The notes under the pieces are model-generated. The model worked only from the letters and a program-made list of their open reading frames with translations, was not told the DNA's origin and made no database searches. This document shows, one piece after another, positions 1 through 64,000 of a DNA stretch of 64,000 bases. A program made the position numbers and the translations under genes. This DNA is from a virus: the IMG/VR virus record IMGVR_UViG_3300045988_174992. One strand, written 5' to 3'. Positions within the stretch are counted from its first letter, which is position 1. Each line of letters starts with the position of its first letter.

Positions 1-1080
1 ATCTGTTCCACTTATTTCAACGGTTATAGCATTAGTTGTCAATACATCTGGTACTGATGCACTTAAATTCTTTATAGCTTGATATCTTGTTGAATTTTTA
101 TGGGAGTCATTCCAAAATATTGTATTTCCACCATCAGGTGATATTCCAAGCTCTATGTGCAAATATACACCTACATTCAATTCATTATATTCACAATTAT
201 CATTGGTAATAGCATTACCATTTACATCAACCCAATTTGCATGACAATAATAAAGAATATTAGGTTTTTGCCACCAAGAAGCTAATTTTATGGAATTTCC
301 AAGCTTTAGTAAATTTATAGTTTCTCCAATCTTAGTATAAATCTTAGATATGATTATCATACCATATCTGTTGTTTGTTGAGTTGTTAGGATTAACTGTG
401 AAATGTGTCCAAAAATCCTCTGTAGATTTATAGCAAGGTGTGTATTTATAATCATCGGTATAATCAACTATATAATTGCCATTATCATCATAAATACATT
501 TATAAAATTCATCTGGTTGATTAGGTTTTACTCTATACTTGTTTATTATAATATTATCTGTAGAAACCTTATAATTTTTAAATTCTTTTTCGTAAAGTTT
601 TTTAACTTTATCAATATCATCATTTGAAAAATCTGTAGATGCTTCTATTGTACCTGCACTATCAACATTCCCAGGTAATTTTATTGAATCTATGGATCCA
701 ATTTTAATATCATTAGCATCATTTGGTCCTATTACCAATATTTGCAATTCAGGTCTATGCCATAATGATGTTTCTCTATCAATCAAATTCATATATCCAT
801 TACCACCATTAGGATCAAATTCATGAATTTTATCACTAGAAGAATTGTCAGGAATTGGTTTGTTTCCTTGAATACCTCCTAAATCATCTTTTGTATCCCA
901 ATGAAATGATAATGTATTCTCTAAGCAATTGACATTAAATGAAGGCCATATTCTTTTTTTATCATATTTTAATTCATATCCATATCCATTATCTCCATTA
1001 GATTTATATCTCATCTGATGTACTTCATCAGATGATGTTTTCTTTCTATATATGAATCTACCATTTCGTATAACTACCAT
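1..1080 (-). CDS. hypothetical tail-module protein, partial (C-terminus lies beyond window start)
   Basis: Reverse frame checked codon by codon: open from ATG at 1080-1078 (MVVIRNGRFIYRKKTSSDEVHQMRYKSNGDNGYGYEL...) to base 1, 360 codons. Absent from the ORF track only because it has no in-window stop. Lies 20 nt downstream of the fibre gene. Confidence 0.6.
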   Translation of the reverse strand, partial: MVVIRNGRFIYRKKTSSDEVHQMRYKSNGDNGYGYELKYDKKRIWPSFNVNCLENTLSFHWDTKDDLGGIQGNKPIPDNSSSDKIHEFDPNGGNGYMNLIDRETSLWHRPELQILVIGPNDANDIKIGSIDSIKLPGNVDSAGTIEASTDFSNDDIDKVKKLYEKEFKNYKVSTDNIIINKYRVKPNQPDEFYKCIYDDNGNYIVDYTDDYKYTPCYKSTEDFWTHFTVNPNNSTNNRYGMIIISKIYTKIGETINLLKLGNSIKLASWWQKPNILYYCHANWVDVNGNAITNDNCEYNELNVGVYLHIELGISPDGGNTIFWNDSHKNSTRYQAIKNLSASVPDVLTTNAITVEISGTD

Positions 1081-1100
1081 ATCCTTATATTAAGTCAATT

Positions 1101-3707
1101 TTATTTGTTTCTTATGATGAATATTGTATTAACATCATTAGAGAGAGAACCGAGACCAGCAAAATCAGTTGTATTACCAGACCAAACATAGCTAAAGTTA
1201 GAGTCACCACCACGTCCGGTGAATTTAGGACTATAATTAGCATTGTAAAGAATACCTTGGGTATATTGCTTGAATTTTTCTTCAACTTTTCTGTTTACTA
1301 TATCATCCATCTGATCTATACTTATGAAATCATTTCTTGTAGAAGCATCACCATCATATATGAAATACAAAGTATTTGGGTCTACTTGTTTGATCTTTAT
1401 ATAATCAGCATATTCACCTTTCCACATATAAGTAGGACCAGTACCATTCAATATAGAAGTAACTATTGGTTTCTTATCTATGAATGCAATACCATCTAAT
1501 GTTGGTGCTCTCTTTATTTCAAAAGCATTTGATCGATCTATATTGTTTGTTCCCCAACCAACTGAGAATAATGTATTATCTGATGATTTATTCCAGTTAC
1601 CAGAAGCATGCTCACCAGGATTTCTTGTTTCAGTACCTAATCCTTCAGCATGAGAATAACTTGCTCCAGTATGGCAATAAGTACCCCATCCTTCTGCATG
1701 ACAGAAATAAGCATAAGCATTATTTGGAGAACCATAAGTATCACCGTAATTATTGAAATATTCTGCACCAGTAAACATTGGCTTTAATACTTCGGGATTT
1801 TCTGGATCATTTATCAATGGATAGAAATTTTTTCTACCAGCAGAATTTCTCATAACATAAGTAACTGTTGCTACCTGTGCTAGTTGTCTTCTAGTAATAC
1901 AGTAAGATGATTCATTGTTTGCAACAGTAGAATAAGGATAGTCTTCTACATAATCCCAAGTGTATATTCCTTTATAAAGATAGCTTATTCCGTTCTCTCT
2001 TACATCTAAAGCATTTGATTCTCCATTAACATCACCATTACCTATCATAAATATGGTGTTTTGCTTTTCTAACTTAGGTGTATCAGTATAAGAACGTGTA
2101 TATCTACCAAAACCAACTTCATAAGGAGATTGTAGTGTTATATTAGAACCATGAGCAAACCCATAAGTTGCATTTTCTTCAACTCTGATGTTATAACCAG
2201 AAACATTGACAAAATCTATTCCTTTTTGATTATTTTCAATGTCTCCACTGTTTATTTCTAATAAACTACCTCTTAAAACAGAATAATTTGCATAACTATT
2301 TATAAATTTTCCATTTACTTCAGAGTATATACCCTTTACACTATTTAAAGTACCATAGATTACTACATTTTCACTGTTTGTATATACAGTATTTTCATTA
2401 CCACCAACATGAACATATTTTGTATCACCTATACTCTTTCCTATTCTATTTGCATATCCTTCTATATGGCTTGTATAGGCATAAGTTAGATGGCCAACAC
2501 CTTCTATGTGAGATTCTTTACCAAAATTATTTGAATCTTTTCCTTCTACATGTGAATTTATAGCATAATTCTTATTATTCAATCCTTCTATATGTGAATA
2601 GTGAGAATTAGTTATTATACCTATATTTCCACCATTTACATTATTATCACCTTCTACATGAGAAGATTTTGAAAATGATATTCTATTGTTTGATCCTTCA
2701 ATATGTGAAGAATCAGACAATGCATTTATTGTATTAGTGTTTCCTTCAGCATGTGCATAAGGAGAATATACTTCAGTTTCAGCCCCTTCAGTATGAGAAT
2801 CCTCTCCTGCAGCTATAGTATGATTTCCTTCTGCATGAGAATTCTTACTTCTAGCTTCTGTATTGTAACCTTCTGAATGAGAATTTTCTCCTGATGCTTT
2901 TGTTATATTGCCTTCTGCATGGGTATTAGTAGATGTTGCTTGAGATTTGTAACCTTCAGCATGGCCATTTTCACCAACAACTAAAGTATTGTTACCTTCT
3001 GAATGGGCATTCTTTGCTCTGACTATTGTATTCAAACCTTCAGCATGTCCATTTTCACCAGTATTTTCTACTATTGTAGTATTTCCTTCAGCATGAGCAT
3101 TCTTTGCACTTATAGTTGTATTGTAACCTTCAGCATGGCTATTTTCAGCTTCAGGTTCTACTTTAGTTATATTACCTTCTGAATGTGATCCTTTGGCTTT
3201 TGCATAAGTATTGTTTCCTTCAGCATGAGAATCTTCTCCTATTGCATAAGTAATGAATCCTTCTGTATGAGAATTTCTGCCTTGTGCTTCAGATTTATCA
3301 CCTTCAGCATGAGAGTTCATTCCTCTAGAATAAGAAGAATTACCTTCAGCATGAGAATTCTCTCCTAATGAATAAGAAGAATTGCCTTCAACATGTCCAT
3401 TAACTCCATTTACAAATGTTTTGTATCCTTCTGCATGAGAATAATTTGATTTAGCAATAGTGCTATATCCTTCTGCATGGGAATATGCACCAAGTGCTAT
3501 ATTATTCTGAAGATCATTGAATATTTCACCATACGATAATGTACCTGGATATACATTACCAAATGGCATACCTTGGTGCCATATAGTACGATGGTTTACA
3601 TCAAATATCAATGAATCCCAATAAGAATATATCATCTTATCAGGAACAAAGCTATCATTTTTATAATCTGTACCGTGTATGTATGTGTAAAAAAGCTTGT
3701 TTGCCAT
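1101..3707 (-). CDS. tail fibre/adhesin with 14-aa xSHAEGxxTxAxG repeats (YadA-head/Hep_Hag-like beta-roll periodicity)
   Basis: 868-aa ORF with about 25 consecutive SHAEG/SHSEG/SHIEG units. Has RSNAFEI and NALDVRENG neck-like motifs and two copies of a YxWxG...NTxxFI C-terminal signature. Confidence 0.75.
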   Translation of the reverse strand: MANKLFYTYIHGTDYKNDSFVPDKMIYSYWDSLIFDVNHRTIWHQGMPFGNVYPGTLSYGEIFNDLQNNIALGAYSHAEGYSTIAKSNYSHAEGYKTFVNGVNGHVEGNSSYSLGENSHAEGNSSYSRGMNSHAEGDKSEAQGRNSHTEGFITYAIGEDSHAEGNNTYAKAKGSHSEGNITKVEPEAENSHAEGYNTTISAKNAHAEGNTTIVENTGENGHAEGLNTIVRAKNAHSEGNNTLVVGENGHAEGYKSQATSTNTHAEGNITKASGENSHSEGYNTEARSKNSHAEGNHTIAAGEDSHTEGAETEVYSPYAHAEGNTNTINALSDSSHIEGSNNRISFSKSSHVEGDNNVNGGNIGIITNSHYSHIEGLNNKNYAINSHVEGKDSNNFGKESHIEGVGHLTYAYTSHIEGYANRIGKSIGDTKYVHVGGNENTVYTNSENVVIYGTLNSVKGIYSEVNGKFINSYANYSVLRGSLLEINSGDIENNQKGIDFVNVSGYNIRVEENATYGFAHGSNITLQSPYEVGFGRYTRSYTDTPKLEKQNTIFMIGNGDVNGESNALDVRENGISYLYKGIYTWDYVEDYPYSTVANNESSYCITRRQLAQVATVTYVMRNSAGRKNFYPLINDPENPEVLKPMFTGAEYFNNYGDTYGSPNNAYAYFCHAEGWGTYCHTGASYSHAEGLGTETRNPGEHASGNWNKSSDNTLFSVGWGTNNIDRSNAFEIKRAPTLDGIAFIDKKPIVTSILNGTGPTYMWKGEYADYIKIKQVDPNTLYFIYDGDASTRNDFISIDQMDDIVNRKVEEKFKQYTQGILYNANYSPKFTGRGGDSNFSYVWSGNTTDFAGLGSLSNDVNTIFIIRNK
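2447..3482 (-). repeat. 42-nt periodic coding repeat array (SHAEG units) in fibre gene
   Basis: catgctgaaggt-type cores (read on the reverse strand) recur every 42 nt. Spurious alternative-frame ORFs arise from the periodicity. Confidence 0.7.
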
Positions 3708-3752
3708 TTTATATATGCTTTATAATCTATGCTTATATCTAAAAATAAAAAT

Positions 3753-3772
3753 GGGAAGCATTCCTGCTTCCC
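3753..3772 (-). terminator. intrinsic terminator after GT2 gene
   Basis: Stem gggaagca/tgcttccc with a 4-nt loop. On the reverse strand it is followed by TTTTTATTTTT. Confidence 0.6.
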
Positions 3773-3813
3773 ACCAATATAGATTATTTACATAAATTAT
3801 TTACATAGATTAT

Positions 3814-4809
3814 TTACATACCTGGCAAACTGTTCAAATCTGTCTTGATATACTTTGCTTTCATTTCCTTATTCAAATCTGGGTTCAATTCTGGATCCAT
3901 TTCTACATTATATGTGATATCCTTCCACTTATCTGGATAAATGAACTTAAGCATATATGTATTCAATTTTGACATTTCATCAAAACCTTCACATTCACTT
4001 GACTTGTTGTTCATAATGGCTTCCAAATCAATCATAGAACGTGTATACATGGCTTTAAGAAGCTGTCTATCATCTTTGAATCTTGGGAACAATTCCGCTA
4101 TAGCAGAAATAGTGCCAAGTCTTGTATCAACCCAATTAGTTCTGATAATAGAATTAGATGCCGCTCTGTAGTTGATTTGTGGAATTGGCATAATAACAAC
4201 TTTATTGCAATTGCTTATCCATACTGGAATTGTTCTTACATCTTCAAATGTTCTTACTGTTGAATAAGGATAGCTTTCCACAATCTTTCTTGTATACATC
4301 TTAGACCAAACATTGAACTTGATGAGATTGTCTTTAAATAAAGCTATCTCCATATCATGAGGATCAGTAAGCACAATCTTCTGTGGAGCCGTAGAATTAG
4401 ATTGCTGTCCATTCTGTTGATTGTATATGACACCATATTCTACAACATCAGCATTTTCAGATGTAATTGTATTGTAAGCATTTTCTACAAAGTCAAGATG
4501 AATATAGTAATCATCTGCATCCAAGAACATGAAATAATTTCCTGTAGCATTTTCAATACCAAACTTACGAGCACCACCACATCCAAGATTATTTTCAGGT
4601 TCTACTAGCTTAAACTTGAAATTATCTTTTGATGTATTGTTTATGATATTCTCAACAATATTTCTAGAATTGTCTTGTGATTTGTCATCTACCAAAACAT
4701 ATTCAATTTCACAACCATCTGGTACTTTCTGACCTAAAACAGAGCCAATAGCATTACCAATAAACGTCTGTGCATTGTAAAATGTTGTTATAATTGATAT
4801 CTTATCCAT
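3814..4809 (-). CDS. family-2 (GT-A) glycosyltransferase
   Basis: ISIITTFYNAQTFIGNAIGSVLGQK..YVLVDDKSQDNS..GCGGARKFGIENATGNYFMFLDADDYY matches the classic GT2 N-terminal signature with DxD. Confidence 0.8.
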   Translation of the reverse strand: MDKISIITTFYNAQTFIGNAIGSVLGQKVPDGCEIEYVLVDDKSQDNSRNIVENIINNTSKDNFKFKLVEPENNLGCGGARKFGIENATGNYFMFLDADDYYIHLDFVENAYNTITSENADVVEYGVIYNQQNGQQSNSTAPQKIVLTDPHDMEIALFKDNLIKFNVWSKMYTRKIVESYPYSTVRTFEDVRTIPVWISNCNKVVIMPIPQINYRAASNSIIRTNWVDTRLGTISAIAELFPRFKDDRQLLKAMYTRSMIDLEAIMNNKSSECEGFDEMSKLNTYMLKFIYPDKWKDITYNVEMDPELNPDLNKEMKAKYIKTDLNSLPGM

Positions 4810-4810
4810 G

Positions 4811-5452
4811 TTAGACTTCTAATTTTTTTAATTTGTTCATGGTAGGTGACATCACTATCTCTATAGTGTTTTCTGTGATACGTTGAGTAACATAGAATTT
4901 CCACCCATAAGCATTCATATCAGCTGGTACGGCATATCCTCTCTGTTTTTTAGATTTTCCTGTAGAATTAGGTTCACAATATTCTCCTGGCTTACACTTA
5001 CCATTATCACGTACAATTACTTTACCAATCAAATTTACTCGTACCCATTCTTTACGATTACTACGTTTTACATATTCTTGCTTTGGATCATAATATTGAC
5101 TTGGTACCTGTACATAATGATTATATGGTCTAGTGTGAATATATGAAAACTCTTCTACTTGGTCATACTCTTTTACACCAATAGCAATCTTATCATTCTT
5201 CAAAAACTTATCACCAACTTCATTACACATATATGCATATTTCCAATTGTTTGGATCATCTGAAGTATGTGACGTTTGAATAGTTGTTACACCAAGAATC
5301 TGTTCATCAGAACCAGATTTTACAGGTTCTATCTTATCAGGATTTTCAGAAGAAAATGTAACAAAGAGTCCATAAGGACTCTCTGCTGGTATCTCGGCCC
5401 ACTCATACATTTCTGAATATCCAACTGGATTAATGTATTCGTTATCTTGCAT
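4811..5452 (-). CDS. stand-alone Peptidase_G2 / intramolecular-chaperone (IMC)-like domain protein
   Basis: GYSEMYEWAE..YGLFVTF..ILGVTT..YDPKQEYVKRSNRKEWVRVNLIGKVIVRDNGKCKPGEYC matches my recollection of the fibre C-terminal autoproteolysis domain (DYAEMFEW..FVTL..ILGVVS..R.EW..VGLLGQ..VRDDGTC). Confidence 0.55.
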   Translation of the reverse strand: MQDNEYINPVGYSEMYEWAEIPAESPYGLFVTFSSENPDKIEPVKSGSDEQILGVTTIQTSHTSDDPNNWKYAYMCNEVGDKFLKNDKIAIGVKEYDQVEEFSYIHTRPYNHYVQVPSQYYDPKQEYVKRSNRKEWVRVNLIGKVIVRDNGKCKPGEYCEPNSTGKSKKQRGYAVPADMNAYGWKFYVTQRITENTIEIVMSPTMNKLKKLEV

Positions 5453-5455
5453 TAT

Positions 5456-6055
5456 TTACTCACCATACATATATTTGATTTGAGCATCCAATGTTGGACG
5501 AATCTTCTCCATATATAGAAGAAGATTAGCTGCCTCTTCACGTGGTTTAATAAGACTATACCAATCCTTATACAAATCACTCTCCTTCTTATCCTTAATC
5601 TGCTTAGATGTAAGAATAAACTTAGTTGGCATTGTATCCAAATATGGACTTACAAATCTAGCAAAGTCAGATCCAGAAATTGCATTTGGCAACTTAATTG
5701 TCATAATAGGATTGACCATAGCATTCTCTGCAGCCATCTCTACTGCTAGATCTTCATCCTGTCGATTGTCAATAGGATTCTGTCGTGATACACCTACAAA
5801 CAATACATAGCGCTCTAAAGGGTTTTTACTTGGACCATTCATCTTATAGAGCTTACCTACGAAGGTACTTGCGCAATATGTACCCTTCATAACAGCTCTT
5901 CGTCCGTTATCTAACACAGTTTCCTTTTCACAACTTCGATCAGTATGAATATCTGAAACAACAAACTCATCAACCAACTTCTTTGTACGAATTGTAAATG
6001 GATCTGGCTTAGCACCAATAATTGCATAAGCCTCTTCTAAAGGAATATTCTGCAT
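5456..6055 (-). CDS. hypothetical protein
   Basis: 199-aa ORF tightly packed with its neighbours. Promoter-like motif at 6116-6150 upstream. Confidence 0.6.
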   Translation of the reverse strand: MQNIPLEEAYAIIGAKPDPFTIRTKKLVDEFVVSDIHTDRSCEKETVLDNGRRAVMKGTYCASTFVGKLYKMNGPSKNPLERYVLFVGVSRQNPIDNRQDEDLAVEMAAENAMVNPIMTIKLPNAISGSDFARFVSPYLDTMPTKFILTSKQIKDKKESDLYKDWYSLIKPREEAANLLLYMEKIRPTLDAQIKYMYGE

Positions 6056-6148
6056 TTTTAAATAGTATTTAATTAAATTATTTTATTTAAACATGTACAT
6101 ATTATCATGCACAATTATAATATAGAAATATATGAACTAAAAATTCAT

Positions 6149-6679
6149 TTATCTCGGTAACTTTTTAATATAATGTTCTGAATTACCTTTACAAAGCTTA
6201 ATCAAGGTTTCTGTAAATGCATCTTCAAAATCAGATGGATTTTCAATACCTTCCTTTTCTTCATATTCATTAAGCAATTCATCTCTGATACGATCAGCGA
6301 TATTCTTTGTTTCAATTGGTTTGAACATGATTGCATTAGTCCAATCATCAAGACGTTTCTCTTCAGAATTGTACCATCCTGGTTTTAGTCCACTATCTGG
6401 ATGTGGAATACAATATTCTGCTATACTAGGAATTGCAATGAATCCATCATTTTCCATAGTAAGAACTTTTACCCAATCAAGTTCAATTCCATTATTTCTC
6501 ATAACAAAATAATCTTCAATTGGCAGCCATCCTTCCAACTTCATCAAATTAATGAAATTACCAGCCAATCCACTACCAACAATAGTATCATGTGTCAATT
6601 TATTCTCCATATTATTTAAGAATTTACAAGTTATTATGAAATCTAATTTTCTCAACAATTTAAATAAGAAATTCATCAT
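6149..6679 (-). CDS. hypothetical protein (true start possibly the internal ATG at 6610, MENKLTHD)
   Basis: 176-aa ORF. The first 23 codons overlap the upstream gene end. Confidence 0.55.
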   Translation of the reverse strand: MMNFLFKLLRKLDFIITCKFLNNMENKLTHDTIVGSGLAGNFINLMKLEGWLPIEDYFVMRNNGIELDWVKVLTMENDGFIAIPSIAEYCIPHPDSGLKPGWYNSEEKRLDDWTNAIMFKPIETKNIADRIRDELLNEYEEKEGIENPSDFEDAFTETLIKLCKGNSEHYIKKLPR

Positions 6680-6935
6680 TCTTTCTTTTTACATTACATT
6701 CATTCAGTATGTCATAAGGCAATGAATCTTCTGGTAATTTAATACCATATTTCTTGAAATTATGATATGACTTTTTACAAGCATGATTATATATCACACA
6801 AAAAGCTTGTTCTTTTGTTACTTTCGTGAATAATTTTCCACATATTGGACACTTACATACATCACCTATATTCGCATTCTTATTCTCATTATATTGTAAT
6901 GTAATGATGTTATCTATTTCTTTATTTACATCCAT
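6660..6935 (-). CDS. small Cys-rich (zinc-ribbon-like) protein
   Basis: 91 aa containing CKCPICGKLF plus downstream C..C/H residues. Confidence 0.5.
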   Translation of the reverse strand: MDVNKEIDNIITLQYNENKNANIGDVCKCPICGKLFTKVTKEQAFCVIYNHACKKSYHNFKKYGIKLPEDSLPYDILNECNVKRKNDEFLI

Positions 6936-6947
6936 TTTATTTCTTAT

Positions 6948-7370
6948 TTAAGTCCATTCTACAAAAGCATTCAACTCAAATCCAGAAAGCATCTCTCCAT
7001 GAGTTGCCTTCCACCAAGCATCTTCTACATCATCTGCAATCCAAATAGCTTCTGAATCATTATGACCAGGAAGAACAATAGAAGTACGTGACCAAGTATC
7101 TTCAGAATCATCATACTTTACAAAAATCTTAGTGTTAGTAGGAATATGGATGAATTCATCCTGAAGATATGTCTCATTATTTTCAAGAATAATATCATGC
7201 ATATTGAAATGAATAGGAGTACCTTGAAGAATTTCCTCATGATTCTCAATCTTCTTGAGAAGTTCATCAAAGGTAATTCCTTCAGTAGGATATTCACCAA
7301 AAGTTACCTTTTCATTTTCAACTACGTTTACTATTTCAGGATATACAAAATTCATCATAATTTTATTCAT
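6948..7370 (-). CDS. hypothetical acidic protein
   Basis: 140-aa ORF, first gene of the reverse-strand block, next to a divergent promoter region. Confidence 0.55.
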   Translation of the reverse strand: MNKIMMNFVYPEIVNVVENEKVTFGEYPTEGITFDELLKKIENHEEILQGTPIHFNMHDIILENNETYLQDEFIHIPTNTKIFVKYDDSEDTWSRTSIVLPGHNDSEAIWIADDVEDAWWKATHGEMLSGFELNAFVEWT

Positions 7371-7384
7371 TATTTGTTTGACAT

Positions 7385-7417
7385 TATAAATATAGAATAT
7401 ATAAAAAGAATTTCAAA
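7385..7417 (-). promoter_or_regulatory. Bacteroidota-type -33/-7 promoter-like motif (rc: TTTGAAAT-N-TTCTATATTTATA)
   Basis: Member of a 14-site family with plus-strand core ATATAGAA followed by AATTTCAAA. Lies upstream of reverse gene 6948-7370. Confidence 0.5.
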
Positions 7418-7425
7418 TTAATTTT

Positions 7426-7439
7426 GCAATTTTTATATA
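7426..7439 (+). promoter_or_regulatory. GCAATTTTTATATA box (late-type promoter candidate)
   Basis: Same box lies 17-30 nt upstream of the ATGs at 7469, 24519 and 57141. Variants lie before 26464, 35678 and 49654. Confidence 0.4.
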
Positions 7440-7468
7440 TAAAGTTTAAAACAAGAAAATCTTTTCAG

Positions 7469-10400
7469 ATGGCAATATACGTTAAGAAAACTGGCAATCA
7501 AGATATTGGTGCAATAAAATTAGTAGATTCAAAGACAGATAAGCTTAAAGATATAAATGCAGTCTTTTGGAAAAATATGATGATTTGGCCAAGAGATTCA
7601 AAATATCTTTTCTGGAGCTCAAACAACAAAAACCATGATTTCATTTCTATTGATTCTGCTTTTGACAGAAATGGAATACATGTAAGTGCCGCTAGTCATG
7701 TTGTGACAATATACGTCAGATCTTGTGTAAAATACTGGCATGGAAGATACCCATTCAAAGTAGTACCTTATCAGAACTGGGTAACAGCTCCTAATATAGT
7801 ATATCCTATAGGATGGAACATAAAGACAGCTACTAAGCATGAATATGACGCTTTGTTTGATTTGAACATATCTGGTAATGTATCTACTTCAAGTTCTAGA
7901 ACTACTTATGTATCATTATGGCAAATTGACAGTAAAGATGAACATATAGATACTTCTGCATCTAAATATTCTGGAAAGCAAATAGTGATAAAGATAGTTC
8001 AAGATAAAGATGAAGAAGATCCAAATGCACAACCATCTTATGCAAATGCCATAATCACTTGGTATAAAGATGAGACGTTTTCTGATGAAGTAAAAGAATA
8101 TGGTACCGAAAGCAATCCTTATGTAGATGTGAATGGCAAATCTATTTCTCTGTATTGCAACATAACAGGCACAGTAAAGATGATGTCAGGAAACACAGCA
8201 AGATGTTTCTATGGTGACCATTATGGAGATGTAATTACTATAAATGAACTTAACATAGATAAGAATGCAATGTCATTGGAAAGTTCAGAATATCTTGGTG
8301 ATGGAAACTGGAGGATAAATCTGAAAATGAAGAGCAATGTTCCTACTAGTGCTAACTATACAAATGTAATAAGAGATCTTACATTGTCATCCAGTAGAGT
8401 AGACTATACTGGTGATATTGTTACAATGACCTGGAAAGTGTTTAATGAGGCAAATACTTTGACAAGATATTCCAATGTTGGTTTCTTACTTGGCAGAACA
8501 TATACTTCAACTACTAAGGTTTGGCAACAAGGTGGATATGCAAGTAACCAAGTAACTAATGTAACATGTTCTACTTGGGTGTCAAAAGAAGTTGCAAAAT
8601 GGATAAGCATATCAAATCCACAGATAAATTCTGCTACTTCTTCTTATTATGCCAAAGTAACAGTAAATCCACAGACTACTACTGAAAAGATGTATATTGA
8701 AAACATCAGTACATCTTACGATGATGATATAATTCCTGCAACTGATACATTGTTCCAAATAATGTTTATGATATTCAAAAACACAGGTTATTATGCAGGA
8801 AGAAAGGGTATCATAAATGTTACTTGTGTTTCTGATACTAAATCTGTAGAATTGACCCAAACGGAGCATTCTGGTACATCTTTTAATAAAATTACAGATA
8901 GAGATATAGATAAGAAAAAGATATCTATAGCAGGAATAGTTCCTAATTCTTACTATTCAAACATGATAACTAGCATTACAAACTTAAGATATGATTACAA
9001 TTATCTCATGTGGCTAGCTGATGTTTCCGTTACAAGAAATCCTAAAAAAGTTTTGAATCATGAATTGTCAGTCAACTCTTATCCTAAGGCAGTATCATCA
9101 AAATCCCAGTATCTTGAAATAACTTGGTCTATCATAACTGGTGAAGTGAATTCTTCTCCACGTTATGGAAAGATAAAATTCTCTATTCCTGATTACCATT
9201 GTGAAGATTACTATGATGTAACACAAAACGGTTCTACTGATGCACAAGGAGCTAAGTTTGATAAAGACTATTTAAATAATTCAAAACTATATAATATCAG
9301 TGACAATATTGTTTCTTCATCAACAACTAGTGATCCAAATACAAATCCAAATAGTCCTGGAATAATAAAATTAACTGATAATTTTTACACTGGCACTATA
9401 AAGATAAATGAGAATACTAAACATAATAATACAGTTGCATATATAAAACCAACAGAAATAACTGATTGGTCAGTTTCTGATTTTGACAATTACAACAATG
9501 CTGCATTCTATATAAGGATAAAAGGAAAGAATGTATATATTGGTATTGACAGAAATGTAAAGATAAAGTTGGAAATTACTGGAATAGGTTCAAAAGAAGA
9601 TACTATATTGCAAGAGAAAGCACCATCTGTAGACAGTAATACTTTAGCCAATGTAACAGATTTAGATGTTTCTTCTATTAAGATATCCGGTGAAGCAACA
9701 ACAAACAAATTACCTTATCTTATAACAAATGAAATGTACTGTGTACCTATCATACTGAATAAGAATGCTGTACCTACAAGATATGATTATGCCGTTGTTG
9801 TTGGTTCAAAAGAATATCCTGGATCATTTGATTATGGAGATTATGGTGATATTAATCTTACACCAGAAGATTCAACAGAATATTCAATACCTAACTATGA
9901 CAACATGTATACAGCTGTAACTTCTTGGTGGAGAAGACAAGGAGAAGAAAAGACAAGAACAGTAATATTATCTGTTGATGGAATAACCCAATCTATTACA
10001 AATACATGGACTGGTATAAAATATCAAGGAGACCAGACTTACAGATCTAATTTGTCAGAAGATTATTCTCTAACATTATCTGACTACAACCAACAATGGA
10101 TATCATTGAACCAAAATAATTTGATTTCTTCTTCTAACAGTACTTCTAGTACAAGAAGAATAGGTTTGACAGATACTCTATATCTTGATGATTTAAAACA
10201 GAAGAATCTGAAATTGTCTTTAAAGCAAGAACCAAGAGGAACCAGTACGAATTTCTTGTTTTCTTCTTCATTAGAATATGGAACTATAAAATATCTGAAT
10301 GCTACTGATAGTGCTTCATTCATGATATATAGTTTAGATGATGACTTAATGAAACCATTAGATATAAGTTGGACACCTACTGAGTTCAACAACATGATAT

Positions 10401-11428
10401 TGAGTTGTACTCATAATGATTACTGGTATAGCTTTACTATTGCTCCAACATCTTTGAATATATCTAATACAAACAGAACTTGGCAAGTAAGCTTTACCCA
10501 AGCAATTTCAGGCAAGAATATTTCATTAACATTTGTACAACATTGCTATCAATTCTCTTTAGATAAGACTTCTATAAACATTACTCCAAATGTTGAAGTT
10601 GAAATAAATGTAACATCTACAAAGAGTGGAAACTTCTTTGGTTTCACTTGGGATGCATTACCGAATTGGTTGATGGTATATAGAACATCTGATACTAAGC
10701 TTACATTCAAATGTATTGAGATAAATGATTCTACAAAAACAAGATCGTGTACAATAAGATTTACCCAATATGAATCTGGTATATCTACAACTCTTACAAT
10801 ATCTGAAGAATCTTGGAGAAATCCAGAACTTGATGAAAGTACAGTAAATTTATATTATAAAGGAGCAAAATCAGTAAAGGAGTTGTATTCTGATCAAGCA
10901 GGTATTGGATTACCAATAACAATAAGGCAAAGTGATGGTACTCTTAATTCAACAAAGATAAAAATAACTTCAAGAAACATATCTGATTCTAGATATACTA
11001 TAGATATTGTATCTTTAGTAGATTTAGAAGGAACTATTCCATTATTTGGAAGATATTCATTATCTAACAAAAACCAATATCTTGGAGAAATCTATTGCAT
11101 TATGCATGCTTATCAATTCAGTTGTTCTTCTGACAATACTTCTGAAATAGTTTGGACTTTAAGTCCTAAAGCAAATGAACTATGGTCTATGTATTATGTT
11201 ACATCAATAATTGATGGTGAATTTGCAGATTATGAAATTTCTGAAGCCAATGGTAATTTTACTTGCTATCATAGTGGAGTTAACATTACTATACTTCCAA
11301 AATTCACTAACTACAGTAATGAAAGAAAAAATTGGTCCTTGAAATTAAAACAAAATAAGACTAAGAAAGAAATATTTGTCAAAGTACAACAATTAGGTGC
11401 TAATGAATATGAAGAGGTGTATATATAA
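7469..11428 (+). CDS. large virion-associated protein with repeated BACON/Ig-like modules
   Basis: 1319 aa from ATG 7469 (the track start 7424 is a TTG). At least six modules end in ..R/K.x.I.F.Q-type strands, e.g. TRSCTIRFTQYESGISTTLTISE, WQVSFTQAISGKNISLTFVQ, INVTCVSDTKSVELTQ. Confidence 0.5.
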   Translation: MAIYVKKTGNQDIGAIKLVDSKTDKLKDINAVFWKNMMIWPRDSKYLFWSSNNKNHDFISIDSAFDRNGIHVSAASHVVTIYVRSCVKYWHGRYPFKVVPYQNWVTAPNIVYPIGWNIKTATKHEYDALFDLNISGNVSTSSSRTTYVSLWQIDSKDEHIDTSASKYSGKQIVIKIVQDKDEEDPNAQPSYANAIITWYKDETFSDEVKEYGTESNPYVDVNGKSISLYCNITGTVKMMSGNTARCFYGDHYGDVITINELNIDKNAMSLESSEYLGDGNWRINLKMKSNVPTSANYTNVIRDLTLSSSRVDYTGDIVTMTWKVFNEANTLTRYSNVGFLLGRTYTSTTKVWQQGGYASNQVTNVTCSTWVSKEVAKWISISNPQINSATSSYYAKVTVNPQTTTEKMYIENISTSYDDDIIPATDTLFQIMFMIFKNTGYYAGRKGIINVTCVSDTKSVELTQTEHSGTSFNKITDRDIDKKKISIAGIVPNSYYSNMITSITNLRYDYNYLMWLADVSVTRNPKKVLNHELSVNSYPKAVSSKSQYLEITWSIITGEVNSSPRYGKIKFSIPDYHCEDYYDVTQNGSTDAQGAKFDKDYLNNSKLYNISDNIVSSSTTSDPNTNPNSPGIIKLTDNFYTGTIKINENTKHNNTVAYIKPTEITDWSVSDFDNYNNAAFYIRIKGKNVYIGIDRNVKIKLEITGIGSKEDTILQEKAPSVDSNTLANVTDLDVSSIKISGEATTNKLPYLITNEMYCVPIILNKNAVPTRYDYAVVVGSKEYPGSFDYGDYGDINLTPEDSTEYSIPNYDNMYTAVTSWWRRQGEEKTRTVILSVDGITQSITNTWTGIKYQGDQTYRSNLSEDYSLTLSDYNQQWISLNQNNLISSSNSTSSTRRIGLTDTLYLDDLKQKNLKLSLKQEPRGTSTNFLFSSSLEYGTIKYLNATDSASFMIYSLDDDLMKPLDISWTPTEFNNMILSCTHNDYWYSFTIAPTSLNISNTNRTWQVSFTQAISGKNISLTFVQHCYQFSLDKTSINITPNVEVEINVTSTKSGNFFGFTWDALPNWLMVYRTSDTKLTFKCIEINDSTKTRSCTIRFTQYESGISTTLTISEESWRNPELDESTVNLYYKGAKSVKELYSDQAGIGLPITIRQSDGTLNSTKIKITSRNISDSRYTIDIVSLVDLEGTIPLFGRYSLSNKNQYLGEIYCIMHAYQFSCSSDNTSEIVWTLSPKANELWSMYYVTSIIDGEFADYEISEANGNFTCYHSGVNITILPKFTNYSNERKNWSLKLKQNKTKKEIFVKVQQLGANEYEEVYI

Positions 11429-11436
11429 ATAAGAAA

Positions 11437-11480
11437 GTCCCTAGGAAAGCGCCTGGGACGTTCAGGAAGCGGAAAATGGT
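11437..11480 (+). repeat. GC-rich 3'-end element, copy E1
   Basis: GTCCCTAGGAAAGCGCCTGGGACGTTCAGGAAGCGGAAAATGGT aligns with the reverse-strand copies at 47346-47392 and 56045-56087. Confidence 0.6.
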
Positions 11481-11512
11481 CGAGAGATATAATTTATCAG
11501 CTCGACCATTTT
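11473..11512. terminator. bidirectional intrinsic terminator
   Basis: Perfect 12-bp stem aaaatggtcgag/ctcgaccatttt with A/T runs on both sides, between convergent genes. Confidence 0.7.
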
Positions 11513-11537
11513 TAATTGTTCCTGGTGATGTTTTTAT

Positions 11538-12005
11538 TTAAATTATTTCTATAGTGATATTTTCACCTCTACTTTTGCTTGCAATCTTCATCTTATTGTA
11601 AAGGTCTTTAAAGTAATTAGTAGAATTGCTTACCCATCCTACTTTATCATTTTTTCCTGGAATGATACAACCTTCTGTATCCGATGCAGAATTGCCTGGA
11701 TGTATCAATACACCATCATAACCAGGTACATTCAGTAATCTAGGCATATATGCTTGACAGAACTGCATCATTGTCTTAGATTTCTTATACTTAGGACTTT
11801 GTACATTCAATACAATTTCATAAGTACCAGTAGGAATTGCAGTGATTCCAGGTTTTTTCATGAACAGGATCTTTTCTTTAGTCATATTTTGATTAAGACC
11901 TCTGTCTTTATCTTCTATTGTATTAGAAAAGAATACACCATCCACATAAAGCTGTCCAATAGTATATCCTTCTTTCTTCCATTTTCTTACTAGTTTGAGT
12001 TTCAT
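11538..12005 (-). CDS. DUF5675/YkuD-like (L,D-transpeptidase-fold) cell-wall enzyme candidate
   Basis: YDGVLIHPGNSASDTEGCIIPGKN matches the H..G....S/T.GC active-site pattern of the YkuD fold. Confidence 0.5.
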   Translation of the reverse strand: MKLKLVRKWKKEGYTIGQLYVDGVFFSNTIEDKDRGLNQNMTKEKILFMKKPGITAIPTGTYEIVLNVQSPKYKKSKTMMQFCQAYMPRLLNVPGYDGVLIHPGNSASDTEGCIIPGKNDKVGWVSNSTNYFKDLYNKMKIASKSRGENITIEII

Positions 12006-12008
12006 TTA

Positions 12009-12422
12009 TTATATGAATTTTATTGTTTTTCTTACTTTGTTAGTACGTATATAATCCCACCAAGCTGATTTTACATAATATAAATCATCTTGCTTCATAT
12101 ATGCTTCATATTCAAATGGGATTGTCTTATAAGCCTGTTTCCATGACATGAAGAATGGCCAAGCCTTCAAGAATTGACAGATATATATTAAGTAAAACCA
12201 AAACCATTTCATGAAACTAAATGTATTTGCTTGATAGATATGTATTGCTTCATGATGTGCCCAAATCTTACCTCTGTTAGTTTGTAAGTATCTCCAAACT
12301 ACATCTGCACTCTTTCTTGTATATACTATACCGAATAATGCGATAGCAGAATAACCTTTAGGTGGCAATATCTTACACTCACAAACAAATTTCAAATCCT
12401 GAAATTCTATCTTTCTACTCAT
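12009..12422 (-). CDS. HExxH-motif protein with hydrophobic segment
   Basis: WAHHEAIHIYQ followed by FMKWFWFYLIYICQFL. Confidence 0.35.
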   Translation of the reverse strand: MSRKIEFQDLKFVCECKILPPKGYSAIALFGIVYTRKSADVVWRYLQTNRGKIWAHHEAIHIYQANTFSFMKWFWFYLIYICQFLKAWPFFMSWKQAYKTIPFEYEAYMKQDDLYYVKSAWWDYIRTNKVRKTIKFI

Positions 12423-12425
12423 ATA

Positions 12426-12866
12426 TTAAACATCTAGATATTTTTCATATTGCTTTCTGAATATGTTAGTTAAATTGAATTCATCTGTATTAGGTAAGCT
12501 TTTTACAAAATATGGATAGAATCTGATATCAACGTCAAATGGCTTTACATATTCATCAAAATCTAATTCCCAAAATAAGAAATTAATCAATGGACATAAG
12601 TCAATATCCTCATTTTTAAATGAAAACAAATCACAAGCACCAAAATCATCTGACTTACCACAAAGTGATAGCTTCCAAGTTGCATTAGATTGGCTTTCTA
12701 TTTTCAATATTCCACCACCAATAGGTAATGGTTCACCCTTCTTACGAAGATCTTTATGGTTCAAAACATAACCTGCTCTTATTTCTAACTTACCATTATT
12801 ATAAATAGCAATCCATTTAATTGTCTTATCTGAATTCATTTTTTTTCTCCACCAACTTTTATCCAT
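12426..12866 (-). CDS. hypothetical protein
   Basis: 146-aa ORF, 3 nt from the next gene. Confidence 0.55.
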   Translation of the reverse strand: MDKSWWRKKMNSDKTIKWIAIYNNGKLEIRAGYVLNHKDLRKKGEPLPIGGGILKIESQSNATWKLSLCGKSDDFGACDLFSFKNEDIDLCPLINFLFWELDFDEYVKPFDVDIRFYPYFVKSLPNTDEFNLTNIFRKQYEKYLDV

Positions 12867-12887
12867 ATTTATAGTATTTATAAGTAT

Positions 12888-13208
12888 TTAGTACATATCA
12901 TTTTCACTAAATCCATTGATATGAATCTCTTTCTTATCATGATCTATAACCATATCTAGTGCACAAGCCCAATTAAAACAAAGTTGAAGTTCATCATCAA
13001 ATGTTCCTAGGAAAAATCCACCAGGACATAAAATACTACGCTGTCCTTCTCGTTTGATTTCACGTTCACCAGCTCCACGATAGGCAAATCCAGATCTCCA
13101 AAAAACCCGATAATTAGAATATGTAGCTATTGCTTTCTTACAGTTCTTACTTTTTGTCAAACCTGTCTTTACAATATTCTGTTTCATAACTTCTGTTCTT
13201 AATATCAC
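12888..13208 (-). CDS. hypothetical protein
   Basis: 106-aa ORF. Confidence 0.5.
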   Translation of the reverse strand: MILRTEVMKQNIVKTGLTKSKNCKKAIATYSNYRVFWRSGFAYRGAGEREIKREGQRSILCPGGFFLGTFDDELQLCFNWACALDMVIDHDKKEIHINGFSENDMY

Positions 13209-13254
13209 TTCAGTGATGTTATTAATCTATTGATTTTAATGTTTATTCAAATAA

Positions 13255-13521
13255 TTAATCATTAATAAATCTCTTTCTTGCAGCTTCCTTAAACCATTTC
13301 TTATGTCCATATTCATCAACATAAGTAGTGTACCAAATCCAAGGATCTTTCTGCATTCTTCGTTTTGCTAAAGTCTGTTCAGTACAGTAGAAAGTTTTAT
13401 TTGTACCAGCATCATAATGTCTGAAATGGTCATCAATAATTGAAACAACTACAGCAATGAATGTGAAAACGATCCAAACAATCAAAATAATAGCTATAAC
13501 ATTTACAATATTCATAATCAT
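13255..13521 (-). CDS. small single-pass membrane protein (holin-like candidate)
   Basis: Start taken at ATG 13521 (MIMNIVNVIAIILIVWIVFTFIAVVVSII...). The track start 13551 is a TTG lying inside the promoter motif. Confidence 0.45.
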   Translation of the reverse strand: MIMNIVNVIAIILIVWIVFTFIAVVVSIIDDHFRHYDAGTNKTFYCTEQTLAKRRMQKDPWIWYTTYVDEYGHKKWFKEAARKRFIND

Positions 13522-13537
13522 TAATATTTTAACAATC

Positions 13538-13568
13538 AAAATATAGAACAACCTTTATAAATTTCAAA
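13538..13568 (-). promoter_or_regulatory. -33/-7 promoter-like motif
   Basis: Plus strand reads aaaatatagaacaacctttataaatttcaaag. Its rc gives TTTGAAAT..GTTCTATATTTT upstream of 13521. Confidence 0.5.
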
Positions 13569-13584
13569 GAAATTTTATAATATT

Positions 13585-13989
13585 TCATAAAACCAATGTC
13601 TCTATTCTCTTATCTTGACCTTTCTTTAATTCCATGGACCAGATGGATTTCTCAATCATAGGAATCCCATACTTCCCCATTATCTGTTTTCTGAATATCC
13701 CATCAAGTTCAATTGATGTGTATCTATCAAAGTAGATTCTGTTTCCTTTTGTTAGATCTCTCTGATTATAAGGAACTACTTTATCAATGAACTTCTTTAC
13801 AGGCAAATTAACGTTGAAATGTGCAACATGATTATATTCAACACACTTAGTGATGTAGTTATCTTCTTCATAAGTGTCATTCTCATCACCATCATATTCA
13901 TCACCATCAGTCTCACTAGTTATCCTTTCATAAGTTGACCATTTGATTGTGACGTATGTATACTTATCTATATCTGTTAATTTATCCAT
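13585..13989 (-). CDS. hypothetical acidic protein
   Basis: 134-aa ORF with promoter-like motif at 14019-14049. Confidence 0.55.
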   Translation of the reverse strand: MDKLTDIDKYTYVTIKWSTYERITSETDGDEYDGDENDTYEEDNYITKCVEYNHVAHFNVNLPVKKFIDKVVPYNQRDLTKGNRIYFDRYTSIELDGIFRKQIMGKYGIPMIEKSIWSMELKKGQDKRIETLVL

Positions 13990-14018
13990 AATGATTCATT
14001 ATATTTTAATTTTATTAA

Positions 14019-14049
14019 GATATAGAACTATCTTGATAATTTTCAAAAG
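14019..14049 (-). promoter_or_regulatory. -33/-7 promoter-like motif
   Basis: gatatagaactatcttgataattttcaaaag. Confidence 0.45.
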
Positions 14050-14771
14050 GAAATCAAATTATATTGCAATCCTATTCCAATTCCATAAACAAATCCTTTA
14101 TTGCTATATCCTCCAAATACAGATGGACCTATTCCAAATTTCTTTTCTTTCTTTTGCTTAGGTATTGTTAGACCTGTTATTGAATTGAACTTTACATAAG
14201 GGTTGTCTGAAGTCATATATACAACATTATCTTTGACAACTAATGCATACTTGAACTGCATTATGTCTTTCTCTATATATAATCCTAAAGTATCATTAGT
14301 ATAACTTACATTACCTGTAAGATCTCTGTACTGGTTAGAAAAATCAAACTTTCTATATATATTCTTAGAAGTTATTTCAGTAACAGTGGGTACCCATACT
14401 GTATCATGCTTACCATTGTCTATTGAAGTTGATCCACCAATTACTATATCTGGTTTCTTTACTTGCATACTTTGTATCATTCTATATAGAGAATCATTGA
14501 TGATCTGCAAGTTCTTGTAATCAGTTTCTATCATTGTCTTCTTTGCTACTTCATTACCATACTTACCTTTATAATACTTTACAGAATCAGTAAGTGCTAT
14601 AATATTCTTATCATTTATATTTTTGTAATAAGTGCATTTATTGATTGACAAGGTTATAAATACGAAAAATGCAACCACTGAGAAAACTTCTATCAATATT
14701 CTCTTGTGATTGCGTACGAAAGTTAGGACCATTTGTCCCAACTTTTTACTCCATAAGCTTATTGCATTCAT
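14043..14771 (-). CDS. membrane-anchored protein with OMP-like C-terminal strand (spanin-like candidate)
   Basis: N-terminal TM segment ILIEVFSVVAFFVFITLSI. C-terminus reads ...GFVYGIGIGLQYNLISF with a terminal Phe. Overlaps the upstream hydrolase gene by 26 nt. Confidence 0.4.
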   Translation of the reverse strand: MNAISLWSKKLGQMVLTFVRNHKRILIEVFSVVAFFVFITLSINKCTYYKNINDKNIIALTDSVKYYKGKYGNEVAKKTMIETDYKNLQIINDSLYRMIQSMQVKKPDIVIGGSTSIDNGKHDTVWVPTVTEITSKNIYRKFDFSNQYRDLTGNVSYTNDTLGLYIEKDIMQFKYALVVKDNVVYMTSDNPYVKFNSITGLTIPKQKKEKKFGIGPSVFGGYSNKGFVYGIGIGLQYNLISF

Positions 14772-15363
14772 TTTGCAATTTGAATATTTTTGTTTTTTTC
14801 TTTATACACTCATAAGTTCTTTTCAATTCTCTTTCATAATTCTTATTAGATGAGTAACGATGACCATTCAAGTTAACGAAATTATTCATCAAGTGGTGAA
14901 CTGTTTTCTTCTTTCCTAGGTATTTTGTTTTCAATAAATCAATATAAGCGGTAGTAGAATGATTTCGATGCTTATAAGTCTTATATACACCATACATGCT
15001 TTTTCTTGATTTACCAATACCTGTTGTTCCAAAACAAGTTTCGTTCTGTGCTTGTGCTAATGCAAAGCAAATGTCAATGTCATTGTCAAGGCACTCCTTT
15101 ACAATGTGGCTACTAATGTCTTTGTCAAATTTTCTTGTAGTATTCTTTCTAATGTACTCTTCAACTTCACTTATCAATACAACTTTACAATTTTCAAGGG
15201 CAATTTTCTTGTTCATGAAAACAGCTTGCGCTGAATCCACTTTTTCGACATGCTCAATTTTGGTACCAGTCACATGCTTTGCCATTGCATGCTCTTCAGC
15301 ACCAAAAGGAGTAGAAACCACTAAAAACAATGACATTAATGTTAAAAGGATTTTCTTTTTCAT
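14746..15363 (-). CDS. secreted glucosaminidase-like peptidoglycan hydrolase (endolysin candidate)
   Basis: Signal peptide MKKKILLTLMSLFLVVSTPFGA. ALAQAQNETCFGTTGIGKSRKSMYGV and RYSSNKNYERELK resemble AQA.lESG.G...nN.FGi / YAtDp.Y of the FlgJ-type glucosaminidase domain. Confidence 0.45.
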   Translation of the reverse strand: MKKKILLTLMSLFLVVSTPFGAEEHAMAKHVTGTKIEHVEKVDSAQAVFMNKKIALENCKVVLISEVEEYIRKNTTRKFDKDISSHIVKECLDNDIDICFALAQAQNETCFGTTGIGKSRKSMYGVYKTYKHRNHSTTAYIDLLKTKYLGKKKTVHHLMNNFVNLNGHRYSSNKNYERELKRTYECIKKKTKIFKLQNECNKLME

Positions 15364-15427
15364 TAATGTTATACGTATTTTAGATATATTTCCGAATACC
15401 GAAAATTGGTATTCATATTAAAAATAG

Positions 15428-15461
15428 AAAGCACCATGAAATATTTCATTCATAGTGCTTT
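15428..15461 (-). terminator. intrinsic terminator after 15484-15795
   Basis: Stem aaagcac/gtgcttt enclosing the palindrome atgaaatatttcat. A T-run follows on the reverse strand. Confidence 0.55.
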
Positions 15462-15483
15462 ATGTATTTTCATTAATTAATAC

Positions 15484-15795
15484 TTACTTATCAAGACTGA
15501 TTCCATCATACATAAATCTATGGCATGGACCCATTTCCTTTTCATAATAAAGGTAATTTTTAAACGCCTTAGTAAAGCATGAAAAGAAATATCTTGTTTC
15601 ATTAAAAAGTTCTGGTCTAGCAAGAAGATAGTGAAGATTTCTTCCATTTACTCCAGCAAGTCTTTCACAAAGTTCCATAACACTATTAGCTCTTACAGAA
15701 ACTTTAACAATCTCTTTTCTGTTAGTAATTTTGTTAAAAACGTGAATGTTAACTTTGATGATATTGTTTGTATTTGTATTCATAATCATAATCAT
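15484..15795 (-). CDS. hypothetical protein
   Basis: 103-aa ORF behind the duplicated promoter cassette. Confidence 0.55.
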   Translation of the reverse strand: MIMIMNTNTNNIIKVNIHVFNKITNRKEIVKVSVRANSVMELCERLAGVNGRNLHYLLARPELFNETRYFFSCFTKAFKNYLYYEKEMGPCHRFMYDGISLDK

Positions 15796-15862
15796 TTTAA
15801 ATTATTAATATTTTATTGACATGTATAATATAGAAACAATCTAAAAAATTTCAAATAAAATT
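15771..15862 (-). repeat. duplicated promoter/5'UTR/start-codon cassette, copy 1
   Basis: About 92 nt, more than 90% identical to 16236-16331. Contains TTGACATGTATAATATAGAAACAA.CTAAAAAATTTCAAATAAAAT. Confidence 0.8.
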
Positions 15863-15864
15863 GA

Positions 15865-16260
15865 TTAAAGTGAACAAAATAAATCAATATTAAATGATTC
15901 AACTTTCTTAGATCTTGTAAAGAGAACTTCAAACATTGTATATTCTGTAGGGCGATCTTCAAACATAATGTAATCTGCAACATATACATAGTTCTTCTTT
16001 CCTTTTGGCATGATTTCTACCTTTTCTACTTTGTTATCAATAAATGGATGAAGAACCTTAACGCGAACTGAAGCACCAGTAGGAATATGTTTAAATACAG
16101 CAACTTCATTTTGATAAGTATCAAGCTTAAACTCATTTACTTTGATTGAAGTTGTATAAAATGTATTGTCAATATCAAAGTGTTTCTTGATATAAGACTT
16201 ACCATTAGAAACTGCTTTAACCAACTCGCTGAAAGAAATATTTGTTGTATTCATAATCAT
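15865..16260 (-). CDS. hypothetical protein
   Basis: 131-aa ORF behind copy 2 of the cassette. Confidence 0.55.
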   Translation of the reverse strand: MIMNTTNISFSELVKAVSNGKSYIKKHFDIDNTFYTTSIKVNEFKLDTYQNEVAVFKHIPTGASVRVKVLHPFIDNKVEKVEIMPKGKKNYVYVADYIMFEDRPTEYTMFEVLFTRSKKVESFNIDLFCSL

Positions 16261-16331
16261 AATAATTTTAAATGTTATTTATTTATTTGACATGTATAAT
16301 ATAGAAACAAACTAAAAAATTTCAAATAAAA
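16236..16331 (-). repeat. duplicated promoter/5'UTR/start-codon cassette, copy 2
   Basis: See 15771-15862. Confidence 0.8.
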
Positions 16332-16367
16332 TGTGAATTTTTAATAATAAAGTTACTATTTTATATT

Positions 16368-16820
16368 ATGGTTAGATCAGATAACTTCATAAAAAATGTA
16401 AAACCAAGAAAGAACAGTTACTACCATCAAACAATAGTAGATCCCAAGAAATTCAAAAAATGCAAAGAAAAAGAACCAGTAATTGCAAGATCTGGATTGG
16501 AAATGAAATTTATTCAGTATGTAGAAAATCAATCTAGCATTACTGGATGGGTATCTGAATCTTTAGCTATACCATATTATAGCAGATTGAAGAAAGGTAT
16601 GGCAAACTATTATCCGGATTTTATTATAGAGAATGCTGATGGACACCAGACAATAGTAGAAGTAAAACCTTATGCTCAAACTAAGAAACCAAGACCACAA
16701 GATTCTGTTTGGTTGAAAGAACAATGGATAAAGAATTGTGACAAATGGAAAGCTTGCATGAACTTTGCTAAAGAACATAACATGAAATTTATATTGGTAA
16801 CAGAACGTTTCTTCCAGTAA
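16368..16820 (+). CDS. PD-(D/E)xK nuclease-fold protein (TnsA-N / phage head-completion-nuclease-like)
   Basis: SGLEMKFIQYVE..YYPDFIIENADGHQTIVEVKPYAQTKKP carries a D...E-x-K core. Confidence 0.45.
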   Translation: MVRSDNFIKNVKPRKNSYYHQTIVDPKKFKKCKEKEPVIARSGLEMKFIQYVENQSSITGWVSESLAIPYYSRLKKGMANYYPDFIIENADGHQTIVEVKPYAQTKKPRPQDSVWLKEQWIKNCDKWKACMNFAKEHNMKFILVTERFFQ

Positions 16821-16838
16821 ATTTATTTTATAATTTAA

Positions 16839-17477
16839 ATGCCTACTCAGAATCAACGATTACAACAAATAGATACTTACATTTACCAACCAGAAGAAAT
16901 TAAGAATTTTAGGTTGGATGAAGCTGTAAATGAACACCCATTAAAACGAAGACCTATCAATTTACGTTCTCGTCTTGCTTATAGAGAAATTCTCATAAAT
17001 ACTAAAGCCACTACTAAATACATTCTTCCTGGTCAAATAGTAGTATTCAATTATGCCACACCTAAAACAGCAGAAGATTTGGAGTATTATGACAAAACTC
17101 CTATGACTGTATTTTTTGGTTTGACAAGAGACAAAAAGAACAATATTCGTGAGATTGGTGTAAATATTCATTACTTTCCACCATTTGCAAGAACTCGTGT
17201 TATGAATACTATTTATGAAATATTCAAACAGTATTACCAATTGCAGTTCAATGATCCAGTACATAAAGTTAACAGATACATCAATTGGCCGGTACTTAAG
17301 AGATTATGTAAGAAGTATAAGATAGGATTCGCTGTGAGGATGTATATACCTATGTTGAGAAGTCAAACACATATCATACCAACTAGATTATTACCAACAG
17401 CTATATATACAGAAGGTCATTTTGCAAAAGATGTATTGACAAACATAATGACTTATTGGAGACATTTTAAACCATAA
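16839..17477 (+). CDS. hypothetical protein
   Basis: 212-aa ORF. Confidence 0.55.
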   Translation: MPTQNQRLQQIDTYIYQPEEIKNFRLDEAVNEHPLKRRPINLRSRLAYREILINTKATTKYILPGQIVVFNYATPKTAEDLEYYDKTPMTVFFGLTRDKKNNIREIGVNIHYFPPFARTRVMNTIYEIFKQYYQLQFNDPVHKVNRYINWPVLKRLCKKYKIGFAVRMYIPMLRSQTHIIPTRLLPTAIYTEGHFAKDVLTNIMTYWRHFKP

Positions 17478-17495
17478 AATTAACAATATTCAAAA

Positions 17496-18983
17496 ATGAA
17501 AAAGAATTGTATCATTATACCTATATATAAAGAAAGTCCTGGTTTATTGGATAAGCTAAGTCTTGAATCATTGTCAAAAAACTTGAAAGATTTTTCTGAT
17601 TATGAAGTTTATTTCATATATCCAGAAAATTTAGGTACAGCACAATGGAAGAGATATGTAGATCATGATGTAATATTACGACCATTTCCTTATGATTATT
17701 TCTTATCAACTTTATCTTATTCTAATCTTCTTGAAAGTTATGAATTTTGGCATACTTTCAAAGAACACGAATATGCATTGATATATCAAACAGATGGATA
17801 TTGTATTGGAGGAAGTCTTAAAGAATATATTGATATGAATTATGACTATATTGGTGCACCTATCATAGCACAGGATGCAAGATGGTTCAATGTTCCTACT
17901 GTTGGTAATGGTGGAGTTAGCTTGAGAAAGATAGATACTATGATAGAGGTAACTGATCCAACTGGGGAATTCATTAGAGAGAATAAAGAAGATATTGATA
18001 AGCATAATAGAATGAACAGCAATATGTATTCTATATATGAAGATTTGTACTTTGCCCAGTTGGTACCAATGCTTTGGGATTTCAGAAAACCAAATTTTGA
18101 TGTTGCTGCTTCATTTGCTTATGATATGAATGCAGATATTGTCTATGAAATGACAAAGCATAAGTTACCACTATTTATTCATGCTTTTGATAAGAATATA
18201 AGATTTTGGCAAAATATTCTTGATGACTTTAAAGATATAGATGTCATATCAGAATGTGAAATAAAGAATGAGAATGAATATCTATCAGAAAGAATAGGAT
18301 ATCAAGCAAATTTAGCTCATATAGATAAGATAAAGATAGCTGCTATAATGATAGTTAAGAATGAAAACTATCATTTGAATGAACAAATTTCTAAGATAAT
18401 ATCTTCTGGTGTTTCTAAAGTTTTTGTTATTGACAACAATGACATATCTGGAGAGAATCCTAAAGATATTCTTGATTTTTCTAATGTAGAATTGATTTCA
18501 AAATACAGAGGAGAACATGAAATATTGTCTGAAGCATATAGTGATGTTTACAATAACTATCTGAATGACTTTACCCATTGTATATTCATAGATGGTGATG
18601 AAGAAATTCATTCTGATTCTTTAAGGAAAACCATATATGATAATATTGATTCTAAAATATTGAAGATAAAGAGCATAATAGTATATAATGATGGTAATAG
18701 ATCTTCTTATCAGAATAATGCTTTCAAAACAGTAATGAAGTGTGGATTACCTATCAGAAACTTTACTAGAGAAGCTCCTTTATATTATATAGATTCTAAA
18801 GAAATTCCAGAAGAAGTATGTTGTTTACATAATTATGTTGGTTGCAATTCATTAGAAGAATATATGCAAAATAAACTTTATCGTGGATATCCAGATAAAG
18901 AAACGACAATTGGAAAACAACTTACCAGCATGGACTTATATTATAAAGTAAATCCACCAAAAAATAGTAGAATATATTTTTAA
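17496..18983 (+). CDS. two-domain glycosyltransferase-like protein (DUF5672-like N-terminus, GT2-like C-terminus)
   Basis: N-terminus: CIIIPIYKE..LIYQTDGY..DYIGAP..VGNGGVSLRK. C-terminus: IAAIMIVKNENYHLNEQISKIISSGVSKVFVIDNND. Confidence 0.5.
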   Translation: MKKNCIIIPIYKESPGLLDKLSLESLSKNLKDFSDYEVYFIYPENLGTAQWKRYVDHDVILRPFPYDYFLSTLSYSNLLESYEFWHTFKEHEYALIYQTDGYCIGGSLKEYIDMNYDYIGAPIIAQDARWFNVPTVGNGGVSLRKIDTMIEVTDPTGEFIRENKEDIDKHNRMNSNMYSIYEDLYFAQLVPMLWDFRKPNFDVAASFAYDMNADIVYEMTKHKLPLFIHAFDKNIRFWQNILDDFKDIDVISECEIKNENEYLSERIGYQANLAHIDKIKIAAIMIVKNENYHLNEQISKIISSGVSKVFVIDNNDISGENPKDILDFSNVELISKYRGEHEILSEAYSDVYNNYLNDFTHCIFIDGDEEIHSDSLRKTIYDNIDSKILKIKSIIVYNDGNRSSYQNNAFKTVMKCGLPIRNFTREAPLYYIDSKEIPEEVCCLHNYVGCNSLEEYMQNKLYRGYPDKETTIGKQLTSMDLYYKVNPPKNSRIYF

Positions 18984-19010
18984 ATATAAAATTTCAACGA
19001 AATTCAACAA

Positions 19011-20135
19011 ATGAAGACATTGTCAATGATAAAGGAGTCATTTGATAACCAACCATTAGGAAATAAAGTTGGTGTAACTAATCATTTGACTCCTGTAGAT
19101 AATATAGTAATAAATGTAAGAAATTTCTTTTCATCTCAACTTTCTATGGTTGTCACAAAGGCAGAAGATAATTTCTCTTTGAAATGTACATCATCATTAT
19201 GGCATTCAGAAGAAGATGTTAGAAATGCTATATATACAAATGTTTGGAATGACAGAACTTCTCTTTTTAGTTATGTATCAATGCAAGGTTTGTCATGTAT
19301 AAAGATTGTTCCTGTTGGAGAAGAATATTTCTTGTATTTTTGTCCTTCAGATATTAAACAATCTTATGGATATAATAGTCCATGTGATAATGGATCATGT
19401 GAATCATTACCAAAGATTGCTTGTCATGAACAAAAACAATTGCATCTTGGTGATATAGAATATAATCAGTTTGGTGAGATAAAAGAAGATGCATGGCAAC
19501 CTGATCAAGAAATTGAAGATATAACTAAGAAGGATATAAGACAATTGTTGGGTGGCAATGATAAAGTAAAAGCTGCAAAGGCATTTGCTGAAATTCTTAA
19601 ACAGAATATGAGAATGCCGGATAATTATTATATAACCGCAGTTCGAGATGAAGATGGAAATGAATCAGTTGCTTTGCGTTACAAACATGATGTAAGAAAA
19701 CCGTTTGGTAAGACAGCTACAGTTACAAAAACTCTTGTAAATATCTATGGTCTAGGTGATAATGGTATCTGGGTAAATGATGCTGATAATCCAAATGGAA
19801 TGGATCAAGAACTGAAAGGAGTTATTGATGATATGCTTGGATTCATTGGCGTAAGAAGAACTGGTGATGCTTGTTGTTTTACTATAGCTGAAGATCCAAG
19901 TACTACAGATGATTTGAAATCTGATCCTAATAATTCAGATAATAAAGATGAGAATAATGATAACAATGAAGAAAATAACAAAGACCAAGATACTGAACAA
20001 AAGAATAAAGATGATAATGGACAAGGTATCAATACACCTCAAAGAACTGACAAACCATCACAAGTAGCTGATAATCAAGCAGATAATTCCATATCTAATT
20101 CAGGAATTATGAGAACAGATGGTTCCAGTATGTAA
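19011..20135 (+). CDS. hypothetical protein with CTS-like N-terminus and acidic low-complexity tail
   Basis: MKTLSMIKESF... at the N-terminus. C-terminus reads DNKDENNDNNEENNKDQDTEQKNKDDNG. Confidence 0.6.
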   Translation: MKTLSMIKESFDNQPLGNKVGVTNHLTPVDNIVINVRNFFSSQLSMVVTKAEDNFSLKCTSSLWHSEEDVRNAIYTNVWNDRTSLFSYVSMQGLSCIKIVPVGEEYFLYFCPSDIKQSYGYNSPCDNGSCESLPKIACHEQKQLHLGDIEYNQFGEIKEDAWQPDQEIEDITKKDIRQLLGGNDKVKAAKAFAEILKQNMRMPDNYYITAVRDEDGNESVALRYKHDVRKPFGKTATVTKTLVNIYGLGDNGIWVNDADNPNGMDQELKGVIDDMLGFIGVRRTGDACCFTIAEDPSTTDDLKSDPNNSDNKDENNDNNEENNKDQDTEQKNKDDNGQGINTPQRTDKPSQVADNQADNSISNSGIMRTDGSSM

Positions 20136-20140
20136 ATACA

Positions 20141-20174
20141 AAAATGGTGAAATTCTTAAGAATTTCACCATTTT
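20141..20174. terminator. bidirectional intrinsic terminator
   Basis: Perfect palindrome aaaatggtgaaattctt|aagaatttcaccatttt between convergent genes. Confidence 0.75.
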
Positions 20175-20189
20175 CTATTTAAACAAATT

Positions 20190-21278
20190 CTAAGCAAGTT
20201 CAAATACCGGGCGTGTATTGCAAATAACTACTCGACCTTTTCGTGTAGTCTTAAATGCATCTTTACCATCCTGAACTTCAAACTCCTTAATCTTAACATT
20301 AATAGGATCACCTGGATGATAATCAAGAAGCTTATTAGGATCTATTGGCATCAAACCTGTAATATTCAAACCATCAAGTTCAATGAATACACCTTGCTTC
20401 TTAGCTGAATTGATGATACCTGTAACATGACCATCTAAAACAGGACGTTCATAAGTAACATTATCATTCTTCTTTGCAAGACGTTCCTTCAACCACAAGT
20501 CATACAAATTCTGATAACCATCAAGCTGAAGCAATCGCTTGCGTGAACCAACAATAGACTTCTCAATACATCCAGTAGCATAATCATGCTTGAAGTCAAC
20601 TACCTTCTGTGGAATAATATCAATATCTTGATTTACCCACTTATCAAAGTCCTTTTCAATATTCAATACAATCTGTGAACCAGGAATGAATACTGAATTA
20701 ACATACTCCTTACCAGTAAGTTCAACCAATGGATCAATATTGACATGAGCGATAAATCCACCTTTTACTACTTCATCAATATGAACTGAAATAGGTGTTT
20801 CCTTCTGAATATCATTCTCAATCTGATGCATCCAATAACGGAAATAACCATTAGAAACAGATACAATGTAAGTATTGTCTTTCTTCTCACGTACTTCAAA
20901 CATCAACTGGTTATTATGAGTCATGAGATAGTTACGAATTGCATCAATGCAAGAATTGAAATTCTCCTTACAAATAAGCTCTTCCTTAACACCAGGAATA
21001 GTGAATGTCAAAACATTCTTGTCAAACTCTTTAACTTCACCAAGATAAAGCTGACCAACTTCAATGTTGGTAACTGTATTCATTGCCTTGTCCTTCTTTG
21101 TATCTTCAGACAATTCAATACCATAAGTCTTTGCAAACGCTTTAGCAATAGACATTGTTGCAAATGCTCGTGAATTGAACTTAATTCGATCCTTGTCGTT
21201 TGTAAACATTGAATTCAAAATGTCATTCTCATCTACTCTAGCACCAATGAGATTTTTTGTTTTTGTTTCTTTACTCAT
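20190..21278 (-). CDS. multi-S1-domain (OB-fold) RNA-binding protein, ribosomal protein S1-like
   Basis: Third repeat LDGHVTGIINSAKKQGVFIELDGLNITGLMPIDPNKLLDYHPGDPINVKIKEFEV fits G..V.G.V....G.FV.l....GL.......pGd.i.VkI. Two weaker repeats lie upstream. Confidence 0.55.
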   Translation of the reverse strand: MSKETKTKNLIGARVDENDILNSMFTNDKDRIKFNSRAFATMSIAKAFAKTYGIELSEDTKKDKAMNTVTNIEVGQLYLGEVKEFDKNVLTFTIPGVKEELICKENFNSCIDAIRNYLMTHNNQLMFEVREKKDNTYIVSVSNGYFRYWMHQIENDIQKETPISVHIDEVVKGGFIAHVNIDPLVELTGKEYVNSVFIPGSQIVLNIEKDFDKWVNQDIDIIPQKVVDFKHDYATGCIEKSIVGSRKRLLQLDGYQNLYDLWLKERLAKKNDNVTYERPVLDGHVTGIINSAKKQGVFIELDGLNITGLMPIDPNKLLDYHPGDPINVKIKEFEVQDGKDAFKTTRKGRVVICNTRPVFELA

Positions 21279-21466
21279 TAAAAAGATTTAAAATTTAAAG
21301 GGTTAATAAATAATTTAAGTACAGCATTAACTTTAGTTCTTGAATAGAACTGAAAGTGATATTCATTAATTACTTGTACATATTTAATATAGTATTTGAT
21401 TATATGAAAGTTCAGTAATATTATGTTAATGATTGTTAAATCAACTAAGACAAATTAAGAGACAAG

Positions 21467-21766
21467 CTAATCTGTATTCTTCAACAAAGTTTCATCATCA
21501 CCAGGTCGATATCCATTACCATATCTATCTTTACAAGTAATGCATTTACCAGTTTCATCCCATACCCATCCATCAACAGGTCCTTCTGAAAAGAATACTT
21601 TACCATGTAATTGGTTTGGAATTTCTTTATAATCTACTGAATCTATTTTTACTTCATACCCAGACTTTGTAATAACCGGTTTATCATTATTGATCCAGTC
21701 CATATCCAATTTATCTGGATTAGACTGGATCATTTTTTCTTCTAATAATTTCGATAGTGTTTTCAT
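21467..21766 (-). CDS. hypothetical protein with CTS-like N-terminus
   Basis: MKTLSKLLEEKM... Confidence 0.55.
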   Translation of the reverse strand: MKTLSKLLEEKMIQSNPDKLDMDWINNDKPVITKSGYEVKIDSVDYKEIPNQLHGKVFFSEGPVDGWVWDETGKCITCKDRYGNGYRPGDDETLLKNTD

Positions 21767-21800
21767 ATTTAAAAATTGGTTTAAACCAATTTAGACTACA

Positions 21801-22559
21801 TTATGAAATGGCTGCACGAAGACCTTCGATCTTATCACACTGAGCTTTCTTCTCTACCTTCTTACGATCCTTTTCATAACTATCCTGTCTCTCATATTCC
21901 TTACCCCATTTCTTATAGAAGAAATCATAAGCCTCAGGAATTTCATTCTTAAGCATATTAGTAGTAGTGATAGTAGAGAATGCACAAGAAATATCCTTCT
22001 TGAACTTCAAATATTTCATTGCCTCAATAAAGTAATTCAAGAAAATTTCTTTGACTTCAGGATGATTAAGTGCATACTTTGATATTACATGTACACTATC
22101 ACGACTATTGTCACTATTACAACCCTTGCTGATTTCAAGACCAATGAAGTCAAAATTAAATACATTGTATTTGCTAGTTCTATATCCAAAATAACTTGAA
22201 CCAGAATACTTTACAAGATCAAGCTTGTTTAATAAATCATAAATATAGTTAGCAAACTCAACGGATTCTGGTGTATAATTCCTTTTCTTATTTTCAATTT
22301 TTGCTAAATAACCTGGTTCTTTTGGATCATATTGTGAAGTATTTGCATCAACAAATCTTGCAATATCATAAATGTTTCGCTTCTTCAACTCAAAATAATC
22401 TGGATATTGCTTATATGCTTGCTTTACAATATCTGGCAAATTCTCAGCCATGAAATCAGAAATCTTCTTTTGAGCTTCTGCTTTCTTTTCCATCAAATGA
22501 TTTTTCTCAATATATGTATTACACAAGAAAGTTCCGATTTCATCATACTGATACTTCAA
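21801..22559 (-). CDS. hypothetical protein
   Basis: 252-aa ORF. Confidence 0.55.
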   Translation of the reverse strand: MKYQYDEIGTFLCNTYIEKNHLMEKKAEAQKKISDFMAENLPDIVKQAYKQYPDYFELKKRNIYDIARFVDANTSQYDPKEPGYLAKIENKKRNYTPESVEFANYIYDLLNKLDLVKYSGSSYFGYRTSKYNVFNFDFIGLEISKGCNSDNSRDSVHVISKYALNHPEVKEIFLNYFIEAMKYLKFKKDISCAFSTITTTNMLKNEIPEAYDFFYKKWGKEYERQDSYEKDRKKVEKKAQCDKIEGLRAAIS

Positions 22560-22584
22560 AATAGTTCTACTTTCATAATTTATA

Positions 22585-23079
22585 TTAATTTTTAATGTTT
22601 GACTTTACAATTCTAGCGATATCTGACTTACGTGCATTTGGGTGTCCAGCAACAACATGATTAATTACTGCCTTCATATCCTTTTGAGAAATTTCTCCAT
22701 ACTTAATTACCCAATCTGCTACACCTTCATTGATTTCATCATCTGATGCTGGTTTTGGAAGAAGCTCATTCACAATATTGAGCTGATTCTGTGATTCAGA
22801 AGCATTAGCAATAGACTTTAGCGTGTTGATATTCAAATAAATTTCAACATCCTTCTTAAGCTCTTTCTGTACAGTTTCAAGCAACTTCTTCTCTGTTGCT
22901 AAATCATATACAGGACGTGGCTGACCTTCTTTTACTTCTTGTGTCTTAAATTCCATGATTCGAGACATAATCTGACGAAATGTCATCAAAGCAAACTTGT
23001 CACCCTTTAGCATTGCTTCCTTTACCATAGATGGAAAATCCAAGAAACCATCTTCTGTCTTCTTAATTTCTACAATCAT
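22585..23079 (-). CDS. YqeY-like (GatB/YqeY domain) protein
   Basis: VKEAMLKGDK..LMTFRQIMSRI...ELLPKPASDDEINEGVADWVIKYGEISQKDMKAVINHVV...KSDIARIVKSNI parallels Bacillus YqeY along its length. Confidence 0.55.
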   Translation of the reverse strand: MIVEIKKTEDGFLDFPSMVKEAMLKGDKFALMTFRQIMSRIMEFKTQEVKEGQPRPVYDLATEKKLLETVQKELKKDVEIYLNINTLKSIANASESQNQLNIVNELLPKPASDDEINEGVADWVIKYGEISQKDMKAVINHVVAGHPNARKSDIARIVKSNIKN

Positions 23080-23090
23080 TTTAATAAATT

Positions 23091-23843
23091 TTAAACTTTT
23101 AAAAACTTCTTTAAATATTCTTTAGTTGACGGAACAAACTTACTAGTATCACCAATTGCCCATGCAATATAACCTTGGTCAAAACCAGCTACAAATTCTA
23201 CTCCTAATCCTCTATACTTTCCTAATGTGAAGCAAGGTACAACTTTACCATTGAATTCTTGCATAGCTACTACATTATCAATAGTAAGAATTTCTTCTGG
23301 TTCATAAGGATGTGCTTCTTGCTGCTTTACAAAGATAGCGGCAGTTGCTTTTACATCAGACAAAGCATCATGGGCATTCAAACCACATTCATCCATTGTC
23401 TTACCATAATATCGTTTGAACGTATCTGACAATCTATTTCCATTGATACGCTTTTCTTCATAGAAGCAATCATAATTGTCACAAGTACGTACATCAAACA
23501 ATATTCCACATCTAGAAAATTCTTCTGTCAATATGGCATTATCAAATGAACATCCATTATATGTTACAATATCACATCCAGTAAAGAAATCAAAAATCTC
23601 ACTTGCAACTTCTCTAAAATGAGGTTTGTCTTTTAAAAACTCTGCATTGATATGATGAACCATATAAGCACCAATAGGAATAGAATAACTACCTTCTGGT
23701 TGAATATAATAATTCTTACTATCAATGATTTTCTTTATGTTCCAATCATACTTTACTAATGCAATCTGAATAATCTGATCTTTTGATTTGTCAAGACCTG
23801 TTGACTCAACATCATAAATTACTAATGGTCTATCTCCTAGCAT
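23091..23843 (-). CDS. DnaQ-like DEDDh 3'-5' exonuclease with DUF3820-like C-terminus
   Basis: Exo motifs VIYDVESTGLD, VTYNGCSFDNAIL and HDALSDVKATA. C-terminus reads LGKYRGLGVEFVAGFDQGYIAWAI. Confidence 0.7.
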   Translation of the reverse strand: MLGDRPLVIYDVESTGLDKSKDQIIQIALVKYDWNIKKIIDSKNYYIQPEGSYSIPIGAYMVHHINAEFLKDKPHFREVASEIFDFFTGCDIVTYNGCSFDNAILTEEFSRCGILFDVRTCDNYDCFYEEKRINGNRLSDTFKRYYGKTMDECGLNAHDALSDVKATAAIFVKQQEAHPYEPEEILTIDNVVAMQEFNGKVVPCFTLGKYRGLGVEFVAGFDQGYIAWAIGDTSKFVPSTKEYLKKFLKV

Positions 23844-23876
23844 ATTACTCTTTATTTTATTTGTTAATTAATACAA

Positions 23877-23911
23877 ATATAATATAGAACATTCGTAAAT
23901 TATTTCAAATA
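23877..23911 (-). promoter_or_regulatory. -33/-7 promoter-like motif
   Basis: atataatatagaacattcgtaaattatttcaaat. Its rc is ATTTGAAAT-N-GTTCTATATTATAT. Confidence 0.5.
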
Positions 23912-23933
23912 TTTATTCTAATCTCTTAATATG

Positions 23934-24386
23934 TTAATTATACTTATTTAGTTTCATAAACAAGTGAAAAATATCAAAATCATTGTTCATTCTAATTATG
24001 TCTAATGGCTTCTTGAAATACTTATCAATTTTGTTATTGATAGCATTAATCAACTTGTTGTAAGTATGTAGTGCTTTTTTCTTATTCCTCATTAAGGCAA
24101 TATGATATCCTGTATCTTCATTATATGTATCTTTATCTGATACCTTAGAAGAAGCTGTAGTGGTAAATGTAAATGAATCATAATGGTCATTACCAATATA
24201 ATCAAGAGTTGGATCAATACTGATGAAATCTTCATTAGTAAATGCATAAGAAATAAAATCTAACAAAAATCTCATTTGAGGAAGTCTGCTAAAATCAATT
24301 GTCCATTTGACATCAACTTTAGTTATACCATTCTCTGGATCACTAACGGTTTTAATAATCTTACTTTTAATAAATCTTTTATGCAT
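23934..24386 (-). CDS. hypothetical protein
   Basis: Start taken at ATG 24386 (MHKRFIKSK). The track start 24422 is a TTG inside the promoter motif. Confidence 0.55.
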   Translation of the reverse strand: MHKRFIKSKIIKTVSDPENGITKVDVKWTIDFSRLPQMRFLLDFISYAFTNEDFISIDPTLDYIGNDHYDSFTFTTTASSKVSDKDTYNEDTGYHIALMRNKKKALHTYNKLINAINNKIDKYFKKPLDIIRMNNDFDIFHLFMKLNKYN

Positions 24387-24405
24387 ATTTAGTATTTTTT
24401 GTTCA

Positions 24406-24439
24406 TATATAAGATAGAACAATATTTAGAAATTTCAAT
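24406..24439 (-). promoter_or_regulatory. -33/-7 promoter-like motif (variant AGATAGAA)
   Basis: tatataagatagaacaatatttagaaatttcaat. Confidence 0.4.
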
Positions 24440-24445
24440 TTTTAA

Positions 24446-24493
24446 TTTGAATAAATTCAAAAGCCTAAATTGCCTATAAGCAATTTTTATATA
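24446..24493 (+). promoter_or_regulatory. twin-hairpin leader plus GCAATTTTTATATA box, copy A
   Basis: Hairpins TTTGAAT-AA-ATTCAAA and AAATTGC-ctataa-GCAATTT. Homologous to 57080-57124, with a compensatory base-pair change. Confidence 0.55.
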
Positions 24494-24518
24494 ACAGAAG
24501 TTGTATTTTTTAATTCAA

Positions 24519-26411
24519 ATGAAAAGAAAAACTAATCTATTTTATAAATCAGCAAGTCAAGATTCTAGTTTCTTAACTTTCTCTAACTATACAGAATCTT
24601 TGACAGCTAATTTGATGTCTACTGATAACAAGATATATCCTTCTACTTTCTTATGTATCAGTATGCCAAAGCTTAATTCAAGGGATTTTGCAGTAGAATC
24701 TTACAATGAGTGGGAAGAAACTATATTAGATACAAAGAATGTATCTTATACACTTAAGACAAATGTATTTGAAAATTTTGTAATCGAAGATAGTACAAAC
24801 ATAAATAAGATATATGTTGATGATCTTGGAACTGAATATAAAGCTGGTACATTACTTAAAGAAAGTCAAGTTGAATTCTTAATGTCTACAACTATTTCTA
24901 AGACAATATTGATAACATATAGAAATAATACTAAGCATACTAAGCTTTCTGAAAAGTCAAACAATATAAATTCTCCTTATTCTATTACTATAGAAAAAGT
25001 TTTGCTTGACTATAAAGATGATCCAACATTTATCAACAAAAAAGATGAATTGAGTACATTCATTTGGAATAAGCAACAATTGATAAACAAGTTAGTAACT
25101 TACTATGAGAATAAGCTAGCTTCTTTGAGAGATTTTTGTGTAGATAAAGACATGAATCAAGAATCTGTATTGCTTCCATTGAATTACTTATTAGAAACTT
25201 TACTGTCATTTGATCCATCTATTAAGATAAACTATGTAGGTGATATTACAGAGCAAGATTGGAATGGAACATTTTCTGACACTATTTGTGTAGTTGATAC
25301 CAGATCATTCAAATCTGGTACTATAGTAAGTGACAATAACTATGCAATGTCTTTAGCACCAGTTGATGGTGATGATACTAAAGAAAATCCATTGAACAAT
25401 TATGATAGTGAAAGATATTTGCATGGTTGGTTCACAACAAAATCTGAATATATAGAAGAATTAGATTTTGATAAAGATGAAAAGAATACAGTTTCTATAA
25501 ATCCTGTTGCTACTAACAATCTATATACTAATCTATATAGTAAGCTCAGTACAGAAGAACAGATAAAATTCAAAAGAACTCACAATATATCTACTAGTGA
25601 TACCGATGATTATAATACTTATATCATGATGGTACCAGAAGCAGATAAACAAATTCCAGAATACGTAAAGACTTTAGAAGATATAATAGAAGCATCTGAA
25701 ATAAAAGAAGAATATATAGGTCCACATTATGTAGAAGATTTGAAACCAGAATATGACAATTATGAAAATGGAACACATTATTATGAATTGACTTCACCTT
25801 TAAAAGAAATATCTTTTACAACTCATAATGATGTAAAAGAATGGACCGAAGTATCATTCAACTTACTTATCCCATTGTTTGACTTAGTAGATATGAACTA
25901 CAATACAAATTCTACTAATGTTGAATCTTCAGATCATTTGAATTTAACTAATGAAGATGAAGACAAAGAAATGTGTGTTAAGAATATGCCATTAGGCATT
26001 TGGTTCTCTGGTCCACAATTTGTAACATTAAAGTCTGATTTGTCAACTGGATTTTCTCCATCTTGGTCTTTATCATTATCTAGTCAGTTTAAGCCATTTC
26101 CTACTTCTGACTACATGCCTAGTGAGATAACAAATGATGCTAAGAAAGAAGCTTATTGTACATTTGCACAGATACTTTCTAGACAAAATGAAGTATTGGA
26201 TAAGTTTGTTGATATGTCAAAGATAATGAATAAGCTAAGTGAAAGAGTAACTTCATTGGAATCAGCTGTTGGTTCTGTTTTGACAGCTTACAATCTTGAT
26301 ACATTCAGAACTGATATAATGGATTTCAAAAACCAAATAACATATCAAGTATCTTATCTTGAAGCCTCTATTGAAGGTCTGCAGCTTCAGTGGATTCAAC
26401 GTGAAGGTTAA
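24519..26411 (+). CDS. virion structural protein (unassigned), C-terminal coiled coil
   Basis: 630 aa from ATG 24519 (the track start 24501 is a TTG). First gene of a 21-kb same-strand structural operon. Confidence 0.6.
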   Translation: MKRKTNLFYKSASQDSSFLTFSNYTESLTANLMSTDNKIYPSTFLCISMPKLNSRDFAVESYNEWEETILDTKNVSYTLKTNVFENFVIEDSTNINKIYVDDLGTEYKAGTLLKESQVEFLMSTTISKTILITYRNNTKHTKLSEKSNNINSPYSITIEKVLLDYKDDPTFINKKDELSTFIWNKQQLINKLVTYYENKLASLRDFCVDKDMNQESVLLPLNYLLETLLSFDPSIKINYVGDITEQDWNGTFSDTICVVDTRSFKSGTIVSDNNYAMSLAPVDGDDTKENPLNNYDSERYLHGWFTTKSEYIEELDFDKDEKNTVSINPVATNNLYTNLYSKLSTEEQIKFKRTHNISTSDTDDYNTYIMMVPEADKQIPEYVKTLEDIIEASEIKEEYIGPHYVEDLKPEYDNYENGTHYYELTSPLKEISFTTHNDVKEWTEVSFNLLIPLFDLVDMNYNTNSTNVESSDHLNLTNEDEDKEMCVKNMPLGIWFSGPQFVTLKSDLSTGFSPSWSLSLSSQFKPFPTSDYMPSEITNDAKKEAYCTFAQILSRQNEVLDKFVDMSKIMNKLSERVTSLESAVGSVLTAYNLDTFRTDIMDFKNQITYQVSYLEASIEGLQLQWIQREG

Positions 26412-26463
26412 GCAGATAAAAGTATTTTTAAGTATAAGGATATATTAAAGAAGAAATCAACTG

Positions 26464-29400
26464 ATGATAACTAACAATTCTATAAAAGAGTACTATACAA
26501 AACTCCATGGCATGTACATTCAATGCTATGATATGATAAAAGCAATGACCCAGAGTTTGTCTACTAGAGATAGTCAAATATCTTTAGTAGTCACAAACCC
26601 TCAGGGTGAAAGGGAAACTTTAAGAATACCATCATTCTTATATCTTGACAATAAGATAGAGCAGTTGGATTCTTCATTATCTTCATTAATAGAACTTCCA
26701 AATTCTGGTGAAGCTTGGTTGGAGTCAACAAATGACTTGTATAAGATAAAGATGGTTAAGAATGGAATTTCTCCTTCAACACCTAAATTAGAATCTGCAA
26801 ATCCTATTGCGCTATTCAAAGATAACAATTTCTTAAAAGACTTAGTTTCTCCTAAGACTTATTTGAAAGTAAATATTCCAAACATGTCAGATATCATATC
26901 TTCAATGATGATGAAAAAGATAGTTATATATGATTATGATATGTATAATGCTTTATCTGGATACTCTTCTTATGAAGATATAAAGACTGCTTTATATGGA
27001 TATGTAAAAGGAAATGATTATGAAGAATATGATAGTGAACTTGATATTCCTATTAAGCAAGAAAGATATAGAAGTGCATTCAGAATAGAATCTATTCCGA
27101 CAAAAGAAGAATTAGGAAATAATAATCCACATGCTGTTTCTGTTGGTTCAAAACTTTCTTATGTTTTAAACTTAGATACATTTGAATATTTCAATTCAGA
27201 AGATTCAACTATTTCTTATCAGTTGAAAGCAGGTGATTTCTTATGCATGAAAGGACAATCTACTACATGGAAAGTAAAGAATGTAGATTATTCAAATATG
27301 CAGATAGAGATAGAAGAAACTTCTGGGCATACTGCATTACAAACCACAGAAGAAAATGCTGATATGGTTTTCTCTATATACAACAACAATTATTCAGACT
27401 ATCATTATGTTGAAGTACCATTAGAGGAAAACCAATATATCATAGTATTCTTATCAGCAATATCAAACAATACTAGATCTTCTTGGTCTACTCCATTGTT
27501 TTGTGATCTCAATTCTATATATGTGAAAGATGCTGGTGGTAATTTTGTACAAGATGAATACGGCAACAACCTTTCTTATCTGAAATATTATAAGAAATAT
27601 TGTACAAATATTGGTGATTTGATTCTTGGTATAACAAATACTGCTTATCCCCAAATAAGCAACTTTACTATGTCACAATTGGAATCATTACAGGATTCTG
27701 ATGATATGCAAATAGCTGTATCTAATACATTTGATACAGAAAACATATTGCAAGTTGTACCAATCAATAAGCATTTAGTAGATGATACAAGTAATGAAGA
27801 GATAAAGAGCTTACATGCTTCTAAGAATGATTTCCAACAACAAATATCTGCTAAGCAATCTGAAATTAATGAAGTGACAAATAAGCTCATGACTACTGAT
27901 TTCTCTAAAGAGATAACAGTAACTCAGAACTCTCTTAAAACCCAGCTTAATTCTCTATATACAGAAAAGACACATCTACAGTCACAGTTGAATTCTATAG
28001 TAGATGAAATAAACATAAAATCTACTGATTTAGATGTTACTGGAAATGAAGTAAAATATAGAGTAAGAGGAGTAACAGATGTAAAGTATCTTTCTCAACT
28101 TATTTCTTCAATAGGTAATGGAATAGATGTAGAGATAATTGGATGTGATGTTGAGTATAAATACAAATCAACAAATAAAGAAAACAACCAACTCATATCT
28201 ATAGATTCTTCTACTTTTACTGATTGGAATAGATTAAATAATATAGATAGACAAAGAAAGCTGGTATTTGACAATTCTGTTGGAGTTGAATTTGTTGATT
28301 ATTCTACAACAGATAACATTATCAAGTGGAATCAAATTGATATCCCAATACAGCAAGGTGAAGATGTAATCATAAGATTGAGATATAAACTCAATATTGG
28401 ACAACCATTTATTTCTATCTATACCCCTTGGAGTGATGAAAAGACTGTAGTATTCCCATCACAGTATAAGTCTAATATAGATTTGACAACTATACTTACA
28501 GAAAATGATAAAGATACTGTTACTTCATCGTTCTCAAAAACTTTGATAGATGATGGATATACAGAGCATATACAAGATAAAGTAATAAGTTCAGATCAAA
28601 CTTTCTTCCATACACCAGAAAACATATATTCTGGTTTCAACACAGCAGAAAATAAGATGATATCATTGAAGGATAAACTTAATGATATGAATAATAATGT
28701 TGAAAAATGGAAGACTTTGATAGATAATGAGTCAAATAGTAAATTTGAAGTATACTTGACTTATGATGATTATTCTATATTATTGTCACCTAATACAAAA
28801 AATTCAGTAAATATATATAACATCAACCATATTTCTGATATATTCATTAAGAAAAATATGAATATAGTAATAAAGAATACTGGTGATGTTAGACTTAATC
28901 TCTATAGTATATTCCCTGGCAATACAAATACCCCATTGATAAATTGTAATGTTGATTCTTATAATTCTAACTTAGCTAACTTTGAAAGAGTTCCAATGTT
29001 AGTAAACAATAAGATATCTGCACAGTATCTTGGCCAATGGATTTACTTTAGAGAGAATTCTGCTTGGAATGGATCTTCTATATATTTCTCAACCACTGAA
29101 CAGAATGGTAAAGATGAAACAAATGTTTCAAATGGTAATAGATTGGAGTATCAAATAACTCCTTCTAACTATATTGGAATAAAAAACAGACAAGTATTGT
29201 TAGGATATCGACCAAGACAAGGTTCATTACATTATTCTACAATAAGTACAAGTAGTGTAAAATGGAAAGGACTTGTTTTTGATAATATCAATTCTAAAGA
29301 TGGGGTAGATTATACAAAATTATTAGAATATACATCAAAATTAAATGAAATTTCTACTACAGAAAACAAGACTACGGATTCTATCTATGTAGATATAATA

Positions 29401-29901
29401 AAGTCTAATTCTTCTTGGTATAATTACGGGTTATCCAATGACAACAACTGGTTAATGCGATATGAAGATATAGTAAAAGTTTCTTCAAATAATGAAAATG
29501 CTAATTATGAATATCTTACAAATAATACTACATTCAGATCATTTATAAGTAGTGGTGGAAGCATAAAGAATTTCTCATCACAAAACAGTTTTGTCGGTGG
29601 ATTTGTTTACCCATCTTTGCTTTCATTAGATACTATACTTACTAGTGGAGAAGACAAAGCTTCTAAATATATTGAAGTTGGAGAAAGCTTGTCAATCCCA
29701 ATAGAATTTGAATATTATACTAATTCAAATAGTAATTCTATAGTGAAATCATTGTATTTTGATTTGAGAAATTCCTTAATAAGAGACCCTTATCATTATA
29801 TGATTGAATTCACAGGAAACTATGATATGTCATCAGAAAATATAGATACATCTTCTAATTCATATAATGCATTTACTGATGAAGTAATATCAATGAAGTA
29901 A
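26464..29901 (+). CDS. large virion structural protein (unassigned)
   Basis: 1145-aa ORF with a central coiled-coil stretch (EIKSLHASKNDFQQQISAKQSEINEVTNKL...). Confidence 0.6.
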   Translation: MITNNSIKEYYTKLHGMYIQCYDMIKAMTQSLSTRDSQISLVVTNPQGERETLRIPSFLYLDNKIEQLDSSLSSLIELPNSGEAWLESTNDLYKIKMVKNGISPSTPKLESANPIALFKDNNFLKDLVSPKTYLKVNIPNMSDIISSMMMKKIVIYDYDMYNALSGYSSYEDIKTALYGYVKGNDYEEYDSELDIPIKQERYRSAFRIESIPTKEELGNNNPHAVSVGSKLSYVLNLDTFEYFNSEDSTISYQLKAGDFLCMKGQSTTWKVKNVDYSNMQIEIEETSGHTALQTTEENADMVFSIYNNNYSDYHYVEVPLEENQYIIVFLSAISNNTRSSWSTPLFCDLNSIYVKDAGGNFVQDEYGNNLSYLKYYKKYCTNIGDLILGITNTAYPQISNFTMSQLESLQDSDDMQIAVSNTFDTENILQVVPINKHLVDDTSNEEIKSLHASKNDFQQQISAKQSEINEVTNKLMTTDFSKEITVTQNSLKTQLNSLYTEKTHLQSQLNSIVDEINIKSTDLDVTGNEVKYRVRGVTDVKYLSQLISSIGNGIDVEIIGCDVEYKYKSTNKENNQLISIDSSTFTDWNRLNNIDRQRKLVFDNSVGVEFVDYSTTDNIIKWNQIDIPIQQGEDVIIRLRYKLNIGQPFISIYTPWSDEKTVVFPSQYKSNIDLTTILTENDKDTVTSSFSKTLIDDGYTEHIQDKVISSDQTFFHTPENIYSGFNTAENKMISLKDKLNDMNNNVEKWKTLIDNESNSKFEVYLTYDDYSILLSPNTKNSVNIYNINHISDIFIKKNMNIVIKNTGDVRLNLYSIFPGNTNTPLINCNVDSYNSNLANFERVPMLVNNKISAQYLGQWIYFRENSAWNGSSIYFSTTEQNGKDETNVSNGNRLEYQITPSNYIGIKNRQVLLGYRPRQGSLHYSTISTSSVKWKGLVFDNINSKDGVDYTKLLEYTSKLNEISTTENKTTDSIYVDIIKSNSSWYNYGLSNDNNWLMRYEDIVKVSSNNENANYEYLTNNTTFRSFISSGGSIKNFSSQNSFVGGFVYPSLLSLDTILTSGEDKASKYIEVGESLSIPIEFEYYTNSNSNSIVKSLYFDLRNSLIRDPYHYMIEFTGNYDMSSENIDTSSNSYNAFTDEVISMK

Positions 29902-29924
29902 AATATAAGTAAATAATTGAATAA

Positions 29925-31682
29925 ATGGCAATTTCAGAATATAATAAAGTAAGTTTCATTACTTCATCATCAACCAAAATACCTAAGATGCTAAACAGAA
30001 CTGGTTCACTCATAGTTCTGTCTAGTATCTTATCTAACAATCATAAGAGAACTTCTCTTTGGTTGAGAGGTAACTTGATTGCTAGTGGATGGGGATTAGA
30101 AAAAGAAGAAAATATGAATAATGCTGAATGGATTGCAATGTCATACAATCCAATATTCAGTCAAACATTTGGAATGTCTTACTTTTCACCTGAAGAAGAC
30201 GTAGTAGAAACTATAGATAATCCAAGATCTATAGAAATGTGGTTGAAACATAATCACAACTATACAGATACTTGTTACAATAATCTCTATACTTATGCAT
30301 CTGATCAATTTACTAAGATAAACAAAGATATAAATGGTATAAAAAATGATATTGGAAATATTGATATAAAACTCAATAAATACAAAGATGAAACTTATAC
30401 TTATGTAGCAACTGCTAAAGAAAATTGCTATACATATACAAAATATTGGGTAGACAGAATTATAGGAGGTGCACCAGATTTCTTAGATTCTTTAGATGAA
30501 ATAAAGAATTTCTTGAAGAATGATAGAGAAAATCACATGGCAACTCTTGCTAAGATTCAGAATATTGATAAATATTCTGTTAAGAGAGAAGATGAAATAA
30601 GTTCTGATGGAAAGCTATATACTTACATATCCACAAAATCCACTTATGAATATGTTGACAAGAATATAACGTATGAAGGTACTTATGAATATATAACTTA
30701 TGATAGTGATGGAAATCCAATAAAGAATACAGGTACTTATACTTATTATGGAACCTCTGTTTATGAAGGTGGACAGATATCTTTGAATTCTTTCCAAGTA
30801 TGCACTGGAGAAAAATGGAAAAATACTCCGTTGGATAGGCTTTTGAATTTATTAGTAGAACCATATCCTTATAAGAAACCTGTATTGAATAATGTAGTTA
30901 TAAATGATGTTTCATTAGAAAATTGGTCTAATGAAGTAATTGAATATAATTCAAAAGTGAATTTAGATACAATTAAACTAGATATATCATTAAATGATGC
31001 TTCTTCCACTACATTAACATTTGAAAATTCCATATTGAAGAATACAGCTTCTTTAAGAAATGGATTAAACAATGTAACCGGATTGTTGAATTCAATATCT
31101 ACTATATCAAAGAACCCTACCACTAAAGCAGAAGCATTAAATTTGATAAATAAGGAGTATACATTGAATGCTAACATGAAATATCAGTTCAACCATGGTA
31201 AAGCTAATGTAAACTTATATCCACAACTAAAATCTTTGAATATAGAAGATACAGATCATGCATTTGCTGAAGGTCTTACAGAGAAAACATATTTCCCAAA
31301 AATCAATAAGAAATTTTCATTTAAGGTTTTCTGGGGTATAACTGATCAAAGTGCTCCTACAACAGCAAATGGACTTAGTGGACAATCAAGCAAATTGATT
31401 GATTCAAAAGAATCTACCGGACAACTTAAAATAACCAACTTATCAGGACAATATATAATTTGGATTGCTTTACCTGCCCCATTATTTGACAATTCTAAGG
31501 TAATAATGAAATCATGGAATTCAGGAATTGAAAACGATATAACAGAGATAAATTCAGTAATGTTGAAAAAGCATATTTCTGATAAGTACGTCTATAATGG
31601 AACAGAATACAAAACATTCTATTTAGAAAATATTGAATACACAATGTTTGCAGATACCATGACTTTAGAAGTCAATTTTTAA
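29925..31682 (+). CDS. tail-fibre-like structural protein
   Basis: 585 aa with a coiled segment (DINGIKNDIGNIDIKLNKYKDE). Immediately precedes the two fibre genes. Confidence 0.5.
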   Translation: MAISEYNKVSFITSSSTKIPKMLNRTGSLIVLSSILSNNHKRTSLWLRGNLIASGWGLEKEENMNNAEWIAMSYNPIFSQTFGMSYFSPEEDVVETIDNPRSIEMWLKHNHNYTDTCYNNLYTYASDQFTKINKDINGIKNDIGNIDIKLNKYKDETYTYVATAKENCYTYTKYWVDRIIGGAPDFLDSLDEIKNFLKNDRENHMATLAKIQNIDKYSVKREDEISSDGKLYTYISTKSTYEYVDKNITYEGTYEYITYDSDGNPIKNTGTYTYYGTSVYEGGQISLNSFQVCTGEKWKNTPLDRLLNLLVEPYPYKKPVLNNVVINDVSLENWSNEVIEYNSKVNLDTIKLDISLNDASSTTLTFENSILKNTASLRNGLNNVTGLLNSISTISKNPTTKAEALNLINKEYTLNANMKYQFNHGKANVNLYPQLKSLNIEDTDHAFAEGLTEKTYFPKINKKFSFKVFWGITDQSAPTTANGLSGQSSKLIDSKESTGQLKITNLSGQYIIWIALPAPLFDNSKVIMKSWNSGIENDITEINSVMLKKHISDKYVYNGTEYKTFYLENIEYTMFADTMTLEVNF

Positions 31683-31712
31683 CTAAATCGAATATATTAA
31701 ATAGCCAACAAA

Positions 31713-34700
31713 ATGGGTAATAAAATTCCATCTAGAGTATATGATACAAAAGGAAGAGTTGTAGATGTTGCATTCTCAATGAGAAGAAACACCAAGCAAC
31801 CATTGGATGAATCTTCTCTTCCTTTAAGTTATGATTCTTTAAAAGAAGAGATGAGGACTGGTACTTCATCTATATATAAGGGTCAAATTGTTGTAACTCA
31901 AGGACCTGAAACAATACCAGAAGGAGAAAACCAATCATATTATTATACTCCTTTCCTAATAAAGAATGAAGGTAATAGTGATGTTTCTTATTATGCTGAT
32001 AGAATCATGACTGCTACTTATACTAATACGTTCTTAAATGGAGAATTTGTAAAGAAAAAGCAGTTAGGTACTTCATATACTGGTGTTGGTAAATGGCCAG
32101 ATGCAACAGAAGATAGAGGTTCATTAGCTTACAATGAAATATTCAATGACTATAGTACTTATAGGATTACAAATAACCTTAAAGGTGAAACACCAATAAT
32201 GTCTCATGTTGAAGGTAAGTCGAATACTTTAGCAGGATCTTTTACCCATATAGAAGGATATAACAATACTGGTGGTAGTGATTTTAGTCATGTAGAAGGA
32301 GCAAACAATAATTCTTCTAACAATGCTTCTTATTCACATGTAGAAGGTGAATCAAATTCTGCAATAAATTCAAGCTATTCACATGTTGAAGGTCATTCAA
32401 ACCAGGCAATATCTGCAGCGGCTTCCCATGCTGGTGGTAGTAATTCTAAAGCACTTGGAAACAATGCATTTGTACATGGTACTAACTCTGTTGCTTTTGA
32501 AAATGCTATAGCTATAGGAAAATCAACTTATGCTAAAGCAGGATTTGCTACTGGTATTAATACATCATCTTATGGTATTGGTGCATTTGCAACTGGCAAT
32601 AAGACAATAGCTAATGCTAATTATTCTGTTGCTGAAGGTGAAGGTTCTATATCTAATGGCCAAGGTTCTCATGCTGAAGGTAAAGAATCTAAAGCTTATG
32701 GTAAATATTCGCATGCTGAAGGATTTTCTGTTACTGGTTCATCTACAAATACAGATTTAGGATCCTATTCTCATGCAGAAAATAAGTCAACAGTATTAGG
32801 TACATATTCTCATGCAGAAAACAATGCACAAATAACAGAAACCGCTAACTATGCTCATGCCGAAGGTAGTGGTAAAGCAATTGGTTCATTCTCTCATGTA
32901 GAAGGAACAAACACTGTTACAACAGGTACTGGTGGCCACGCTGAAGGTATTGAAACCAATGCTTATGAATATAGTCATGCTGAAGGCAATTTCTCTTATG
33001 CAAAAGGTACTTATGCTCATGCTGAAGGTAATAGAACAATGTCAGCTGGAACAAGTACACATGCAGAAGGTACTTATACATCAGCTTATTCAATAGCTTC
33101 ACATGCTGAAGGTGGATATGGCATGGCTAATTCAAATTATAGTCATGTTGAAGGTTATAAAACTTATGTTACTTCAAATGCTATAGGTGGACATGCCGAA
33201 GGTAATGGATCATATACAACAGCAGAATATGCTCATGCTGAAGGTGTTGGTACTTATGCTTCTGGATCCGGATCACATGCTGAAGGTATAAGTACTCAAT
33301 CTATAGGTCAATCATCACATGCTGAAGGTAACACCACTATAGCAGAATCTACTTCAGCACATGCAGAAGGTGAGCGTACTAAAGCTATAGGGCAATCATC
33401 CCATGCTGAAGGTGTTTCATCTAATGCTGGTGGAATTGGATCACATGCTGAAGGTAATGGTACTTATGCTAATGGAGTATCATCACATTCACAAGGTGTA
33501 TCAACTTATGCCAATGGAGAAGGATCATTTGCTAGTGGAAATAAGACAACAGCGCAATCTAATTTCTCTTCTTCATTTGGTGTATCAACTTATGCAAACG
33601 GAATTGGCTCTGTATCAGAAGGAAACAATACATCATCTTATGGAGAATTCTCACATTCATCTGGTGTTGGTACTATAGCAAGGGGATCTTACTCTTCTAC
33701 TGATGGTTTCTATACAGTATCTAAGAATAAGACAGAAGTTGGACATGGTACATATAATAGATCATATTATTCTGCTAATGGTTTCTTAGTAGAAAACAAT
33801 GATACTAATAAGATTCCTAATGAATTTGCTCGTGTAAATAACAAATACTTACCAGGTAGATATCCTAATGGAATAGATGGTACTAATAATACAACATCTG
33901 TTGGTTTTTATGAATCCAGTTATGAAACTATTTTCAGTATTGGAAATGGTGGAACTAGTGATACAACAAAAGGCCCTAGTGCTTTATATAAAAAGAAAAT
34001 AGGTGAAACTACTGAAAAGGAACCTATTTATAGTTATGCTGGTAATTATGTAAAAGAAAATTCACGCCATAACATTATGGATATTAGAAAGAATGGTCAG
34101 ATGTATTATGATGGAGGTATGATAATAGGTGGTGAAGTTGTTGCTCCAACATCATATAGCTATGTAAATTCATTAGGTCCAACTGCATATCTGACTACGG
34201 TTATGAGAGCTTTACTTGTACAACCTAAATATTACAGACCTAGTTTACAATATGCTATTTGGTATACTGGAAATAGGATTGCGAACGCAGTTACTTCTAG
34301 TGATAGTGTTGGATGGTCATATTTCCAAAATAGCCAGAATTCTGATGGTATTTGTGAAGTAGGTGCTACAACTAGTTTTGATATACAGTTTAGAGCATTT
34401 AATGTAGGTGTTGATAAACCACAAAACATAGACCCTATATATGGTACTTCATTAGGAAACATGTTGGGTTATTCTACTGGTATAAGGGAAATAACTTATT
34501 TTAAATTACCAGATGGGTCTAATATATCAGCACAAAAATTTGATAAAGTAATACATGATAAAGAATTGCTTGCTGGTATGAAAAGTGATACAGCTTATTA
34601 TTGGCCTAAGAGATTAGTGGCAAACAATGAAGATGTTACAGATCCTAATTATATATATTTGAATGATACTGGAGCAAAAGACCCTTACCATAAATTCAAT

Positions 34701-35591
34701 TGGGCACCTCCTTATGATTATGCTAATTCATATAATTTAGCTTATTATAGTTCATACTGTAATGCTGTGGATAATAGAGGTGCTTTTGGTGAAACCGGTA
34801 AAACAAATTATAACATAGGATTATATTCAACAAGAAGTACAATCTCTAGTTCTATCAAGCTTGATAGGGAAGGTAAATTTACTGTTTGGACAGCATATTC
34901 ATATATATTTAATCCGGCAACCCAAATGTATTTTCAACAACTTATGGAAAAAGCAACATATATACCTGATGATGGTGCCGCACCTTATGATAAATTTACT
35001 GAATTACCTTCATATTCATCTGCATCTTTTACTTTGACGGCAAGATATAGAATATATTATGGTACTACAAATGATGTTCCTTATATAATGGAAAACGGTG
35101 TTCGTAAACCTAATCCATTATGGAAAAAATGGACACAAAATGAATTATTAGGTAAGAAGAATGCTGCTGTTGGAAGATCTAATGGTGATATAGACCATGG
35201 CCATTTATATGGTAATTTACAAGCAGCTTCTGGACAAACACAACAATCTAATGCATCAATAAGTAGATCTGTTAAAACTTGTTGGTTTGCATATCCAACC
35301 AATATATACAGTCTTTACAAACATAATAGTAGCGCTGTACCTAATGGATTCTATATGTATTACAAAAACCAGATGAATGTTGAATCTGCTCTTGATACTG
35401 GTGTTAGAACTCCAGCATCTGATAATGATAATGGGGATGCATTAAGCACAACAAATACTGGACGTGAAAAGTATGAGTTTACTACAGATAATCCAATTAA
35501 TCCTAGTGGATTGAGATATCACATAGTTGCAGTATGTGCACCAGGTGATATTACTAAAGGTACTTGGGGATTCGCATTTAAACGAAAATAA
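31713..35591 (+). CDS. tail fibre/adhesin with SHAEG/SHVEG 14-aa repeats
   Basis: 1292 aa. The shared pre-repeat motif YNEIFNDYS is followed by about 35 repeat units and a large non-repeat C-terminal domain. Confidence 0.75.
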   Translation: MGNKIPSRVYDTKGRVVDVAFSMRRNTKQPLDESSLPLSYDSLKEEMRTGTSSIYKGQIVVTQGPETIPEGENQSYYYTPFLIKNEGNSDVSYYADRIMTATYTNTFLNGEFVKKKQLGTSYTGVGKWPDATEDRGSLAYNEIFNDYSTYRITNNLKGETPIMSHVEGKSNTLAGSFTHIEGYNNTGGSDFSHVEGANNNSSNNASYSHVEGESNSAINSSYSHVEGHSNQAISAAASHAGGSNSKALGNNAFVHGTNSVAFENAIAIGKSTYAKAGFATGINTSSYGIGAFATGNKTIANANYSVAEGEGSISNGQGSHAEGKESKAYGKYSHAEGFSVTGSSTNTDLGSYSHAENKSTVLGTYSHAENNAQITETANYAHAEGSGKAIGSFSHVEGTNTVTTGTGGHAEGIETNAYEYSHAEGNFSYAKGTYAHAEGNRTMSAGTSTHAEGTYTSAYSIASHAEGGYGMANSNYSHVEGYKTYVTSNAIGGHAEGNGSYTTAEYAHAEGVGTYASGSGSHAEGISTQSIGQSSHAEGNTTIAESTSAHAEGERTKAIGQSSHAEGVSSNAGGIGSHAEGNGTYANGVSSHSQGVSTYANGEGSFASGNKTTAQSNFSSSFGVSTYANGIGSVSEGNNTSSYGEFSHSSGVGTIARGSYSSTDGFYTVSKNKTEVGHGTYNRSYYSANGFLVENNDTNKIPNEFARVNNKYLPGRYPNGIDGTNNTTSVGFYESSYETIFSIGNGGTSDTTKGPSALYKKKIGETTEKEPIYSYAGNYVKENSRHNIMDIRKNGQMYYDGGMIIGGEVVAPTSYSYVNSLGPTAYLTTVMRALLVQPKYYRPSLQYAIWYTGNRIANAVTSSDSVGWSYFQNSQNSDGICEVGATTSFDIQFRAFNVGVDKPQNIDPIYGTSLGNMLGYSTGIREITYFKLPDGSNISAQKFDKVIHDKELLAGMKSDTAYYWPKRLVANNEDVTDPNYIYLNDTGAKDPYHKFNWAPPYDYANSYNLAYYSSYCNAVDNRGAFGETGKTNYNIGLYSTRSTISSSIKLDREGKFTVWTAYSYIFNPATQMYFQQLMEKATYIPDDGAAPYDKFTELPSYSSASFTLTARYRIYYGTTNDVPYIMENGVRKPNPLWKKWTQNELLGKKNAAVGRSNGDIDHGHLYGNLQAASGQTQQSNASISRSVKTCWFAYPTNIYSLYKHNSSAVPNGFYMYYKNQMNVESALDTGVRTPASDNDNGDALSTTNTGREKYEFTTDNPINPSGLRYHIVAVCAPGDITKGTWGFAFKRK
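32205..33708 (+). repeat. 42-nt periodic coding repeat array
   Basis: tc(a/t)catgc(t/a)gaaggt cores recur every 42 nt. Confidence 0.7.
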
Positions 35592-35597
35592 ATATTG

Positions 35598-35623
35598 AAA
35601 GGAGGAACTTAAGTTCCTTCTTT
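35598..35623 (+). terminator. intrinsic terminator
   Basis: aaaggaggaactt|aagttccttcttt palindrome followed by TTTTT. Confidence 0.65.
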
Positions 35624-35633
35624 TTTATTGATA

Positions 35634-35649
35634 ATATTTTTATATAATA
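35634..35649 (+). promoter_or_regulatory. ATATTTTTATATAATA box (late-type promoter candidate)
   Basis: Variant of the GCAATTTTTATATA box, ending 28 nt before ATG 35678. Confidence 0.35.
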
Positions 35650-35677
35650 CAAAAGAACATTTCTAATATAAGATATT

Positions 35678-38600
35678 ATGGCAGTAAAACCAATAGGAAC
35701 AACCGCACTTACATGGGGTAGCTTGCTAGGTAGAGGTAACCGAGAACCAATTGATGCAACTCAATTGAATTATTCTTATACTGATCTCCTCTGGGAATTG
35801 AATCAAAGAACAGTATCATATCAAATTGGTACAAATAATGGTGGATCAGGTAACTATTATGTTGGATTAATTACAGCGGTACCTTATGTAAATGAAGATG
35901 ATAAAAGAAAAGATAGTCATTATACAGTAGATGCTAATGGTAATAAGAAATTAGAAACTATAAATATGAAAGGTCCTTGGTATGTATCTTATAAAGGTAC
36001 AGACAAAGGAAGAGGTACTGCGAAAAATAAATATGGTTTTGTTCCTGATGGTAATCCTAATACATATTATGCAGATAGAATAGTACTTAAGCAAGAGATG
36101 GACTATACTCTTGATAATGGTTTTGTTCGTAAAACACAGCTTGGTACTTATTATACAGGTGTTGGTCATTGGTATGACAGCTATACTAAATCAAAAACTT
36201 ATGCAAATGGTTTAGAATGTCCTGATGGTGTTTATTTTCCTACTACTTCTTATGCTGAAATATTCAATAACTATACATATAATGTAGCTACTGGTATATT
36301 TTCTCATGCCGAAGGTGGAAGTACTACGGCAAGTGGACATTCTTCACATGCTGAAGGTGGGGGTACTACGGCAAGTGGACATTCTTCACATGCTGAAGGA
36401 AACAATACTACATCAAGTGGAGGTAGTTCTCATGCTGAAGGAAAAAATACTAAGGCAAGTGGAAATGAATCTCATGCTGAAGGAGAAAACACCACAGCAA
36501 GTGGAGGTGGTTCTCATGCTGAAGGTATAAGTACTCAATCTATAGGTCAATCATCACATGCTGAAGGTACTTTATCTTATGCTGGTGGAAATGAATCTCA
36601 TGCTGAAGGTAATAATACTAAAGCTAATGGAGATAGTTCCCATGCTGAAGGTGGAAGTACTACAGCAAGTGCACATTATTCACATGCAGAAGGTTATAGT
36701 ACTACAGCAAGTGGAGATTTTTCTCATGCCGAAGGTGGAGATACTACGGCAAGCGGAGATCATTCACATGCAGAAGGTTACTATACTAAAGCAAGTGGAA
36801 GTTGTTCTCATGCTGAAGGTACTGGTACTACGGCAAGCGGAGATTATTCACATGCTGAAGGTCACTATGCTAAAGCAAGCGGAGATTATTCACATGCTGA
36901 AGGTCACTATGCTGAAGCAAGCGAAGATTATTCACATGCTGAAGGTGGAAGTACTACGGCAAGTGGATATTATTCACATGCTGAAGGTATTGGTACTACA
37001 GCAAGTGGATATTATTCACATGCTGAAGGTTCTGGTACTACAGCAAGTGGATATTATTCACATGCTGAAGGTGATAGTACCAAGGCTACTGGATTTAGAT
37101 CTCATGCTGAAGGTACTGGTACTACGGCAAGCGGAGATCATTCACATGCAGAAGGTGCTCTTACTACAGCAAGTGCACATTATTCACATGCTGAAGGTTA
37201 TTCTACTTATGTACATAGTACTGCTGAAAACTCTCATGCTGAAGGTTTTGGATCTTACACTAACGGATTAAATGCACATGCAGAAAACAGTTCTTATGCA
37301 AATGGAAAGAATTCACATTCTGGAGGTGAAGCAACTGCTGATGGGGTCAATTCATTTGCTCATGGTGTAAAAGGAACATTAGCTTCTGGGGTGAATAGTA
37401 TAGCTTTAGTTTCTGGAACTGCATCAGGATCTAATTCTATTGCTTTTACCGGTACTGCTTCTGGTAATAGTTCTATATCTTTAGATGGTACAGCTTCTGG
37501 ATCTAATTCTGTTTCTATACAAGGTACAGCTAAATCAACAGATAGTGTTGCTATTGGACAAGGTGCTATAGCAGAAACAGGCCAAGGTGCTATGGCTTTA
37601 ATAAAAGGACATGCTACTGGACAACAATCATTAGCTACTAATACAAGTTCTGCTTCAGGAACAAATTCCGTAGCTATGAATGTAAGTTCTGCTTCTAATA
37701 CCCAATCATTTGCTGTAAATAATAGTACTGCTTCAGGTATAAATTCTGCATCAACCAATAAAGGTAATGCTTCTGGTGAAAATTCTATTTCTACCAATAT
37801 AAGTACTGCAACTGGAGTTAATTCTGCTGCTTTAAATAATGGTAATGCTTCTGGTGAGGGATCTGTTGCTATGAACTATAGTCAAGCTACTGGTAAAGGT
37901 AGTGTTGCTATTGGTTTAAATACTATTGCATCTGGTGAATATTCACTTTCTCATGGTCATGAAACAAGAATTTCAGGAAATTATAGTGTAGGTTTAGGAC
38001 AAGGAATAAAAGTTTCATCAAACACAAATGTTAGCACTGGTAAGTTTAATAAAGATGAAGCAAGCTACTTTGCTGTTGGTATTGGTATTTCTGATACAAA
38101 TAGAAAGAATGCATTTTGGATTAGCCAGGGTACAACAGCTGGTACTAATGGGGTAAGTTATTTCAGTAACAATACTTATGTATATGGCAATACTTATGAT
38201 CCAAGTCAATATCCAAATAATAAAGAAGATAAGTCATGGTCAGTTGCAGTAACATATAATATGTACAGAAATAGCTATACTTATTTGTATAATACAATAG
38301 ATGATAAATTTGCCACTTTTGGTACCGGAACATATTTTACTCATTCAATTGATGGATTGACTTATACTCCTACTACTAATGTATTCCATTGGAAAACACA
38401 AATATTTGATAAAGATAATAATATCTGGCCTAAACAATCATATTCTTTTACATTTACCCAAGCAAACCATACCAATGCAGGTGTAATGTCTGCTGAAGAT
38501 AAGAGAAGATTAGATAGTATAAAGGGATTTACTTATGATAATGGTAATACCCATGAATACAATTTTAATGAAAATCATACAAAGGGTGATAATTTACATA

Positions 38601-38971
38601 GTTTCCATATAAATACAGATGGTACTATTGGATATACAGGATGGACACAAGGATTTAAATATACAAATAATGAAAGTACTGTAACATTATCATATACACA
38701 TTATACAGGAAATGATAGCAGTATAAATATACCAGTATTGAATGATGGTAATACTATTAACCAAGGATCTGCTAATGCTTCTAAGGCTGGTATAGTTACA
38801 GCAGATCAATATAATAAGATTGTTTCTAGATTGACTTACCTTGAAAAATGGTGTATGTGGCAATCTGGATTACCTAACAACAAGTCTACTTATATTTGGT
38901 CAGGTACATTAGCACAATTTAATTCATTGACATCCAAACCAGAAAATACAACATTTATCATATCAAATTAA
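35678..38971 (+). CDS. tail fibre/adhesin with SHAEG repeats followed by NSxAxG (Hep_Hag-like) repeats
   Basis: 1097 aa. About 24 near-identical SHAEGxxTTASGxx units are followed by GVNSIALVSGTASGSNSIAFTG...-type units, then DTNRKNAFWISQ, ending TYIWSGTLAQFNSLTSKPENTTFIISN. Confidence 0.8.
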   Translation: MAVKPIGTTALTWGSLLGRGNREPIDATQLNYSYTDLLWELNQRTVSYQIGTNNGGSGNYYVGLITAVPYVNEDDKRKDSHYTVDANGNKKLETINMKGPWYVSYKGTDKGRGTAKNKYGFVPDGNPNTYYADRIVLKQEMDYTLDNGFVRKTQLGTYYTGVGHWYDSYTKSKTYANGLECPDGVYFPTTSYAEIFNNYTYNVATGIFSHAEGGSTTASGHSSHAEGGGTTASGHSSHAEGNNTTSSGGSSHAEGKNTKASGNESHAEGENTTASGGGSHAEGISTQSIGQSSHAEGTLSYAGGNESHAEGNNTKANGDSSHAEGGSTTASAHYSHAEGYSTTASGDFSHAEGGDTTASGDHSHAEGYYTKASGSCSHAEGTGTTASGDYSHAEGHYAKASGDYSHAEGHYAEASEDYSHAEGGSTTASGYYSHAEGIGTTASGYYSHAEGSGTTASGYYSHAEGDSTKATGFRSHAEGTGTTASGDHSHAEGALTTASAHYSHAEGYSTYVHSTAENSHAEGFGSYTNGLNAHAENSSYANGKNSHSGGEATADGVNSFAHGVKGTLASGVNSIALVSGTASGSNSIAFTGTASGNSSISLDGTASGSNSVSIQGTAKSTDSVAIGQGAIAETGQGAMALIKGHATGQQSLATNTSSASGTNSVAMNVSSASNTQSFAVNNSTASGINSASTNKGNASGENSISTNISTATGVNSAALNNGNASGEGSVAMNYSQATGKGSVAIGLNTIASGEYSLSHGHETRISGNYSVGLGQGIKVSSNTNVSTGKFNKDEASYFAVGIGISDTNRKNAFWISQGTTAGTNGVSYFSNNTYVYGNTYDPSQYPNNKEDKSWSVAVTYNMYRNSYTYLYNTIDDKFATFGTGTYFTHSIDGLTYTPTTNVFHWKTQIFDKDNNIWPKQSYSFTFTQANHTNAGVMSAEDKRRLDSIKGFTYDNGNTHEYNFNENHTKGDNLHSFHINTDGTIGYTGWTQGFKYTNNESTVTLSYTHYTGNDSSINIPVLNDGNTINQGSANASKAGIVTADQYNKIVSRLTYLEKWCMWQSGLPNNKSTYIWSGTLAQFNSLTSKPENTTFIISN
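36296..37313 (+). repeat. near-perfect 42-bp tandem coding repeats
   Basis: Example: tcacatgctgaaggtgg.agtactacggcaagtggacattct repeated with 1-2 mismatches. Generates spurious ORFs in other frames. Confidence 0.85.
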
Positions 38972-38977
38972 TATACC

Positions 38978-39005
38978 AAAGAGGAATTCAACAGAATTCC
39001 TCTTT
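38978..39005 (+). terminator. intrinsic terminator
   Basis: Stem aaagaggaattc/gaattcctcttt, loop aaca, followed by a T-run. Confidence 0.7.
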
Positions 39006-39039
39006 TTATTTTTGTATAAGGAGATATTGAATTTAACGC

Positions 39040-39519
39040 ATGCCACTTAATTACGGATTAATAACAAAGAAACCTGAATTGGAATATAAATTTTCTGATG
39101 GTACAACAGAAACTGTAAAAGATTTGTTAGTAAAAACATTTGACAATACAGTTGATTTTTCAAATGCTTATACTATAGTTGAAGTAACAAAAGAGTATAT
39201 TGCTAGACCAGACTTAGTGTCATTTGTTCTTTATCACACAGATGAATATGCCGATATATTATGTAAGATAAATGGAATATCAAATCCTTTTGAATTAACA
39301 GAAGGAAACATATTGATATGCCCAAGAGAAGAATTCATAAACAGGTTTTCAAAAGCTGTAAGTGACAATATGGATGGGCTAGCTTCTACATCCTCATCTT
39401 TACTTACTAGAAAACAATCATTCAAAAAGAATAAGGATGAAAAACGATCACCAAATGAAGCAACAGTATTTGACCATAATTATGTACAAGTTGGTGATAC
39501 AAATTTATTGATTTATTAA
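39040..39519 (+). CDS. LysM-like domain protein (baseplate/tail protein-X-like)
   Basis: YTIVEVTKEYIARPDLVSFVLYHTDEYADILCKINGISNPFELTEGNILICP fits the LysM pattern Y.V..gdtl..IA......y..I...N.i....l..G..L.IP. Confidence 0.4.
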   Translation: MPLNYGLITKKPELEYKFSDGTTETVKDLLVKTFDNTVDFSNAYTIVEVTKEYIARPDLVSFVLYHTDEYADILCKINGISNPFELTEGNILICPREEFINRFSKAVSDNMDGLASTSSSLLTRKQSFKKNKDEKRSPNEATVFDHNYVQVGDTNLLIY

Positions 39520-39523
39520 TTTT

Positions 39524-41128
39524 ATGGAAGATTTGAAAGAGCTATACCAGCCATTGAGTCCTAATGTAAATAAATTAGATCCAATAGTAAGGCATGATCC
39601 AACTGTTAAGAAAAATGGTATTGTAAAATTTAATGAATCACAAAAAATAAAAGCATCCGGTCTTGGAATAAACAATCAACCAATAAATGTTGTAAAATTA
39701 GAAGGTCCAAGAATACCTATTATAAGAATTGACAATAAAGTAATTCTTAGGAGTTCAATAAAATATGTACATATTGATTATGATAAGTTTATCCCTACTT
39801 GCAAAGTAATATTATCTCAACAAGAAAAAAGTGAGGAGTTGATGGAAACTGCTTCTATGACTTCTAACATGACAATAGTAATGACAGATTCTGTAGATGG
39901 TGCTTATAAACCTATTTCTATAGATTTCTATATTACTAAAGTAGAATATCAAGCAGACCAAATAACATATTACGGTGAATATCATTTATTGTCTTTACGA
40001 CAACAAATGACAAAGCAAATTACATTCAATCCTTATCCAACCACCGGATGTTCTGCTAAATATTGCCAGCTTGGCCCAAACAAATACCCTACTACTTATG
40101 AGTTTTTACATTATGTGGCAGTTACAGAATGTGGATTAGGATTTGCTGCAACAGATAAAGTAAAAGAAATAAAAGATGATAAGACAAGAATAATAAGAAG
40201 TGAAACTTATACAGAAGCTATTCAAAAACATGTTGCATTTGGTGGATTGGATGAAAATAGTGTATTTGATTGTTGGGTCGATCTATATCGTTATCTTGTA
40301 GTTGTTAATTTTTCCTGGGTAATGAATGAGAAAATAACTCCAAATGATTTAGGAATACATCCGGTTATTGGACTTGGTTTTACCGATGATAACATAAAGG
40401 AAGATATACAACATGGGATGGCACATAGATTGCTTACTAATTATAAGAGAATGCCTGAACTAGGTAACTATCTTGTATCATCTTGGAAATGGAGAGTAAA
40501 CAATAAAGATGTAATGGAACATGGAAATATAAATGAATATGTGATTGGCTCACCAACTTCTGGAACTGGAAATGATTCTCTCAATTCAACAAATATAAAA
40601 TTCAATGGAAATTCAGTAAATGATACTGTAAACAATTCATGTCAATTCAGAAATACTGTTTTTTCTGGATATGAATATGGTGATCCGGAAGACCATAATA
40701 CACCTGTTCTTAAACAAAAAATGATTCATGATAATTATTTTAGGAAATATAGAGCTAAAACATTAGAGGTAAAACTTGCAAAACCAAATTTTGGTCTTCA
40801 ACGAGGTACTCTCATAAATTTAATGATATTTGAATATTCAGAATTAGGTAAACGTCAGATGTGGCAAAACTGGTATAATATAAGTGGAGATAAGACAGAA
40901 ATGCCTAATCCATCTAGTGTTGAATTAGAACAGATGTTTTCAGATTCAACTCTTGGCTTCATAAATCTATCAGTATCAGGCATTTATTATATTGATGGTA
41001 TGTCATTTGAATATGATGTTAAAAATGAAGAACATGAACTTATTCAAAAAGTATACCTCATAAGAAGAGGCATTATACCTGGTTATATAAACAGTGATTC
41101 CTTTGCTAAATCATATAACAATACTTAA
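39524..41128 (+). CDS. baseplate/tail-hub-like structural protein (unassigned)
   Basis: 534-aa ORF placed between the LysM-like protein and the downstream structural genes. Confidence 0.45.
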   Translation: MEDLKELYQPLSPNVNKLDPIVRHDPTVKKNGIVKFNESQKIKASGLGINNQPINVVKLEGPRIPIIRIDNKVILRSSIKYVHIDYDKFIPTCKVILSQQEKSEELMETASMTSNMTIVMTDSVDGAYKPISIDFYITKVEYQADQITYYGEYHLLSLRQQMTKQITFNPYPTTGCSAKYCQLGPNKYPTTYEFLHYVAVTECGLGFAATDKVKEIKDDKTRIIRSETYTEAIQKHVAFGGLDENSVFDCWVDLYRYLVVVNFSWVMNEKITPNDLGIHPVIGLGFTDDNIKEDIQHGMAHRLLTNYKRMPELGNYLVSSWKWRVNNKDVMEHGNINEYVIGSPTSGTGNDSLNSTNIKFNGNSVNDTVNNSCQFRNTVFSGYEYGDPEDHNTPVLKQKMIHDNYFRKYRAKTLEVKLAKPNFGLQRGTLINLMIFEYSELGKRQMWQNWYNISGDKTEMPNPSSVELEQMFSDSTLGFINLSVSGIYYIDGMSFEYDVKNEEHELIQKVYLIRRGIIPGYINSDSFAKSYNNT

Positions 41129-41129
41129 A

Positions 41130-41648
41130 ATGAAAACTATAAATAATTCTTCTGAAATATATAAGCAAATAGTAGTATCTGATGATACTTTACTTTCAAC
41201 TTCTGATTACATAAATGATAAGGTTAATGATGTTTACAATCAAATGTTGAGAAAAGCAATTTCTGATTTTTTATCCGATAATTGGGAATATTATGAATGT
41301 GATATTAAACCAATAAAAGATAAGAATTGGAAAACATCCCCACGTATTATGATTACTTCTAAGAAATATCCATTTGAAAAGAAAATAGTAAATATAAAAG
41401 AATATTGGGATAAAGCAGTACAGTTTTCTAAGAAAAATTCAGAATCATACTCTGATTTGATGATAGATGAAGATACTTTAAAAGATGCTGAAATAGTAAG
41501 TATCAATTATGTATTAGGTATAGTTAAGATGAGATCAAAATTCACACAAGTTGAATTTGAAGTTCCATTCTCAAGGATAAATGGCAATACAAATATGTCA
41601 TTAGATTGTACATTAGCTGGAACATTTACTTATCTTTCAAATCAATAA
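41130..41648 (+). CDS. structural-module protein (unassigned)
   Basis: ATG at 41130 sits 1 nt after the upstream stop. The track start 41094 is a GTG extension. Confidence 0.5.
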   Translation: MKTINNSSEIYKQIVVSDDTLLSTSDYINDKVNDVYNQMLRKAISDFLSDNWEYYECDIKPIKDKNWKTSPRIMITSKKYPFEKKIVNIKEYWDKAVQFSKKNSESYSDLMIDEDTLKDAEIVSINYVLGIVKMRSKFTQVEFEVPFSRINGNTNMSLDCTLAGTFTYLSNQ

Positions 41649-41669
41649 AAATAAATTAATAAATTAGTC

Positions 41670-43130
41670 ATGTCAATTCTATCAAAATTATTAGGAGGAC
41701 TAGGTAAAGGTGTTTCATCTACTGGAAATGGTTCTGATGGTTATGATCCAAAAGAACAGCAAAATACTCTAGATTATAAAGGTCCATTAAAAGCAAACAA
41801 AGTTATTGGCGAACAAATAGAATATGATGGCTCTGGTATAATAGCATCTAGGGATGCCAATACAGATCAAACATTACTTGATGTTCCTGCTTGGGGTTAT
41901 AAAGATTTTATAAACGAACGAGTAAGTTTTCAGAAAGGATTAGATTCTATTGCAACCCAACCAGCTTGGCTATACTTCAAGTTATTTTTTAAATTTGATA
42001 CATCTTATGGGTTATTAGGAGGTATTATGCAATCTTCTGATGGAAGTAAATTTGCGGCAAACAACACTGCTATACAATATCTTGATAGAAATTTTTATAA
42101 ATATAATGATAATATGATGGCTAGAAAAAAGTCTTTGATAAAGTTTGTACGATCATTAAGCTACATATCTTCTAATGCTCCTTGGTTCTTCAAGTCAGTA
42201 AAGGATGTAAACAATGCTTTGAATATGAATTTAGATAATTTGACGGCAGAAAAATCTATAGAAATAGAATGTTCAGAAGAAGCAACTGATCTACGATTAC
42301 TTACTTTAATGGATTTCTATAAATATGCCGCTTATGATGCAATAAATCAAAAAGAAATATTACCAGAAAACTTAAGAAAATTTGATTTAGATGTTGTTGT
42401 ATTTCAATCACCTATAAGATATCTGCAAACTTCAACTAGAGATTTGAAAGGAAGAACAACTGTATATAAGAATCTTAATAGTGCTAATATGACTGATAGA
42501 ATGTCATTTAAACTGTTTTCTTTTCAAGGTTGTGAAATAGATTATTCTACTTTAAATACAATGCTCCCACAAACATTTTCAAATCAAGCTCCATTTCAAT
42601 CATCCCCAACGTTCAAAATAAAATATGATCGTGTGTATCAACATAATCAAAATGAGTTTGCAAAGGTATTGTTTGGTGATTCTGGATTCTTGTGGAGTCA
42701 AAATGGAATTAATAGTTACGTGTTGAGTGGAAAGAAAGGTGACCCTGATATAAATAATCGTGAAAAACACCTTGATAAAGATCCTAATACAGTTAATTTG
42801 GATGATGTAAATGTGAATGGAATTAAATCAGGTGGTACTACAAATCCTGAATCTGATGACCACGAAAACAAACGTCATAAGATGATGCAGTATGCAATAG
42901 ATAATAAATACTATTACAATCCTGCAAGTCAAACTTATAAGACGTTAGTTGATGCATCAGAATCTACTATATCTGCTGCCATGATGCTTATAGATGGTAG
43001 TGCTGGTCTTGGAAACCTTTATGGTAAAGCAGCTAGTATTGGTTCAACATTCAAAAGTGCTGGTAAGAACGCTAAGAAAGCTTACAAAGACCTTTGGAAA
43101 AATGGTGTTAAGAATTTCTTACAATTTTAA
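41670..43130 (+). CDS. structural-module protein (unassigned)
   Basis: 486-aa ORF. Confidence 0.55.
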   Translation: MSILSKLLGGLGKGVSSTGNGSDGYDPKEQQNTLDYKGPLKANKVIGEQIEYDGSGIIASRDANTDQTLLDVPAWGYKDFINERVSFQKGLDSIATQPAWLYFKLFFKFDTSYGLLGGIMQSSDGSKFAANNTAIQYLDRNFYKYNDNMMARKKSLIKFVRSLSYISSNAPWFFKSVKDVNNALNMNLDNLTAEKSIEIECSEEATDLRLLTLMDFYKYAAYDAINQKEILPENLRKFDLDVVVFQSPIRYLQTSTRDLKGRTTVYKNLNSANMTDRMSFKLFSFQGCEIDYSTLNTMLPQTFSNQAPFQSSPTFKIKYDRVYQHNQNEFAKVLFGDSGFLWSQNGINSYVLSGKKGDPDINNREKHLDKDPNTVNLDDVNVNGIKSGGTTNPESDDHENKRHKMMQYAIDNKYYYNPASQTYKTLVDASESTISAAMMLIDGSAGLGNLYGKAASIGSTFKSAGKNAKKAYKDLWKNGVKNFLQF

Positions 43131-43532
43131 TTTGTCTGAAACCATCAATACACCATCTATCAAGAAATAGTCACTATCATAAGGTGTTGAATCAAGTAAT
43201 TTCATATAGTCATATTTTTCTAAATTATTCAGATCATAATCTAATTTTGATAATGAATTTATAAAATATGAAAAATCGTTTGATTCTGTTGCAACAAACA
43301 CATAACCTTCATATATAGAGAATGGTAAACTAGATCCATTATGTACAAAGATGAACCTTCCAAGATGCAAATCACTAATGAACTTTGCTAATGTTTTCTT
43401 TGTATATGATGGATCCTTTTCTTTTAGCTTATTTTCTATAGTCCATTTTGTAACATAAATTTCTTCTGGATCTTCATTAGAAAGATTTACTATATTTCGT
43501 ATAGAATTCTTTATTTCTTCTTTTGTAAACAT
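43119..43532 (-). CDS. hypothetical protein, lone antisense gene inside the structural operon
   Basis: Start taken at ATG 43532 (MFTKEEIKN). Promoter-like motif at 43550-43570. The 3' end overlaps the 41670-43130 stop by 12 nt. Confidence 0.5.
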   Translation of the reverse strand: MFTKEEIKNSIRNIVNLSNEDPEEIYVTKWTIENKLKEKDPSYTKKTLAKFISDLHLGRFIFVHNGSSLPFSIYEGYVFVATESNDFSYFINSLSKLDYDLNNLEKYDYMKLLDSTPYDSDYFLIDGVLMVSDKLKL

Positions 43533-43606
43533 TATGTTTATTCCATTATTTATGATAAATATAGAATATACATGAAATAAGTTCATAAACATTTCTATTT
43601 TTAAAT

Positions 43607-44386
43607 ATGCAGAATCTAGTTAACAAAACCACAGAAAAATGGAAACATCCTTGGAATGTTGAGAAATTTGACAATCTATTTGATAGAGATGAAAGATTTT
43701 TCTCAATATTAATAAAGGGTGCTTTATCTTGGCTTACTAGAAATATAGTGTTATATGATAAACCTATCAATCATTTCATATTCAACACTGGTTCTTCATA
43801 TATGTACATAGAAAGCAATGGGTATAGATATAGTTTGAATGAAGTATCAGGAGAAGATCAGATTTATATGAAAATGCCAAGATGTATTGTTGAAATGGAT
43901 AATGTAAGCATACCATTAGAAGAACTTACTCAACCTTATGTTAGGGGTGTTTATGAAAGAATAGTAGGAAATGAAATAGTTGGTATGAATGCAGAAATGA
44001 GACGACTACCATTGGATGTAACATTAAAGTTAAGGTATGTTCTATCTAATTTCAATGAATCAGTAGTACTGTTACAAGAAATAATTGATAAATTAGTATT
44101 TAGAAAATATTTTAATATAACATATCTAGGACAAACAATAAAATGTTCTTTAAATTGGCCAACAGAACAATCTGTGCAAATAAATAAAATAGATATGACT
44201 AGTTCAGAAACTAATCAAAAAACAATAGAATTTTCTCTTAACCTATCAACATCATATCCACAGATTGATGAAAGAACTGAATCTAGAAATGATAGTATAA
44301 TTGGAAATTTCAAACAAGATATTTATTTACATCCAAAATCATTAGATAACAAATCTTCTGATAAAGAATCAATCATAAAAGAATAA
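43607..44386 (+). CDS. structural-module protein (unassigned)
   Basis: 259-aa ORF. Confidence 0.55.
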   Translation: MQNLVNKTTEKWKHPWNVEKFDNLFDRDERFFSILIKGALSWLTRNIVLYDKPINHFIFNTGSSYMYIESNGYRYSLNEVSGEDQIYMKMPRCIVEMDNVSIPLEELTQPYVRGVYERIVGNEIVGMNAEMRRLPLDVTLKLRYVLSNFNESVVLLQEIIDKLVFRKYFNITYLGQTIKCSLNWPTEQSVQINKIDMTSSETNQKTIEFSLNLSTSYPQIDERTESRNDSIIGNFKQDIYLHPKSLDNKSSDKESIIKE

Positions 44387-44392
44387 ATTAAG

Positions 44393-45508
44393 ATGGACAA
44401 TAATTTAGTATCTTCACATATAGGAAATTTAGCCCAAACTGGTAAGGATTTTAATGTAATAGTAACAAACGCTCCATTTAAGCTGTTATCATCATTAGAT
44501 AAGATATATCGTACTGGAAGTTCAAATGATGGAGGAAATGGTACTACTACAGCTACAAATAATGGAATGGGTACTAAGATTGCAAACTCATTCATGATAT
44601 GTGCTCCACAAATACCCGATGAATATACAACTTACAACTATGTTGCCAACGTTGCTTATATAGATAGAGACAATGATGGTCAGTACACTTATGGAGATAC
44701 ACAATTGTATAATGATGCCTACACATACGTGTATACTTCATCTAATGCATATAAAGATACTGGAGAATTTGATTTAGTAGCTACAGATGCTTATGGCATA
44801 CCGGTTGCATTAACACCCCCATTCAATGATATTGATAAAGAATATTTTGATGTTAGTTCTGATATTCCATCAAGATATCGAGATTACTGTCATTCTAGAT
44901 CACTCACTTTATCTAAAAATTTCAGTACACAATTTAGTGACCTTGGTAAATATGTTGAAACAATAACTTATTCATATACTCCAATAACTATAGATCTTGA
45001 TAAAACATTATACTTTATTAGAGCTAGTCAAATAAAAAATGATAGTCCTAATTCACACCCATTATATTTTGTAGGAAAAATGGATACTGTAAATCCAAAT
45101 GGGGATCTTTCATATAAAGTTAGTATAAATGGTACATATACATATTTAACAACTAAAATAAAATCAGATGGTAAATATAATTATGAATATATTCCTGTAT
45201 CATTTGAATACTTATTAAATGAAGTAAATAAAATAAAAGATTGGAAATCAACACAATTCCCTGATACTTCTTATATTTGGAATGAAGGAGAAGAACTTGA
45301 AGATTCTGCTTCAATACTAAAAAAGCTTTCTTATCTAATGAAAACCGTAAGTAAGTTGAATAACTTACCTTATGTATTGAATAGAACTGGTTCAACTTCT
45401 AGAGATATATCTTATCTTTGGAGTGGAAGTATGAGTGATTATGAAGGAATAACAAAGTCTGATAAAGACAATAAAACAACATTCATTATTGAAAATGATA
45501 ATAAATAA
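44393..45508 (+). CDS. short fibre/receptor-binding-type protein with shared C-terminal signature
   Basis: Ends ISYLWSGSMSDYEGITKSDKDNKTTFIIENDNK, the same signature as the SHAEG fibres. Confidence 0.5.
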   Translation: MDNNLVSSHIGNLAQTGKDFNVIVTNAPFKLLSSLDKIYRTGSSNDGGNGTTTATNNGMGTKIANSFMICAPQIPDEYTTYNYVANVAYIDRDNDGQYTYGDTQLYNDAYTYVYTSSNAYKDTGEFDLVATDAYGIPVALTPPFNDIDKEYFDVSSDIPSRYRDYCHSRSLTLSKNFSTQFSDLGKYVETITYSYTPITIDLDKTLYFIRASQIKNDSPNSHPLYFVGKMDTVNPNGDLSYKVSINGTYTYLTTKIKSDGKYNYEYIPVSFEYLLNEVNKIKDWKSTQFPDTSYIWNEGEELEDSASILKKLSYLMKTVSKLNNLPYVLNRTGSTSRDISYLWSGSMSDYEGITKSDKDNKTTFIIENDNK

Positions 45509-45512
45509 ATAC

Positions 45513-45542
45513 AAATGGGAAGAACTTAAGTTCTTCCCATTT
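45513..45542. terminator. bidirectional intrinsic terminator
   Basis: aaatgggaagaactt|aagttcttcccattt palindrome between convergent genes. Confidence 0.75.
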
Positions 45543-45562
45543 TTAATTTTAATATTCTTATT

Positions 45563-45934
45563 TTATTCTCCTTCTTCTGGATCTTCTTCATTTTCTTCAT
45601 CTTCAGAATCAATAAAATCTGATAATTTACCCAATTGGCCTGCTAATGACTTTACATCATCTTGGTTTGCTTTATCATCATCTTGCATTTTCTGAACATA
45701 TTGTTGAAGTACATCCTGAATAGAATCCAACTTATCTTTGTTAGAATCATTCACCTTAATCTTGATACCACCATCAATCTTTTCTGAATATACAGAATTC
45801 TTATTTGCAAGGTCTTCAATAGATTTGATAGTATCATCCGCATGTTCAAGATCACCAAATTCAAATCTAAGCATCTTTTCATTGCTTTCATTGATATTTA
45901 ATGATTCATTCAATGTTTCTACTAAACTTTTCAT
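45563..45934 (-). CDS. highly acidic small protein with CTS-like N-terminus
   Basis: MKSLVETLNESL... at the N-terminus. C-terminus reads SEDEENEEDPEEGE. Confidence 0.6.
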   Translation of the reverse strand: MKSLVETLNESLNINESNEKMLRFEFGDLEHADDTIKSIEDLANKNSVYSEKIDGGIKIKVNDSNKDKLDSIQDVLQQYVQKMQDDDKANQDDVKSLAGQLGKLSDFIDSEDEENEEDPEEGE

Positions 45935-45957
45935 ATATATTTTAATTAACGTTAATT

Positions 45958-47262
45958 TTAAAAATACGTTAAAAGGTAATTAGCAAAATCTTTACCATAT
46001 ACCTTTATCTTGTTTCTGTTCTTTACCGTTTCACATTTCTTTACCCATTCTAGAACTTTAATATAGTTCATGATTGTATTCTTAATGCAATCACTATCAT
46101 CATAAGAACTATCTAATGATGGACAATTGAAATTAGTTATGCTATTATGTTCTTTAGATGGGAAGTTGTTATACTTAATATACTCATTCAGAAATTCTAT
46201 CAGCAAATCTATCAAATCATAATTTGGATATTTAACATTATTTTCATTTACTGTCATCCAAGAATTGTAATATACTAAATCACCTAACATTATCTTCAAC
46301 CATGAATCCATGGCATCCTTATACTTTTCAAGACAACTCTTTTCACCTATATTAGATTTTCCATTCAATAGATTATATTGGTTAGTACAAGAATTACAAG
46401 TGGAAATAGTAGAAGGTAAATCAGTACCATCTGTACTGGTATTCATGATAGTCTGCAATAGTTTTGTTGCTTCATCGTTTTCATGATTAGCAAAATATTT
46501 CTGTACAGCATCATATACATTATTAGGTACTGCTTGCTTGTTTTCTTCTGTTATAGCTGTATACTTCAATATTATTTTGAAGAAAGTTTGTGGAAAGAAA
46601 TAGAAATCATCTTCTGTAAACTTTAGATCTGATATCTCATTCTTATTGAAGAAAAAATTCAAGTCAATACTTTTCTTTTCATCATCAGAAAGTTCTTCAA
46701 AATATGAAGTTATATTTGGCTTATCATTTTCTCTATCGTAGAATAGATAATCAGGCAAGTATATGTCATCATCTTTTTCTGCTAATGACTGAATATCATT
46801 ACCAGTATGGTCCTTTGTTCTAGTACACCATTTATATAAAGTTTCATTCAAATAATATTCTTTGCTTGGTCTGAAACCTTCTATACCTGTACCATAAACA
46901 CTATTGTCTGTAAGTGCTTTAATCAAGAATTTTCCCAATTCTGAAGTACTATTAGATAGCAATTCTTTTGTAATTGGCACATATATTCTAGGCATGTCAA
47001 ACTTGTTAGCGCCGCTATCCTCAAGCATCAGATACTTAGGACCTAAAACTTCACCTTCAACAAAGCCATCACCATATTCTAGTGTTATGTAATTTTCTTC
47101 AAACCATTTAATACCCATTGCATTAATGCAAAGGAGATATTTTCCTCTGCAAGATTTAGGTATGCAAATATCATCTATGAACTTTACAACAAATGGTTGA
47201 AAATTATTTAAAAATGAATAATTCATGTTCGTATTTCTTTGGTTATTTAAAAATAGTTTCAT
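45958..47262 (-). CDS. hypothetical protein
   Basis: 434-aa ORF. Confidence 0.6.
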   Translation of the reverse strand: MKLFLNNQRNTNMNYSFLNNFQPFVVKFIDDICIPKSCRGKYLLCINAMGIKWFEENYITLEYGDGFVEGEVLGPKYLMLEDSGANKFDMPRIYVPITKELLSNSTSELGKFLIKALTDNSVYGTGIEGFRPSKEYYLNETLYKWCTRTKDHTGNDIQSLAEKDDDIYLPDYLFYDRENDKPNITSYFEELSDDEKKSIDLNFFFNKNEISDLKFTEDDFYFFPQTFFKIILKYTAITEENKQAVPNNVYDAVQKYFANHENDEATKLLQTIMNTSTDGTDLPSTISTCNSCTNQYNLLNGKSNIGEKSCLEKYKDAMDSWLKIMLGDLVYYNSWMTVNENNVKYPNYDLIDLLIEFLNEYIKYNNFPSKEHNSITNFNCPSLDSSYDDSDCIKNTIMNYIKVLEWVKKCETVKNRNKIKVYGKDFANYLLTYF

Positions 47263-47345
47263 AAGTTATAGTTCAATAGATGTTGAACAAAAATGTTCAC
47301 ACAGGGACGTTAAAATTATCTTAGCTGATAGAATATACTTCAGTA

Positions 47346-47392
47346 TACTTTTACGCTCCCTGTGTGACCCAGGCACTTTATAGGGGAACTTA
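47346..47392 (-). repeat. GC-rich 3'-end element, copy E2
   Basis: rc reads GTTCCCCTATAAAGTGCCTGGGTCACACAGGGAGCGTAAAAGTA. Confidence 0.6.
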
Positions 47393-47396
47393 ATTA

Positions 47397-47783
47397 TTAT
47401 CGTACAGAAATAATCAATTTATCCTTCTTTGCAATTTCAAAAGCTTCTTTCATCCCCTTTTCAAATGTACCATTATTAACTGAACTACCAGAGCATAAAT
47501 GTGAAATGATGATATCTAGTTGAATGAGGGCTTCTGGAGATGGAATTACATACTTCCATTTTCCATCATACTTGATTACCATCTTAGTTGCATTTGATTT
47601 CTGAGCATCCTGAACAAATTTGAACATTGATACCCAGTATTCAGTATTTTCCTGAGATTCAAGATCCATGATAGGCATATTTTCTGTATCAATGTTCTTT
47701 ACAAAATATGTAGGAGTGTTGGCAAATGACATAACAGATACTACACAGAAAATAAAAGTAACAAAAAACTTCTTCATAATCAT
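47397..47783 (-). CDS. secreted small protein
   Basis: N-terminal signal-like MIMKKFFVTFIFCVVSVMSFA. Confidence 0.55.
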   Translation of the reverse strand: MIMKKFFVTFIFCVVSVMSFANTPTYFVKNIDTENMPIMDLESQENTEYWVSMFKFVQDAQKSNATKMVIKYDGKWKYVIPSPEALIQLDIIISHLCSGSSVNNGTFEKGMKEAFEIAKKDKLIISVR

Positions 47784-47840
47784 TATTAATATTTAAATTA
47801 AACTTCTTGTTTTGAATTATTTGTTATTTATTTGAACGAA

Positions 47841-47874
47841 TCTAATATAGAACAAACATAAAAAATTTCAAAAA
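47841..47874 (-). promoter_or_regulatory. -33/-7 promoter-like motif
   Basis: rc reads TTTTTGAAATTTTTTATGTTTGTTCTATATTAGA, with TTTG and TATATTAG separated by 19 nt. Confidence 0.55.
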
Positions 47875-47915
47875 CTTATTATTATTTATAAAGCTTATAT
47901 AAATAAAAATCTATA

Positions 47916-48644
47916 ATGAAAAATTTAAGTCAGTATCTGAATGAAGCATTGATTATGGAACTTAGTTCTGAATTATTAGGTCGTGCTTCAAAGGCTGCTA
48001 GAGAGAAAGGCAGAAATGCACAAGCAAACAAATTTGCTGTTGCCGCTGGTAAAGCCCTTGAAAAGGAGCTTAAAGGTTGGAAACCTGGTCCTGATGCAAA
48101 AAACTGTGGTAAAGTAGTTGCTACTATTAAAGATATGACTTCTAGTAATAGTGCTGTCAAAGCTTTAGCTAAGGCAGATCCTGCATCTAGCACACATACA
48201 ATCAAATTCCCTGTATTAAAACAAATTACAAGTGGTAGTGATGATGGGGCTTTTAAATTTATAAGATGGGAAGATGTCAAAGTTCCTAAGGCAAAATTCT
48301 ACATCTATAAAGATGAATATCATCAGTGTTTGCATATTGGTACACTATCAGACTTGCTTGGTCTTTTAGGTTCTGCTTATTTTGACTACGAAGATTTTGA
48401 TGCTAGCTATATAGTTAAATCATTTGACAATATTAAAGATGCAGTAAAATATGCTAGAAAAAGCGGTGAGAAGTTCTATGATAGTGATGAATTCATGGAT
48501 GGCGTAATGAATGGTGAATATACAGATGATGATCTTTATTGGGATGGCCCAGGTAGTAGTATTATTGATATAATGCTTGATTGGACAGATATTTTAAACT
48601 TACCTGATGATTGGCAAGCTAAAGAGGACTCTTCTTATGATTAA
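47916..48644 (+). CDS. hypothetical protein with CTS-like N-terminus
   Basis: MKNLSQYLNEAL... Confidence 0.6.
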   Translation: MKNLSQYLNEALIMELSSELLGRASKAAREKGRNAQANKFAVAAGKALEKELKGWKPGPDAKNCGKVVATIKDMTSSNSAVKALAKADPASSTHTIKFPVLKQITSGSDDGAFKFIRWEDVKVPKAKFYIYKDEYHQCLHIGTLSDLLGLLGSAYFDYEDFDASYIVKSFDNIKDAVKYARKSGEKFYDSDEFMDGVMNGEYTDDDLYWDGPGSSIIDIMLDWTDILNLPDDWQAKEDSSYD

Positions 48645-48650
48645 ATACAA

Positions 48651-48678
48651 AAAATGGAATCCTATAGGATTCCATTTT
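48651..48678. terminator. bidirectional intrinsic terminator
   Basis: Stem aaaatggaatcct/aggattccatttt. Overlaps the last codons of the reverse gene. Confidence 0.65.
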
Positions 48679-49558
48679 GCTTATCTAAATATTTGTTTAT
48701 GTTTCTTTCTAATTTATAAGGTTCTATCATCTTATAAATATCTTCTTTAGTCCAATATTCCATTTTGAAATCTCCAGAATCTATTATTTCTTTCCATCCT
48801 TTTCTATAACTATTTATCATTAATCTAGCTTCTAGAATTTTTACTTCTTCTGGATATTTGTAATGTTCTGAATGAATTCCTTCCCATAAAGTTTCTGCAG
48901 AGTTGAAATGGCTTCTATCACCATCATCAAAAACCATATTTACTATTTCATCAACATTCGTTGTAATGAATTTGTTTGATATTACTTCAAATGTATCAAC
49001 ATTAAATATTGTCTGATATAATCCTGTTGGAACAAATCTGAATGAACCCATTTGATTCTTTGACAAATCCACTCCATTCAATCTCTCTTTTGTATGGTTC
49101 AATATAGTATTTGCCCACATAATCTTTACCCCAACTTTATACTTTGATTCATCTTTTCTATAATCAGGACAGTAATATCTAAATTCAGTGTATTCTTTAT
49201 CTTTCATCATCATGAAGTCAACTGCGGCAAACTTTAGCTTATCATCATCCAATGGGTCTTTATAAGGATACAATATAGATACAATGAAATAAGATTTGCT
49301 TGTAACACTTTCTGTATAAGAGAATACTTTGCTTATCATTGCTTCCAACTCTTCTATAGTATCAGTTTTTATAGCAATATCTATATCTCCATTGTATTCA
49401 CCATCTTTCTTCTTACCTATTGATCCAATGCAACAATATTCCATATCGGGATAATTATCCAACAATTCTTTTATAACTAATTGTTGCAATAATGGGGCAA
49501 CTTCTGATTTGATTGGGGTTGCCCTATATTTTCCTTGTTGAAATAGATTTCCACTCAT
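48662..49558 (-). CDS. Pol-beta-superfamily nucleotidyltransferase
   Basis: CIGSIGKKKDGEYNGDIDIAIK fits hG[GS]-x10-12-D.D. A third acidic residue lies in AAVDFMM. Confidence 0.55.
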   Translation of the reverse strand: MSGNLFQQGKYRATPIKSEVAPLLQQLVIKELLDNYPDMEYCCIGSIGKKKDGEYNGDIDIAIKTDTIEELEAMISKVFSYTESVTSKSYFIVSILYPYKDPLDDDKLKFAAVDFMMMKDKEYTEFRYYCPDYRKDESKYKVGVKIMWANTILNHTKERLNGVDLSKNQMGSFRFVPTGLYQTIFNVDTFEVISNKFITTNVDEIVNMVFDDGDRSHFNSAETLWEGIHSEHYKYPEEVKILEARLMINSYRKGWKEIIDSGDFKMEYWTKEDIYKMIEPYKLERNINKYLDKQNGIL

Positions 49559-49617
49559 TTAATTAATTTTCTTTTATAAGAAAATAGAAAAACAAACAGT
49601 GGATTTAATTATTAAAA

Positions 49618-49632
49618 TTGTATTTTTAAATA
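49618..49632 (+). promoter_or_regulatory. TTGTATTTTTAAATA box (late-type promoter candidate)
   Basis: Ends 21 nt before the portal ATG. Variant of GCAATTTTTAWATA. Confidence 0.35.
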
Positions 49633-49653
49633 AGCAATAGAAATGTAATATAC

Positions 49654-51438
49654 ATGATATTTGGTAACTTAAGTAACGTATTAGAAGGAAATAAGACTAT
49701 ATATGAACAAGCTAATGATATGATGCCTATACAACAAACCCAAATGCAGATAAAAGAACCTGGTCATCTTGCAAAAATTCTGTATAAGCTCAGTCATTAT
49801 GGTATGAACTGGACTTCTGATGTTGTAAAGAACATGAAAGCAGTACCAGCAGACAAGTTGATGCAACCAAAGGATATTGGTGTAATGACTTCAAACTTGT
49901 ATGCTGGTATAATGGATAACTGGAAACAGAAACCAGAAGAAGACAAGCCATTTAGAGAAAAGACTCTTGAACAGAAGAGAGATGTTTTGAGAAAGATGGC
50001 TATGAATCCAGAAATCGAAGATATATTGGATATCATGGCTAATGAATGTATAGTTTATGATGATAATGATGTTTATATTGGAGAACCTTACATTGAACCA
50101 AGTGTACTGCAACAGTTGAATGAGAATCATATAGAAGAGATAAAGAATTGTGTAGATACGAGTTTCTATAAGATATACATGCTTCTTGATTGGAAAAACA
50201 AAGCTTGGGATCAATTCAAAAGATGGTTGATAGATGGAGTAATAGCTTATGAAATTGTATATGACAACATTGAGAATCCACATACAATCATTGGTATTAT
50301 CCCTATAGATCCAGCTACTATTACTCGTGTTATTGATAATGGTATACAATACTGGGTACAGTTTAAAGATGTGATTGGACAAGAACGTATCATGCTTGAT
50401 TCACAAGTAATATATATCAAATATGAAGATAGTGGAGTAATAGACAGACAATCATATCTTGAACGTCTGATTCGTCCATTCAACATATATAGAATCATAG
50501 AACAAGCACAACTTATCTGGACTGTAACTCAAGCAAGCTTCAAGACAATGTTCACCATACCTGTAGCTGGGATGAACAGAGCAAAAGGTATGCAAACTCT
50601 GAACTCTGCTATGGCCAGATATAAAGAAGATATAGACTTCAATACAGAAACTGGTGAACTTAAAGTAAATGGTAGAACTAATCTTCCATTCAATAAAGAA
50701 TATTGGATGCCAGAAAATGAGAATGGAAAACCAGAGATAGAGACACTTGTTGACCAAGGCCCAAGCCTTAATGATAGTGAACAACTTAAGTACTATCTTT
50801 CTAAGCTATATAAGATGTCTAAGATACCAGAAAGCAGATTTGATAAAGAAAATGCTGCTGCTTGGTTTGGAACTGATCCAACTCAAACCCTTCGTGATGA
50901 AATAAATTTTGGTAGATTTGTTGATAGACTTAGAAATGTATTTTCCATGGTAATCATCAAACCTATTCAAATACAAGTTGCTCTTTCAATTCCAGAAATG
51001 AAGAATGACAAGAGAGTATTGGATGCTATCATATTCAGATATAATTCATATAATCAGTTTACTGAGATGATGGATCTTGAAGTTACCAACAAACGTCTTG
51101 AAACAATTGGTATGCTTAAAGATACATTTACTACAACTGATGCTGAAGGAAATGAAGACAGCTATTTCTCTATGAAATTCTTACTTGAAAGATATCTGAA
51201 GATGTCTGATGCTGATTTTGAATATAACCAAAAATGCAAATGGTTAGAGAAGCAAGAAAAGGGTGATGCTGAATCAGAAGAAGAGGAAAATGGTGAAGAA
51301 GAAATGGGTGGAATAGATTCTGGTTCGGAAGATGCAGGAATGGAAGATGATGGATCTGGGGATGCTGGAGGAGATTCAGAAATGATGGGTGATGTACAAC
51401 CTGACAATTCAGCTGAAGGTGGATCAGGAGAAATGTAA
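49654..51438 (+). CDS. portal protein, T4 gp20-like
   Basis: Collinear with my recollection of T4 gp20: [13 protein letters not shown] / [29 protein letters not shown] / [55 protein letters not shown] / [47 protein letters not shown] / DYWLQRRDGK. Acidic C-tail. Confidence 0.75.
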   Translation: [594 protein letters not shown]

Positions 51439-51456
51439 AATAAAATAGAATAAAAA

Positions 51457-51564
51457 ATGAAGTCATTATTAGAATTTATTACAGATAGAGAAAATATTCC
51501 TAAAAGAGATAAAGATATACCTAAAATAGATAAAGAAATAGATAATTTATCAGATGAAGCTTAG
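51457..51564 (+). CDS. 35-aa micro-ORF with T4 capsid-targeting-sequence-like N-terminus
   Basis: MKSLLEFITDRENIPKRDKDIPKIDKEIDNLSDEA, compare T4 CTS MKTYQEFIAE. Directly follows the portal gene, where T4 has small core genes 67/68. Overlaps the next start by 11 nt. Confidence 0.35.
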   Translation: MKSLLEFITDRENIPKRDKDIPKIDKEIDNLSDEA

Positions 51565-52243
51565 TAATTGTGAAATAAGACCAGGAGTTGTAGTTACTGC
51601 TGATGATCCAAAGAAAATGGGTCGTATAAAAGCTGTAGTTCCTGGTTGGTTCAATAATGCCTCTATGCATGAAGAAGATATGTTTTGGATTGCTCCATTT
51701 ACTAGTGGATCAGGATATCAACGTGTCTCTAAATGCATAGAGGGACAAAAAGTATGGATATTGCATGATTCCACAAATGAATATGAATATTATTATGTCA
51801 CAATGTGGGAAACAAACATCAATACTACTGCCGCTCAACAGGATTTTGATTATGATGTATTAGTGTCAAGATCTGGTAAAAGTGTTGGTGCTCAGATGTT
51901 CTATACTGGTAATCAAGGATTTGTAACAAGAATAGGAGAACATGCTCAAACGCAGATAAATCAAGCTGGTGATATAGAAAACAAATCTAATGGTACTGAA
52001 ATATCTATAAGAGGATCAAAAGCATTTGTTGGATTGTCAGAAAAATGTGAAGATCCAATAGTTAGAGGAAATAAATTATATAAGTTATTATCTGATTTGA
52101 AGGCTGGATTAGATGAATTGAATAATGCGGCTAATGGAAATCCTTATACAATAAATTTATGTCCAGCAATACTTAAATGTTCTAAAGCTATATCAGATAC
52201 CATAGATGAAATGAATTCAAAAACATCATTTGTAAGTGAATAA
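51554..52243 (+). CDS. hypothetical protein, N-terminus resembles gpV/gp5 OB-fold spike proteins
   Basis: IRPGVVVTADDPKKMGRIKAVVPGW....MFWIAPF......IEGQKVWILHD fits G.V...D....GR.kV..p....s.W..p.....P..G..V.v. No gp21 protease motifs seen. Confidence 0.3.
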   Translation: MKLSNCEIRPGVVVTADDPKKMGRIKAVVPGWFNNASMHEEDMFWIAPFTSGSGYQRVSKCIEGQKVWILHDSTNEYEYYYVTMWETNINTTAAQQDFDYDVLVSRSGKSVGAQMFYTGNQGFVTRIGEHAQTQINQAGDIENKSNGTEISIRGSKAFVGLSEKCEDPIVRGNKLYKLLSDLKAGLDELNNAANGNPYTINLCPAILKCSKAISDTIDEMNSKTSFVSE

Positions 52244-52246
52244 TAT

Positions 52247-53191
52247 ATGGGTGCAATACCAGGACAAATGCAAGCAAAATGCATTGATTATGGACAGAAT
52301 TTCTTAACAGGACAAGCAACTTCAGTTATTGCTGCTACTGGTATTGATATAGAAGCTGGCAATTTGAAACAGTTGGCAGATGCTGTACAAGACAAGACTA
52401 TGTCTATGGTTTCTGACTTGAAGAATACAGCTACTAAAGAAGTAACTAAAATTGGAAGTCAGATAGGTGGCATGGCTGGTAGCTTAGTTGGTGCTGGATT
52501 ATCTGCTATGCAAGGAGCTTTTCAAACAGCAGATGTTGCTAAGCAAGCGGTTGGAGAACTTACAACGTATGGGGTTCAACTTACTGCTAAAATCGGTACT
52601 AATATAGCAAGTATGATTGCTGCATTTCCTGCACAAGTTACCAAGAAAGCTACTGCTATAGCTGCAGAACAATGTAAAGAAGAACTTCAACAACGATTGA
52701 AAGAAGTGATGGGTACACCAGCAGAAGAGCATGCACAAAAGGAAGCAGAAAAGGAAAAAGAAAACAAAACAAAGAAAGCAATAACTTGGTGTAAGAAAGC
52801 TGTAAAAGATGTCAATGAATTCAAAGATAAGACACTGTCATCTATTCAGAAAGATTGTGAAGATATATCTGCTTTGATGATACAAGGTCCAGGTTGGGTA
52901 AACAATCAGATGAGTGGTGCTATTGATAGTGCTAAAACATATATGTCTGATTATGCCGATGGCAAAATGAAAGATATTCAGAATCATTATGATGAAGCTG
53001 TGAATAATTCTGCTTACGCCGCAGCTACAACAATGAAGAAAAAACTTATAGATCCAACATTAGAAAAAGCTAAAGAACAATTTAATGATCTTGGAACATC
53101 AACAAATAAGACAAAGCAAAAAGCTAAGACAGCTGTTCAAAAACAGTTGTTCAAGCTTGCAGGAAAATTAGGAATATCACCAAATGGCTAA
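52247..53191 (+). CDS. Ala/Gln/Lys-rich coiled-coil protein (scaffold-, internal- or small-terminase-like; unassigned)
   Basis: 314 aa. Translationally coupled to terL through an ATGGCTAA overlap. Confidence 0.5.
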   Translation: MGAIPGQMQAKCIDYGQNFLTGQATSVIAATGIDIEAGNLKQLADAVQDKTMSMVSDLKNTATKEVTKIGSQIGGMAGSLVGAGLSAMQGAFQTADVAKQAVGELTTYGVQLTAKIGTNIASMIAAFPAQVTKKATAIAAEQCKEELQQRLKEVMGTPAEEHAQKEAEKEKENKTKKAITWCKKAVKDVNEFKDKTLSSIQKDCEDISALMIQGPGWVNNQMSGAIDSAKTYMSDYADGKMKDIQNHYDEAVNNSAYAAATTMKKKLIDPTLEKAKEQFNDLGTSTNKTKQKAKTAVQKQLFKLAGKLGISPNG

Positions 53192-55985
53192 AGAATTTGA
53201 ATTTGACCCAGTAAAGAGAGATAAAGGAGGAAAAGAGGCAGAAGCGGTCATCTGGAGCTGCTCAGTACTTGAAAAGGCTGTAGATGCCATGAAGAAGGGT
53301 TTGCCATTGAAAGCAAACCCTTTTATTGGTAAGAATACTAAGTTATTGAAGCCAGATCTGGTCTTCAAGCGTACACAAGAAGAGATAGAAGACTATATGC
53401 ATTGTATGGAAGATCCATTGTACTTTGCTACTAAATGCTATCTTATGACTCCAACTGGTTTGCAACCAGTAATACTTCGTGACTATCAGGAAGATTATAT
53501 GAGGCATCTTCAGAAAAACAGATTCAGTTTGTTCTTGAGTTGCAGACAAAGTGGTAAAACATTTTTAGAAAATACAAATGTGAAATTTTTGTTTACTAAT
53601 TCATTCATAAACAATTATAGCATTAAGTTTGGTAAACAAAAATTTACATATCTCTTTAAGAATTTCAAATATGTAAAAAGTGGATCTGATTATTTGTTTG
53701 AATTGCCTTTTTATGAGTTTCAAAACTTGTTTGATGATACTGTTTACTGGAAACTGAAATACAATCTATATAAGAAAAAGAAATATCATGCAGTAGAAGT
53801 TGTCGACTGGTTAGAATACAATTTTTTATTCCACAAGAAACTTCTTGACAATTACAAAACAACTAAAGAAATAGATATTTCCAATTATGGAATAAAAGTA
53901 TTGACAGATGTTGGATATCAACCAATATCATACATTTACAATACTAAACCATTTGCAATATATAAAGTAATCCTTGAAAATGGATATTCTATAGAATGTG
54001 CAGACAAGCACATGTTGTTTGATGATAATTTGAATATAGTATATGCTGATGAACTTGTTGAAAGTGTTTCTAAAATAATGACAGATAAAGGACCATCTGT
54101 AGTAAAGTCTGTTTCAATATCCAAAGTAAAAGTATCTATGTGTGATGTTTCTGTGGATCATCCTTATCACAGATATTATACTAATGGAATATTAAGTCAC
54201 AACTCAACAACAACAGCTATATTCTGCCTTTGGTCGGTATTGTTCAGAAATGATAGAAATGCGTTGATACTTTCTAAATCTGGTCCAGCTGGACAAGATT
54301 TGATAAAGAAGATAAAAGATATGTACTTGTATCTTCCTTATCATTTGAAGCTTGGTACTTTGAAGTGGAATCAATCAGAAATAGCTTTTGACAACAACTC
54401 TACAATATCTACTGAAGCTTTCTCTCCTACTGCCGGTCTTGGTAAGACAATAAACTTCTTGATACTTGATGAGTTTGCTTGGTGCCCACCTAATGATGTA
54501 GAATTATTCTACAACAACATTCTTCCTACTGTTACTGCAGATACAAGCTCTAATATATGTATCATGTCAACACAGAACGGATTCAATTTGTTCTATAAGC
54601 TATGGCATGCCGCAGAAACAGGAAAGTCTATGTATGCTCCATTTAAAGTAGATTGGTGGCAAGTTCCTCAATGGGATCCAGAAAATCATATTTGGAAGAA
54701 GAGAGATAATGCTTGGAAAACTATGATGGTTGGTGTCTTAGGTTCTGAAGAAGCTTTCTACTACCAATACGGTACTCAATTCTCTGCATCAGATAAATGT
54801 CTTGTATCAAGAGAATGCTTAGGTAAGATAAGAGATTTGACTTATCTGTTTGAGACACCTACAGATGATAGTTGGTATTTCAGCTTACATAAGACAGAAC
54901 TTAAGTTCAAGAAAGATTATGACTTGCATTGGTTGAAGATAGGATGGTTCATCATATTGGTTGACTTAGCAGAAGGTGGTGGCAATGACTTTACAACGTT
55001 CAATATAATAGAAGTAATAGGAAAAGACAAGTTTGAACAAGTAGGATATTGGCATTGCAACACCATAGATTTGGAACAAGCTAGCTTAGAGTTTTGGGTA
55101 TTGTATGGACAGCTATTCAATCCTAATAAGACTATAGTGTCAGTAGAATGGAATACTTATGGGGCTTTATTCTACAACTATCTTAAGAATTTGAATGAAC
55201 CTGAATATATGCCAGAAGCAAGTTGGAGATGGCAAGTAAACCCATTAGGAGAATTTGACTTGGCTAACTTGATAAGATATAAGAAAGGCAGTCAAGAAGA
55301 CAATATTGCTAACTTGAATGGATTCAAAAACAGCAAGACAATTCCTGGAATCAGATTAAGCCATGCTACTAAGATATCTGCATGTGCATTGCTTAAGATG
55401 ATGTTAGAGAAGTTTGATGTCATAATAACAGATTTGCTTACCGTTTCAGAGCTTGAGAATTTTGAAGATAAGAATGGAAATGGCAGCTATGCCGCGGCAT
55501 ACGGACATGATGATTTGATAATGACTTTTGTACAACTTCCACTTCTTAAGAACACTACAAAATATAAAGATTTCATAGAAGAATGGGAGATAGAAATGAA
55601 AGCTACAGGTCAATGGGAACAAATAGAAAAAGAAGAGTCAGAAATGAAGAAACTAGATATGCTTAAGAAGATAGCAGATATGATGGCCAATGTATTGCAG
55701 AAAAGAAAAGAAGAGAAACAAGTAACTGTATCATTGAACAACAGAAATCTACCTACTGCTACTGCTGTAAATTCTTCTGATATATATAGAGAAGCACAAA
55801 GTAATGCAAGTACCAGTATACCTAACATGTATACAATGTACAATACAAGTATGCAACAAGGATTACCATCTATGAATGACTTTTATGGGTCACCTAATGG
55901 ATATGGAAATGAACCAAGCATATATGATATGCCAGGACAATACAACCAAGATCCATTGAGAGCTAGATTCAGACAATTCAACTAA
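53184..55985 (+). CDS. terL: terminase large subunit, T4 gp17-like, interrupted by Hint/intein-like insertion
   Basis: DYQEDYM..LSCRQSGK|..|STTTAIFCLW (T4: RDYQRDML..LSRQLGKTTVVAIFLAH); WNQSEIAFDNNSTI..LILDEFAW (T4: WNKGSIELDNGSSI..IYIDECAF); STQNGFNLFYKLW; YGHDDLIMTFV (T4: GYHDDLVMSLV). Confidence 0.9.
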   Translation: MAKEFEFDPVKRDKGGKEAEAVIWSCSVLEKAVDAMKKGLPLKANPFIGKNTKLLKPDLVFKRTQEEIEDYMHCMEDPLYFATKCYLMTPTGLQPVILRDYQEDYMRHLQKNRFSLFLSCRQSGKTFLENTNVKFLFTNSFINNYSIKFGKQKFTYLFKNFKYVKSGSDYLFELPFYEFQNLFDDTVYWKLKYNLYKKKKYHAVEVVDWLEYNFLFHKKLLDNYKTTKEIDISNYGIKVLTDVGYQPISYIYNTKPFAIYKVILENGYSIECADKHMLFDDNLNIVYADELVESVSKIMTDKGPSVVKSVSISKVKVSMCDVSVDHPYHRYYTNGILSHNSTTTAIFCLWSVLFRNDRNALILSKSGPAGQDLIKKIKDMYLYLPYHLKLGTLKWNQSEIAFDNNSTISTEAFSPTAGLGKTINFLILDEFAWCPPNDVELFYNNILPTVTADTSSNICIMSTQNGFNLFYKLWHAAETGKSMYAPFKVDWWQVPQWDPENHIWKKRDNAWKTMMVGVLGSEEAFYYQYGTQFSASDKCLVSRECLGKIRDLTYLFETPTDDSWYFSLHKTELKFKKDYDLHWLKIGWFIILVDLAEGGGNDFTTFNIIEVIGKDKFEQVGYWHCNTIDLEQASLEFWVLYGQLFNPNKTIVSVEWNTYGALFYNYLKNLNEPEYMPEASWRWQVNPLGEFDLANLIRYKKGSQEDNIANLNGFKNSKTIPGIRLSHATKISACALLKMMLEKFDVIITDLLTVSELENFEDKNGNGSYAAAYGHDDLIMTFVQLPLLKNTTKYKDFIEEWEIEMKATGQWEQIEKEESEMKKLDMLKKIADMMANVLQKRKEEKQVTVSLNNRNLPTATAVNSSDIYREAQSNASTSIPNMYTMYNTSMQQGLPSMNDFYGSPNGYGNEPSIYDMPGQYNQDPLRARFRQFN
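53559..54203 (+). mobile_element. intein-like (Hint domain) insertion in the terL Walker A loop, 215 aa
   Basis: Lies between GK and STTT. Starts TFLENTNV (block A CLxxDTxV with Thr in place of Cys). Block B-like AIYKVILENGYSIECADKHMLF, block F-like MCDVSVDHPYHRYY, block G NGILSHN followed by +1 Ser. Confidence 0.7.
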
Positions 55986-55993
55986 TTAAAACA

Positions 55994-56085
55994 TTCACCA
56001 GGATGGCGGATAATTCAATCACCTGATAAATTATACTTATTAGCAATTATCCGCTCCCTGCGCATCCCAGCCGCCATCCTGGTGA
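55994..56085. terminator. long bidirectional hairpin between terL and 56040-56483
   Basis: caccaggatggcggataatt pairs with aattatccgc[17-nt bulge]cgccatcctggtg. Confidence 0.6.
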
Positions 56086-56483
56086 TTGCTTTGCTTATTC
56101 ATTACATCTAATATCTTATTGTATTCTTCATCTGTAACATTTATGATAATATCATCATTTGTTCCAAATTTTCCATCAGAACCAGGAAGTTTATGTTCAT
56201 ATTTTTCTGACCACACTTTTGTCAAACCAACAGAAGTGAAAACAGCTGCTACTGCTGTTATATAAGCTGCCATTGCTGTCAAATCCGTAGTTATGGTATG
56301 ATTATACCAAGCTTCTATAGTAAGAGAGAATATTGGTACAGCAAGCAGTAAAGTACCAATGAATGTAACAACAACTAAAAAGAAACTTTTGCTGCTATAT
56401 CCTGAATTTTGCTGAACAAGCTTACTGAAGAAATTTCCTTTTACTATTTTCTTTATATATACGGTCATTTTAGAAAAGTCCAT
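56040..56483 (-). CDS. two-TM membrane protein
   Basis: TM segments FFLVVVTFIGTLLLAVPIFSL and AMAAYITAVAAVFTSVGL. The last 15 codons are supplied by GC-rich element E3. Confidence 0.55.
   Translation of the reverse strand: MDFSKMTVYIKKIVKGNFFSKLVQQNSGYSSKSFFLVVVTFIGTLLLAVPIFSLTIEAWYNHTITTDLTAMAAYITAVAAVFTSVGLTKVWSEKYEHKLPGSDGKFGTNDDIIINVTDEEYNKILDVMNKQSNHQDGGWDAQGADNC
56045..56087 (-). repeat. GC-rich 3'-end element, copy E3
   Basis: rc reads AATCACCAGGATGGCGGCTGGGATGCGCAGGGAGCGGATAATTG. Confidence 0.6.
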
Positions 56484-56565
56484 AGTTTAAGTTAAAATAT
56501 CTATCTGTATAAAAATCTTCAGAATATACAAAAAATGACAGAACTTAATGTCCTGTCAGCATCAA

Positions 56566-56588
56566 CCAAAGGAGCAATTCTCCTTTGG
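56566..56588 (-). terminator. stem-loop after micro-ORF array
   Basis: 9-bp stem ccaaaggag/ctcctttgg with a 5-nt loop. Confidence 0.45.
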
Positions 56589-56615
56589 CATTTTGGATCT
56601 TAAATGTCTAATAAT

Positions 56616-56726
56616 TTACTTTGTTGCCCACAAAGGTATAGATCCAGTGCAGTTCATCAAACCAAGTTCTGCAGATACCTTCATGTTTCTCTTGATGGCA
56701 TTTAGAATTTTCTTCATGGTTTTCAT
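56616..56726 (-). CDS. micro-ORF s1 (36 aa)
   Basis: MKTMKKILNAIKRNMKVSAELGLMNCTGSIPLWATK. Shares a 26-nt start region with s2. Confidence 0.35.
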   Translation of the reverse strand: MKTMKKILNAIKRNMKVSAELGLMNCTGSIPLWATK

Positions 56727-56739
56727 TTCCTTTAATTGA

Positions 56740-56838
56740 TTAAATTGATCTTGACATAGTCATTGCTTCACCATACATAGCCATAGCTTCCTTGTATGAA
56801 TCCCAAAATTTCTTAATTAACTTCTTCATAGTTTTCAT
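56740..56838 (-). CDS. micro-ORF s2 (32 aa)
   Basis: MKTMKKLIKKFWDSYKEAMAMYGEAMTMSRSI. Confidence 0.35.
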   Translation of the reverse strand: MKTMKKLIKKFWDSYKEAMAMYGEAMTMSRSI

Positions 56839-56843
56839 TTCTT

Positions 56844-56942
56844 TTAAGTTTTGTTTTTATAATTCATCTCATTTGATGGATAGCATATTGATAATGCAAT
56901 TACCCTCAAATAGATTTCTCTTATTTTCTTTAATATCTTCAT
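56844..56942 (-). CDS. micro-ORF s3 (32 aa)
   Basis: MKILKKIREIYLRVIALSICYPSNEMNYKNKT. ATATAGAT promoter-like core at 56977-56984. Confidence 0.3.
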   Translation of the reverse strand: MKILKKIREIYLRVIALSICYPSNEMNYKNKT

Positions 56943-57079
56943 GACTAATATATTATATATTTATCATTCAAATTAAATATAGATTTGGGTTTAAAAAACA
57001 GTTATAAAAATAAAGGAAATTTTTGAAAAAGTCATAATTAATTGATGTAGGTCAATTGCAATGATAAATTTATTTTTAA

Positions 57080-57124
57080 TTTGATTGAAATCAAAAGTCT
57101 AAATTGTCTAGCAATTTTTAAATA
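57080..57124 (+). promoter_or_regulatory. twin-hairpin leader plus GCAATTTTTAAATA box, copy B
   Basis: Hairpins TTTGATT-GA-AATCAAA and AAATTG-tctag-CAATTT. See 24446-24493. Confidence 0.55.
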
Positions 57125-57140
57125 GAATATAAAATACCCT

Positions 57141-57992
57141 ATGAGAAATTTTGTATCATTACGTTATGTTCATGACAATGCTCCATCTATATGGAAATAT
57201 ATGACAGAGCATAATTGCATACTGAAAAAATTTGGATCCACTATATATGAAGGAATATTAGATGAAGGAAAGTACTTGAAATATTTGTCAGATGATGATA
57301 GTCCTTCTATTACAGTGGAATGTTATGTGAATCCAGATTCTACAATACTGCTTACTGTAGATAATAATGATTATATAGATAGAGTGAAAAGTCTTTCTAG
57401 TAAAGTAGAAGATATAATTGCAAATCCTAAATTATATTGTGAAGCTATAAATATGATAACAATGATTCCTATGGTTGAAGGAAATACTTGGAAAGATAAG
57501 ATAAAGTATGTATTAGAAGAAGGAGAGGAAGAAGGTCAAGGTATGGATGATGCAGCTTCAGAAGAAACATCAGATACAGGAGATGATGGAAATACTGAAA
57601 ACAATAGTCCTGCATTAGGTCAAGATGGAGCTAAAGATGATGCTAAAGCTAAGCAACGTTCTGAAATTAAATTTAAGATATTTACTGCGCCAGATAAGCA
57701 AGTAACGGATTTGAAGGAAGGTGAGAAATATCTAAAGATAGAATATGTATATAGAGACAAGAAAGCTGGAATAGAAATAGATTTCTTAATAGGTAAAAAG
57801 AAAGAAAATGGAAATTGGCAACTTTATATTGGCAAACCAGGTTCAGCTAGTTATGATGATGACCCATATAAATCATTAGAGACAAAAGAATTGTCAAAAG
57901 CAATAAATAAAGCTGTTGATGAAGCCATGGACTTGATAGAAGAAGTTAAGAAAGATAAAGATAAATGGGTACAATTCTATACATATAAATAA
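57141..57992 (+). CDS. hypothetical protein with acidic linker
   Basis: 283-aa ORF. Confidence 0.6.
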   Translation: MRNFVSLRYVHDNAPSIWKYMTEHNCILKKFGSTIYEGILDEGKYLKYLSDDDSPSITVECYVNPDSTILLTVDNNDYIDRVKSLSSKVEDIIANPKLYCEAINMITMIPMVEGNTWKDKIKYVLEEGEEEGQGMDDAASEETSDTGDDGNTENNSPALGQDGAKDDAKAKQRSEIKFKIFTAPDKQVTDLKEGEKYLKIEYVYRDKKAGIEIDFLIGKKKENGNWQLYIGKPGSASYDDDPYKSLETKELSKAINKAVDEAMDLIEEVKKDKDKWVQFYTYK

Positions 57993-58002
57993 ATATAAAC
58001 AA

Positions 58003-58022
58003 AGAGCATTCTAGAATGCTCT
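58003..58022. terminator. bidirectional intrinsic terminator
   Basis: Stem agagcattc-ta-gaatgctct followed by a T-run. Separates the forward gene from the tRNA block. Confidence 0.7.
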
Positions 58023-58033
58023 TTTCTTTTTAG

Positions 58034-58106
58034 AGCCATTAACCGGGTATGATCCGATAACCTTCTGTTTACAAAACAGATGCTCTACCAATTGAGCTAT
58101 AATGGC
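58034..58106 (-). tRNA. tRNA-Thr(UGU)
   Basis: Acceptor GCCATTA/TAATGGC, D arm GCTC..GAGC, anticodon arm TCTGT[TTTGTAA]ACAGA. Confidence 0.85.
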
Positions 58107-58248
58107 ATATAAAATCAAATATGGCATCAGATGTGCAAACTATCATGACCATATTCTAGTAATACATTGAGCTATCAGGAGTACCCGTAGATTGCACTGA
58201 CACCTCTAACAACTGCCTAGTTAAATGCTAGGTCCTCTCTATTACTTG

Positions 58249-58322
58249 TGGAGATGATGGAGTATGATTCCATATAATCTGTCTTGCAAGGACAGTGCTC
58301 TATCCATTTAAGCTACATCCCC
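58249..58322 (-). tRNA. tRNA-Ala(UGC)
   Basis: Acceptor GGGGATG/CATCTCC with the G3:U70 identity pair. Anticodon arm CTGTC[CTTGCAA]GACAG. Confidence 0.85.
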
Positions 58323-58517
58323 ATTTCTAGTACTTATTCATTGTACTAAAATATATTCTGTAGCGAATTATATGCAGAATAATATTTTATATATGTACAA
58401 TGAAGTAAGGTTGGCAGGTACTAGAACCTTCAAGTGATTAGCTTGACCATATCCATTTTGAGTAGCGTTCAAAATCAAAGATTTATCACGCCGCCTCTAA
58501 ATAATCGTTGCCGTTTG

Positions 58518-58590
58518 CTGGCACCCTGGGACTCGAACCCAGGACCTTGAACTTAACGGGTTCCTGCTCTACCAACTGAGCTAAGCACCA
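58518..58590 (-). tRNA. tRNA-Asn(GUU), atypical (C33, three G:U pairs in acceptor)
   Basis: D arm GCTCAGTTGGTAGAGC, anticodon arm GGAAC[CCGTTAA]GTTCA, T arm CTGGG[TTCGAGT]CCCAG. Confidence 0.65.
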
Positions 58591-58621
58591 ATCAATTCTT
58601 CACAGTGAATTACTCTGTTAG

Positions 58622-58703
58622 TGATGGGTGTGGGAGTCGAACCCACTATTGTACGGCTTATGAGACCGACGTGATTTATAAATATCCGTTTCACTCACCC
58701 ACG
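58622..58703 (-). tRNA. aberrant CAU-anticodon tRNA (Met/Ile2-like) with 16-nt D loop
   Basis: Acceptor CGTGGGT/ACCCATC (C1xC72 mismatch), D stem GTGA/TCAC, loop CTCATAA on a 4-bp stem, T arm GTGGG[TTCGACT]CCCAC. Confidence 0.5.
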
Positions 58704-58719
58704 ATATATAGTTAACTAT

Positions 58720-59745
58720 TTAAATAATAGTATTTTCTTTTAAATATTTCAAGAATTCATTAAATTTTTCTTTAACAAAATTTTTATTTGCCTTCCCCAT
58801 ATCTTTTATAATATAAGGTGTCCAACCACATTCTTCAATTTCTTTTATCTTTATTTTATCCCTATTTTGTGTTTGTTTAACAGAATGTGATTTTGTAATT
58901 TGTTTATAATGCCATGGGCCATTCCATAATACCGCAAATTTTATATCTTCTATTATTATATCTGCATCCCATCCATTAAATATACATTCATTATGTTTAA
59001 TATTATTAAAATATTCTTCACATAATTTACAGAATTCAATTTCATTTTTACTACGTCTTAAATCACCTTGATGTTGTATTCCTTTGCAACCACCATTATG
59101 TAAACCTAACCAACTTTCTTTAGAAAATAATTTACCATTGATATAATGATATCCCTTTAATTTTAATTTTTCAATTTCTTTATTTCGTTTATCTTCTAAT
59201 TCTTTTAATTGGGATAAATTCAATAATTCCCTTTTAATTATTTCTATTTTCTTTGTTAGTTTTTTATATTCATAATATTCATCATCTATTTTATTAGAAT
59301 TATGTACCTTATTTATGTGTTTTGGTTTACATTCATCACACATACAAGTTTTTATTGATGCTCTTGATGATATTGTTATTTCTTTACCACATTCAATGCA
59401 TTTCGCTTGTTTAGTATTTCCTGTAGATAATTTTCCTACATAAGAATGTGAACATTCAAGACTACAAAAATATTTTTTATTTATGTCAAATTTATTTTGT
59501 CTTTCCTTAATTTTAAATTCTTTTCCACAATTAAAACATTTTACATTATATTCTAATAGTGGATTTTTTCTTTGATATGCAATTTGTAATGCTATGCCAG
59601 AATTTTTTGAACATTTAGCAACACGTTCATCAGTTTCATTTGTAAGGCCTGAATTCCACATTAATTTATGGTTTGGATTCATTTTACAATATTTTTCATG
59701 TTGCTTTACATTTTTATATTCTTTATTGCAATATCTACATTCCAT
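58720..59745 (-). CDS. Zn-ribbon-rich protein with C-terminal PD-(D/E)xK (Vsr/DUF559-like) endonuclease module; free-standing homing-endonuclease candidate
   Basis: CRYCNKEY..C, CFNCGKEF..CSLEC and CIECGKEI..CMCDEC ribbons, then RSKNEIEF..WDADIIIEDIKFAVLWNGPWHY..RDKIKIKEIEECGWTPYIIKD. Confidence 0.55.
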   Translation of the reverse strand: MECRYCNKEYKNVKQHEKYCKMNPNHKLMWNSGLTNETDERVAKCSKNSGIALQIAYQRKNPLLEYNVKCFNCGKEFKIKERQNKFDINKKYFCSLECSHSYVGKLSTGNTKQAKCIECGKEITISSRASIKTCMCDECKPKHINKVHNSNKIDDEYYEYKKLTKKIEIIKRELLNLSQLKELEDKRNKEIEKLKLKGYHYINGKLFSKESWLGLHNGGCKGIQHQGDLRRSKNEIEFCKLCEEYFNNIKHNECIFNGWDADIIIEDIKFAVLWNGPWHYKQITKSHSVKQTQNRDKIKIKEIEECGWTPYIIKDMGKANKNFVKEKFNEFLKYLKENTII

Positions 59746-59755
59746 AATTTTAATG

Positions 59756-59784
59756 ATTGTCAGACTACTTGGCAGTCTGACAAT
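59756..59784 (-). other. 11-bp stem-loop 11 nt upstream of the endonuclease start
   Basis: attgtcagact/agtctgacaat with a 7-nt loop. Confidence 0.6.
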
Positions 59785-59960
59785 TTGTATGTTATTTCAA
59801 AGAATTTTCGGGGCCGAGGCATGTCCTTAAGTACCATCGTATGGGACATTTTATCAGTTTCTCCTAATCTTCAACGTGCTATATTATGAGGTAGCGCTAC
59901 TTCTCTTTTCAACGTTCCATGAACTAGTATACTCCCTGGTACGGACTCGATGTTTAATTG

Positions 59961-60034
59961 TACTCCAGGAGGGACTTGAACCCCCGACCACTTGGGTATA
60001 AGCCGAGCACTCTAACCAACTGAGTTACTGGAGT
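59961..60034 (-). tRNA. tRNA-Ile(UAU)
   Basis: Acceptor ACTCCAG/CTGGAGT, D arm ACTC..GAGT, anticodon loop CTTATAC, T loop TTCAAGT. Confidence 0.75.
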
Positions 60035-60045
60035 ATTTATTTATA

Positions 60046-60080
60046 TTAAATATAGAACAACTATATCCAAAATTTCAAAG
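60046..60080 (-). promoter_or_regulatory. -33/-7 promoter-like motif inside the tRNA array
   Basis: ttaaatatagaacaactatatccaaaatttcaaag, immediately upstream of tRNA-Ile(UAU). Confidence 0.5.
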
Positions 60081-60087
60081 AATTTTG

Positions 60088-60161
60088 TAGGTGGTATAGG
60101 ACTTGAATCTATGACCTCTTGCTTATCAGGCAAGCTATCTAACCAACTGATATAACCACCT
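60088..60161 (-). tRNA. tRNA-Ile(GAU)
   Basis: Acceptor AGGTGGT/ACCACCT, anticodon arm CTTGC[CTGATAA]GCAAG. Confidence 0.8.
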
Positions 60162-60167
60162 AAATTG

Positions 60168-60239
60168 TTGGACCACGGAGGTTCGAACTCCGAATGACAG
60201 AACCAAAATCTGTAGTGTTTCCAATTACACCATAGTCCA
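60168..60239 (-). tRNA. tRNA-Gln(UUG)
   Basis: Acceptor TGGACTA/TGGTCCA, anticodon arm ACAGA[TTTTGGT]TCTGT, T arm CGGAG[TTCGAAC]CTCCG. Confidence 0.85.
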
Positions 60240-60248
60240 ATTTATTTG

Positions 60249-60325
60249 CGGAGCATAAGGGACTCGAACCCTTAGTTTTACTAGAGTGACAGTCTAGTTC
60301 CCTTACCAACAGGGCTTAATACTCC
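60249..60325 (-). tRNA. tRNA-Asp(GUC)
   Basis: Acceptor GGAGTAT/ATGCTCC, anticodon arm CTAGA[CTGTCAC]TCTAG, T arm AAGGG[TTCGAGT]CCCTT. Confidence 0.8.
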
Positions 60326-60474
60326 CAATACTGATTAAAGTCTCAGTTAGCTGCACATCAATCTCCTATGTGGCTTTTGCAATAACTTTAGTTGCAAGCA
60401 ACATAAAGCGTTGATTATATCTAAATTGCTCACACATCACTTTGTCATGATTTTCATTTGTTCTTTTGACCCAG

Positions 60475-60557
60475 TGGGCAGAGAGAGATTCGAACTCCCG
60501 AAGGCCGAAGCCATTTGATTTACAGTCAAACCATTTTAACCACTTATCTATCTACCC
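60475..60557 (-). tRNA. tRNA-Tyr(GUA)
   Basis: Acceptor GGGTAGA/TCTGCCC, anticodon arm TTTGA[CTGTAAA]TCAAA, long variable arm TGGCTTCGGCCT. Confidence 0.85.
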
Positions 60558-60568
60558 AATTTTATTAG

Positions 60569-60640
60569 TAGCCGCAGCGAGAATCGAACTCGCCTTGACA
60601 GATCGAAAATCTGTAGTACTAACCACTATACGATACGGCC
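60569..60640 (-). tRNA. tRNA-Glu(UUC)
   Basis: Acceptor GGCCGTA/TGCGGCT, anticodon arm ACAGA[TTTTCGA]TCTGT, T arm GCGAG[TTCGATT]CTCGC. Confidence 0.85.
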
Positions 60641-60762
60641 ATTTAGTACACCCTTATTCCATTCTGCAGCAATGGGAATGTACAAGGTCAGTAGGTTGAC
60701 CAGCCTCCATATTGGTTTATTTAAGAGAACCAACGTTAAACTGTTTTGATTAAACTCTTTCG

Positions 60763-60833
60763 TGCCAGAAGTGAGAATCGAACTCGCCTTGACAGATCGA
60801 AATCTGTAGTACTAACCACTATACGATACTGGC
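60763..60833 (-). pseudogene. degenerate duplicate of tRNA-Glu (6-nt anticodon loop)
   Basis: Body identical to tRNA-Glu (TCGTATAGTGGTTAGTACTACAGA...) but the loop is TTTCGA. Has a C:A mismatch in the T stem and a U:U mismatch in the acceptor. Confidence 0.6.
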
Positions 60834-60843
60834 ATTCAAATTA

Positions 60844-61035
60844 TTATTTTTGACATAATTGCTTGATCTTATTCTTAATTCTTTCTAGTGTTACACTAGA
60901 TTCCTCATTAAATTGATCAGTATCAATAACTGCATCTATTACCATAAGCAATTGCATGAATCTCATATCTGGAAACATCCAGGCAAATTGCTTTGTAATA
61001 TCCAATATCTTAATGTTTGCTTCTAATCTTGTCAT
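60844..61035 (-). CDS. hypothetical small protein
   Basis: 63-aa ORF with promoter-like motif at 61067-61103. Confidence 0.45.
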   Translation of the reverse strand: MTRLEANIKILDITKQFAWMFPDMRFMQLLMVIDAVIDTDQFNEESSVTLERIKNKIKQLCQK

Positions 61036-61066
61036 AATAATTATGTTTTAATGTTTTATAACTTAC

Positions 61067-61103
61067 ATATATAATATAGATTTGATTTATCAGTATTTCA
61101 AAG
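61067..61103 (-). promoter_or_regulatory. -33/-7 promoter-like motif (variant ATATAGAT)
   Basis: tatataatatagatttgatttatcagtatttcaaag. Confidence 0.4.
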
Positions 61104-61158
61104 ATCTTTCAAAAAATTTTCATTTTTTTTTTTGTTTATCAACTTTTTTAAATCAACA

Positions 61159-61186
61159 AAGAGCAACACATTTCTGCATTGCTCTT
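61159..61186 (-). terminator. stem-loop after 61364-61987
   Basis: 8-bp stem aagagcaa/ttgctctt with a 12-nt loop. TTGTTGATTT follows on the reverse strand. Confidence 0.4.
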
Positions 61187-61363
61187 GTCTTGATTGTATT
61201 GTTGAATGTTTAAACAGTGGAGGCATTGTTTAAATTATACACATACAAGACTTGATATGTATAATTATATGTTCTCATTTGTTTAATATTTCTATGTTCA
61301 TTAATTAATTATAATCTATAAATAGATAAATGGTCTATAAATTTTGGTTAAATATTGTTAAAA

Positions 61364-61987
61364 TTACTTTTTTACATTCTTTAATGAATCATCAGAGAAT
61401 ACATATAAGAATTTTGAACCTTTACTTAAATACAAATTAGTACGGAATTGTATACCAGTAATAAGCTTATCATCAACAATACACATAACTGGATATACAT
61501 TAACAACTGCTGTACCTTCTCCTGTCTTTACATACATATCCTTTTCAAGAGTAATAATTTCTTGATTGAATATGGCATCCATCTTTTTAAGTTCTCTATC
61601 CATTTCATCAGTCAAACCCAACCTTTTAAGTTCTTTATTTGCATATAATACATTCTTAATGGTAAGTTTCTTATTTTCAATAGATGCATCTTGATCTTTA
61701 AGATATTTATTAATATTGATTAGGTCAACAAATCCACGTTGGCCAACACTATAAAGATCTGCTTTATTCTGGATGTCATCGTAAGCTTGTCTTGCATTAT
61801 CATCATTTACTGCATAATAAGGACCATCACCAATAACCTTCTTACAAGCAGCCTCAAGTTCTTTATGCCGTTTCTTAGAAAAACCTACTTTTGTAAACAA
61901 ATCCTTCAAAGTATCAAATTCTTCTGCATTCTTGATAATATAAGATGAATCAAGTGATTCATAAATAGATTGTACTAATGATTTCAT
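61364..61987 (-). CDS. hypothetical protein with CTS-like N-terminus
   Basis: MKSLVQSIYESL..., with 8 of the first 12 residues identical to 45563-45934. Confidence 0.6.
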   Translation of the reverse strand: MKSLVQSIYESLDSSYIIKNAEEFDTLKDLFTKVGFSKKRHKELEAACKKVIGDGPYYAVNDDNARQAYDDIQNKADLYSVGQRGFVDLININKYLKDQDASIENKKLTIKNVLYANKELKRLGLTDEMDRELKKMDAIFNQEIITLEKDMYVKTGEGTAVVNVYPVMCIVDDKLITGIQFRTNLYLSKGSKFLYVFSDDSLKNVKK

Positions 61988-62273
61988 TTTATTTCTTTTT
62001 ATTTTTTTTTTTTTATTTCTTTTTAATGATGATTAAAAATAATATATAGATATCACATATTTTGAGATAGGTGTGTCCATCAATTCCACTATGGAAGTAA
62101 TAAAATAAATTGATAGCAAGTACGTACTTCTTGCATCAGACCTTCGTGTAGAGTTTACATGGTGTTTTTAGTTATTTATCCTTAGTATGCACCGTATTTA
62201 CCCACAGCTTTAAGCATACTTACCTTCATAACTCGTCTTTCTTCCTTCTCTATTCAAGATTGCTATCAATTTG

Positions 62274-62359
62274 TACTCCGAACGGGGATCGAACCCGTAC
62301 AACCATTCCTGGTCAAGGGATTTTAAGTCCCTCGTGTATACCAATTTCACCATCGGAGC
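62274..62359 (-). tRNA. tRNA-Leu(UAA)
   Basis: Acceptor GCTCCGA/TCGGAGT, anticodon arm AGGGA[CTTAAAA]TCCCT, long variable arm. Confidence 0.85.
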
Positions 62360-62629
62360 ATTTAGGAATTACAAAAGGTGACGCTACCGGTGTCTGCACC
62401 TAAAACTTCATTCCTGTCCATACATATAGTTATCCAGATAGTATATTATGGTGGTTTCATCTAACTTACTGACTTCTTTAGAATTCGTTAGAAGTTCTGA
62501 AGCGATCTGTTTAAGCAGATCCATAACTCGTTTACTAATCATACTTTATTCTCTTTAGGATAACATAGAGAGCCATTAGACTTCCATACTAATGTTAGAC
62601 TTTCATAAATTACATTATTTCAACGATTG

Positions 62630-62712
62630 TGGGAATAGTGGGACTCGAACCCACACGCTATTGAAGCACCAGATCCTAAGTCTGGCCTGGCTACCAATTA
62701 CAGCATATTCCC
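62630..62712 (-). tRNA. tRNA-Leu(UAG)
   Basis: Acceptor GGGAATA/TATTCCC, anticodon arm CCAGA[CTTAGGA]TCTGG, long variable arm, T arm GTGGG[TTCGAGT]CCCAC. Confidence 0.85.
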
Positions 62713-62719
62713 AAATTAG

Positions 62720-62793
62720 TGGCGTAAGATGGGCTCAAGCCAACGACCTCATCAGCATGAATGATGCGCTCTAATCAACTGAGCTATTACGCC
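62720..62793 (-). tRNA. tRNA-Met(CAU) (or Ile2/initiator; not distinguishable by eye)
   Basis: Acceptor GGCGTAA/TTACGCC, D arm GCTC..GAGC, anticodon arm CATCA[TTCATGC]TGATG. T arm is atypical. Confidence 0.7.
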
Positions 62794-63175
62794 ATTGTGG
62801 GCATACCCTATTTTATAGAATTACTTCCCACATAATTCAACCATCTTAAGCAGGTGTACGAATCTCATGACAATTCGCTTGGGCGATATATTCTCTTATA
62901 ATCAGAATGTTTTACGATGCTTTAAACTACTGAGCCATACAGGCCCTGACTGCATAGTGAACTTAAATGAATCAATTAGTTTAACAAGCGTTACCAAACC
63001 TTATACTTGTTATTTCATTGACATTTAAAATACAAATGTAGGGAGGCGGCCATAGGTTTGGCTTCCTTCATCCGCGCTTTGTATATGTTTCATGCAATTA
63101 CTGTGCACATAATTGCACTACTCTTCTCAGCTACATTGTTTTTATTCAATCACCAGTATATTCTGATCACGTTTG

Positions 63176-63247
63176 GGGTTCCTTAGAGAATCGAACTCTA
63201 ATAAGGAGAACCACAATCTCCTGTCCTACCATTGAACGAAAGAACCC
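63176..63247 (-). tRNA. tRNA-His(GUG) with encoded G-1
   Basis: G-1 plus GGTTCTT/AGGAACC, discriminator C, anticodon arm GGAGA[TTGTGGT]TCTCC. Confidence 0.85.
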
Positions 63248-63264
63248 ATATATATTAGCAATGT

Positions 63265-63669
63265 TTATGCTACATTATTAATATAGAAATTATCTTCTAA
63301 AGTTTCATCGTAAATATCATCATATTCTTGAATTCCTTCATTGATAAGTTTCTTGTTGTTGACACGTTGCAACTTGATTTTTCGCTTAGCATCAATTTTG
63401 TCTGATACATAAGTACGATATCCAGAGCCATTCTTCAAAAACCTAGCCCACGGATCACATTTCTTCATTTCTCTCCATGAAGTTGGTCTTCTCAAATTAG
63501 GAATCATTATTGTACGTCTGATTTTCTTACCATTGGCATCATTCATGTTGAATGAATATTCTTTCTTACCATCAGTAAAAATACTATCAAACATGAACTT
63601 CTTACAACGAGAATTCCACTTTGATTCAGTCTTCTTTCTTCTCCAAGCTCTATTTCTAATGTTACTCAT
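63265..63669 (-). CDS. hypothetical basic protein embedded in the tRNA array
   Basis: 134 aa, Lys/Arg-rich (MSNIRNRAWRRKKTESKW...). Confidence 0.55.
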   Translation of the reverse strand: MSNIRNRAWRRKKTESKWNSRCKKFMFDSIFTDGKKEYSFNMNDANGKKIRRTIMIPNLRRPTSWREMKKCDPWARFLKNGSGYRTYVSDKIDAKRKIKLQRVNNKKLINEGIQEYDDIYDETLEDNFYINNVA

Positions 63670-63700
63670 ATATTAACAACATTTTAAAATTAAAAACTTG

Positions 63701-63772
63701 CACACCGGACTGGAATCGAACCAATACCTGCAGTTTTGGAGACTGCTAGCCTAACCATTAACCGACCGGTGC
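63701..63772 (-). tRNA. tRNA-Trp(CCA)
   Basis: Acceptor GCACCGG/CCGGTGT, anticodon arm GCAGT[CTCCAAA]ACTGC. Confidence 0.85.
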
Positions 63773-63784
63773 GTATGAAATTTG

Positions 63785-63857
63785 TAGGGTAGACCGGACT
63801 TGAACCGACGACCACTGCATCCCAAATGCAGCATTCTACCAACTGAACTACTACCCT
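63785..63857 (-). tRNA. tRNA-Pro(UGG)
   Basis: Acceptor AGGGTAG/CTACCCT, anticodon arm CTGCA[TTTGGGA]TGCAG. Confidence 0.85.
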
Positions 63858-63872
63858 TTATAAAGATATTAG

Positions 63873-63950
63873 AGCATCAGACGAGATTCGAACTCGCGAA
63901 AGCCTTCTGGTTGGAAGCCAGATGTGCACCACCAACTACACCACTGATGC
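63873..63950 (-). tRNA. tRNA-Gly(UCC)
   Basis: Acceptor GCATCAG/CTGATGC, anticodon arm TCTGG[CTTCCAA]CCAGA. Confidence 0.8.
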
Positions 63951-63957
63951 ATGTTTG

Positions 63958-64000
63958 AGCAGATGATGAGGATCGAACTCACAACTTCTTCCTTGGCAAG
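63958..64000 (-). tRNA. tRNA-Gly(GCC), 3' part only (5' part beyond window end)
   Basis: ...C[TTGCCAA]GGAAG..GTGAG[TTCGATC]CTCAT-CATCTGC. Confidence 0.55.

Follow-up and report, generated by a model that had tools for sequence, protein, structure and literature searches.

Bacterial bS1, as in E. coli RpsA or F. johnsoniae bS1 (PDB 9zcd), is a protein of 557–591 aa with six tandem S1/OB domains, and in the Gram-negative form four of these (D3–D6) make up a C-terminal series of RNA-binding domains. Roles have been assigned to E. coli residues F5, F9, K43, F120, and F130, K43 being the lysine that enters the uS2 pocket (PMC10123108). Residues 1–106 are enough for binding to S2 and to the ribosome, and overproduction of this fragment displaces native S1, at a cost to growth (Byrgazov et al., 2012; PMC3296737). 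In Bacteroidota, bS1 is suspected of reading upstream adenines, yet it is not visible in initiation-complex structures; F. johnsoniae bS1 boosts initiation on mRNA that lacks a Shine-Dalgarno (SD) sequence (PMC13000457). Among phages, genes for a 'possible rpS1' have been reported in SD-poor huge phages, in a study that published the takeover hypothesis without being able to confirm 'true' rpS1 status or deciding whether the proteins act 'on or off the ribosome' (Al-Shayeb et al., 2020; PMC7162821).

Here, we analyzed a 64,000-nt stretch of viral DNA (hereafter, the window). A gene at 20190..21278 on the minus strand, which we call mini-bS1, was identified by ORF calling, profiles, and fold, and encodes a 362-aa bS1-like protein (hereafter, the S1-like protein). 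Its AlphaFold2 model (pLDDT 86.6, pTM 0.71) contains three OB barrels, in line with the up to three S1/OB repeats that a preliminary description of the window had counted. An N-terminal helical region (aa 1–76, 21051..21278, minus strand; model helices at aa 17–65) includes a helix at aa 44–52 (SIAKAFAKTY, nt 21123–21149, minus strand) that aligned with the uS2-binding N-terminal helix of bS1. It is followed on the same strand by OB1 (aa 77–140, 20859..21050) and OB2 (aa 163–245, 20544..20792), which the model and the alignments match to D1 and D2 of bS1, and by OB3 (aa 281–361, 20196..20438), a classic S1-type RNA-binding domain and, by hhalign, the D3 counterpart. OB2 carries a KGGF...FIPGSQIVLN motif, which pairs with KGGF...AFLPGSLV of E. 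coli in both the profile and the hhalign alignments. OB3 alone follows the D2 counterpart; the chain ends at aa 362, and D4–D6 are absent.

The only Pfam S1 match of the protein, at aa 285–340 within OB3, scored 15.8 bits against a gathering score of 22; the last repeat is therefore S1-type, as had been described, but calling it a 'textbook S1 motif' was an overstatement for the single sequence. The bS1 models of NCBIfam matched with E-values of 1.8e-12 to 1e-6, covering the N-terminal half of the models. Every NCBIfam bS1 cut-off was missed (best score 46.3 bits, cut-off 624); nevertheless, E-values as low as 1.8e-12 establish bS1 homology despite the sub-threshold scores. A phmmer search of PDB sequences with the single protein returned no match, hence a family profile is needed to reach the bS1 entries of the PDB. 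With such a profile, hhalign against E. coli bS1 gave a probability of 97.2% (E 4.7e-11) and aligned aa 42–337 to bS1 residues 2–254, collinear through the docking helix, D1, D2, and D3, with OB3 paired to D3 residues 188–254. The D1-D2 half of E. coli bS1 (residues 1–175) alone gave 93.9%, and the family profile matched F. johnsoniae bS1 with an E-value of 3.5e-9 (profile positions 61–248 to D1-D2 residues 39–200). Foldseek comparison of the model with the PDB placed bS1 on top: 16 of the 18 matches with E ≤ 0.001 were bS1 or organellar S1 homologues, and ribosome-bound bS1 D1-D2 fragments matched with target-normalized TM scores of 0.53–0.65. Collectively, the profile and fold comparisons are almost exclusively to bS1, and the product of 20190–21278 is a real but divergent bS1 homologue rather than simply any OB protein; D1 and D2, the ribosome-binding domains of bS1, have their counterparts in its first two domains. 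Signals as to its origin are mixed: hmmsearch prefers F. johnsoniae bS1 over that of E. coli, hhalign scores the two equally, and the best NCBIfam matches are Firmicutes-type S1 models.

The S1-like protein thus shares with bS1 its tandem S1/OB domains, the collinear order from a putative docking helix to D3, and the AF(L/I)PGS motif of D2. It differs in being phage-encoded and shorter, in retaining OB3 alone where the Gram-negative protein has D3–D6, and in having an extra N-terminus of ~40 aa, an insertion of 12–13 aa before OB1, and long helical linkers. Short organellar S1 homologues have three domains. One of them, a ribosome-bound protein of the Chlamydomonas chlororibosome (PDB 9tvu chain a) that likewise has fewer domains than bS1, matched with a Foldseek E-value of 5.3e-9 and a profile E-value of 1.3e-3; such proteins are, however, organellar and cellular, and their sequences are no closer to the S1-like protein. 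The laboratory construct S1(1–106) resembles it as a truncated S1 with a uS2-binding module, for which the phage sequence holds a candidate, but that construct lacks an RNA-binding domain, whereas the phage protein is natural, conserved, and equipped with OB2 and OB3.

Relatives are also found among phages. Like the 'possible rpS1' of huge phages, the S1-like protein is a phage-borne protein with multiple S1 domains, of similar length, and from an SD-poor genome. Its family aligned by hhalign with ALT_09252017_20_scaffold_111_47 (386 aa; 98.1%, E 1.3e-13, 280 columns including the N-terminus) and with Mad1_20_16..._539 (357 aa; 97.4%), and Foldseek matched the model to phage '30S ribosomal protein S1' entries of BFVD (373–385 aa) with E-values of 1e-15 to 7e-17. 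It nevertheless represents a divergent subfamily of its own, for which tblastn at E 1e-3 matched nothing in the phage collection, and in the Mad1 and LacPavin proteins the same length appears by eye to accommodate four OB domains, where the S1-like protein has three and long helices. Even at E 10, neither blastn with a 5.5-kb query nor tblastn with the S1-like protein found anything among 50,697 phage records. The sole bridge from the family to Lak phages came from tblastn with a distant family member (P0133), which led to an unannotated 369-aa member in Prevotella phage Lak-A1 (MK250016.1, about nt 437295–438416). This ORF has the same architecture, aligned with the family at 98.5% (hhalign, E 2.5e-15), and matched D2-D3 of E. 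coli bS1 directly (BLASTP E 2e-10).

We found 606 homologues of the S1-like protein, falling into ~110 clusters at 50% identity, and its 90%-identity cluster holds 1108 sequences. The source is a very common human-gut jumbo phage, and the family is a widespread one of ~360-aa proteins in SD-poor jumbo and mega phages of the Lak/Bacteroidota-phage lineage. The phage context of the window comes from its portal protein and TerL; relatives of the portal are found in Bacteroidota jumbo phages and Lak phages, and these relationships point, at the level of sequence, to Bacteroidota hosts. The labels of the metagenome-assembled genomes (MAGs) to which family-bearing contigs were assigned are mostly Firmicutes (Romboutsia, Clostridia, Firmicutes RUG343). 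We judged these labels to be composition-driven mis-binning, since the genomes lack SD sites and the portal and YqeY relatives are phages that infect Bacteroidota. The window does not come from a Lak phage proper: Lak phages recode TAG, whereas the window reads well in code 11, with a coding density of 88% and an intact TerL.

Next, we considered the residues by which bS1 is anchored on the ribosome. In the hhalign alignment, F48, Y52, and K98 of the S1-like protein fall on E. coli F5, F9, and K43, respectively. Mean column identity across the family is 31%, whereas F48 is conserved at 94%, Y52 at 84% (90% aromatic), K98 at 92%, and R31 at 98%, and the positions aligned with E. coli F120 and F130 are 100% aromatic and 98% conserved, respectively. 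Within OB2, the family shows no variation at G174 or P199, 98% conservation of F197, and only aromatic residues at position 175; within OB3, G283, T286, G287, G296, F298, and E300 are strongly conserved. As aligned, then, the candidate counterparts of the E. coli bS1 ribosome anchors are among the best-conserved residues of the family, although the docking-helix match sits at the edge of the hhalign alignment and requires the insertion before OB1. An N-terminal motif (FEWPEF in distant members, SFNWTPY in Lak) resembles the NFNWHNF helix of Bacteroidia bS1 visually, without support from hhalign or hmmsearch with the N-terminal profile. Because the protein is a bS1 homologue, the candidate equivalents of F5, F9, and K43 are conserved, the genomes are SD-poor, and the phage relatives are Bacteroidota phages, a ribosome-directed role for the S1-like protein is plausible.

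The leaders of the window's genes fit such a setting. An SD 4-mer core precedes 3 of the 55 window genes, against a background of 9%, and 10 of 220 genes when related loci are included, at or below background. The leaders are indeed SD-less, as initially described, but their composition is A+T-rich (A 49%, T 35%), not 'extremely A-rich', and the leader of the S1-like gene itself is T-rich. This 188-nt leader does contain the reported inverted repeat (AGTTCT-ATTCA-AGAACT, 21335..21351, minus strand, 6-bp stem). Its left half, GTTCTAT (21350–21344), is one copy of a promoter-like motif (KTTCTATMTT) and lies 71 nt upstream of the ATG; the motif is enriched and recurs, for example, as GTTCTATATT at 23881..23890 (minus strand), 46 nt upstream of an exonuclease gene. 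TTCTAT is kept upstream of the S1-like gene in four relatives, whereas the right arm of the hairpin is not. We rejected the suggested S1-type autoregulation by an rpsA-like leader: the leader folds no better than shuffled sequences (z +0.46), the hairpin is not conserved, and the upstream spacer varies from 47 to 188 nt across relatives. The hairpin is best read as part of the promoter-like motif.

The S1-like gene lies in a block of same-strand genes. The first is a DnaQ/RNase T-type 3'-5' exonuclease gene (23091..23843, minus strand; Pfam RNase_T, E 7.7e-24), which also matches NCBIfam DNA polymerase III epsilon models. It is followed by a 164-aa YqeY-family gene (22585..23079, minus strand). 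Pfam PF09424 matched its product at aa 18–159 (profile positions 7–140 of 143) with 41.5 bits against a gathering score of 27; of the two families named in the preliminary description, YqeY was therefore above threshold and S1 below it, though the family-level evidence for bS1 is strong. The AlphaFold2 model of the YqeY protein (pLDDT 91.9) has YqeY as all six of its best six PDB fold matches, and superposes on 8xjg with TM scores of 0.71/0.78 and an rmsd of 2.7, in the all-helical fold of YqeY and the GatB tail. Sequence and fold both mark the product as a genuine YqeY, along its length as had been proposed, and it is related to the tRNA-binding GatB tail. It shares the fold and the full-length Pfam match with the solved YqeYs of B. 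subtilis (1ng6), C. jejuni (8xje), and V. parahaemolyticus (8xjg), but is phage-encoded, only ~20% identical, and extended by 15 aa at its N-terminus. tRNA binding is known solely for the YqeY domain of D. radiodurans GlnRS, in cis (PMC1865053). In several bacteria yqeY adjoins rpsU (bS21), whereas no rpsU was seen in the window. Within the phage collection, YqeY matches were confined to 15 Prevotella Lak phages, so that a YqeY gene is common to Lak phages and the phage of the window.

Between the YqeY gene and the S1-like gene are a 252-aa ORF (21801..22559, minus strand) with no Pfam, PHROG, or NCBIfam match and, directly upstream of the S1-like gene, a 99-aa ORF (21467..21766, minus strand) with no Pfam or PHROG match. 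The former has 363 homologues, and the 120 listed are all at least 85% identical, none of them with a Pfam domain or annotation. The latter is kept in three close relatives (L004–L006, 36–70% identity); a conserved partnership between the S1-like gene and an upstream ORF of ~95 aa was nevertheless rejected, the ORF at the same position in relative L001 being unrelated. Adjacency of the exonuclease and YqeY genes is kept in L001, L004, and L005, while L006 has an equivalent block without YqeY. The S1-like and YqeY genes share one same-strand block, which is not, however, an operon dedicated to translation. Nor do the other components once grouped with them as a translation-takeover 'set' hold it together. 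The tRNA array (58033..63950, minus strand) comprises 17 genes by ARAGORN and, with permissive filters, by Rfam, rather than 19, and lies ~35 kb away, hence outside the locus; a Pol-beta nucleotidyltransferase was not found among 48 ORFs scanned against Pfam; and YqeY is missing from the equivalent block of L006.

We give roughly even credence to a model in which this shortened bS1 homologue docks on host uS2 and loads AU-rich, SD-less phage mRNAs. The S1-like protein would be made from an early-type promoter and would use three conserved residues, the aromatic F48 and Y52 of its helix and the lysine K98 of OB1, to dock on uS2 in the host 30S subunit. Docking there would bring it to compete with, or to supplement, host bS1, and from a position at the mRNA exit channel, OB2 and OB3 might then help to load phage mRNAs with AU-rich, SD-less leaders. 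A more far-reaching version is less likely: that across a lineage of gut jumbo and mega phages that includes the Prevotella Lak phages, mini-bS1 displaces the six-domain host bS1 to give phage-specialized ribosomes, while the co-inherited YqeY and tRNA set act on the tRNA side.

Host S1 also works off the ribosome, with T4 RegB and with Qbeta replicase. By analogy, the S1-like protein, free in the cytoplasm, could chaperone RNA, protect mRNA, or assist a phage RNA enzyme as its cofactor, with D1-D2 docked on a phage protein instead of uS2; we consider this unlikely. The D1-D2 module of bS1 is able to bind partners other than the ribosome, Qbeta replicase being one, and its replicase-bound form (4q7j, 4r71) is among the fold matches. 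OB1 also has weak matches to PNPase S1 domains, and the neighbors are a DnaQ-type exonuclease and unannotated ORFs, not translation genes; Al-Shayeb et al. had themselves allowed for either location. However, the conserved positions include the candidate equivalents of F5, F9, and K43, which contact uS2, and the exit-channel patch of OB2, the family is tied to SD-poor genomes, and no conserved partner enzyme adjoins the S1-like gene at related loci.

If the protein does reach uS2, it might act as a dominant-negative agent of host shut-off, filling the site with a single RNA-binding domain that is unable to bring in structured host mRNAs and so blocking host translation; the unstructured, AU-rich leaders of the phage would still initiate in the absence of full bS1 function. 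The growth impairment caused by overproduced S1(1–106), the lack of D4–D6, and the early-type promoter-like motif ahead of the gene are all in keeping with this reading. The strong conservation of OB3, by contrast, argues for a retained RNA-binding function over a simple plug, and we regard shut-off as improbable. A role for the three OB folds as a single-stranded DNA-binding protein in phage replication or recombination can be set aside as very improbable: a DnaQ-type exonuclease gene does come first in the block, and baculovirus LEF-3 and HIN-domain DNA binders are weak fold matches (E about 1e-3, TM about 0.16), but bS1 accounts for every strong sequence and fold match (E 2e-11 to 1e-5), its D1-D2-D3 order is reproduced together with the D2-specific AF(L/I)PGS motif, and neither Pfam nor PHROG gave an SSB, RPA, or PHROG SSB match.

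The idea of translational takeover is not new, since Al-Shayeb et al. (2020; PMC7162821) proposed the same for huge phages, and huge phages were already known to carry rpS1-like genes; the window is a clear fresh example. What is added to the earlier work is the D1-D2 homology and the conservation of the putative anchor residues. The 'possible rpS1' of huge phages becomes, by sequence and fold, a demonstrated homologue of D1-D2-D3, and Lak megaphages join the carriers of an S1-like gene. A compact, natural, and highly conserved phage variant of bS1, with putative docking residues and one RNA-binding domain, is a tractable probe of what minimal bS1 function is needed in SD-independent initiation, and so of start-site choice in Bacteroidota, and of whether phages build specialized ribosomes. 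If the more far-reaching version is true, the SD-independent ribosomes of Bacteroidota would be turned into phage-specialized ones that favor AU-rich phage leaders.

Four independent comparisons establish that the 362-aa product of the S1-like gene (ORF 20190-21278, minus strand) is a bS1 homologue and not a generic OB protein. First, NCBIfam bS1 models matched the single sequence at E 1.8e-12 to 1e-6, with scores far under the curated cut-offs, and it aligned to the start of the S1 portion of these models. Second, a profile of the protein and its phage homologues matched F. johnsoniae bS1 (PDB 9zcd, E 3.5e-9; profile positions 61-248 corresponding to residues 39-200, that is, domains D1 and D2) and E. 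coli bS1 (E about 2e-5). Third, hhalign of the family against E. coli bS1 residues 1-348 gave a probability of 97.2% (E 4.7e-11), with phage aa 42-337 collinear with bS1 2-254 (N-terminal helix, D1, D2 and D3); the D1-D2 half by itself reached 93.9%. Lastly, 16 of the 18 Foldseek PDB matches at E <= 0.001 were bS1 or organellar S1 homologues, and ribosome-bound D1-D2 fragments scored TM 0.53-0.65 normalised to the target. Domains D4-D6 of bS1 are absent from the phage protein.

The AlphaFold2 model (50-sequence alignment) was confident (pLDDT 86.6, pTM 0.71), with N-terminal helices at aa 17-65 followed by OB barrels OB1-OB3 at aa 77-140, 163-245 and 281-361 and long helices between them, in agreement with the up to three OB repeats of the preliminary description. 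Of the two Pfam domains named there, YqeY scored above its gathering score (41.5 bits versus 27) and S1 did not (15.8 bits versus 22, aa 285-340). The S1-like protein also gave no match in a PHROG search, a PDB sequence search, or a tblastn search of 50,697 phage records. The family is nevertheless large and length-conserved (606 homologues at E <= 1e-3, ~110 clusters at 50% identity), and some homologues carry the JGI label 'ribosomal protein S1'.

In E. coli, bS1 is anchored to uS2 through F5 and F9 of its N-terminal helix, which stack on F32, and through K43 of D1, which enters the zinc pocket of uS2; in D2, the mRNA exit is lined by K117, F120 and F130 (PMC10123108). In the hhalign alignment, F5 corresponds to phage F48 (94% conserved in the family) and F9 to Y52 (84% conserved, 90% aromatic), a docking-helix equivalence that rests on the edge of the alignment, and a 12-13-residue insertion precedes OB1 in this region. 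K43 corresponds to K98 (92% conserved), F120 to F175 (aromatic in every member), F130 to F197 (98% conserved), and K117 to K172 (basic in 58%). Mean column identity in the family is only 31%, and F197, F48 and K98 rank 14th, 20th and 23rd in conservation among the 362 positions. Judged from these alignments, the positions equivalent to the ribosome-seating residues of bS1 are those under the strongest constraint, which is the main new point of our analysis.

Bacteroidia bS1 is known to promote initiation on mRNA without Shine-Dalgarno sites (PMC13000457). We propose that the phage protein would dock on host uS2, where it may replace or supplement host bS1, and that OB2 and OB3 would keep the AU-rich leaders of phage mRNAs in place at the exit channel; we give this reading as a whole about an even chance. 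In the family, both the anchor-equivalent residues and OB3 are under constraint. An RNA role away from the ribosome is conceivable but unlikely. Residues 1-106 of bS1 are enough for ribosome binding and, when overproduced, displace native S1 (PMC3296737); that the phage protein is purely a dominant-negative shut-off factor seems improbable to us. A role as an SSB is very hard to credit; the SSB-like fold matches were marginal (E about 1e-3, TM about 0.16). Other possibilities make up the remainder.

The leaders in the window are indeed Shine-Dalgarno-less, as first described: a 4-mer core at -20 to -4 preceded 3 of 55 predicted genes, against 9% of random 17-mers, and the last 30 nt averaged 49% A, 35% T and 8% G. 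With related loci included, all of them alike, the core was found in 10 of 220 genes. The 188-nt region upstream of the S1-like gene also exists; among relatives the length of this spacer varies between 47 and 188 nt. By contrast, the hairpin proposed as S1-type autoregulation did not hold up. The predicted fold of the spacer is no better than that of shuffled sequence (z +0.46). Relatives do not conserve one arm of the 6-bp hairpin, AGAACT; the other, AGTTCT, overlaps a TTCTAT hexamer that each of the four relatives conserves upstream of its S1-like gene. This hexamer forms the core of KTTCTATMTT (often TTGTTCTATATT), a recurrent motif with 11 exact matches versus 2.8 expected; none of 100 shuffles reached 11. 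Nine matches are on the minus strand, among them 6119-6128, 13540-13549, 15827-15836, 16298-16307, 23881-23890, 24411-24420, 47844-47853 and 60049-60058, and the distance from most matches to the minus-strand gene or tRNA downstream is 27-72 nt. A related copy (21344-21350) lies upstream of the S1-like gene, and the plus-strand structural genes largely lack the motif. Its sequence is distinct from the Bacteroidota TAnnTTTG consensus. We favour a promoter-like element of the non-structural genes over an autoregulatory structure, and the motif probably serves this phage lineage as an early/middle promoter.

The window derives from a large tailed phage. It has a G+C content of ~31%, fits the standard code (coding density 88%; 49 TAA, 3 TGA and 3 TAG stops), and encodes a portal (49654-51438) and a 933-aa large terminase (53184-55985, plus strand). 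In tblastn, the terminase match to huge phage LR756500.1 was split in three pieces over 4.4 kb of that record, which points to inserted sequence (an intein or intron) in one gene or in both. By portal similarity, its nearest kin in the phage collection (29-37% identity) were Sphingomonas phage PAU, the 462-735 kb huge phages of Al-Shayeb et al., Tenacibaculum and Chryseobacterium jumbo phages, and Prevotella Lak phages. The exact S1-like protein occurs on 277-kb contigs from human-gut metagenomes (longest recorded contig, 455 kb), and 1108 sequences fall into its 90%-identity cluster, which makes this a very common jumbo phage of the gut. The Shine-Dalgarno-poor, A/T-rich leaders fit a Bacteroidota-type host, at odds with the Firmicutes labels of the MAG bins holding family-bearing contigs. 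Three GTDB representative 'genomes' (Romboutsia sp., Clostridia bacterium, and 'Firmicutes bacterium RUG343' with a 410-kb scaffold) contain such phage contigs, which are probably mis-binned low-GC jumbo-phage DNA. We also noted three very large ORFs, 1101-3707 (minus), 31713-35591 (plus) and 35678-38971 (plus), of 868, 1292 and 1097 aa, all containing phrog_25468, a PHROG domain of unknown function, in 3-6 copies apiece. They sit in the highest-GC stretches of the window (36-39%) and probably encode paralogous tail-fibre or receptor-binding proteins. A family-2 glycosyltransferase (3814-4809, minus), a 495-aa DUF5672 protein (17496-18983, plus) and a Peptidase_G2 autoproteolytic-domain protein (4811-5452, minus) hint at glycan modification or tail-spike functions.

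YqeY is poorly understood. The assignment of 22585-23079 (minus strand) to this family was confirmed: the Pfam match is full length, a PDB sequence search found YqeY only, and the six best PDB fold matches of the confident model (pLDDT 91.9) were all YqeY (best 8xjg, TM 0.71/0.78). Its sole relatives in the phage collection were in 15 Lak phages (31% identity, E 1e-14). The YqeY domain of D. radiodurans GlnRS boosts tRNA-Gln binding in cis (PMC1865053), and in Francisella yqeY is co-transcribed with rpsU (bS21); the phage protein presumably has a tRNA- or translation-related function. A DnaQ-type exonuclease (23091-23843) heads the block, followed, all on the minus strand, by YqeY, a 252-aa ORF, a 99-aa ORF and the S1-like gene. 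A homologue search with the 252-aa ORF gave no clue, and conservation of the ~95-aa ORF directly upstream of the S1-like gene was lost at greater distance. Two related loci (L004 and L005) keep the block order, L001 has additional genes in it, including ClpP, and the block of L006 lacks YqeY. The proposed translation-takeover set, said to include 19 tRNAs in the same segment and a Pol-beta nucleotidyltransferase, is thus no dedicated module: the tRNA array comprises 17 genes about 35 kb away, and no such nucleotidyltransferase was found among 48 ORFs scanned. The S1-like and YqeY genes have a genome and an early-type strand block in common. A tRNA-like gene at 60762-60833 (minus) scored 43.6 bits with Rfam tRNA and was called by ARAGORN with undetermined identity and an odd anticodon loop ('tc'). 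Within the array, an almost pure-A leader (AAAAAGAAATAAAAAAAAAAAAATAAAAAGAAATAAAATG, 61988-62030, minus) precedes ORF 61364-61987 (207 aa, weak HhH-GPD match).

S1 genes of huge phages were described earlier by Al-Shayeb et al. (2020), who noted that Shine-Dalgarno sites are rare in phages with 'possible rpS1s', and proposed ribosome hijacking, while calling true rpS1 status hard to confirm (PMC7162821); a jumbo-cyanophage bS1 has likewise been published. The preliminary description was largely right in its observation, and its interpretation is plausible and already in the literature. S1 proteins in the supplementary GenBank files of that study (356-386 aa) resemble our family, with hhalign probabilities of 98.1% for ALT_09252017 (280 columns including the N-terminus) and 97.4% for Mad1_20_16. 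In BFVD the family is represented by A0A8S5LPI3 (E 7e-28), and phage entries named '30S ribosomal protein S1' (373-385 aa) are present as well. A distant member, P0133, found an unannotated ORF in 15 of 15 Prevotella Lak phage records, megaphage entries that carry no annotation. In Lak-A1 this ORF (3377-4498 of the locus, MK250016.1 about nt 437295-438416) encodes 369 aa with three OB domains and the same architecture as the family, and has no in-frame TAG, though Lak phages recode TAG. It contains SFNWTPYEDG, HESYAQELYDAY and KGGF...KAFMPGS, matched the family at 98.5% and E. coli bS1 D2-D3 at BLASTP E 2e-10, and is not mentioned in the Lak papers and supplements searched. Collectively, the S1-like family is well supported as a new member of the phage-encoded rpS1 class, in effect a subfamily that is now better characterised; it reaches as far as the Lak megaphages, and a clear experimental path exists for the phage protein.

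Follow-up and report, generated by a model that had tools for sequence, protein, structure and literature searches.

A contiguous terminase intein with threonine at position 1, and its Cys1, Ser1 and split relatives, in a group of large phages

The stretch of viral DNA analysed here (the window, 64,000 nucleotides) belongs to a large phage of roughly 250-300 kb with a T4-like packaging module, relatives of which originate in human-gut metagenomes. The terL precursor (Table 1) matches gp17-type large terminases in tblastn searches and gives weak Pfam matches to Terminase_6N and Terminase_6C. As originally predicted, its P-loop is split by an intein-like insert, located between ...LSCRQSGK and STTTAIFCLW..., i.e. 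between the GK and the STTT of the Walker A motif, and the flanks joined without the insert read CRQSGK-STTTAIF. Intein-free terL alleles, which the original prediction had proposed to look for in related contigs, were found: L013-L026 have SCRQSGK/STTTAIYCLW and L006 has ACRQAGK/SVTTAIFCLW (the slash marks the insertion site). Since intein-free alleles read ...RQSGK/STTTAI..., the boundaries of the insert are exact, and the proposed restoration of Walker A by the flanks is confirmed.

Table 1. Features of the terL locus in window coordinates; residue numbers are those of the intein unless stated otherwise
Feature	Start	End	Strand	Remarks
terL precursor ORF	53184	55985	+	933 aa; 718 aa once the intein is removed
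N-extein	53184	53558	+	its last residues (...SCRQSGK) are the start of Walker A
Intein (whole insert)	53559	54203	+	T126 to N340 of the precursor; 215 aa, exactly 645 nt, in frame
Intein codon 1	53559	53561	+	ACA (Thr); TGC (Cys) in sister alleles
Block A strand, TFLENTNVKFLF (residues 1-12)	53559	53594	+	aligns with CFLQNTTVKFLF of Cys1 alleles
Lineage-specific expansion inside block A (residues 13-43)	53595	53687	+	from alignment
End of block A, DYLFELPFYEFQNLF (residues 44-58)	53688	53732	+	conserved 'LPxFELxNLF' motif of IntN halves
Helix homologous to IntN C-terminal tail, DDTVYWKLKYNLYKKKK (residues 59-75)	53733	53783	+	from alignment
Helix and linker homologous to IntC N-terminal leader, YHAVEVVDWLEYNFLFHKK-LLDNYKTTKEIDI (residues 76-107)	53784	53879	+	from alignment
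Hint-fold body (residues 108-215)	53880	54203	+	sequence matches, AF2, Foldseek
Block B	53982	54020	+	His151 at 54009-54011
Block F	54132	54179	+	Cys195 is F:3, Asp196 is F:4
Block G	54180	54203	+	His214-Asn215
C-extein	54204	55985	+	begins with the Ser of Walker A (Ser+1, TCA), then TTTAIFCLW...

The insert carries both block B (GYSIECADKHMLF) and block F (VSMCDVSVDHPYHRYY) and ends in the junction ..NGILSHN/S, all of which had been recognised beforehand, and it contains only two Cys residues, C147 and C195. The class 1 catalytic set is present, with H151 (B:10), D196 (F:4), H214-N215 and S+1, each of them kept in every Thr1 allele aligned; most of the TerL intein family has Ala instead of Thr at B:7. 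In Pfam, the insert matches Intein_splicing below threshold only (E 1e-4, 22.6 bits vs the 35.8-bit cut-off) and matches no endonuclease family, in agreement with the predicted lack of a homing-endonuclease domain. Sequence matches in PDB are VidaL, gp41-1 and Cat, and the Hint body shares ~40% identity with the Ackermannviridae TerL intein, whose copy in phage Magnus carries an intein annotation. AF2 models the Hint body with a pLDDT of 85-97 over most of its length and about 81 in one 10-residue block, and the N-lobe with only moderate confidence (58-75). A Foldseek search with this model yields 46 matches at E<=1e-3, the best of which are the atypically split inteins VidaL and Cat; apart from two intein-like (BIL) domains, nearly all of the listed matches are inteins. 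The insert is a genuine intein with a Hint fold. Within the "atypically split" TerL inteins (AceL/GOS/Cat-TerL, VidaL-like), a family in which most members are naturally split close to the N terminus, it represents the contiguous form. It shares with class 1 inteins the in-frame insertion, the Hint fold and the catalytic residues of blocks B, F and G, and has Thr in the place of Cys1 or Ser1; autocatalytic excision and ligation are suggested by purifying selection and by the essential host gene.

The ~100 residues that precede the Hint body were initially taken for an unprecedented segment with a second block-A-like strand, indicative of a duplicated N-lobe, and neither part of this reading stands. 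The strand TFLENTNVKFLF aligns not only with Cys1 alleles but also with split IntN halves from their position 1 onward, and AF2 places a strand at residues 7-12. The adjoining expansion differs in length between relatives, is missing in L050, and is modelled as helices and a hairpin with a pLDDT of 58-65. The supposed second copy of block A, ISNYGIKVLTDVGYQ, matches in alignment the gp41-1 strand just downstream of block A (from residue 17 on), and is found in every C-half of the split relatives. The rest of the segment, with AF2 helices at residues 60-72 and 76-93, makes the window intein collinear with the IntN tail and the IntC leader of fractured alleles, across a break that falls directly after the IntN-tail helix. 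In the split alleles L002, L003/L122, L124, L034 and L126, a stop, an HEG ORF of ~345-400 aa and a new start are found exactly between the positions of the window's ...KYNLYKKKK and YHAVEVVDW..., and in L004 and L125 the break lies at this position too, with the two halves not separated by an HEG. The HEG ORFs have a Vsr/DUF559-like C-terminus, with weak, sub-threshold Pfam matches (REase_MTES_1575/DUF559) in two of the three scanned, and the Hint body of the split sister alleles is 90% identical to that of the window. On this alignment the extra ~100 aa is the split-site module of the family plus a ~30-aa expansion of block A, and not a duplicated block A; its two predicted helices correspond to the IntN end and the IntC start of split alleles, fused in the cis form, and we infer that they dock the two halves together.

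The first residue of the intein is Thr, as had been noticed originally, and the same residue recurs in sister alleles from independent metagenomes, with at least five distinct contiguous and at least five distinct split Thr1 alleles. ACA is found in the contiguous alleles of the window, L007, L008, L011/L116, L117 and P0003 and in the split alleles L003/L010/L122, L120 and L124, and two further split alleles have ACT (L034) and ACC (L125). The Thr1 assemblies are independent, with coverage of 24-32x. Alleles ~90% identical bear either Cys1 or Thr1. TGC and ACA share no base at any codon position, and both two-step routes that link a TGY with an ACY codon go via a Ser codon. A search of viral contigs with a DNA pattern for FLSCRQSGKT returned only the known Thr1 loci and no further Thr1 inteins, the matching L109 and L112 being intein-free alleles with GKT in Walker A. 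The dN/dS of the intein is 0.07-0.20 among Thr1 alleles vs 0.11-0.28 among Cys1 alleles (the partial allele L115/P0003, which has an indel, is excluded from these figures), and thus Thr1 alleles are as constrained as their Cys1 sisters. The dS of the intein (0.10-0.18) is similar to that of the exteins (0.14-0.19), and the N-extein has no amino acid differences between the window and the Thr1 sister alleles. Given the low dN/dS and the similar dS of intein and exteins, Thr1 has persisted over the whole divergence of this phage cluster. Thr1 (ACA) is therefore real, recurrent and selectively maintained.

A broader view of position 1 is provided by the N-halves of the clade. The 107-aa N-lobe alone is a poor query: a word-indexed search retrieved only P0003, and an exhaustive phmmer search of 1.84 billion representatives only P0003 and P0001, because its divergence and compositional bias defeat single-sequence searches. 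Relatives were therefore gathered with the N-half ORF of a split allele as query, giving 119 N-half proteins (118 database cluster representatives and the query itself), some clusters of which hold 61-92 member sequences. Position 1 is Ser in 48 of these, Cys in 36 and Thr in 35 (34 of the 118 representatives), and no other residue occurs. At least 30 switches at this position are required on the NJ tree, and N-halves only a few residues apart carry Cys vs Ser, or Cys vs Thr, as illustrated by P0040 (Thr) and P0042 (Cys). Judging from these sequences, a nucleophile appears to be required at position 1. The restriction to Cys, Ser and Thr could also partly reflect mutational input and not selection only: the switches may have been seeded by homing, with co-conversion of the Walker A Ser/Thr codon of the recipient into intein codon 1. 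Whether the clade represents a naturally nucleophile-promiscuous scaffold, in which Cys, Ser and Thr have been swapped ~30 times among near-identical contiguous and split alleles, is in our estimation an evenly balanced question.

Taken together, these data indicate that the Walker A loop of terL probably houses a functional intein, contiguous (cis) and free of an endonuclease, in which class 1 splicing would begin with an N-O acyl shift by Thr1, the explanation among those originally offered that the evidence favours. According to this scheme the whole TerL precursor would be translated, and Thr1 would attack the carbonyl of Lys(-1) to give an oxyester. The N-extein would then pass to Ser+1 by transesterification, Asn215 would cyclise with the help of His214, and an O-N shift would yield ...CRQSGK-STTTAIF... 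with an intact P-loop, so that spliced TerL would carry the junction peptide LSCRQSGKSTTTAIF. Such chemistry has precedents in the S1T mutant of the Tli pol-2 intein, which splices (PMC2807308), and in GOS-TerL, which is active with Ser1 or Cys1 (PMC11766414). The "motif NX" [R/K]-His, a reported signature of oxyester (Ser1) inteins (PMC10189870), is absent in the window intein, which has no His between residues 93 and 150, and comparison of Thr1 with Cys1 alleles revealed no obvious compensating change in the active site. The many intact relatives with Thr1 suggest that Thr serves as the splicing nucleophile in nature.

Several other explanations have to be weighed against Thr1-initiated splicing. 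We regard as negligible the chance that an error in sequencing or assembly produced the Thr codon, a concern raised at the outset, or that the AT-rich beginning of the insert (its first 321 nt) is an intron removed at the RNA level. The GC content of the insert (21-31%) is indeed below that of the flanking terL (34-42%), and is 24% in these first 321 nt. However, this segment is open in frame, with 8 and 13 stops in the other two frames, and since the open frame is kept in only 1.5e-5 of shuffles, the segment is translated. It also evolves mostly by synonymous change. A group I intron was rejected as the identity of the insert on account of the open frame, the codon-level selection and the result of an Rfam scan of 52500-56500, which gave no family at E<=1, group I introns included. 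An error would have to account for three differences between ACA and TGC, repeated in many independent assemblies. It is also highly unlikely that the Thr1 alleles are splicing-dead, with terL reduced to a pseudogene and a different terminase, or Cys1 phages in the same cell, taking over packaging. This possibility, entertained in the original prediction, is compatible with the mostly inactivating effect of C1S and similar changes in other inteins (PMC10189870) and with the presence of Cys1 and Thr1 alleles together in one IMG/VR sample. It conflicts with the intact 933-aa ORFs and conserved remaining catalytic residues in every allele, with the purifying selection and matching dS described above, and with the frequency of Thr1 among the N-halves. 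Moreover, a second intact terL, which had been considered as a possible objection, was not detected by tblastn within the 64-kb window of this roughly 250-300 kb genome.

Class 3 inteins are defined by the WCT triplet (Trp B:12, Cys F:4, Thr G:5) and a non-nucleophilic residue 1, and class 2 inteins (KlbA type) by a non-nucleophilic residue 1 (Ala) and direct attack by Cys+1. A class-3-like route had been suggested originally; in it the N-terminal junction would be attacked by Cys195, from the 'MCD' of block F, and Thr1 would take no part. M-C-D is present in block F of all Thr1 alleles from the scans of viral and gut contigs, and class 3 inteins are frequent in phages (PMC2807308); even so, the route is scarcely plausible. 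In the alignment to gp41-1, the engineered WCT variant of which is F65W/D107C, Cys195 corresponds to Ile106 (F:3), F:4 is Asp196 as in class 1, B:12 is Leu153 instead of Trp and G:5 is Ser213, and both the Trp and the Cys of WCT are absent. Cys1 alleles carry M-C-D just as often, and an association of Thr1 with the block F Cys that held in the first sample was broken by the Thr1 allele L125, which has C-M-T-D (Thr at F:3), and by the Ser1 allele L126, which has no Cys in either half. In addition, position 1 is always a nucleophile in the 119 relatives, whereas class 3 inteins start with, e.g., Ala or Pro. We consider very improbable a class-2-like route, in which Ser+1 directly attacks the N-terminal scissile bond and the position 1 nucleophile is not needed, although Thr is the sterically poorer nucleophile and the 'NX' histidine of the Ser1 type is missing. 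A dispensable position 1 predicts Ala, Gly or Pro, which are one mutation from the codons used, but none is found among the 119 N-halves despite ~30 switches, and the known class 2 inteins have Cys+1 (PMC5222942), not the Ser+1 of the window.

The preferred interpretation, class 1 splicing initiated by Thr1, places the window intein close to several known systems. With AceL-TerL, GOS-TerL, Cat-TerL and VidaL it shares a phage large terminase as host protein and a related Hint body (best PDB matches 6dsl for Cat and 6vgv for VidaL), and the break in its split sister alleles likewise falls near the N terminus and leaves a long C-half. The window copy differs in being one continuous ORF, in having Thr as residue 1, and in the length of its N-part (75-107 aa vs 25-37 aa), which is due to the block A expansion and the helix pair added at the break. 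'Fractured genes', which combine a split intein with a free-standing Vsr-like homing endonuclease and include phage terminase among their hosts (Dassa et al. 2009, PMC2677866), resemble L003/L122, L124, L034, L126 and L002 in the order of N-half ORF, HEG ORF and C-half ORF. In contrast, the window has neither an endonuclease gene nor a break, and L004 and L125 are split yet lack the endonuclease. The TerL mini-intein of Ackermannviridae (Vi1-like; Klebsiella phage Magnus) occupies the same site (..RQSGK/C....SHN/TTVV) and is also contiguous and endonuclease-free, but it has 159 aa, Cys1 and a short linker in place of the helix pair.

With regard to chemistry, oxyesters are expected at both junctions (Thr1/Ser+1), as in the Cys-less class 1 inteins PolB16 OarG and Aes123 PolB1 (Ser1/Ser+1 or Thr+1), the former of which is likewise atypically split (PMC10189870). 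Unlike these inteins, which combine Ser1 with the 'NX' [R/K]-His, the window intein has Thr1, no such His, and near-identical Cys1 sisters. Its resemblance to the class 3 (WCT) inteins MP-Be DnaB and MchDnaB1 lies in the association with phages and the lack of Cys1 or Ser1, and does not extend to the WCT residues or to position 1, which is confined to nucleophiles.

Intein texts give residue 1 as Cys or Ser (PMC13014065, PMC8529194), and according to Perler's group Thr1 "has not been observed", though it was expected to be chemically competent (PMC2807308). No description of a natural Thr1 intein was found in the literature searched; natural, abundant and selectively maintained Thr1 inteins would fill this textbook gap. 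In the current view, the active sites for Cys1 and for hydroxyl nucleophiles are separately specialised and not interconvertible (PMC10189870), a view that is challenged by near-identical Cys1/Thr1 and Cys/Ser alleles. If the clade is indeed a promiscuous scaffold, it would provide the first natural Thr1 inteins, split forms without a catalytic Cys and at least one Ser1 allele without any Cys, and would imply that an intein active site needs no dedicated thiol-vs-hydroxyl tuning. Protein semisynthesis has a demand for inteins that are Cys-independent and atypically split with a short N-fragment, which are rare, and the clade offers dozens of candidates, including Thr1/Ser+1, Ser1/Ser+1 and one wholly Cys-free. 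Finally, since one phage population includes alleles that lack this intein, alleles that have it in contiguous form and alleles in which it is split, either with or without an HEG, it is a good system for understanding how homing endonucleases fracture genes.

The original prediction that the P-loop of the large terminase gene (terL) is split by an insert whose flanks rejoin correctly was confirmed by 14 related IMG/VR terL genes without the insert. Their gap relative to the window is exactly 645 nt, and they read SCRQSGK/STTTAIYCLW (proteins 63% identical) or ACRQAGK/SVTTAIFCLW (84%), the slash marking the junction. Because insert-free genes carry such junctions, the predicted ligated sequence is more than plausible. 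No second terL was detected by tblastn within the 64-kb window. The GC content of the insert is 21-31%, versus 34-42% for the gene. Over its AT-rich first 321 nt the terL frame has no stop codon, whereas the other two have 8 and 13; after shuffling, just 1.5e-5 of sequences stayed open. An Rfam scan of the insert region gave no family match, which together with the open frame rules out an intron and indicates that the AT-rich segment is translated.

Coordinates of terL, its intein and associated features
Feature	Record	Position	Strand	Description
terL ORF	window	53184-55985	+	933 aa, gp17-type large terminase
Insert T126-N340	window	53559-54203	+	215 aa, between ...LSCRQSGK and STTTAIFCLW...
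Block-A expansion	window	intein residues 13-43		~30 aa inside block A; length variable, absent in L050
Two helices	window	intein residues 60-72, 76-93		AlphaFold2; IntN C-terminal tail and IntC N-terminal leader
Codon of intein residue 99	window	53853-55		Cys1 counterparts compared: L009, L012, L118, L121
tRNA array	window	58033-63950	-	17 tRNA genes, just downstream of terL
ARAGORN call	window	60762-60833		abnormal anticodon of two bases
Split terL intein	L126	5001-8807		Ser1/Ser+1; 403-aa Vsr-like endonuclease ORF between halves
In-frame TAG	L004	1440-1460		terL C-extein
ORF after fractured terL	LR756500 (L002)	5136-5948		270 aa

By sequence and modelled fold, the insert is assigned to a known intein family. 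The Pfam match to Intein_splicing is weak; residues 108-215, the Hint body, are ~40% identical to the mini-intein of Ackermannviridae terminases, which shares the GK/ insertion site and carries an intein annotation in Klebsiella phage Magnus (GK/CVRGD...SHN/TTVV). A PDB sequence search retrieved VidaL, gp41-1 and Cat, the consensus atypical TerL intein. In the AlphaFold2 model the Hint body has a pLDDT of 85-97 over most of its length, and Foldseek placed VidaL (6vgv) and Cat (6dsl) at the top of 46 matches at E<=1e-3, those listed being nearly all inteins. Catalytic residues are found at block B His151, block F Asp196, His214-Asn215 and Ser+1. The YYTNGILSHN intein body also occurs in P-loops of other phage ATPases (loci L039, L040, L064-L069, L086, L104, L106; proteins P0008-P0010, P0014-P0016), including one group with a C-extein beginning TTIINALSYALYG... 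and another of ClpA/AAA_2-like proteins; residue 1 of these inteins is Cys wherever the N-half was found.

The additional ~100 residues had been read as a duplicated N-terminal lobe with a second block A, an interpretation that does not hold. The presumed second block A, ISNYGIKVLTDVGYQ, aligns with gp41-1 from residue 17 onward, the strand following block A, and starts the Hint body in every relative; the extra segment instead matches the tail of the N-half (IntN) and the leader of the C-half (IntC) of fractured alleles, plus an expansion of block A. In the huge-phage record LR756500, terL ends with ...ARQTGK/CFFHNILITIKL...LPIFELYY...SRS and a stop, followed first by an ORF of 366 aa whose C-terminus is Vsr/DUF559-like and then by an ORF beginning MIKKILKK...SYIQVLTDTGYEEL...NGILSSQ/TICSS.... 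Alleles near-isogenic to the window (L003/L010/L122, L120; C-exteins identical over the 60 residues compared) share this layout, as do L124, L034 and L126; in L004 and L125 the break is at that position too, but no endonuclease gene separates the halves. In a MAFFT alignment, IntN and IntC of the fractured alleles together run collinear with the contiguous intein, the break mapping between ...WKLKYNLYKKKK and YHAVEVVDWLEY..., and the contiguous form's extra sequence therefore consists of two components, the block-A expansion and a helix pair, of which the latter presumably docks the two halves. Contiguous Cys1 members share this module (L037, L050, L057, L058, L091), and the contiguous form, in which the split-site helices are fused, differs modestly from described inteins. 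The same fractured organisation with a Vsr-like endonuclease family is known from phage terminase and other genes (Dassa 2009, PMC2677866), and the break lies close to the atypical 'S2' split site of AceL-TerL and GOS-TerL (PMC13014065). The split Thr1 alleles L010/L122 are 90% identical to contiguous alleles in the Hint body and identical over the 60 C-extein residues compared, whereas their IntN is merely 43% identical to contiguous alleles and closest to that of L004 (61%), a mismatch indicating that intein alleles are mosaics from recombination near the break.

Some relatives look multiply fractured: several terL C-halves (among P0011, P0013, P0017, P0021) reach as far as the Walker B region and close with ...SLLY followed by C..(E/G).T.V.V..., an ending that resembles IntN of a second split intein. 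In protein P0005, IntC is followed directly by Cys and IntN-like sequence (SHN/CVGFNTLIDV...). The ORF directly after the fractured terL of LR756500 resembles the terL N-terminal ATPase region with a degenerate Walker A (SSRQMGIS). L004 and L005, independent assemblies of a related phage with identical sequence, both have the in-frame TAG, which replaces the window's Tyr (KKIKDM-stop-LYLPYY versus KKIKDMYLYLPYH); the reading frame is normal beyond it, and stop-codon reassignment or suppression may operate in that phage. The tRNA array of the window includes tRNA-Thr(UGU), the reader of ACA.

The replacement of Cys by Thr at intein residue 1 was upheld: codon 1 is ACA, and Thr1 recurs in contiguous and split alleles. 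Among the contiguous alleles most similar to the window, L007, L008, L011/L116, L117 and the partial P0003 likewise have ACA, and L009/L119, L012, L118 and L121 have TGC; the closest alleles of both types are all 645 nt and come from ~245-295 kb phage contigs or independent gut-metagenome assemblies. No codon position is identical between TGC and ACA; of the two possible two-step paths linking TGY with ACY, each goes via a Ser codon. Split Thr1 alleles (L003/L010/L122, L120 and L124, ACA; L034, ACT, body 54% identical; L125, ACC) have intact ORFs and 24-32x coverage. Intein dN/dS (Nei-Gojobori) is 0.07-0.20 in Thr1 versus 0.11-0.28 in Cys1 alleles, and the other catalytic residues are conserved in all Thr1 alleles. 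Intein dS (0.10-0.18) equals that of the adjoining extein (0.14-0.19), and thus Thr1 has stayed with the gene for as long as the cluster has been diverging. Judged from these allele comparisons, Thr1 is real, recurrent and maintained. The sole covarying residue seen is Tyr99 (DNYKTT) in Thr1 versus Cys99 (DNCKTT) in Cys1 contiguous alleles, which could be a linked polymorphism, or Cys99 could be a partner of Cys1, as in a disulfide. L004, a split allele with Cys1, has Tyr at this position, and no compensating change separates the Thr1 and Cys1 alleles compared.

When the N-half ORF of a split Thr1 allele was used as query, 296 proteins were returned; the best-scoring 120 represent clusters at 90% identity and are nearly all ~200-240 aa long. 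A junction was recognisable in 119 sequences (118 representatives and the query), and in these residue 1 is Ser in 48, Cys in 36 and Thr in 35; Ala, Gly, Pro, Asn, Ile, Phe and Tyr, each one mutation away, are absent, as is any other residue. Close pairs differ at this position (P0040, T/P0042, C; P0061, C/P0062, S; P0027, T/P0033, C), and parsimony on the NJ tree requires at least 30 changes, versus ~55 with tip states shuffled. Among the more distant family members sampled from IMG/VR, every allele outside the Thr/Ser/Cys clade has Cys at the junction. The restriction of so fast-switching a position to three nucleophilic residues argues that a nucleophile is needed there. Mutational input might contribute to this restriction: Ser or Thr follows GK in intein-free alleles, and heteroduplex repair in homing could copy this recipient codon into intein codon 1. 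In L126 the Ser1 codon, TCA, is the same as the +1 codon; with zero Cys in either half, L126 is, by its sequence, a naturally cysteine-free, atypically split intein.

The insert is probably a functional class-1-type intein in which splicing would be started by an N-O acyl shift at Thr1. Of the routes considered, this one is best supported, since the limitation of position 1 to nucleophiles points to it. As precedents, the Tli pol-2 intein splices when mutated S1T (PMC2807308), and GOS-TerL, from the same broad family, functions with Ser1 or Cys1 (PMC11766414). The [R/K]-His 'NX' motif, a proposed hallmark of Ser1 inteins (PMC10189870), is absent from the window's intein. A class-3-like route through the Cys of the block-F MCD fails its signature: in alignment to gp41-1, whose engineered WCT variant is F65W/D107C, this Cys is F:3, with Asp at F:4, Leu at B:12 and Ser at G:5; moreover, F:3 is Thr in L125 (Thr1), and L126 (Ser1) is devoid of cysteine. 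Direct attack by Ser+1, as in class 2, is less well supported because it would leave C/S/T at position 1 unneeded. A dead intein in a pseudogenised terL is contradicted by the low dN/dS of the Thr1 alleles, their conserved catalytic residues and the exclusive use of C/S/T at position 1.

Earlier descriptions cover terminase P-loop inteins, oxyester (Ser1) inteins, atypically split TerL inteins and fractured genes that include Vsr-like endonucleases; the new element appears to be Thr at position 1. Papers of 2021 and 2026 give this position as Cys or Ser (PMC8529194, PMC13014065), and no report of a natural Thr1 intein was found in the literature searched, itself incomplete in coverage. That Cys, Ser and Thr frequently replace one another in nature runs counter to experimental experience, in which Cys1 is not simply replaceable (PMC10189870). 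To intein biochemists the Thr1 intein is surprising on a specific point, but it does not represent a novel type of system; the clade is a ready source of cysteine-independent split inteins.
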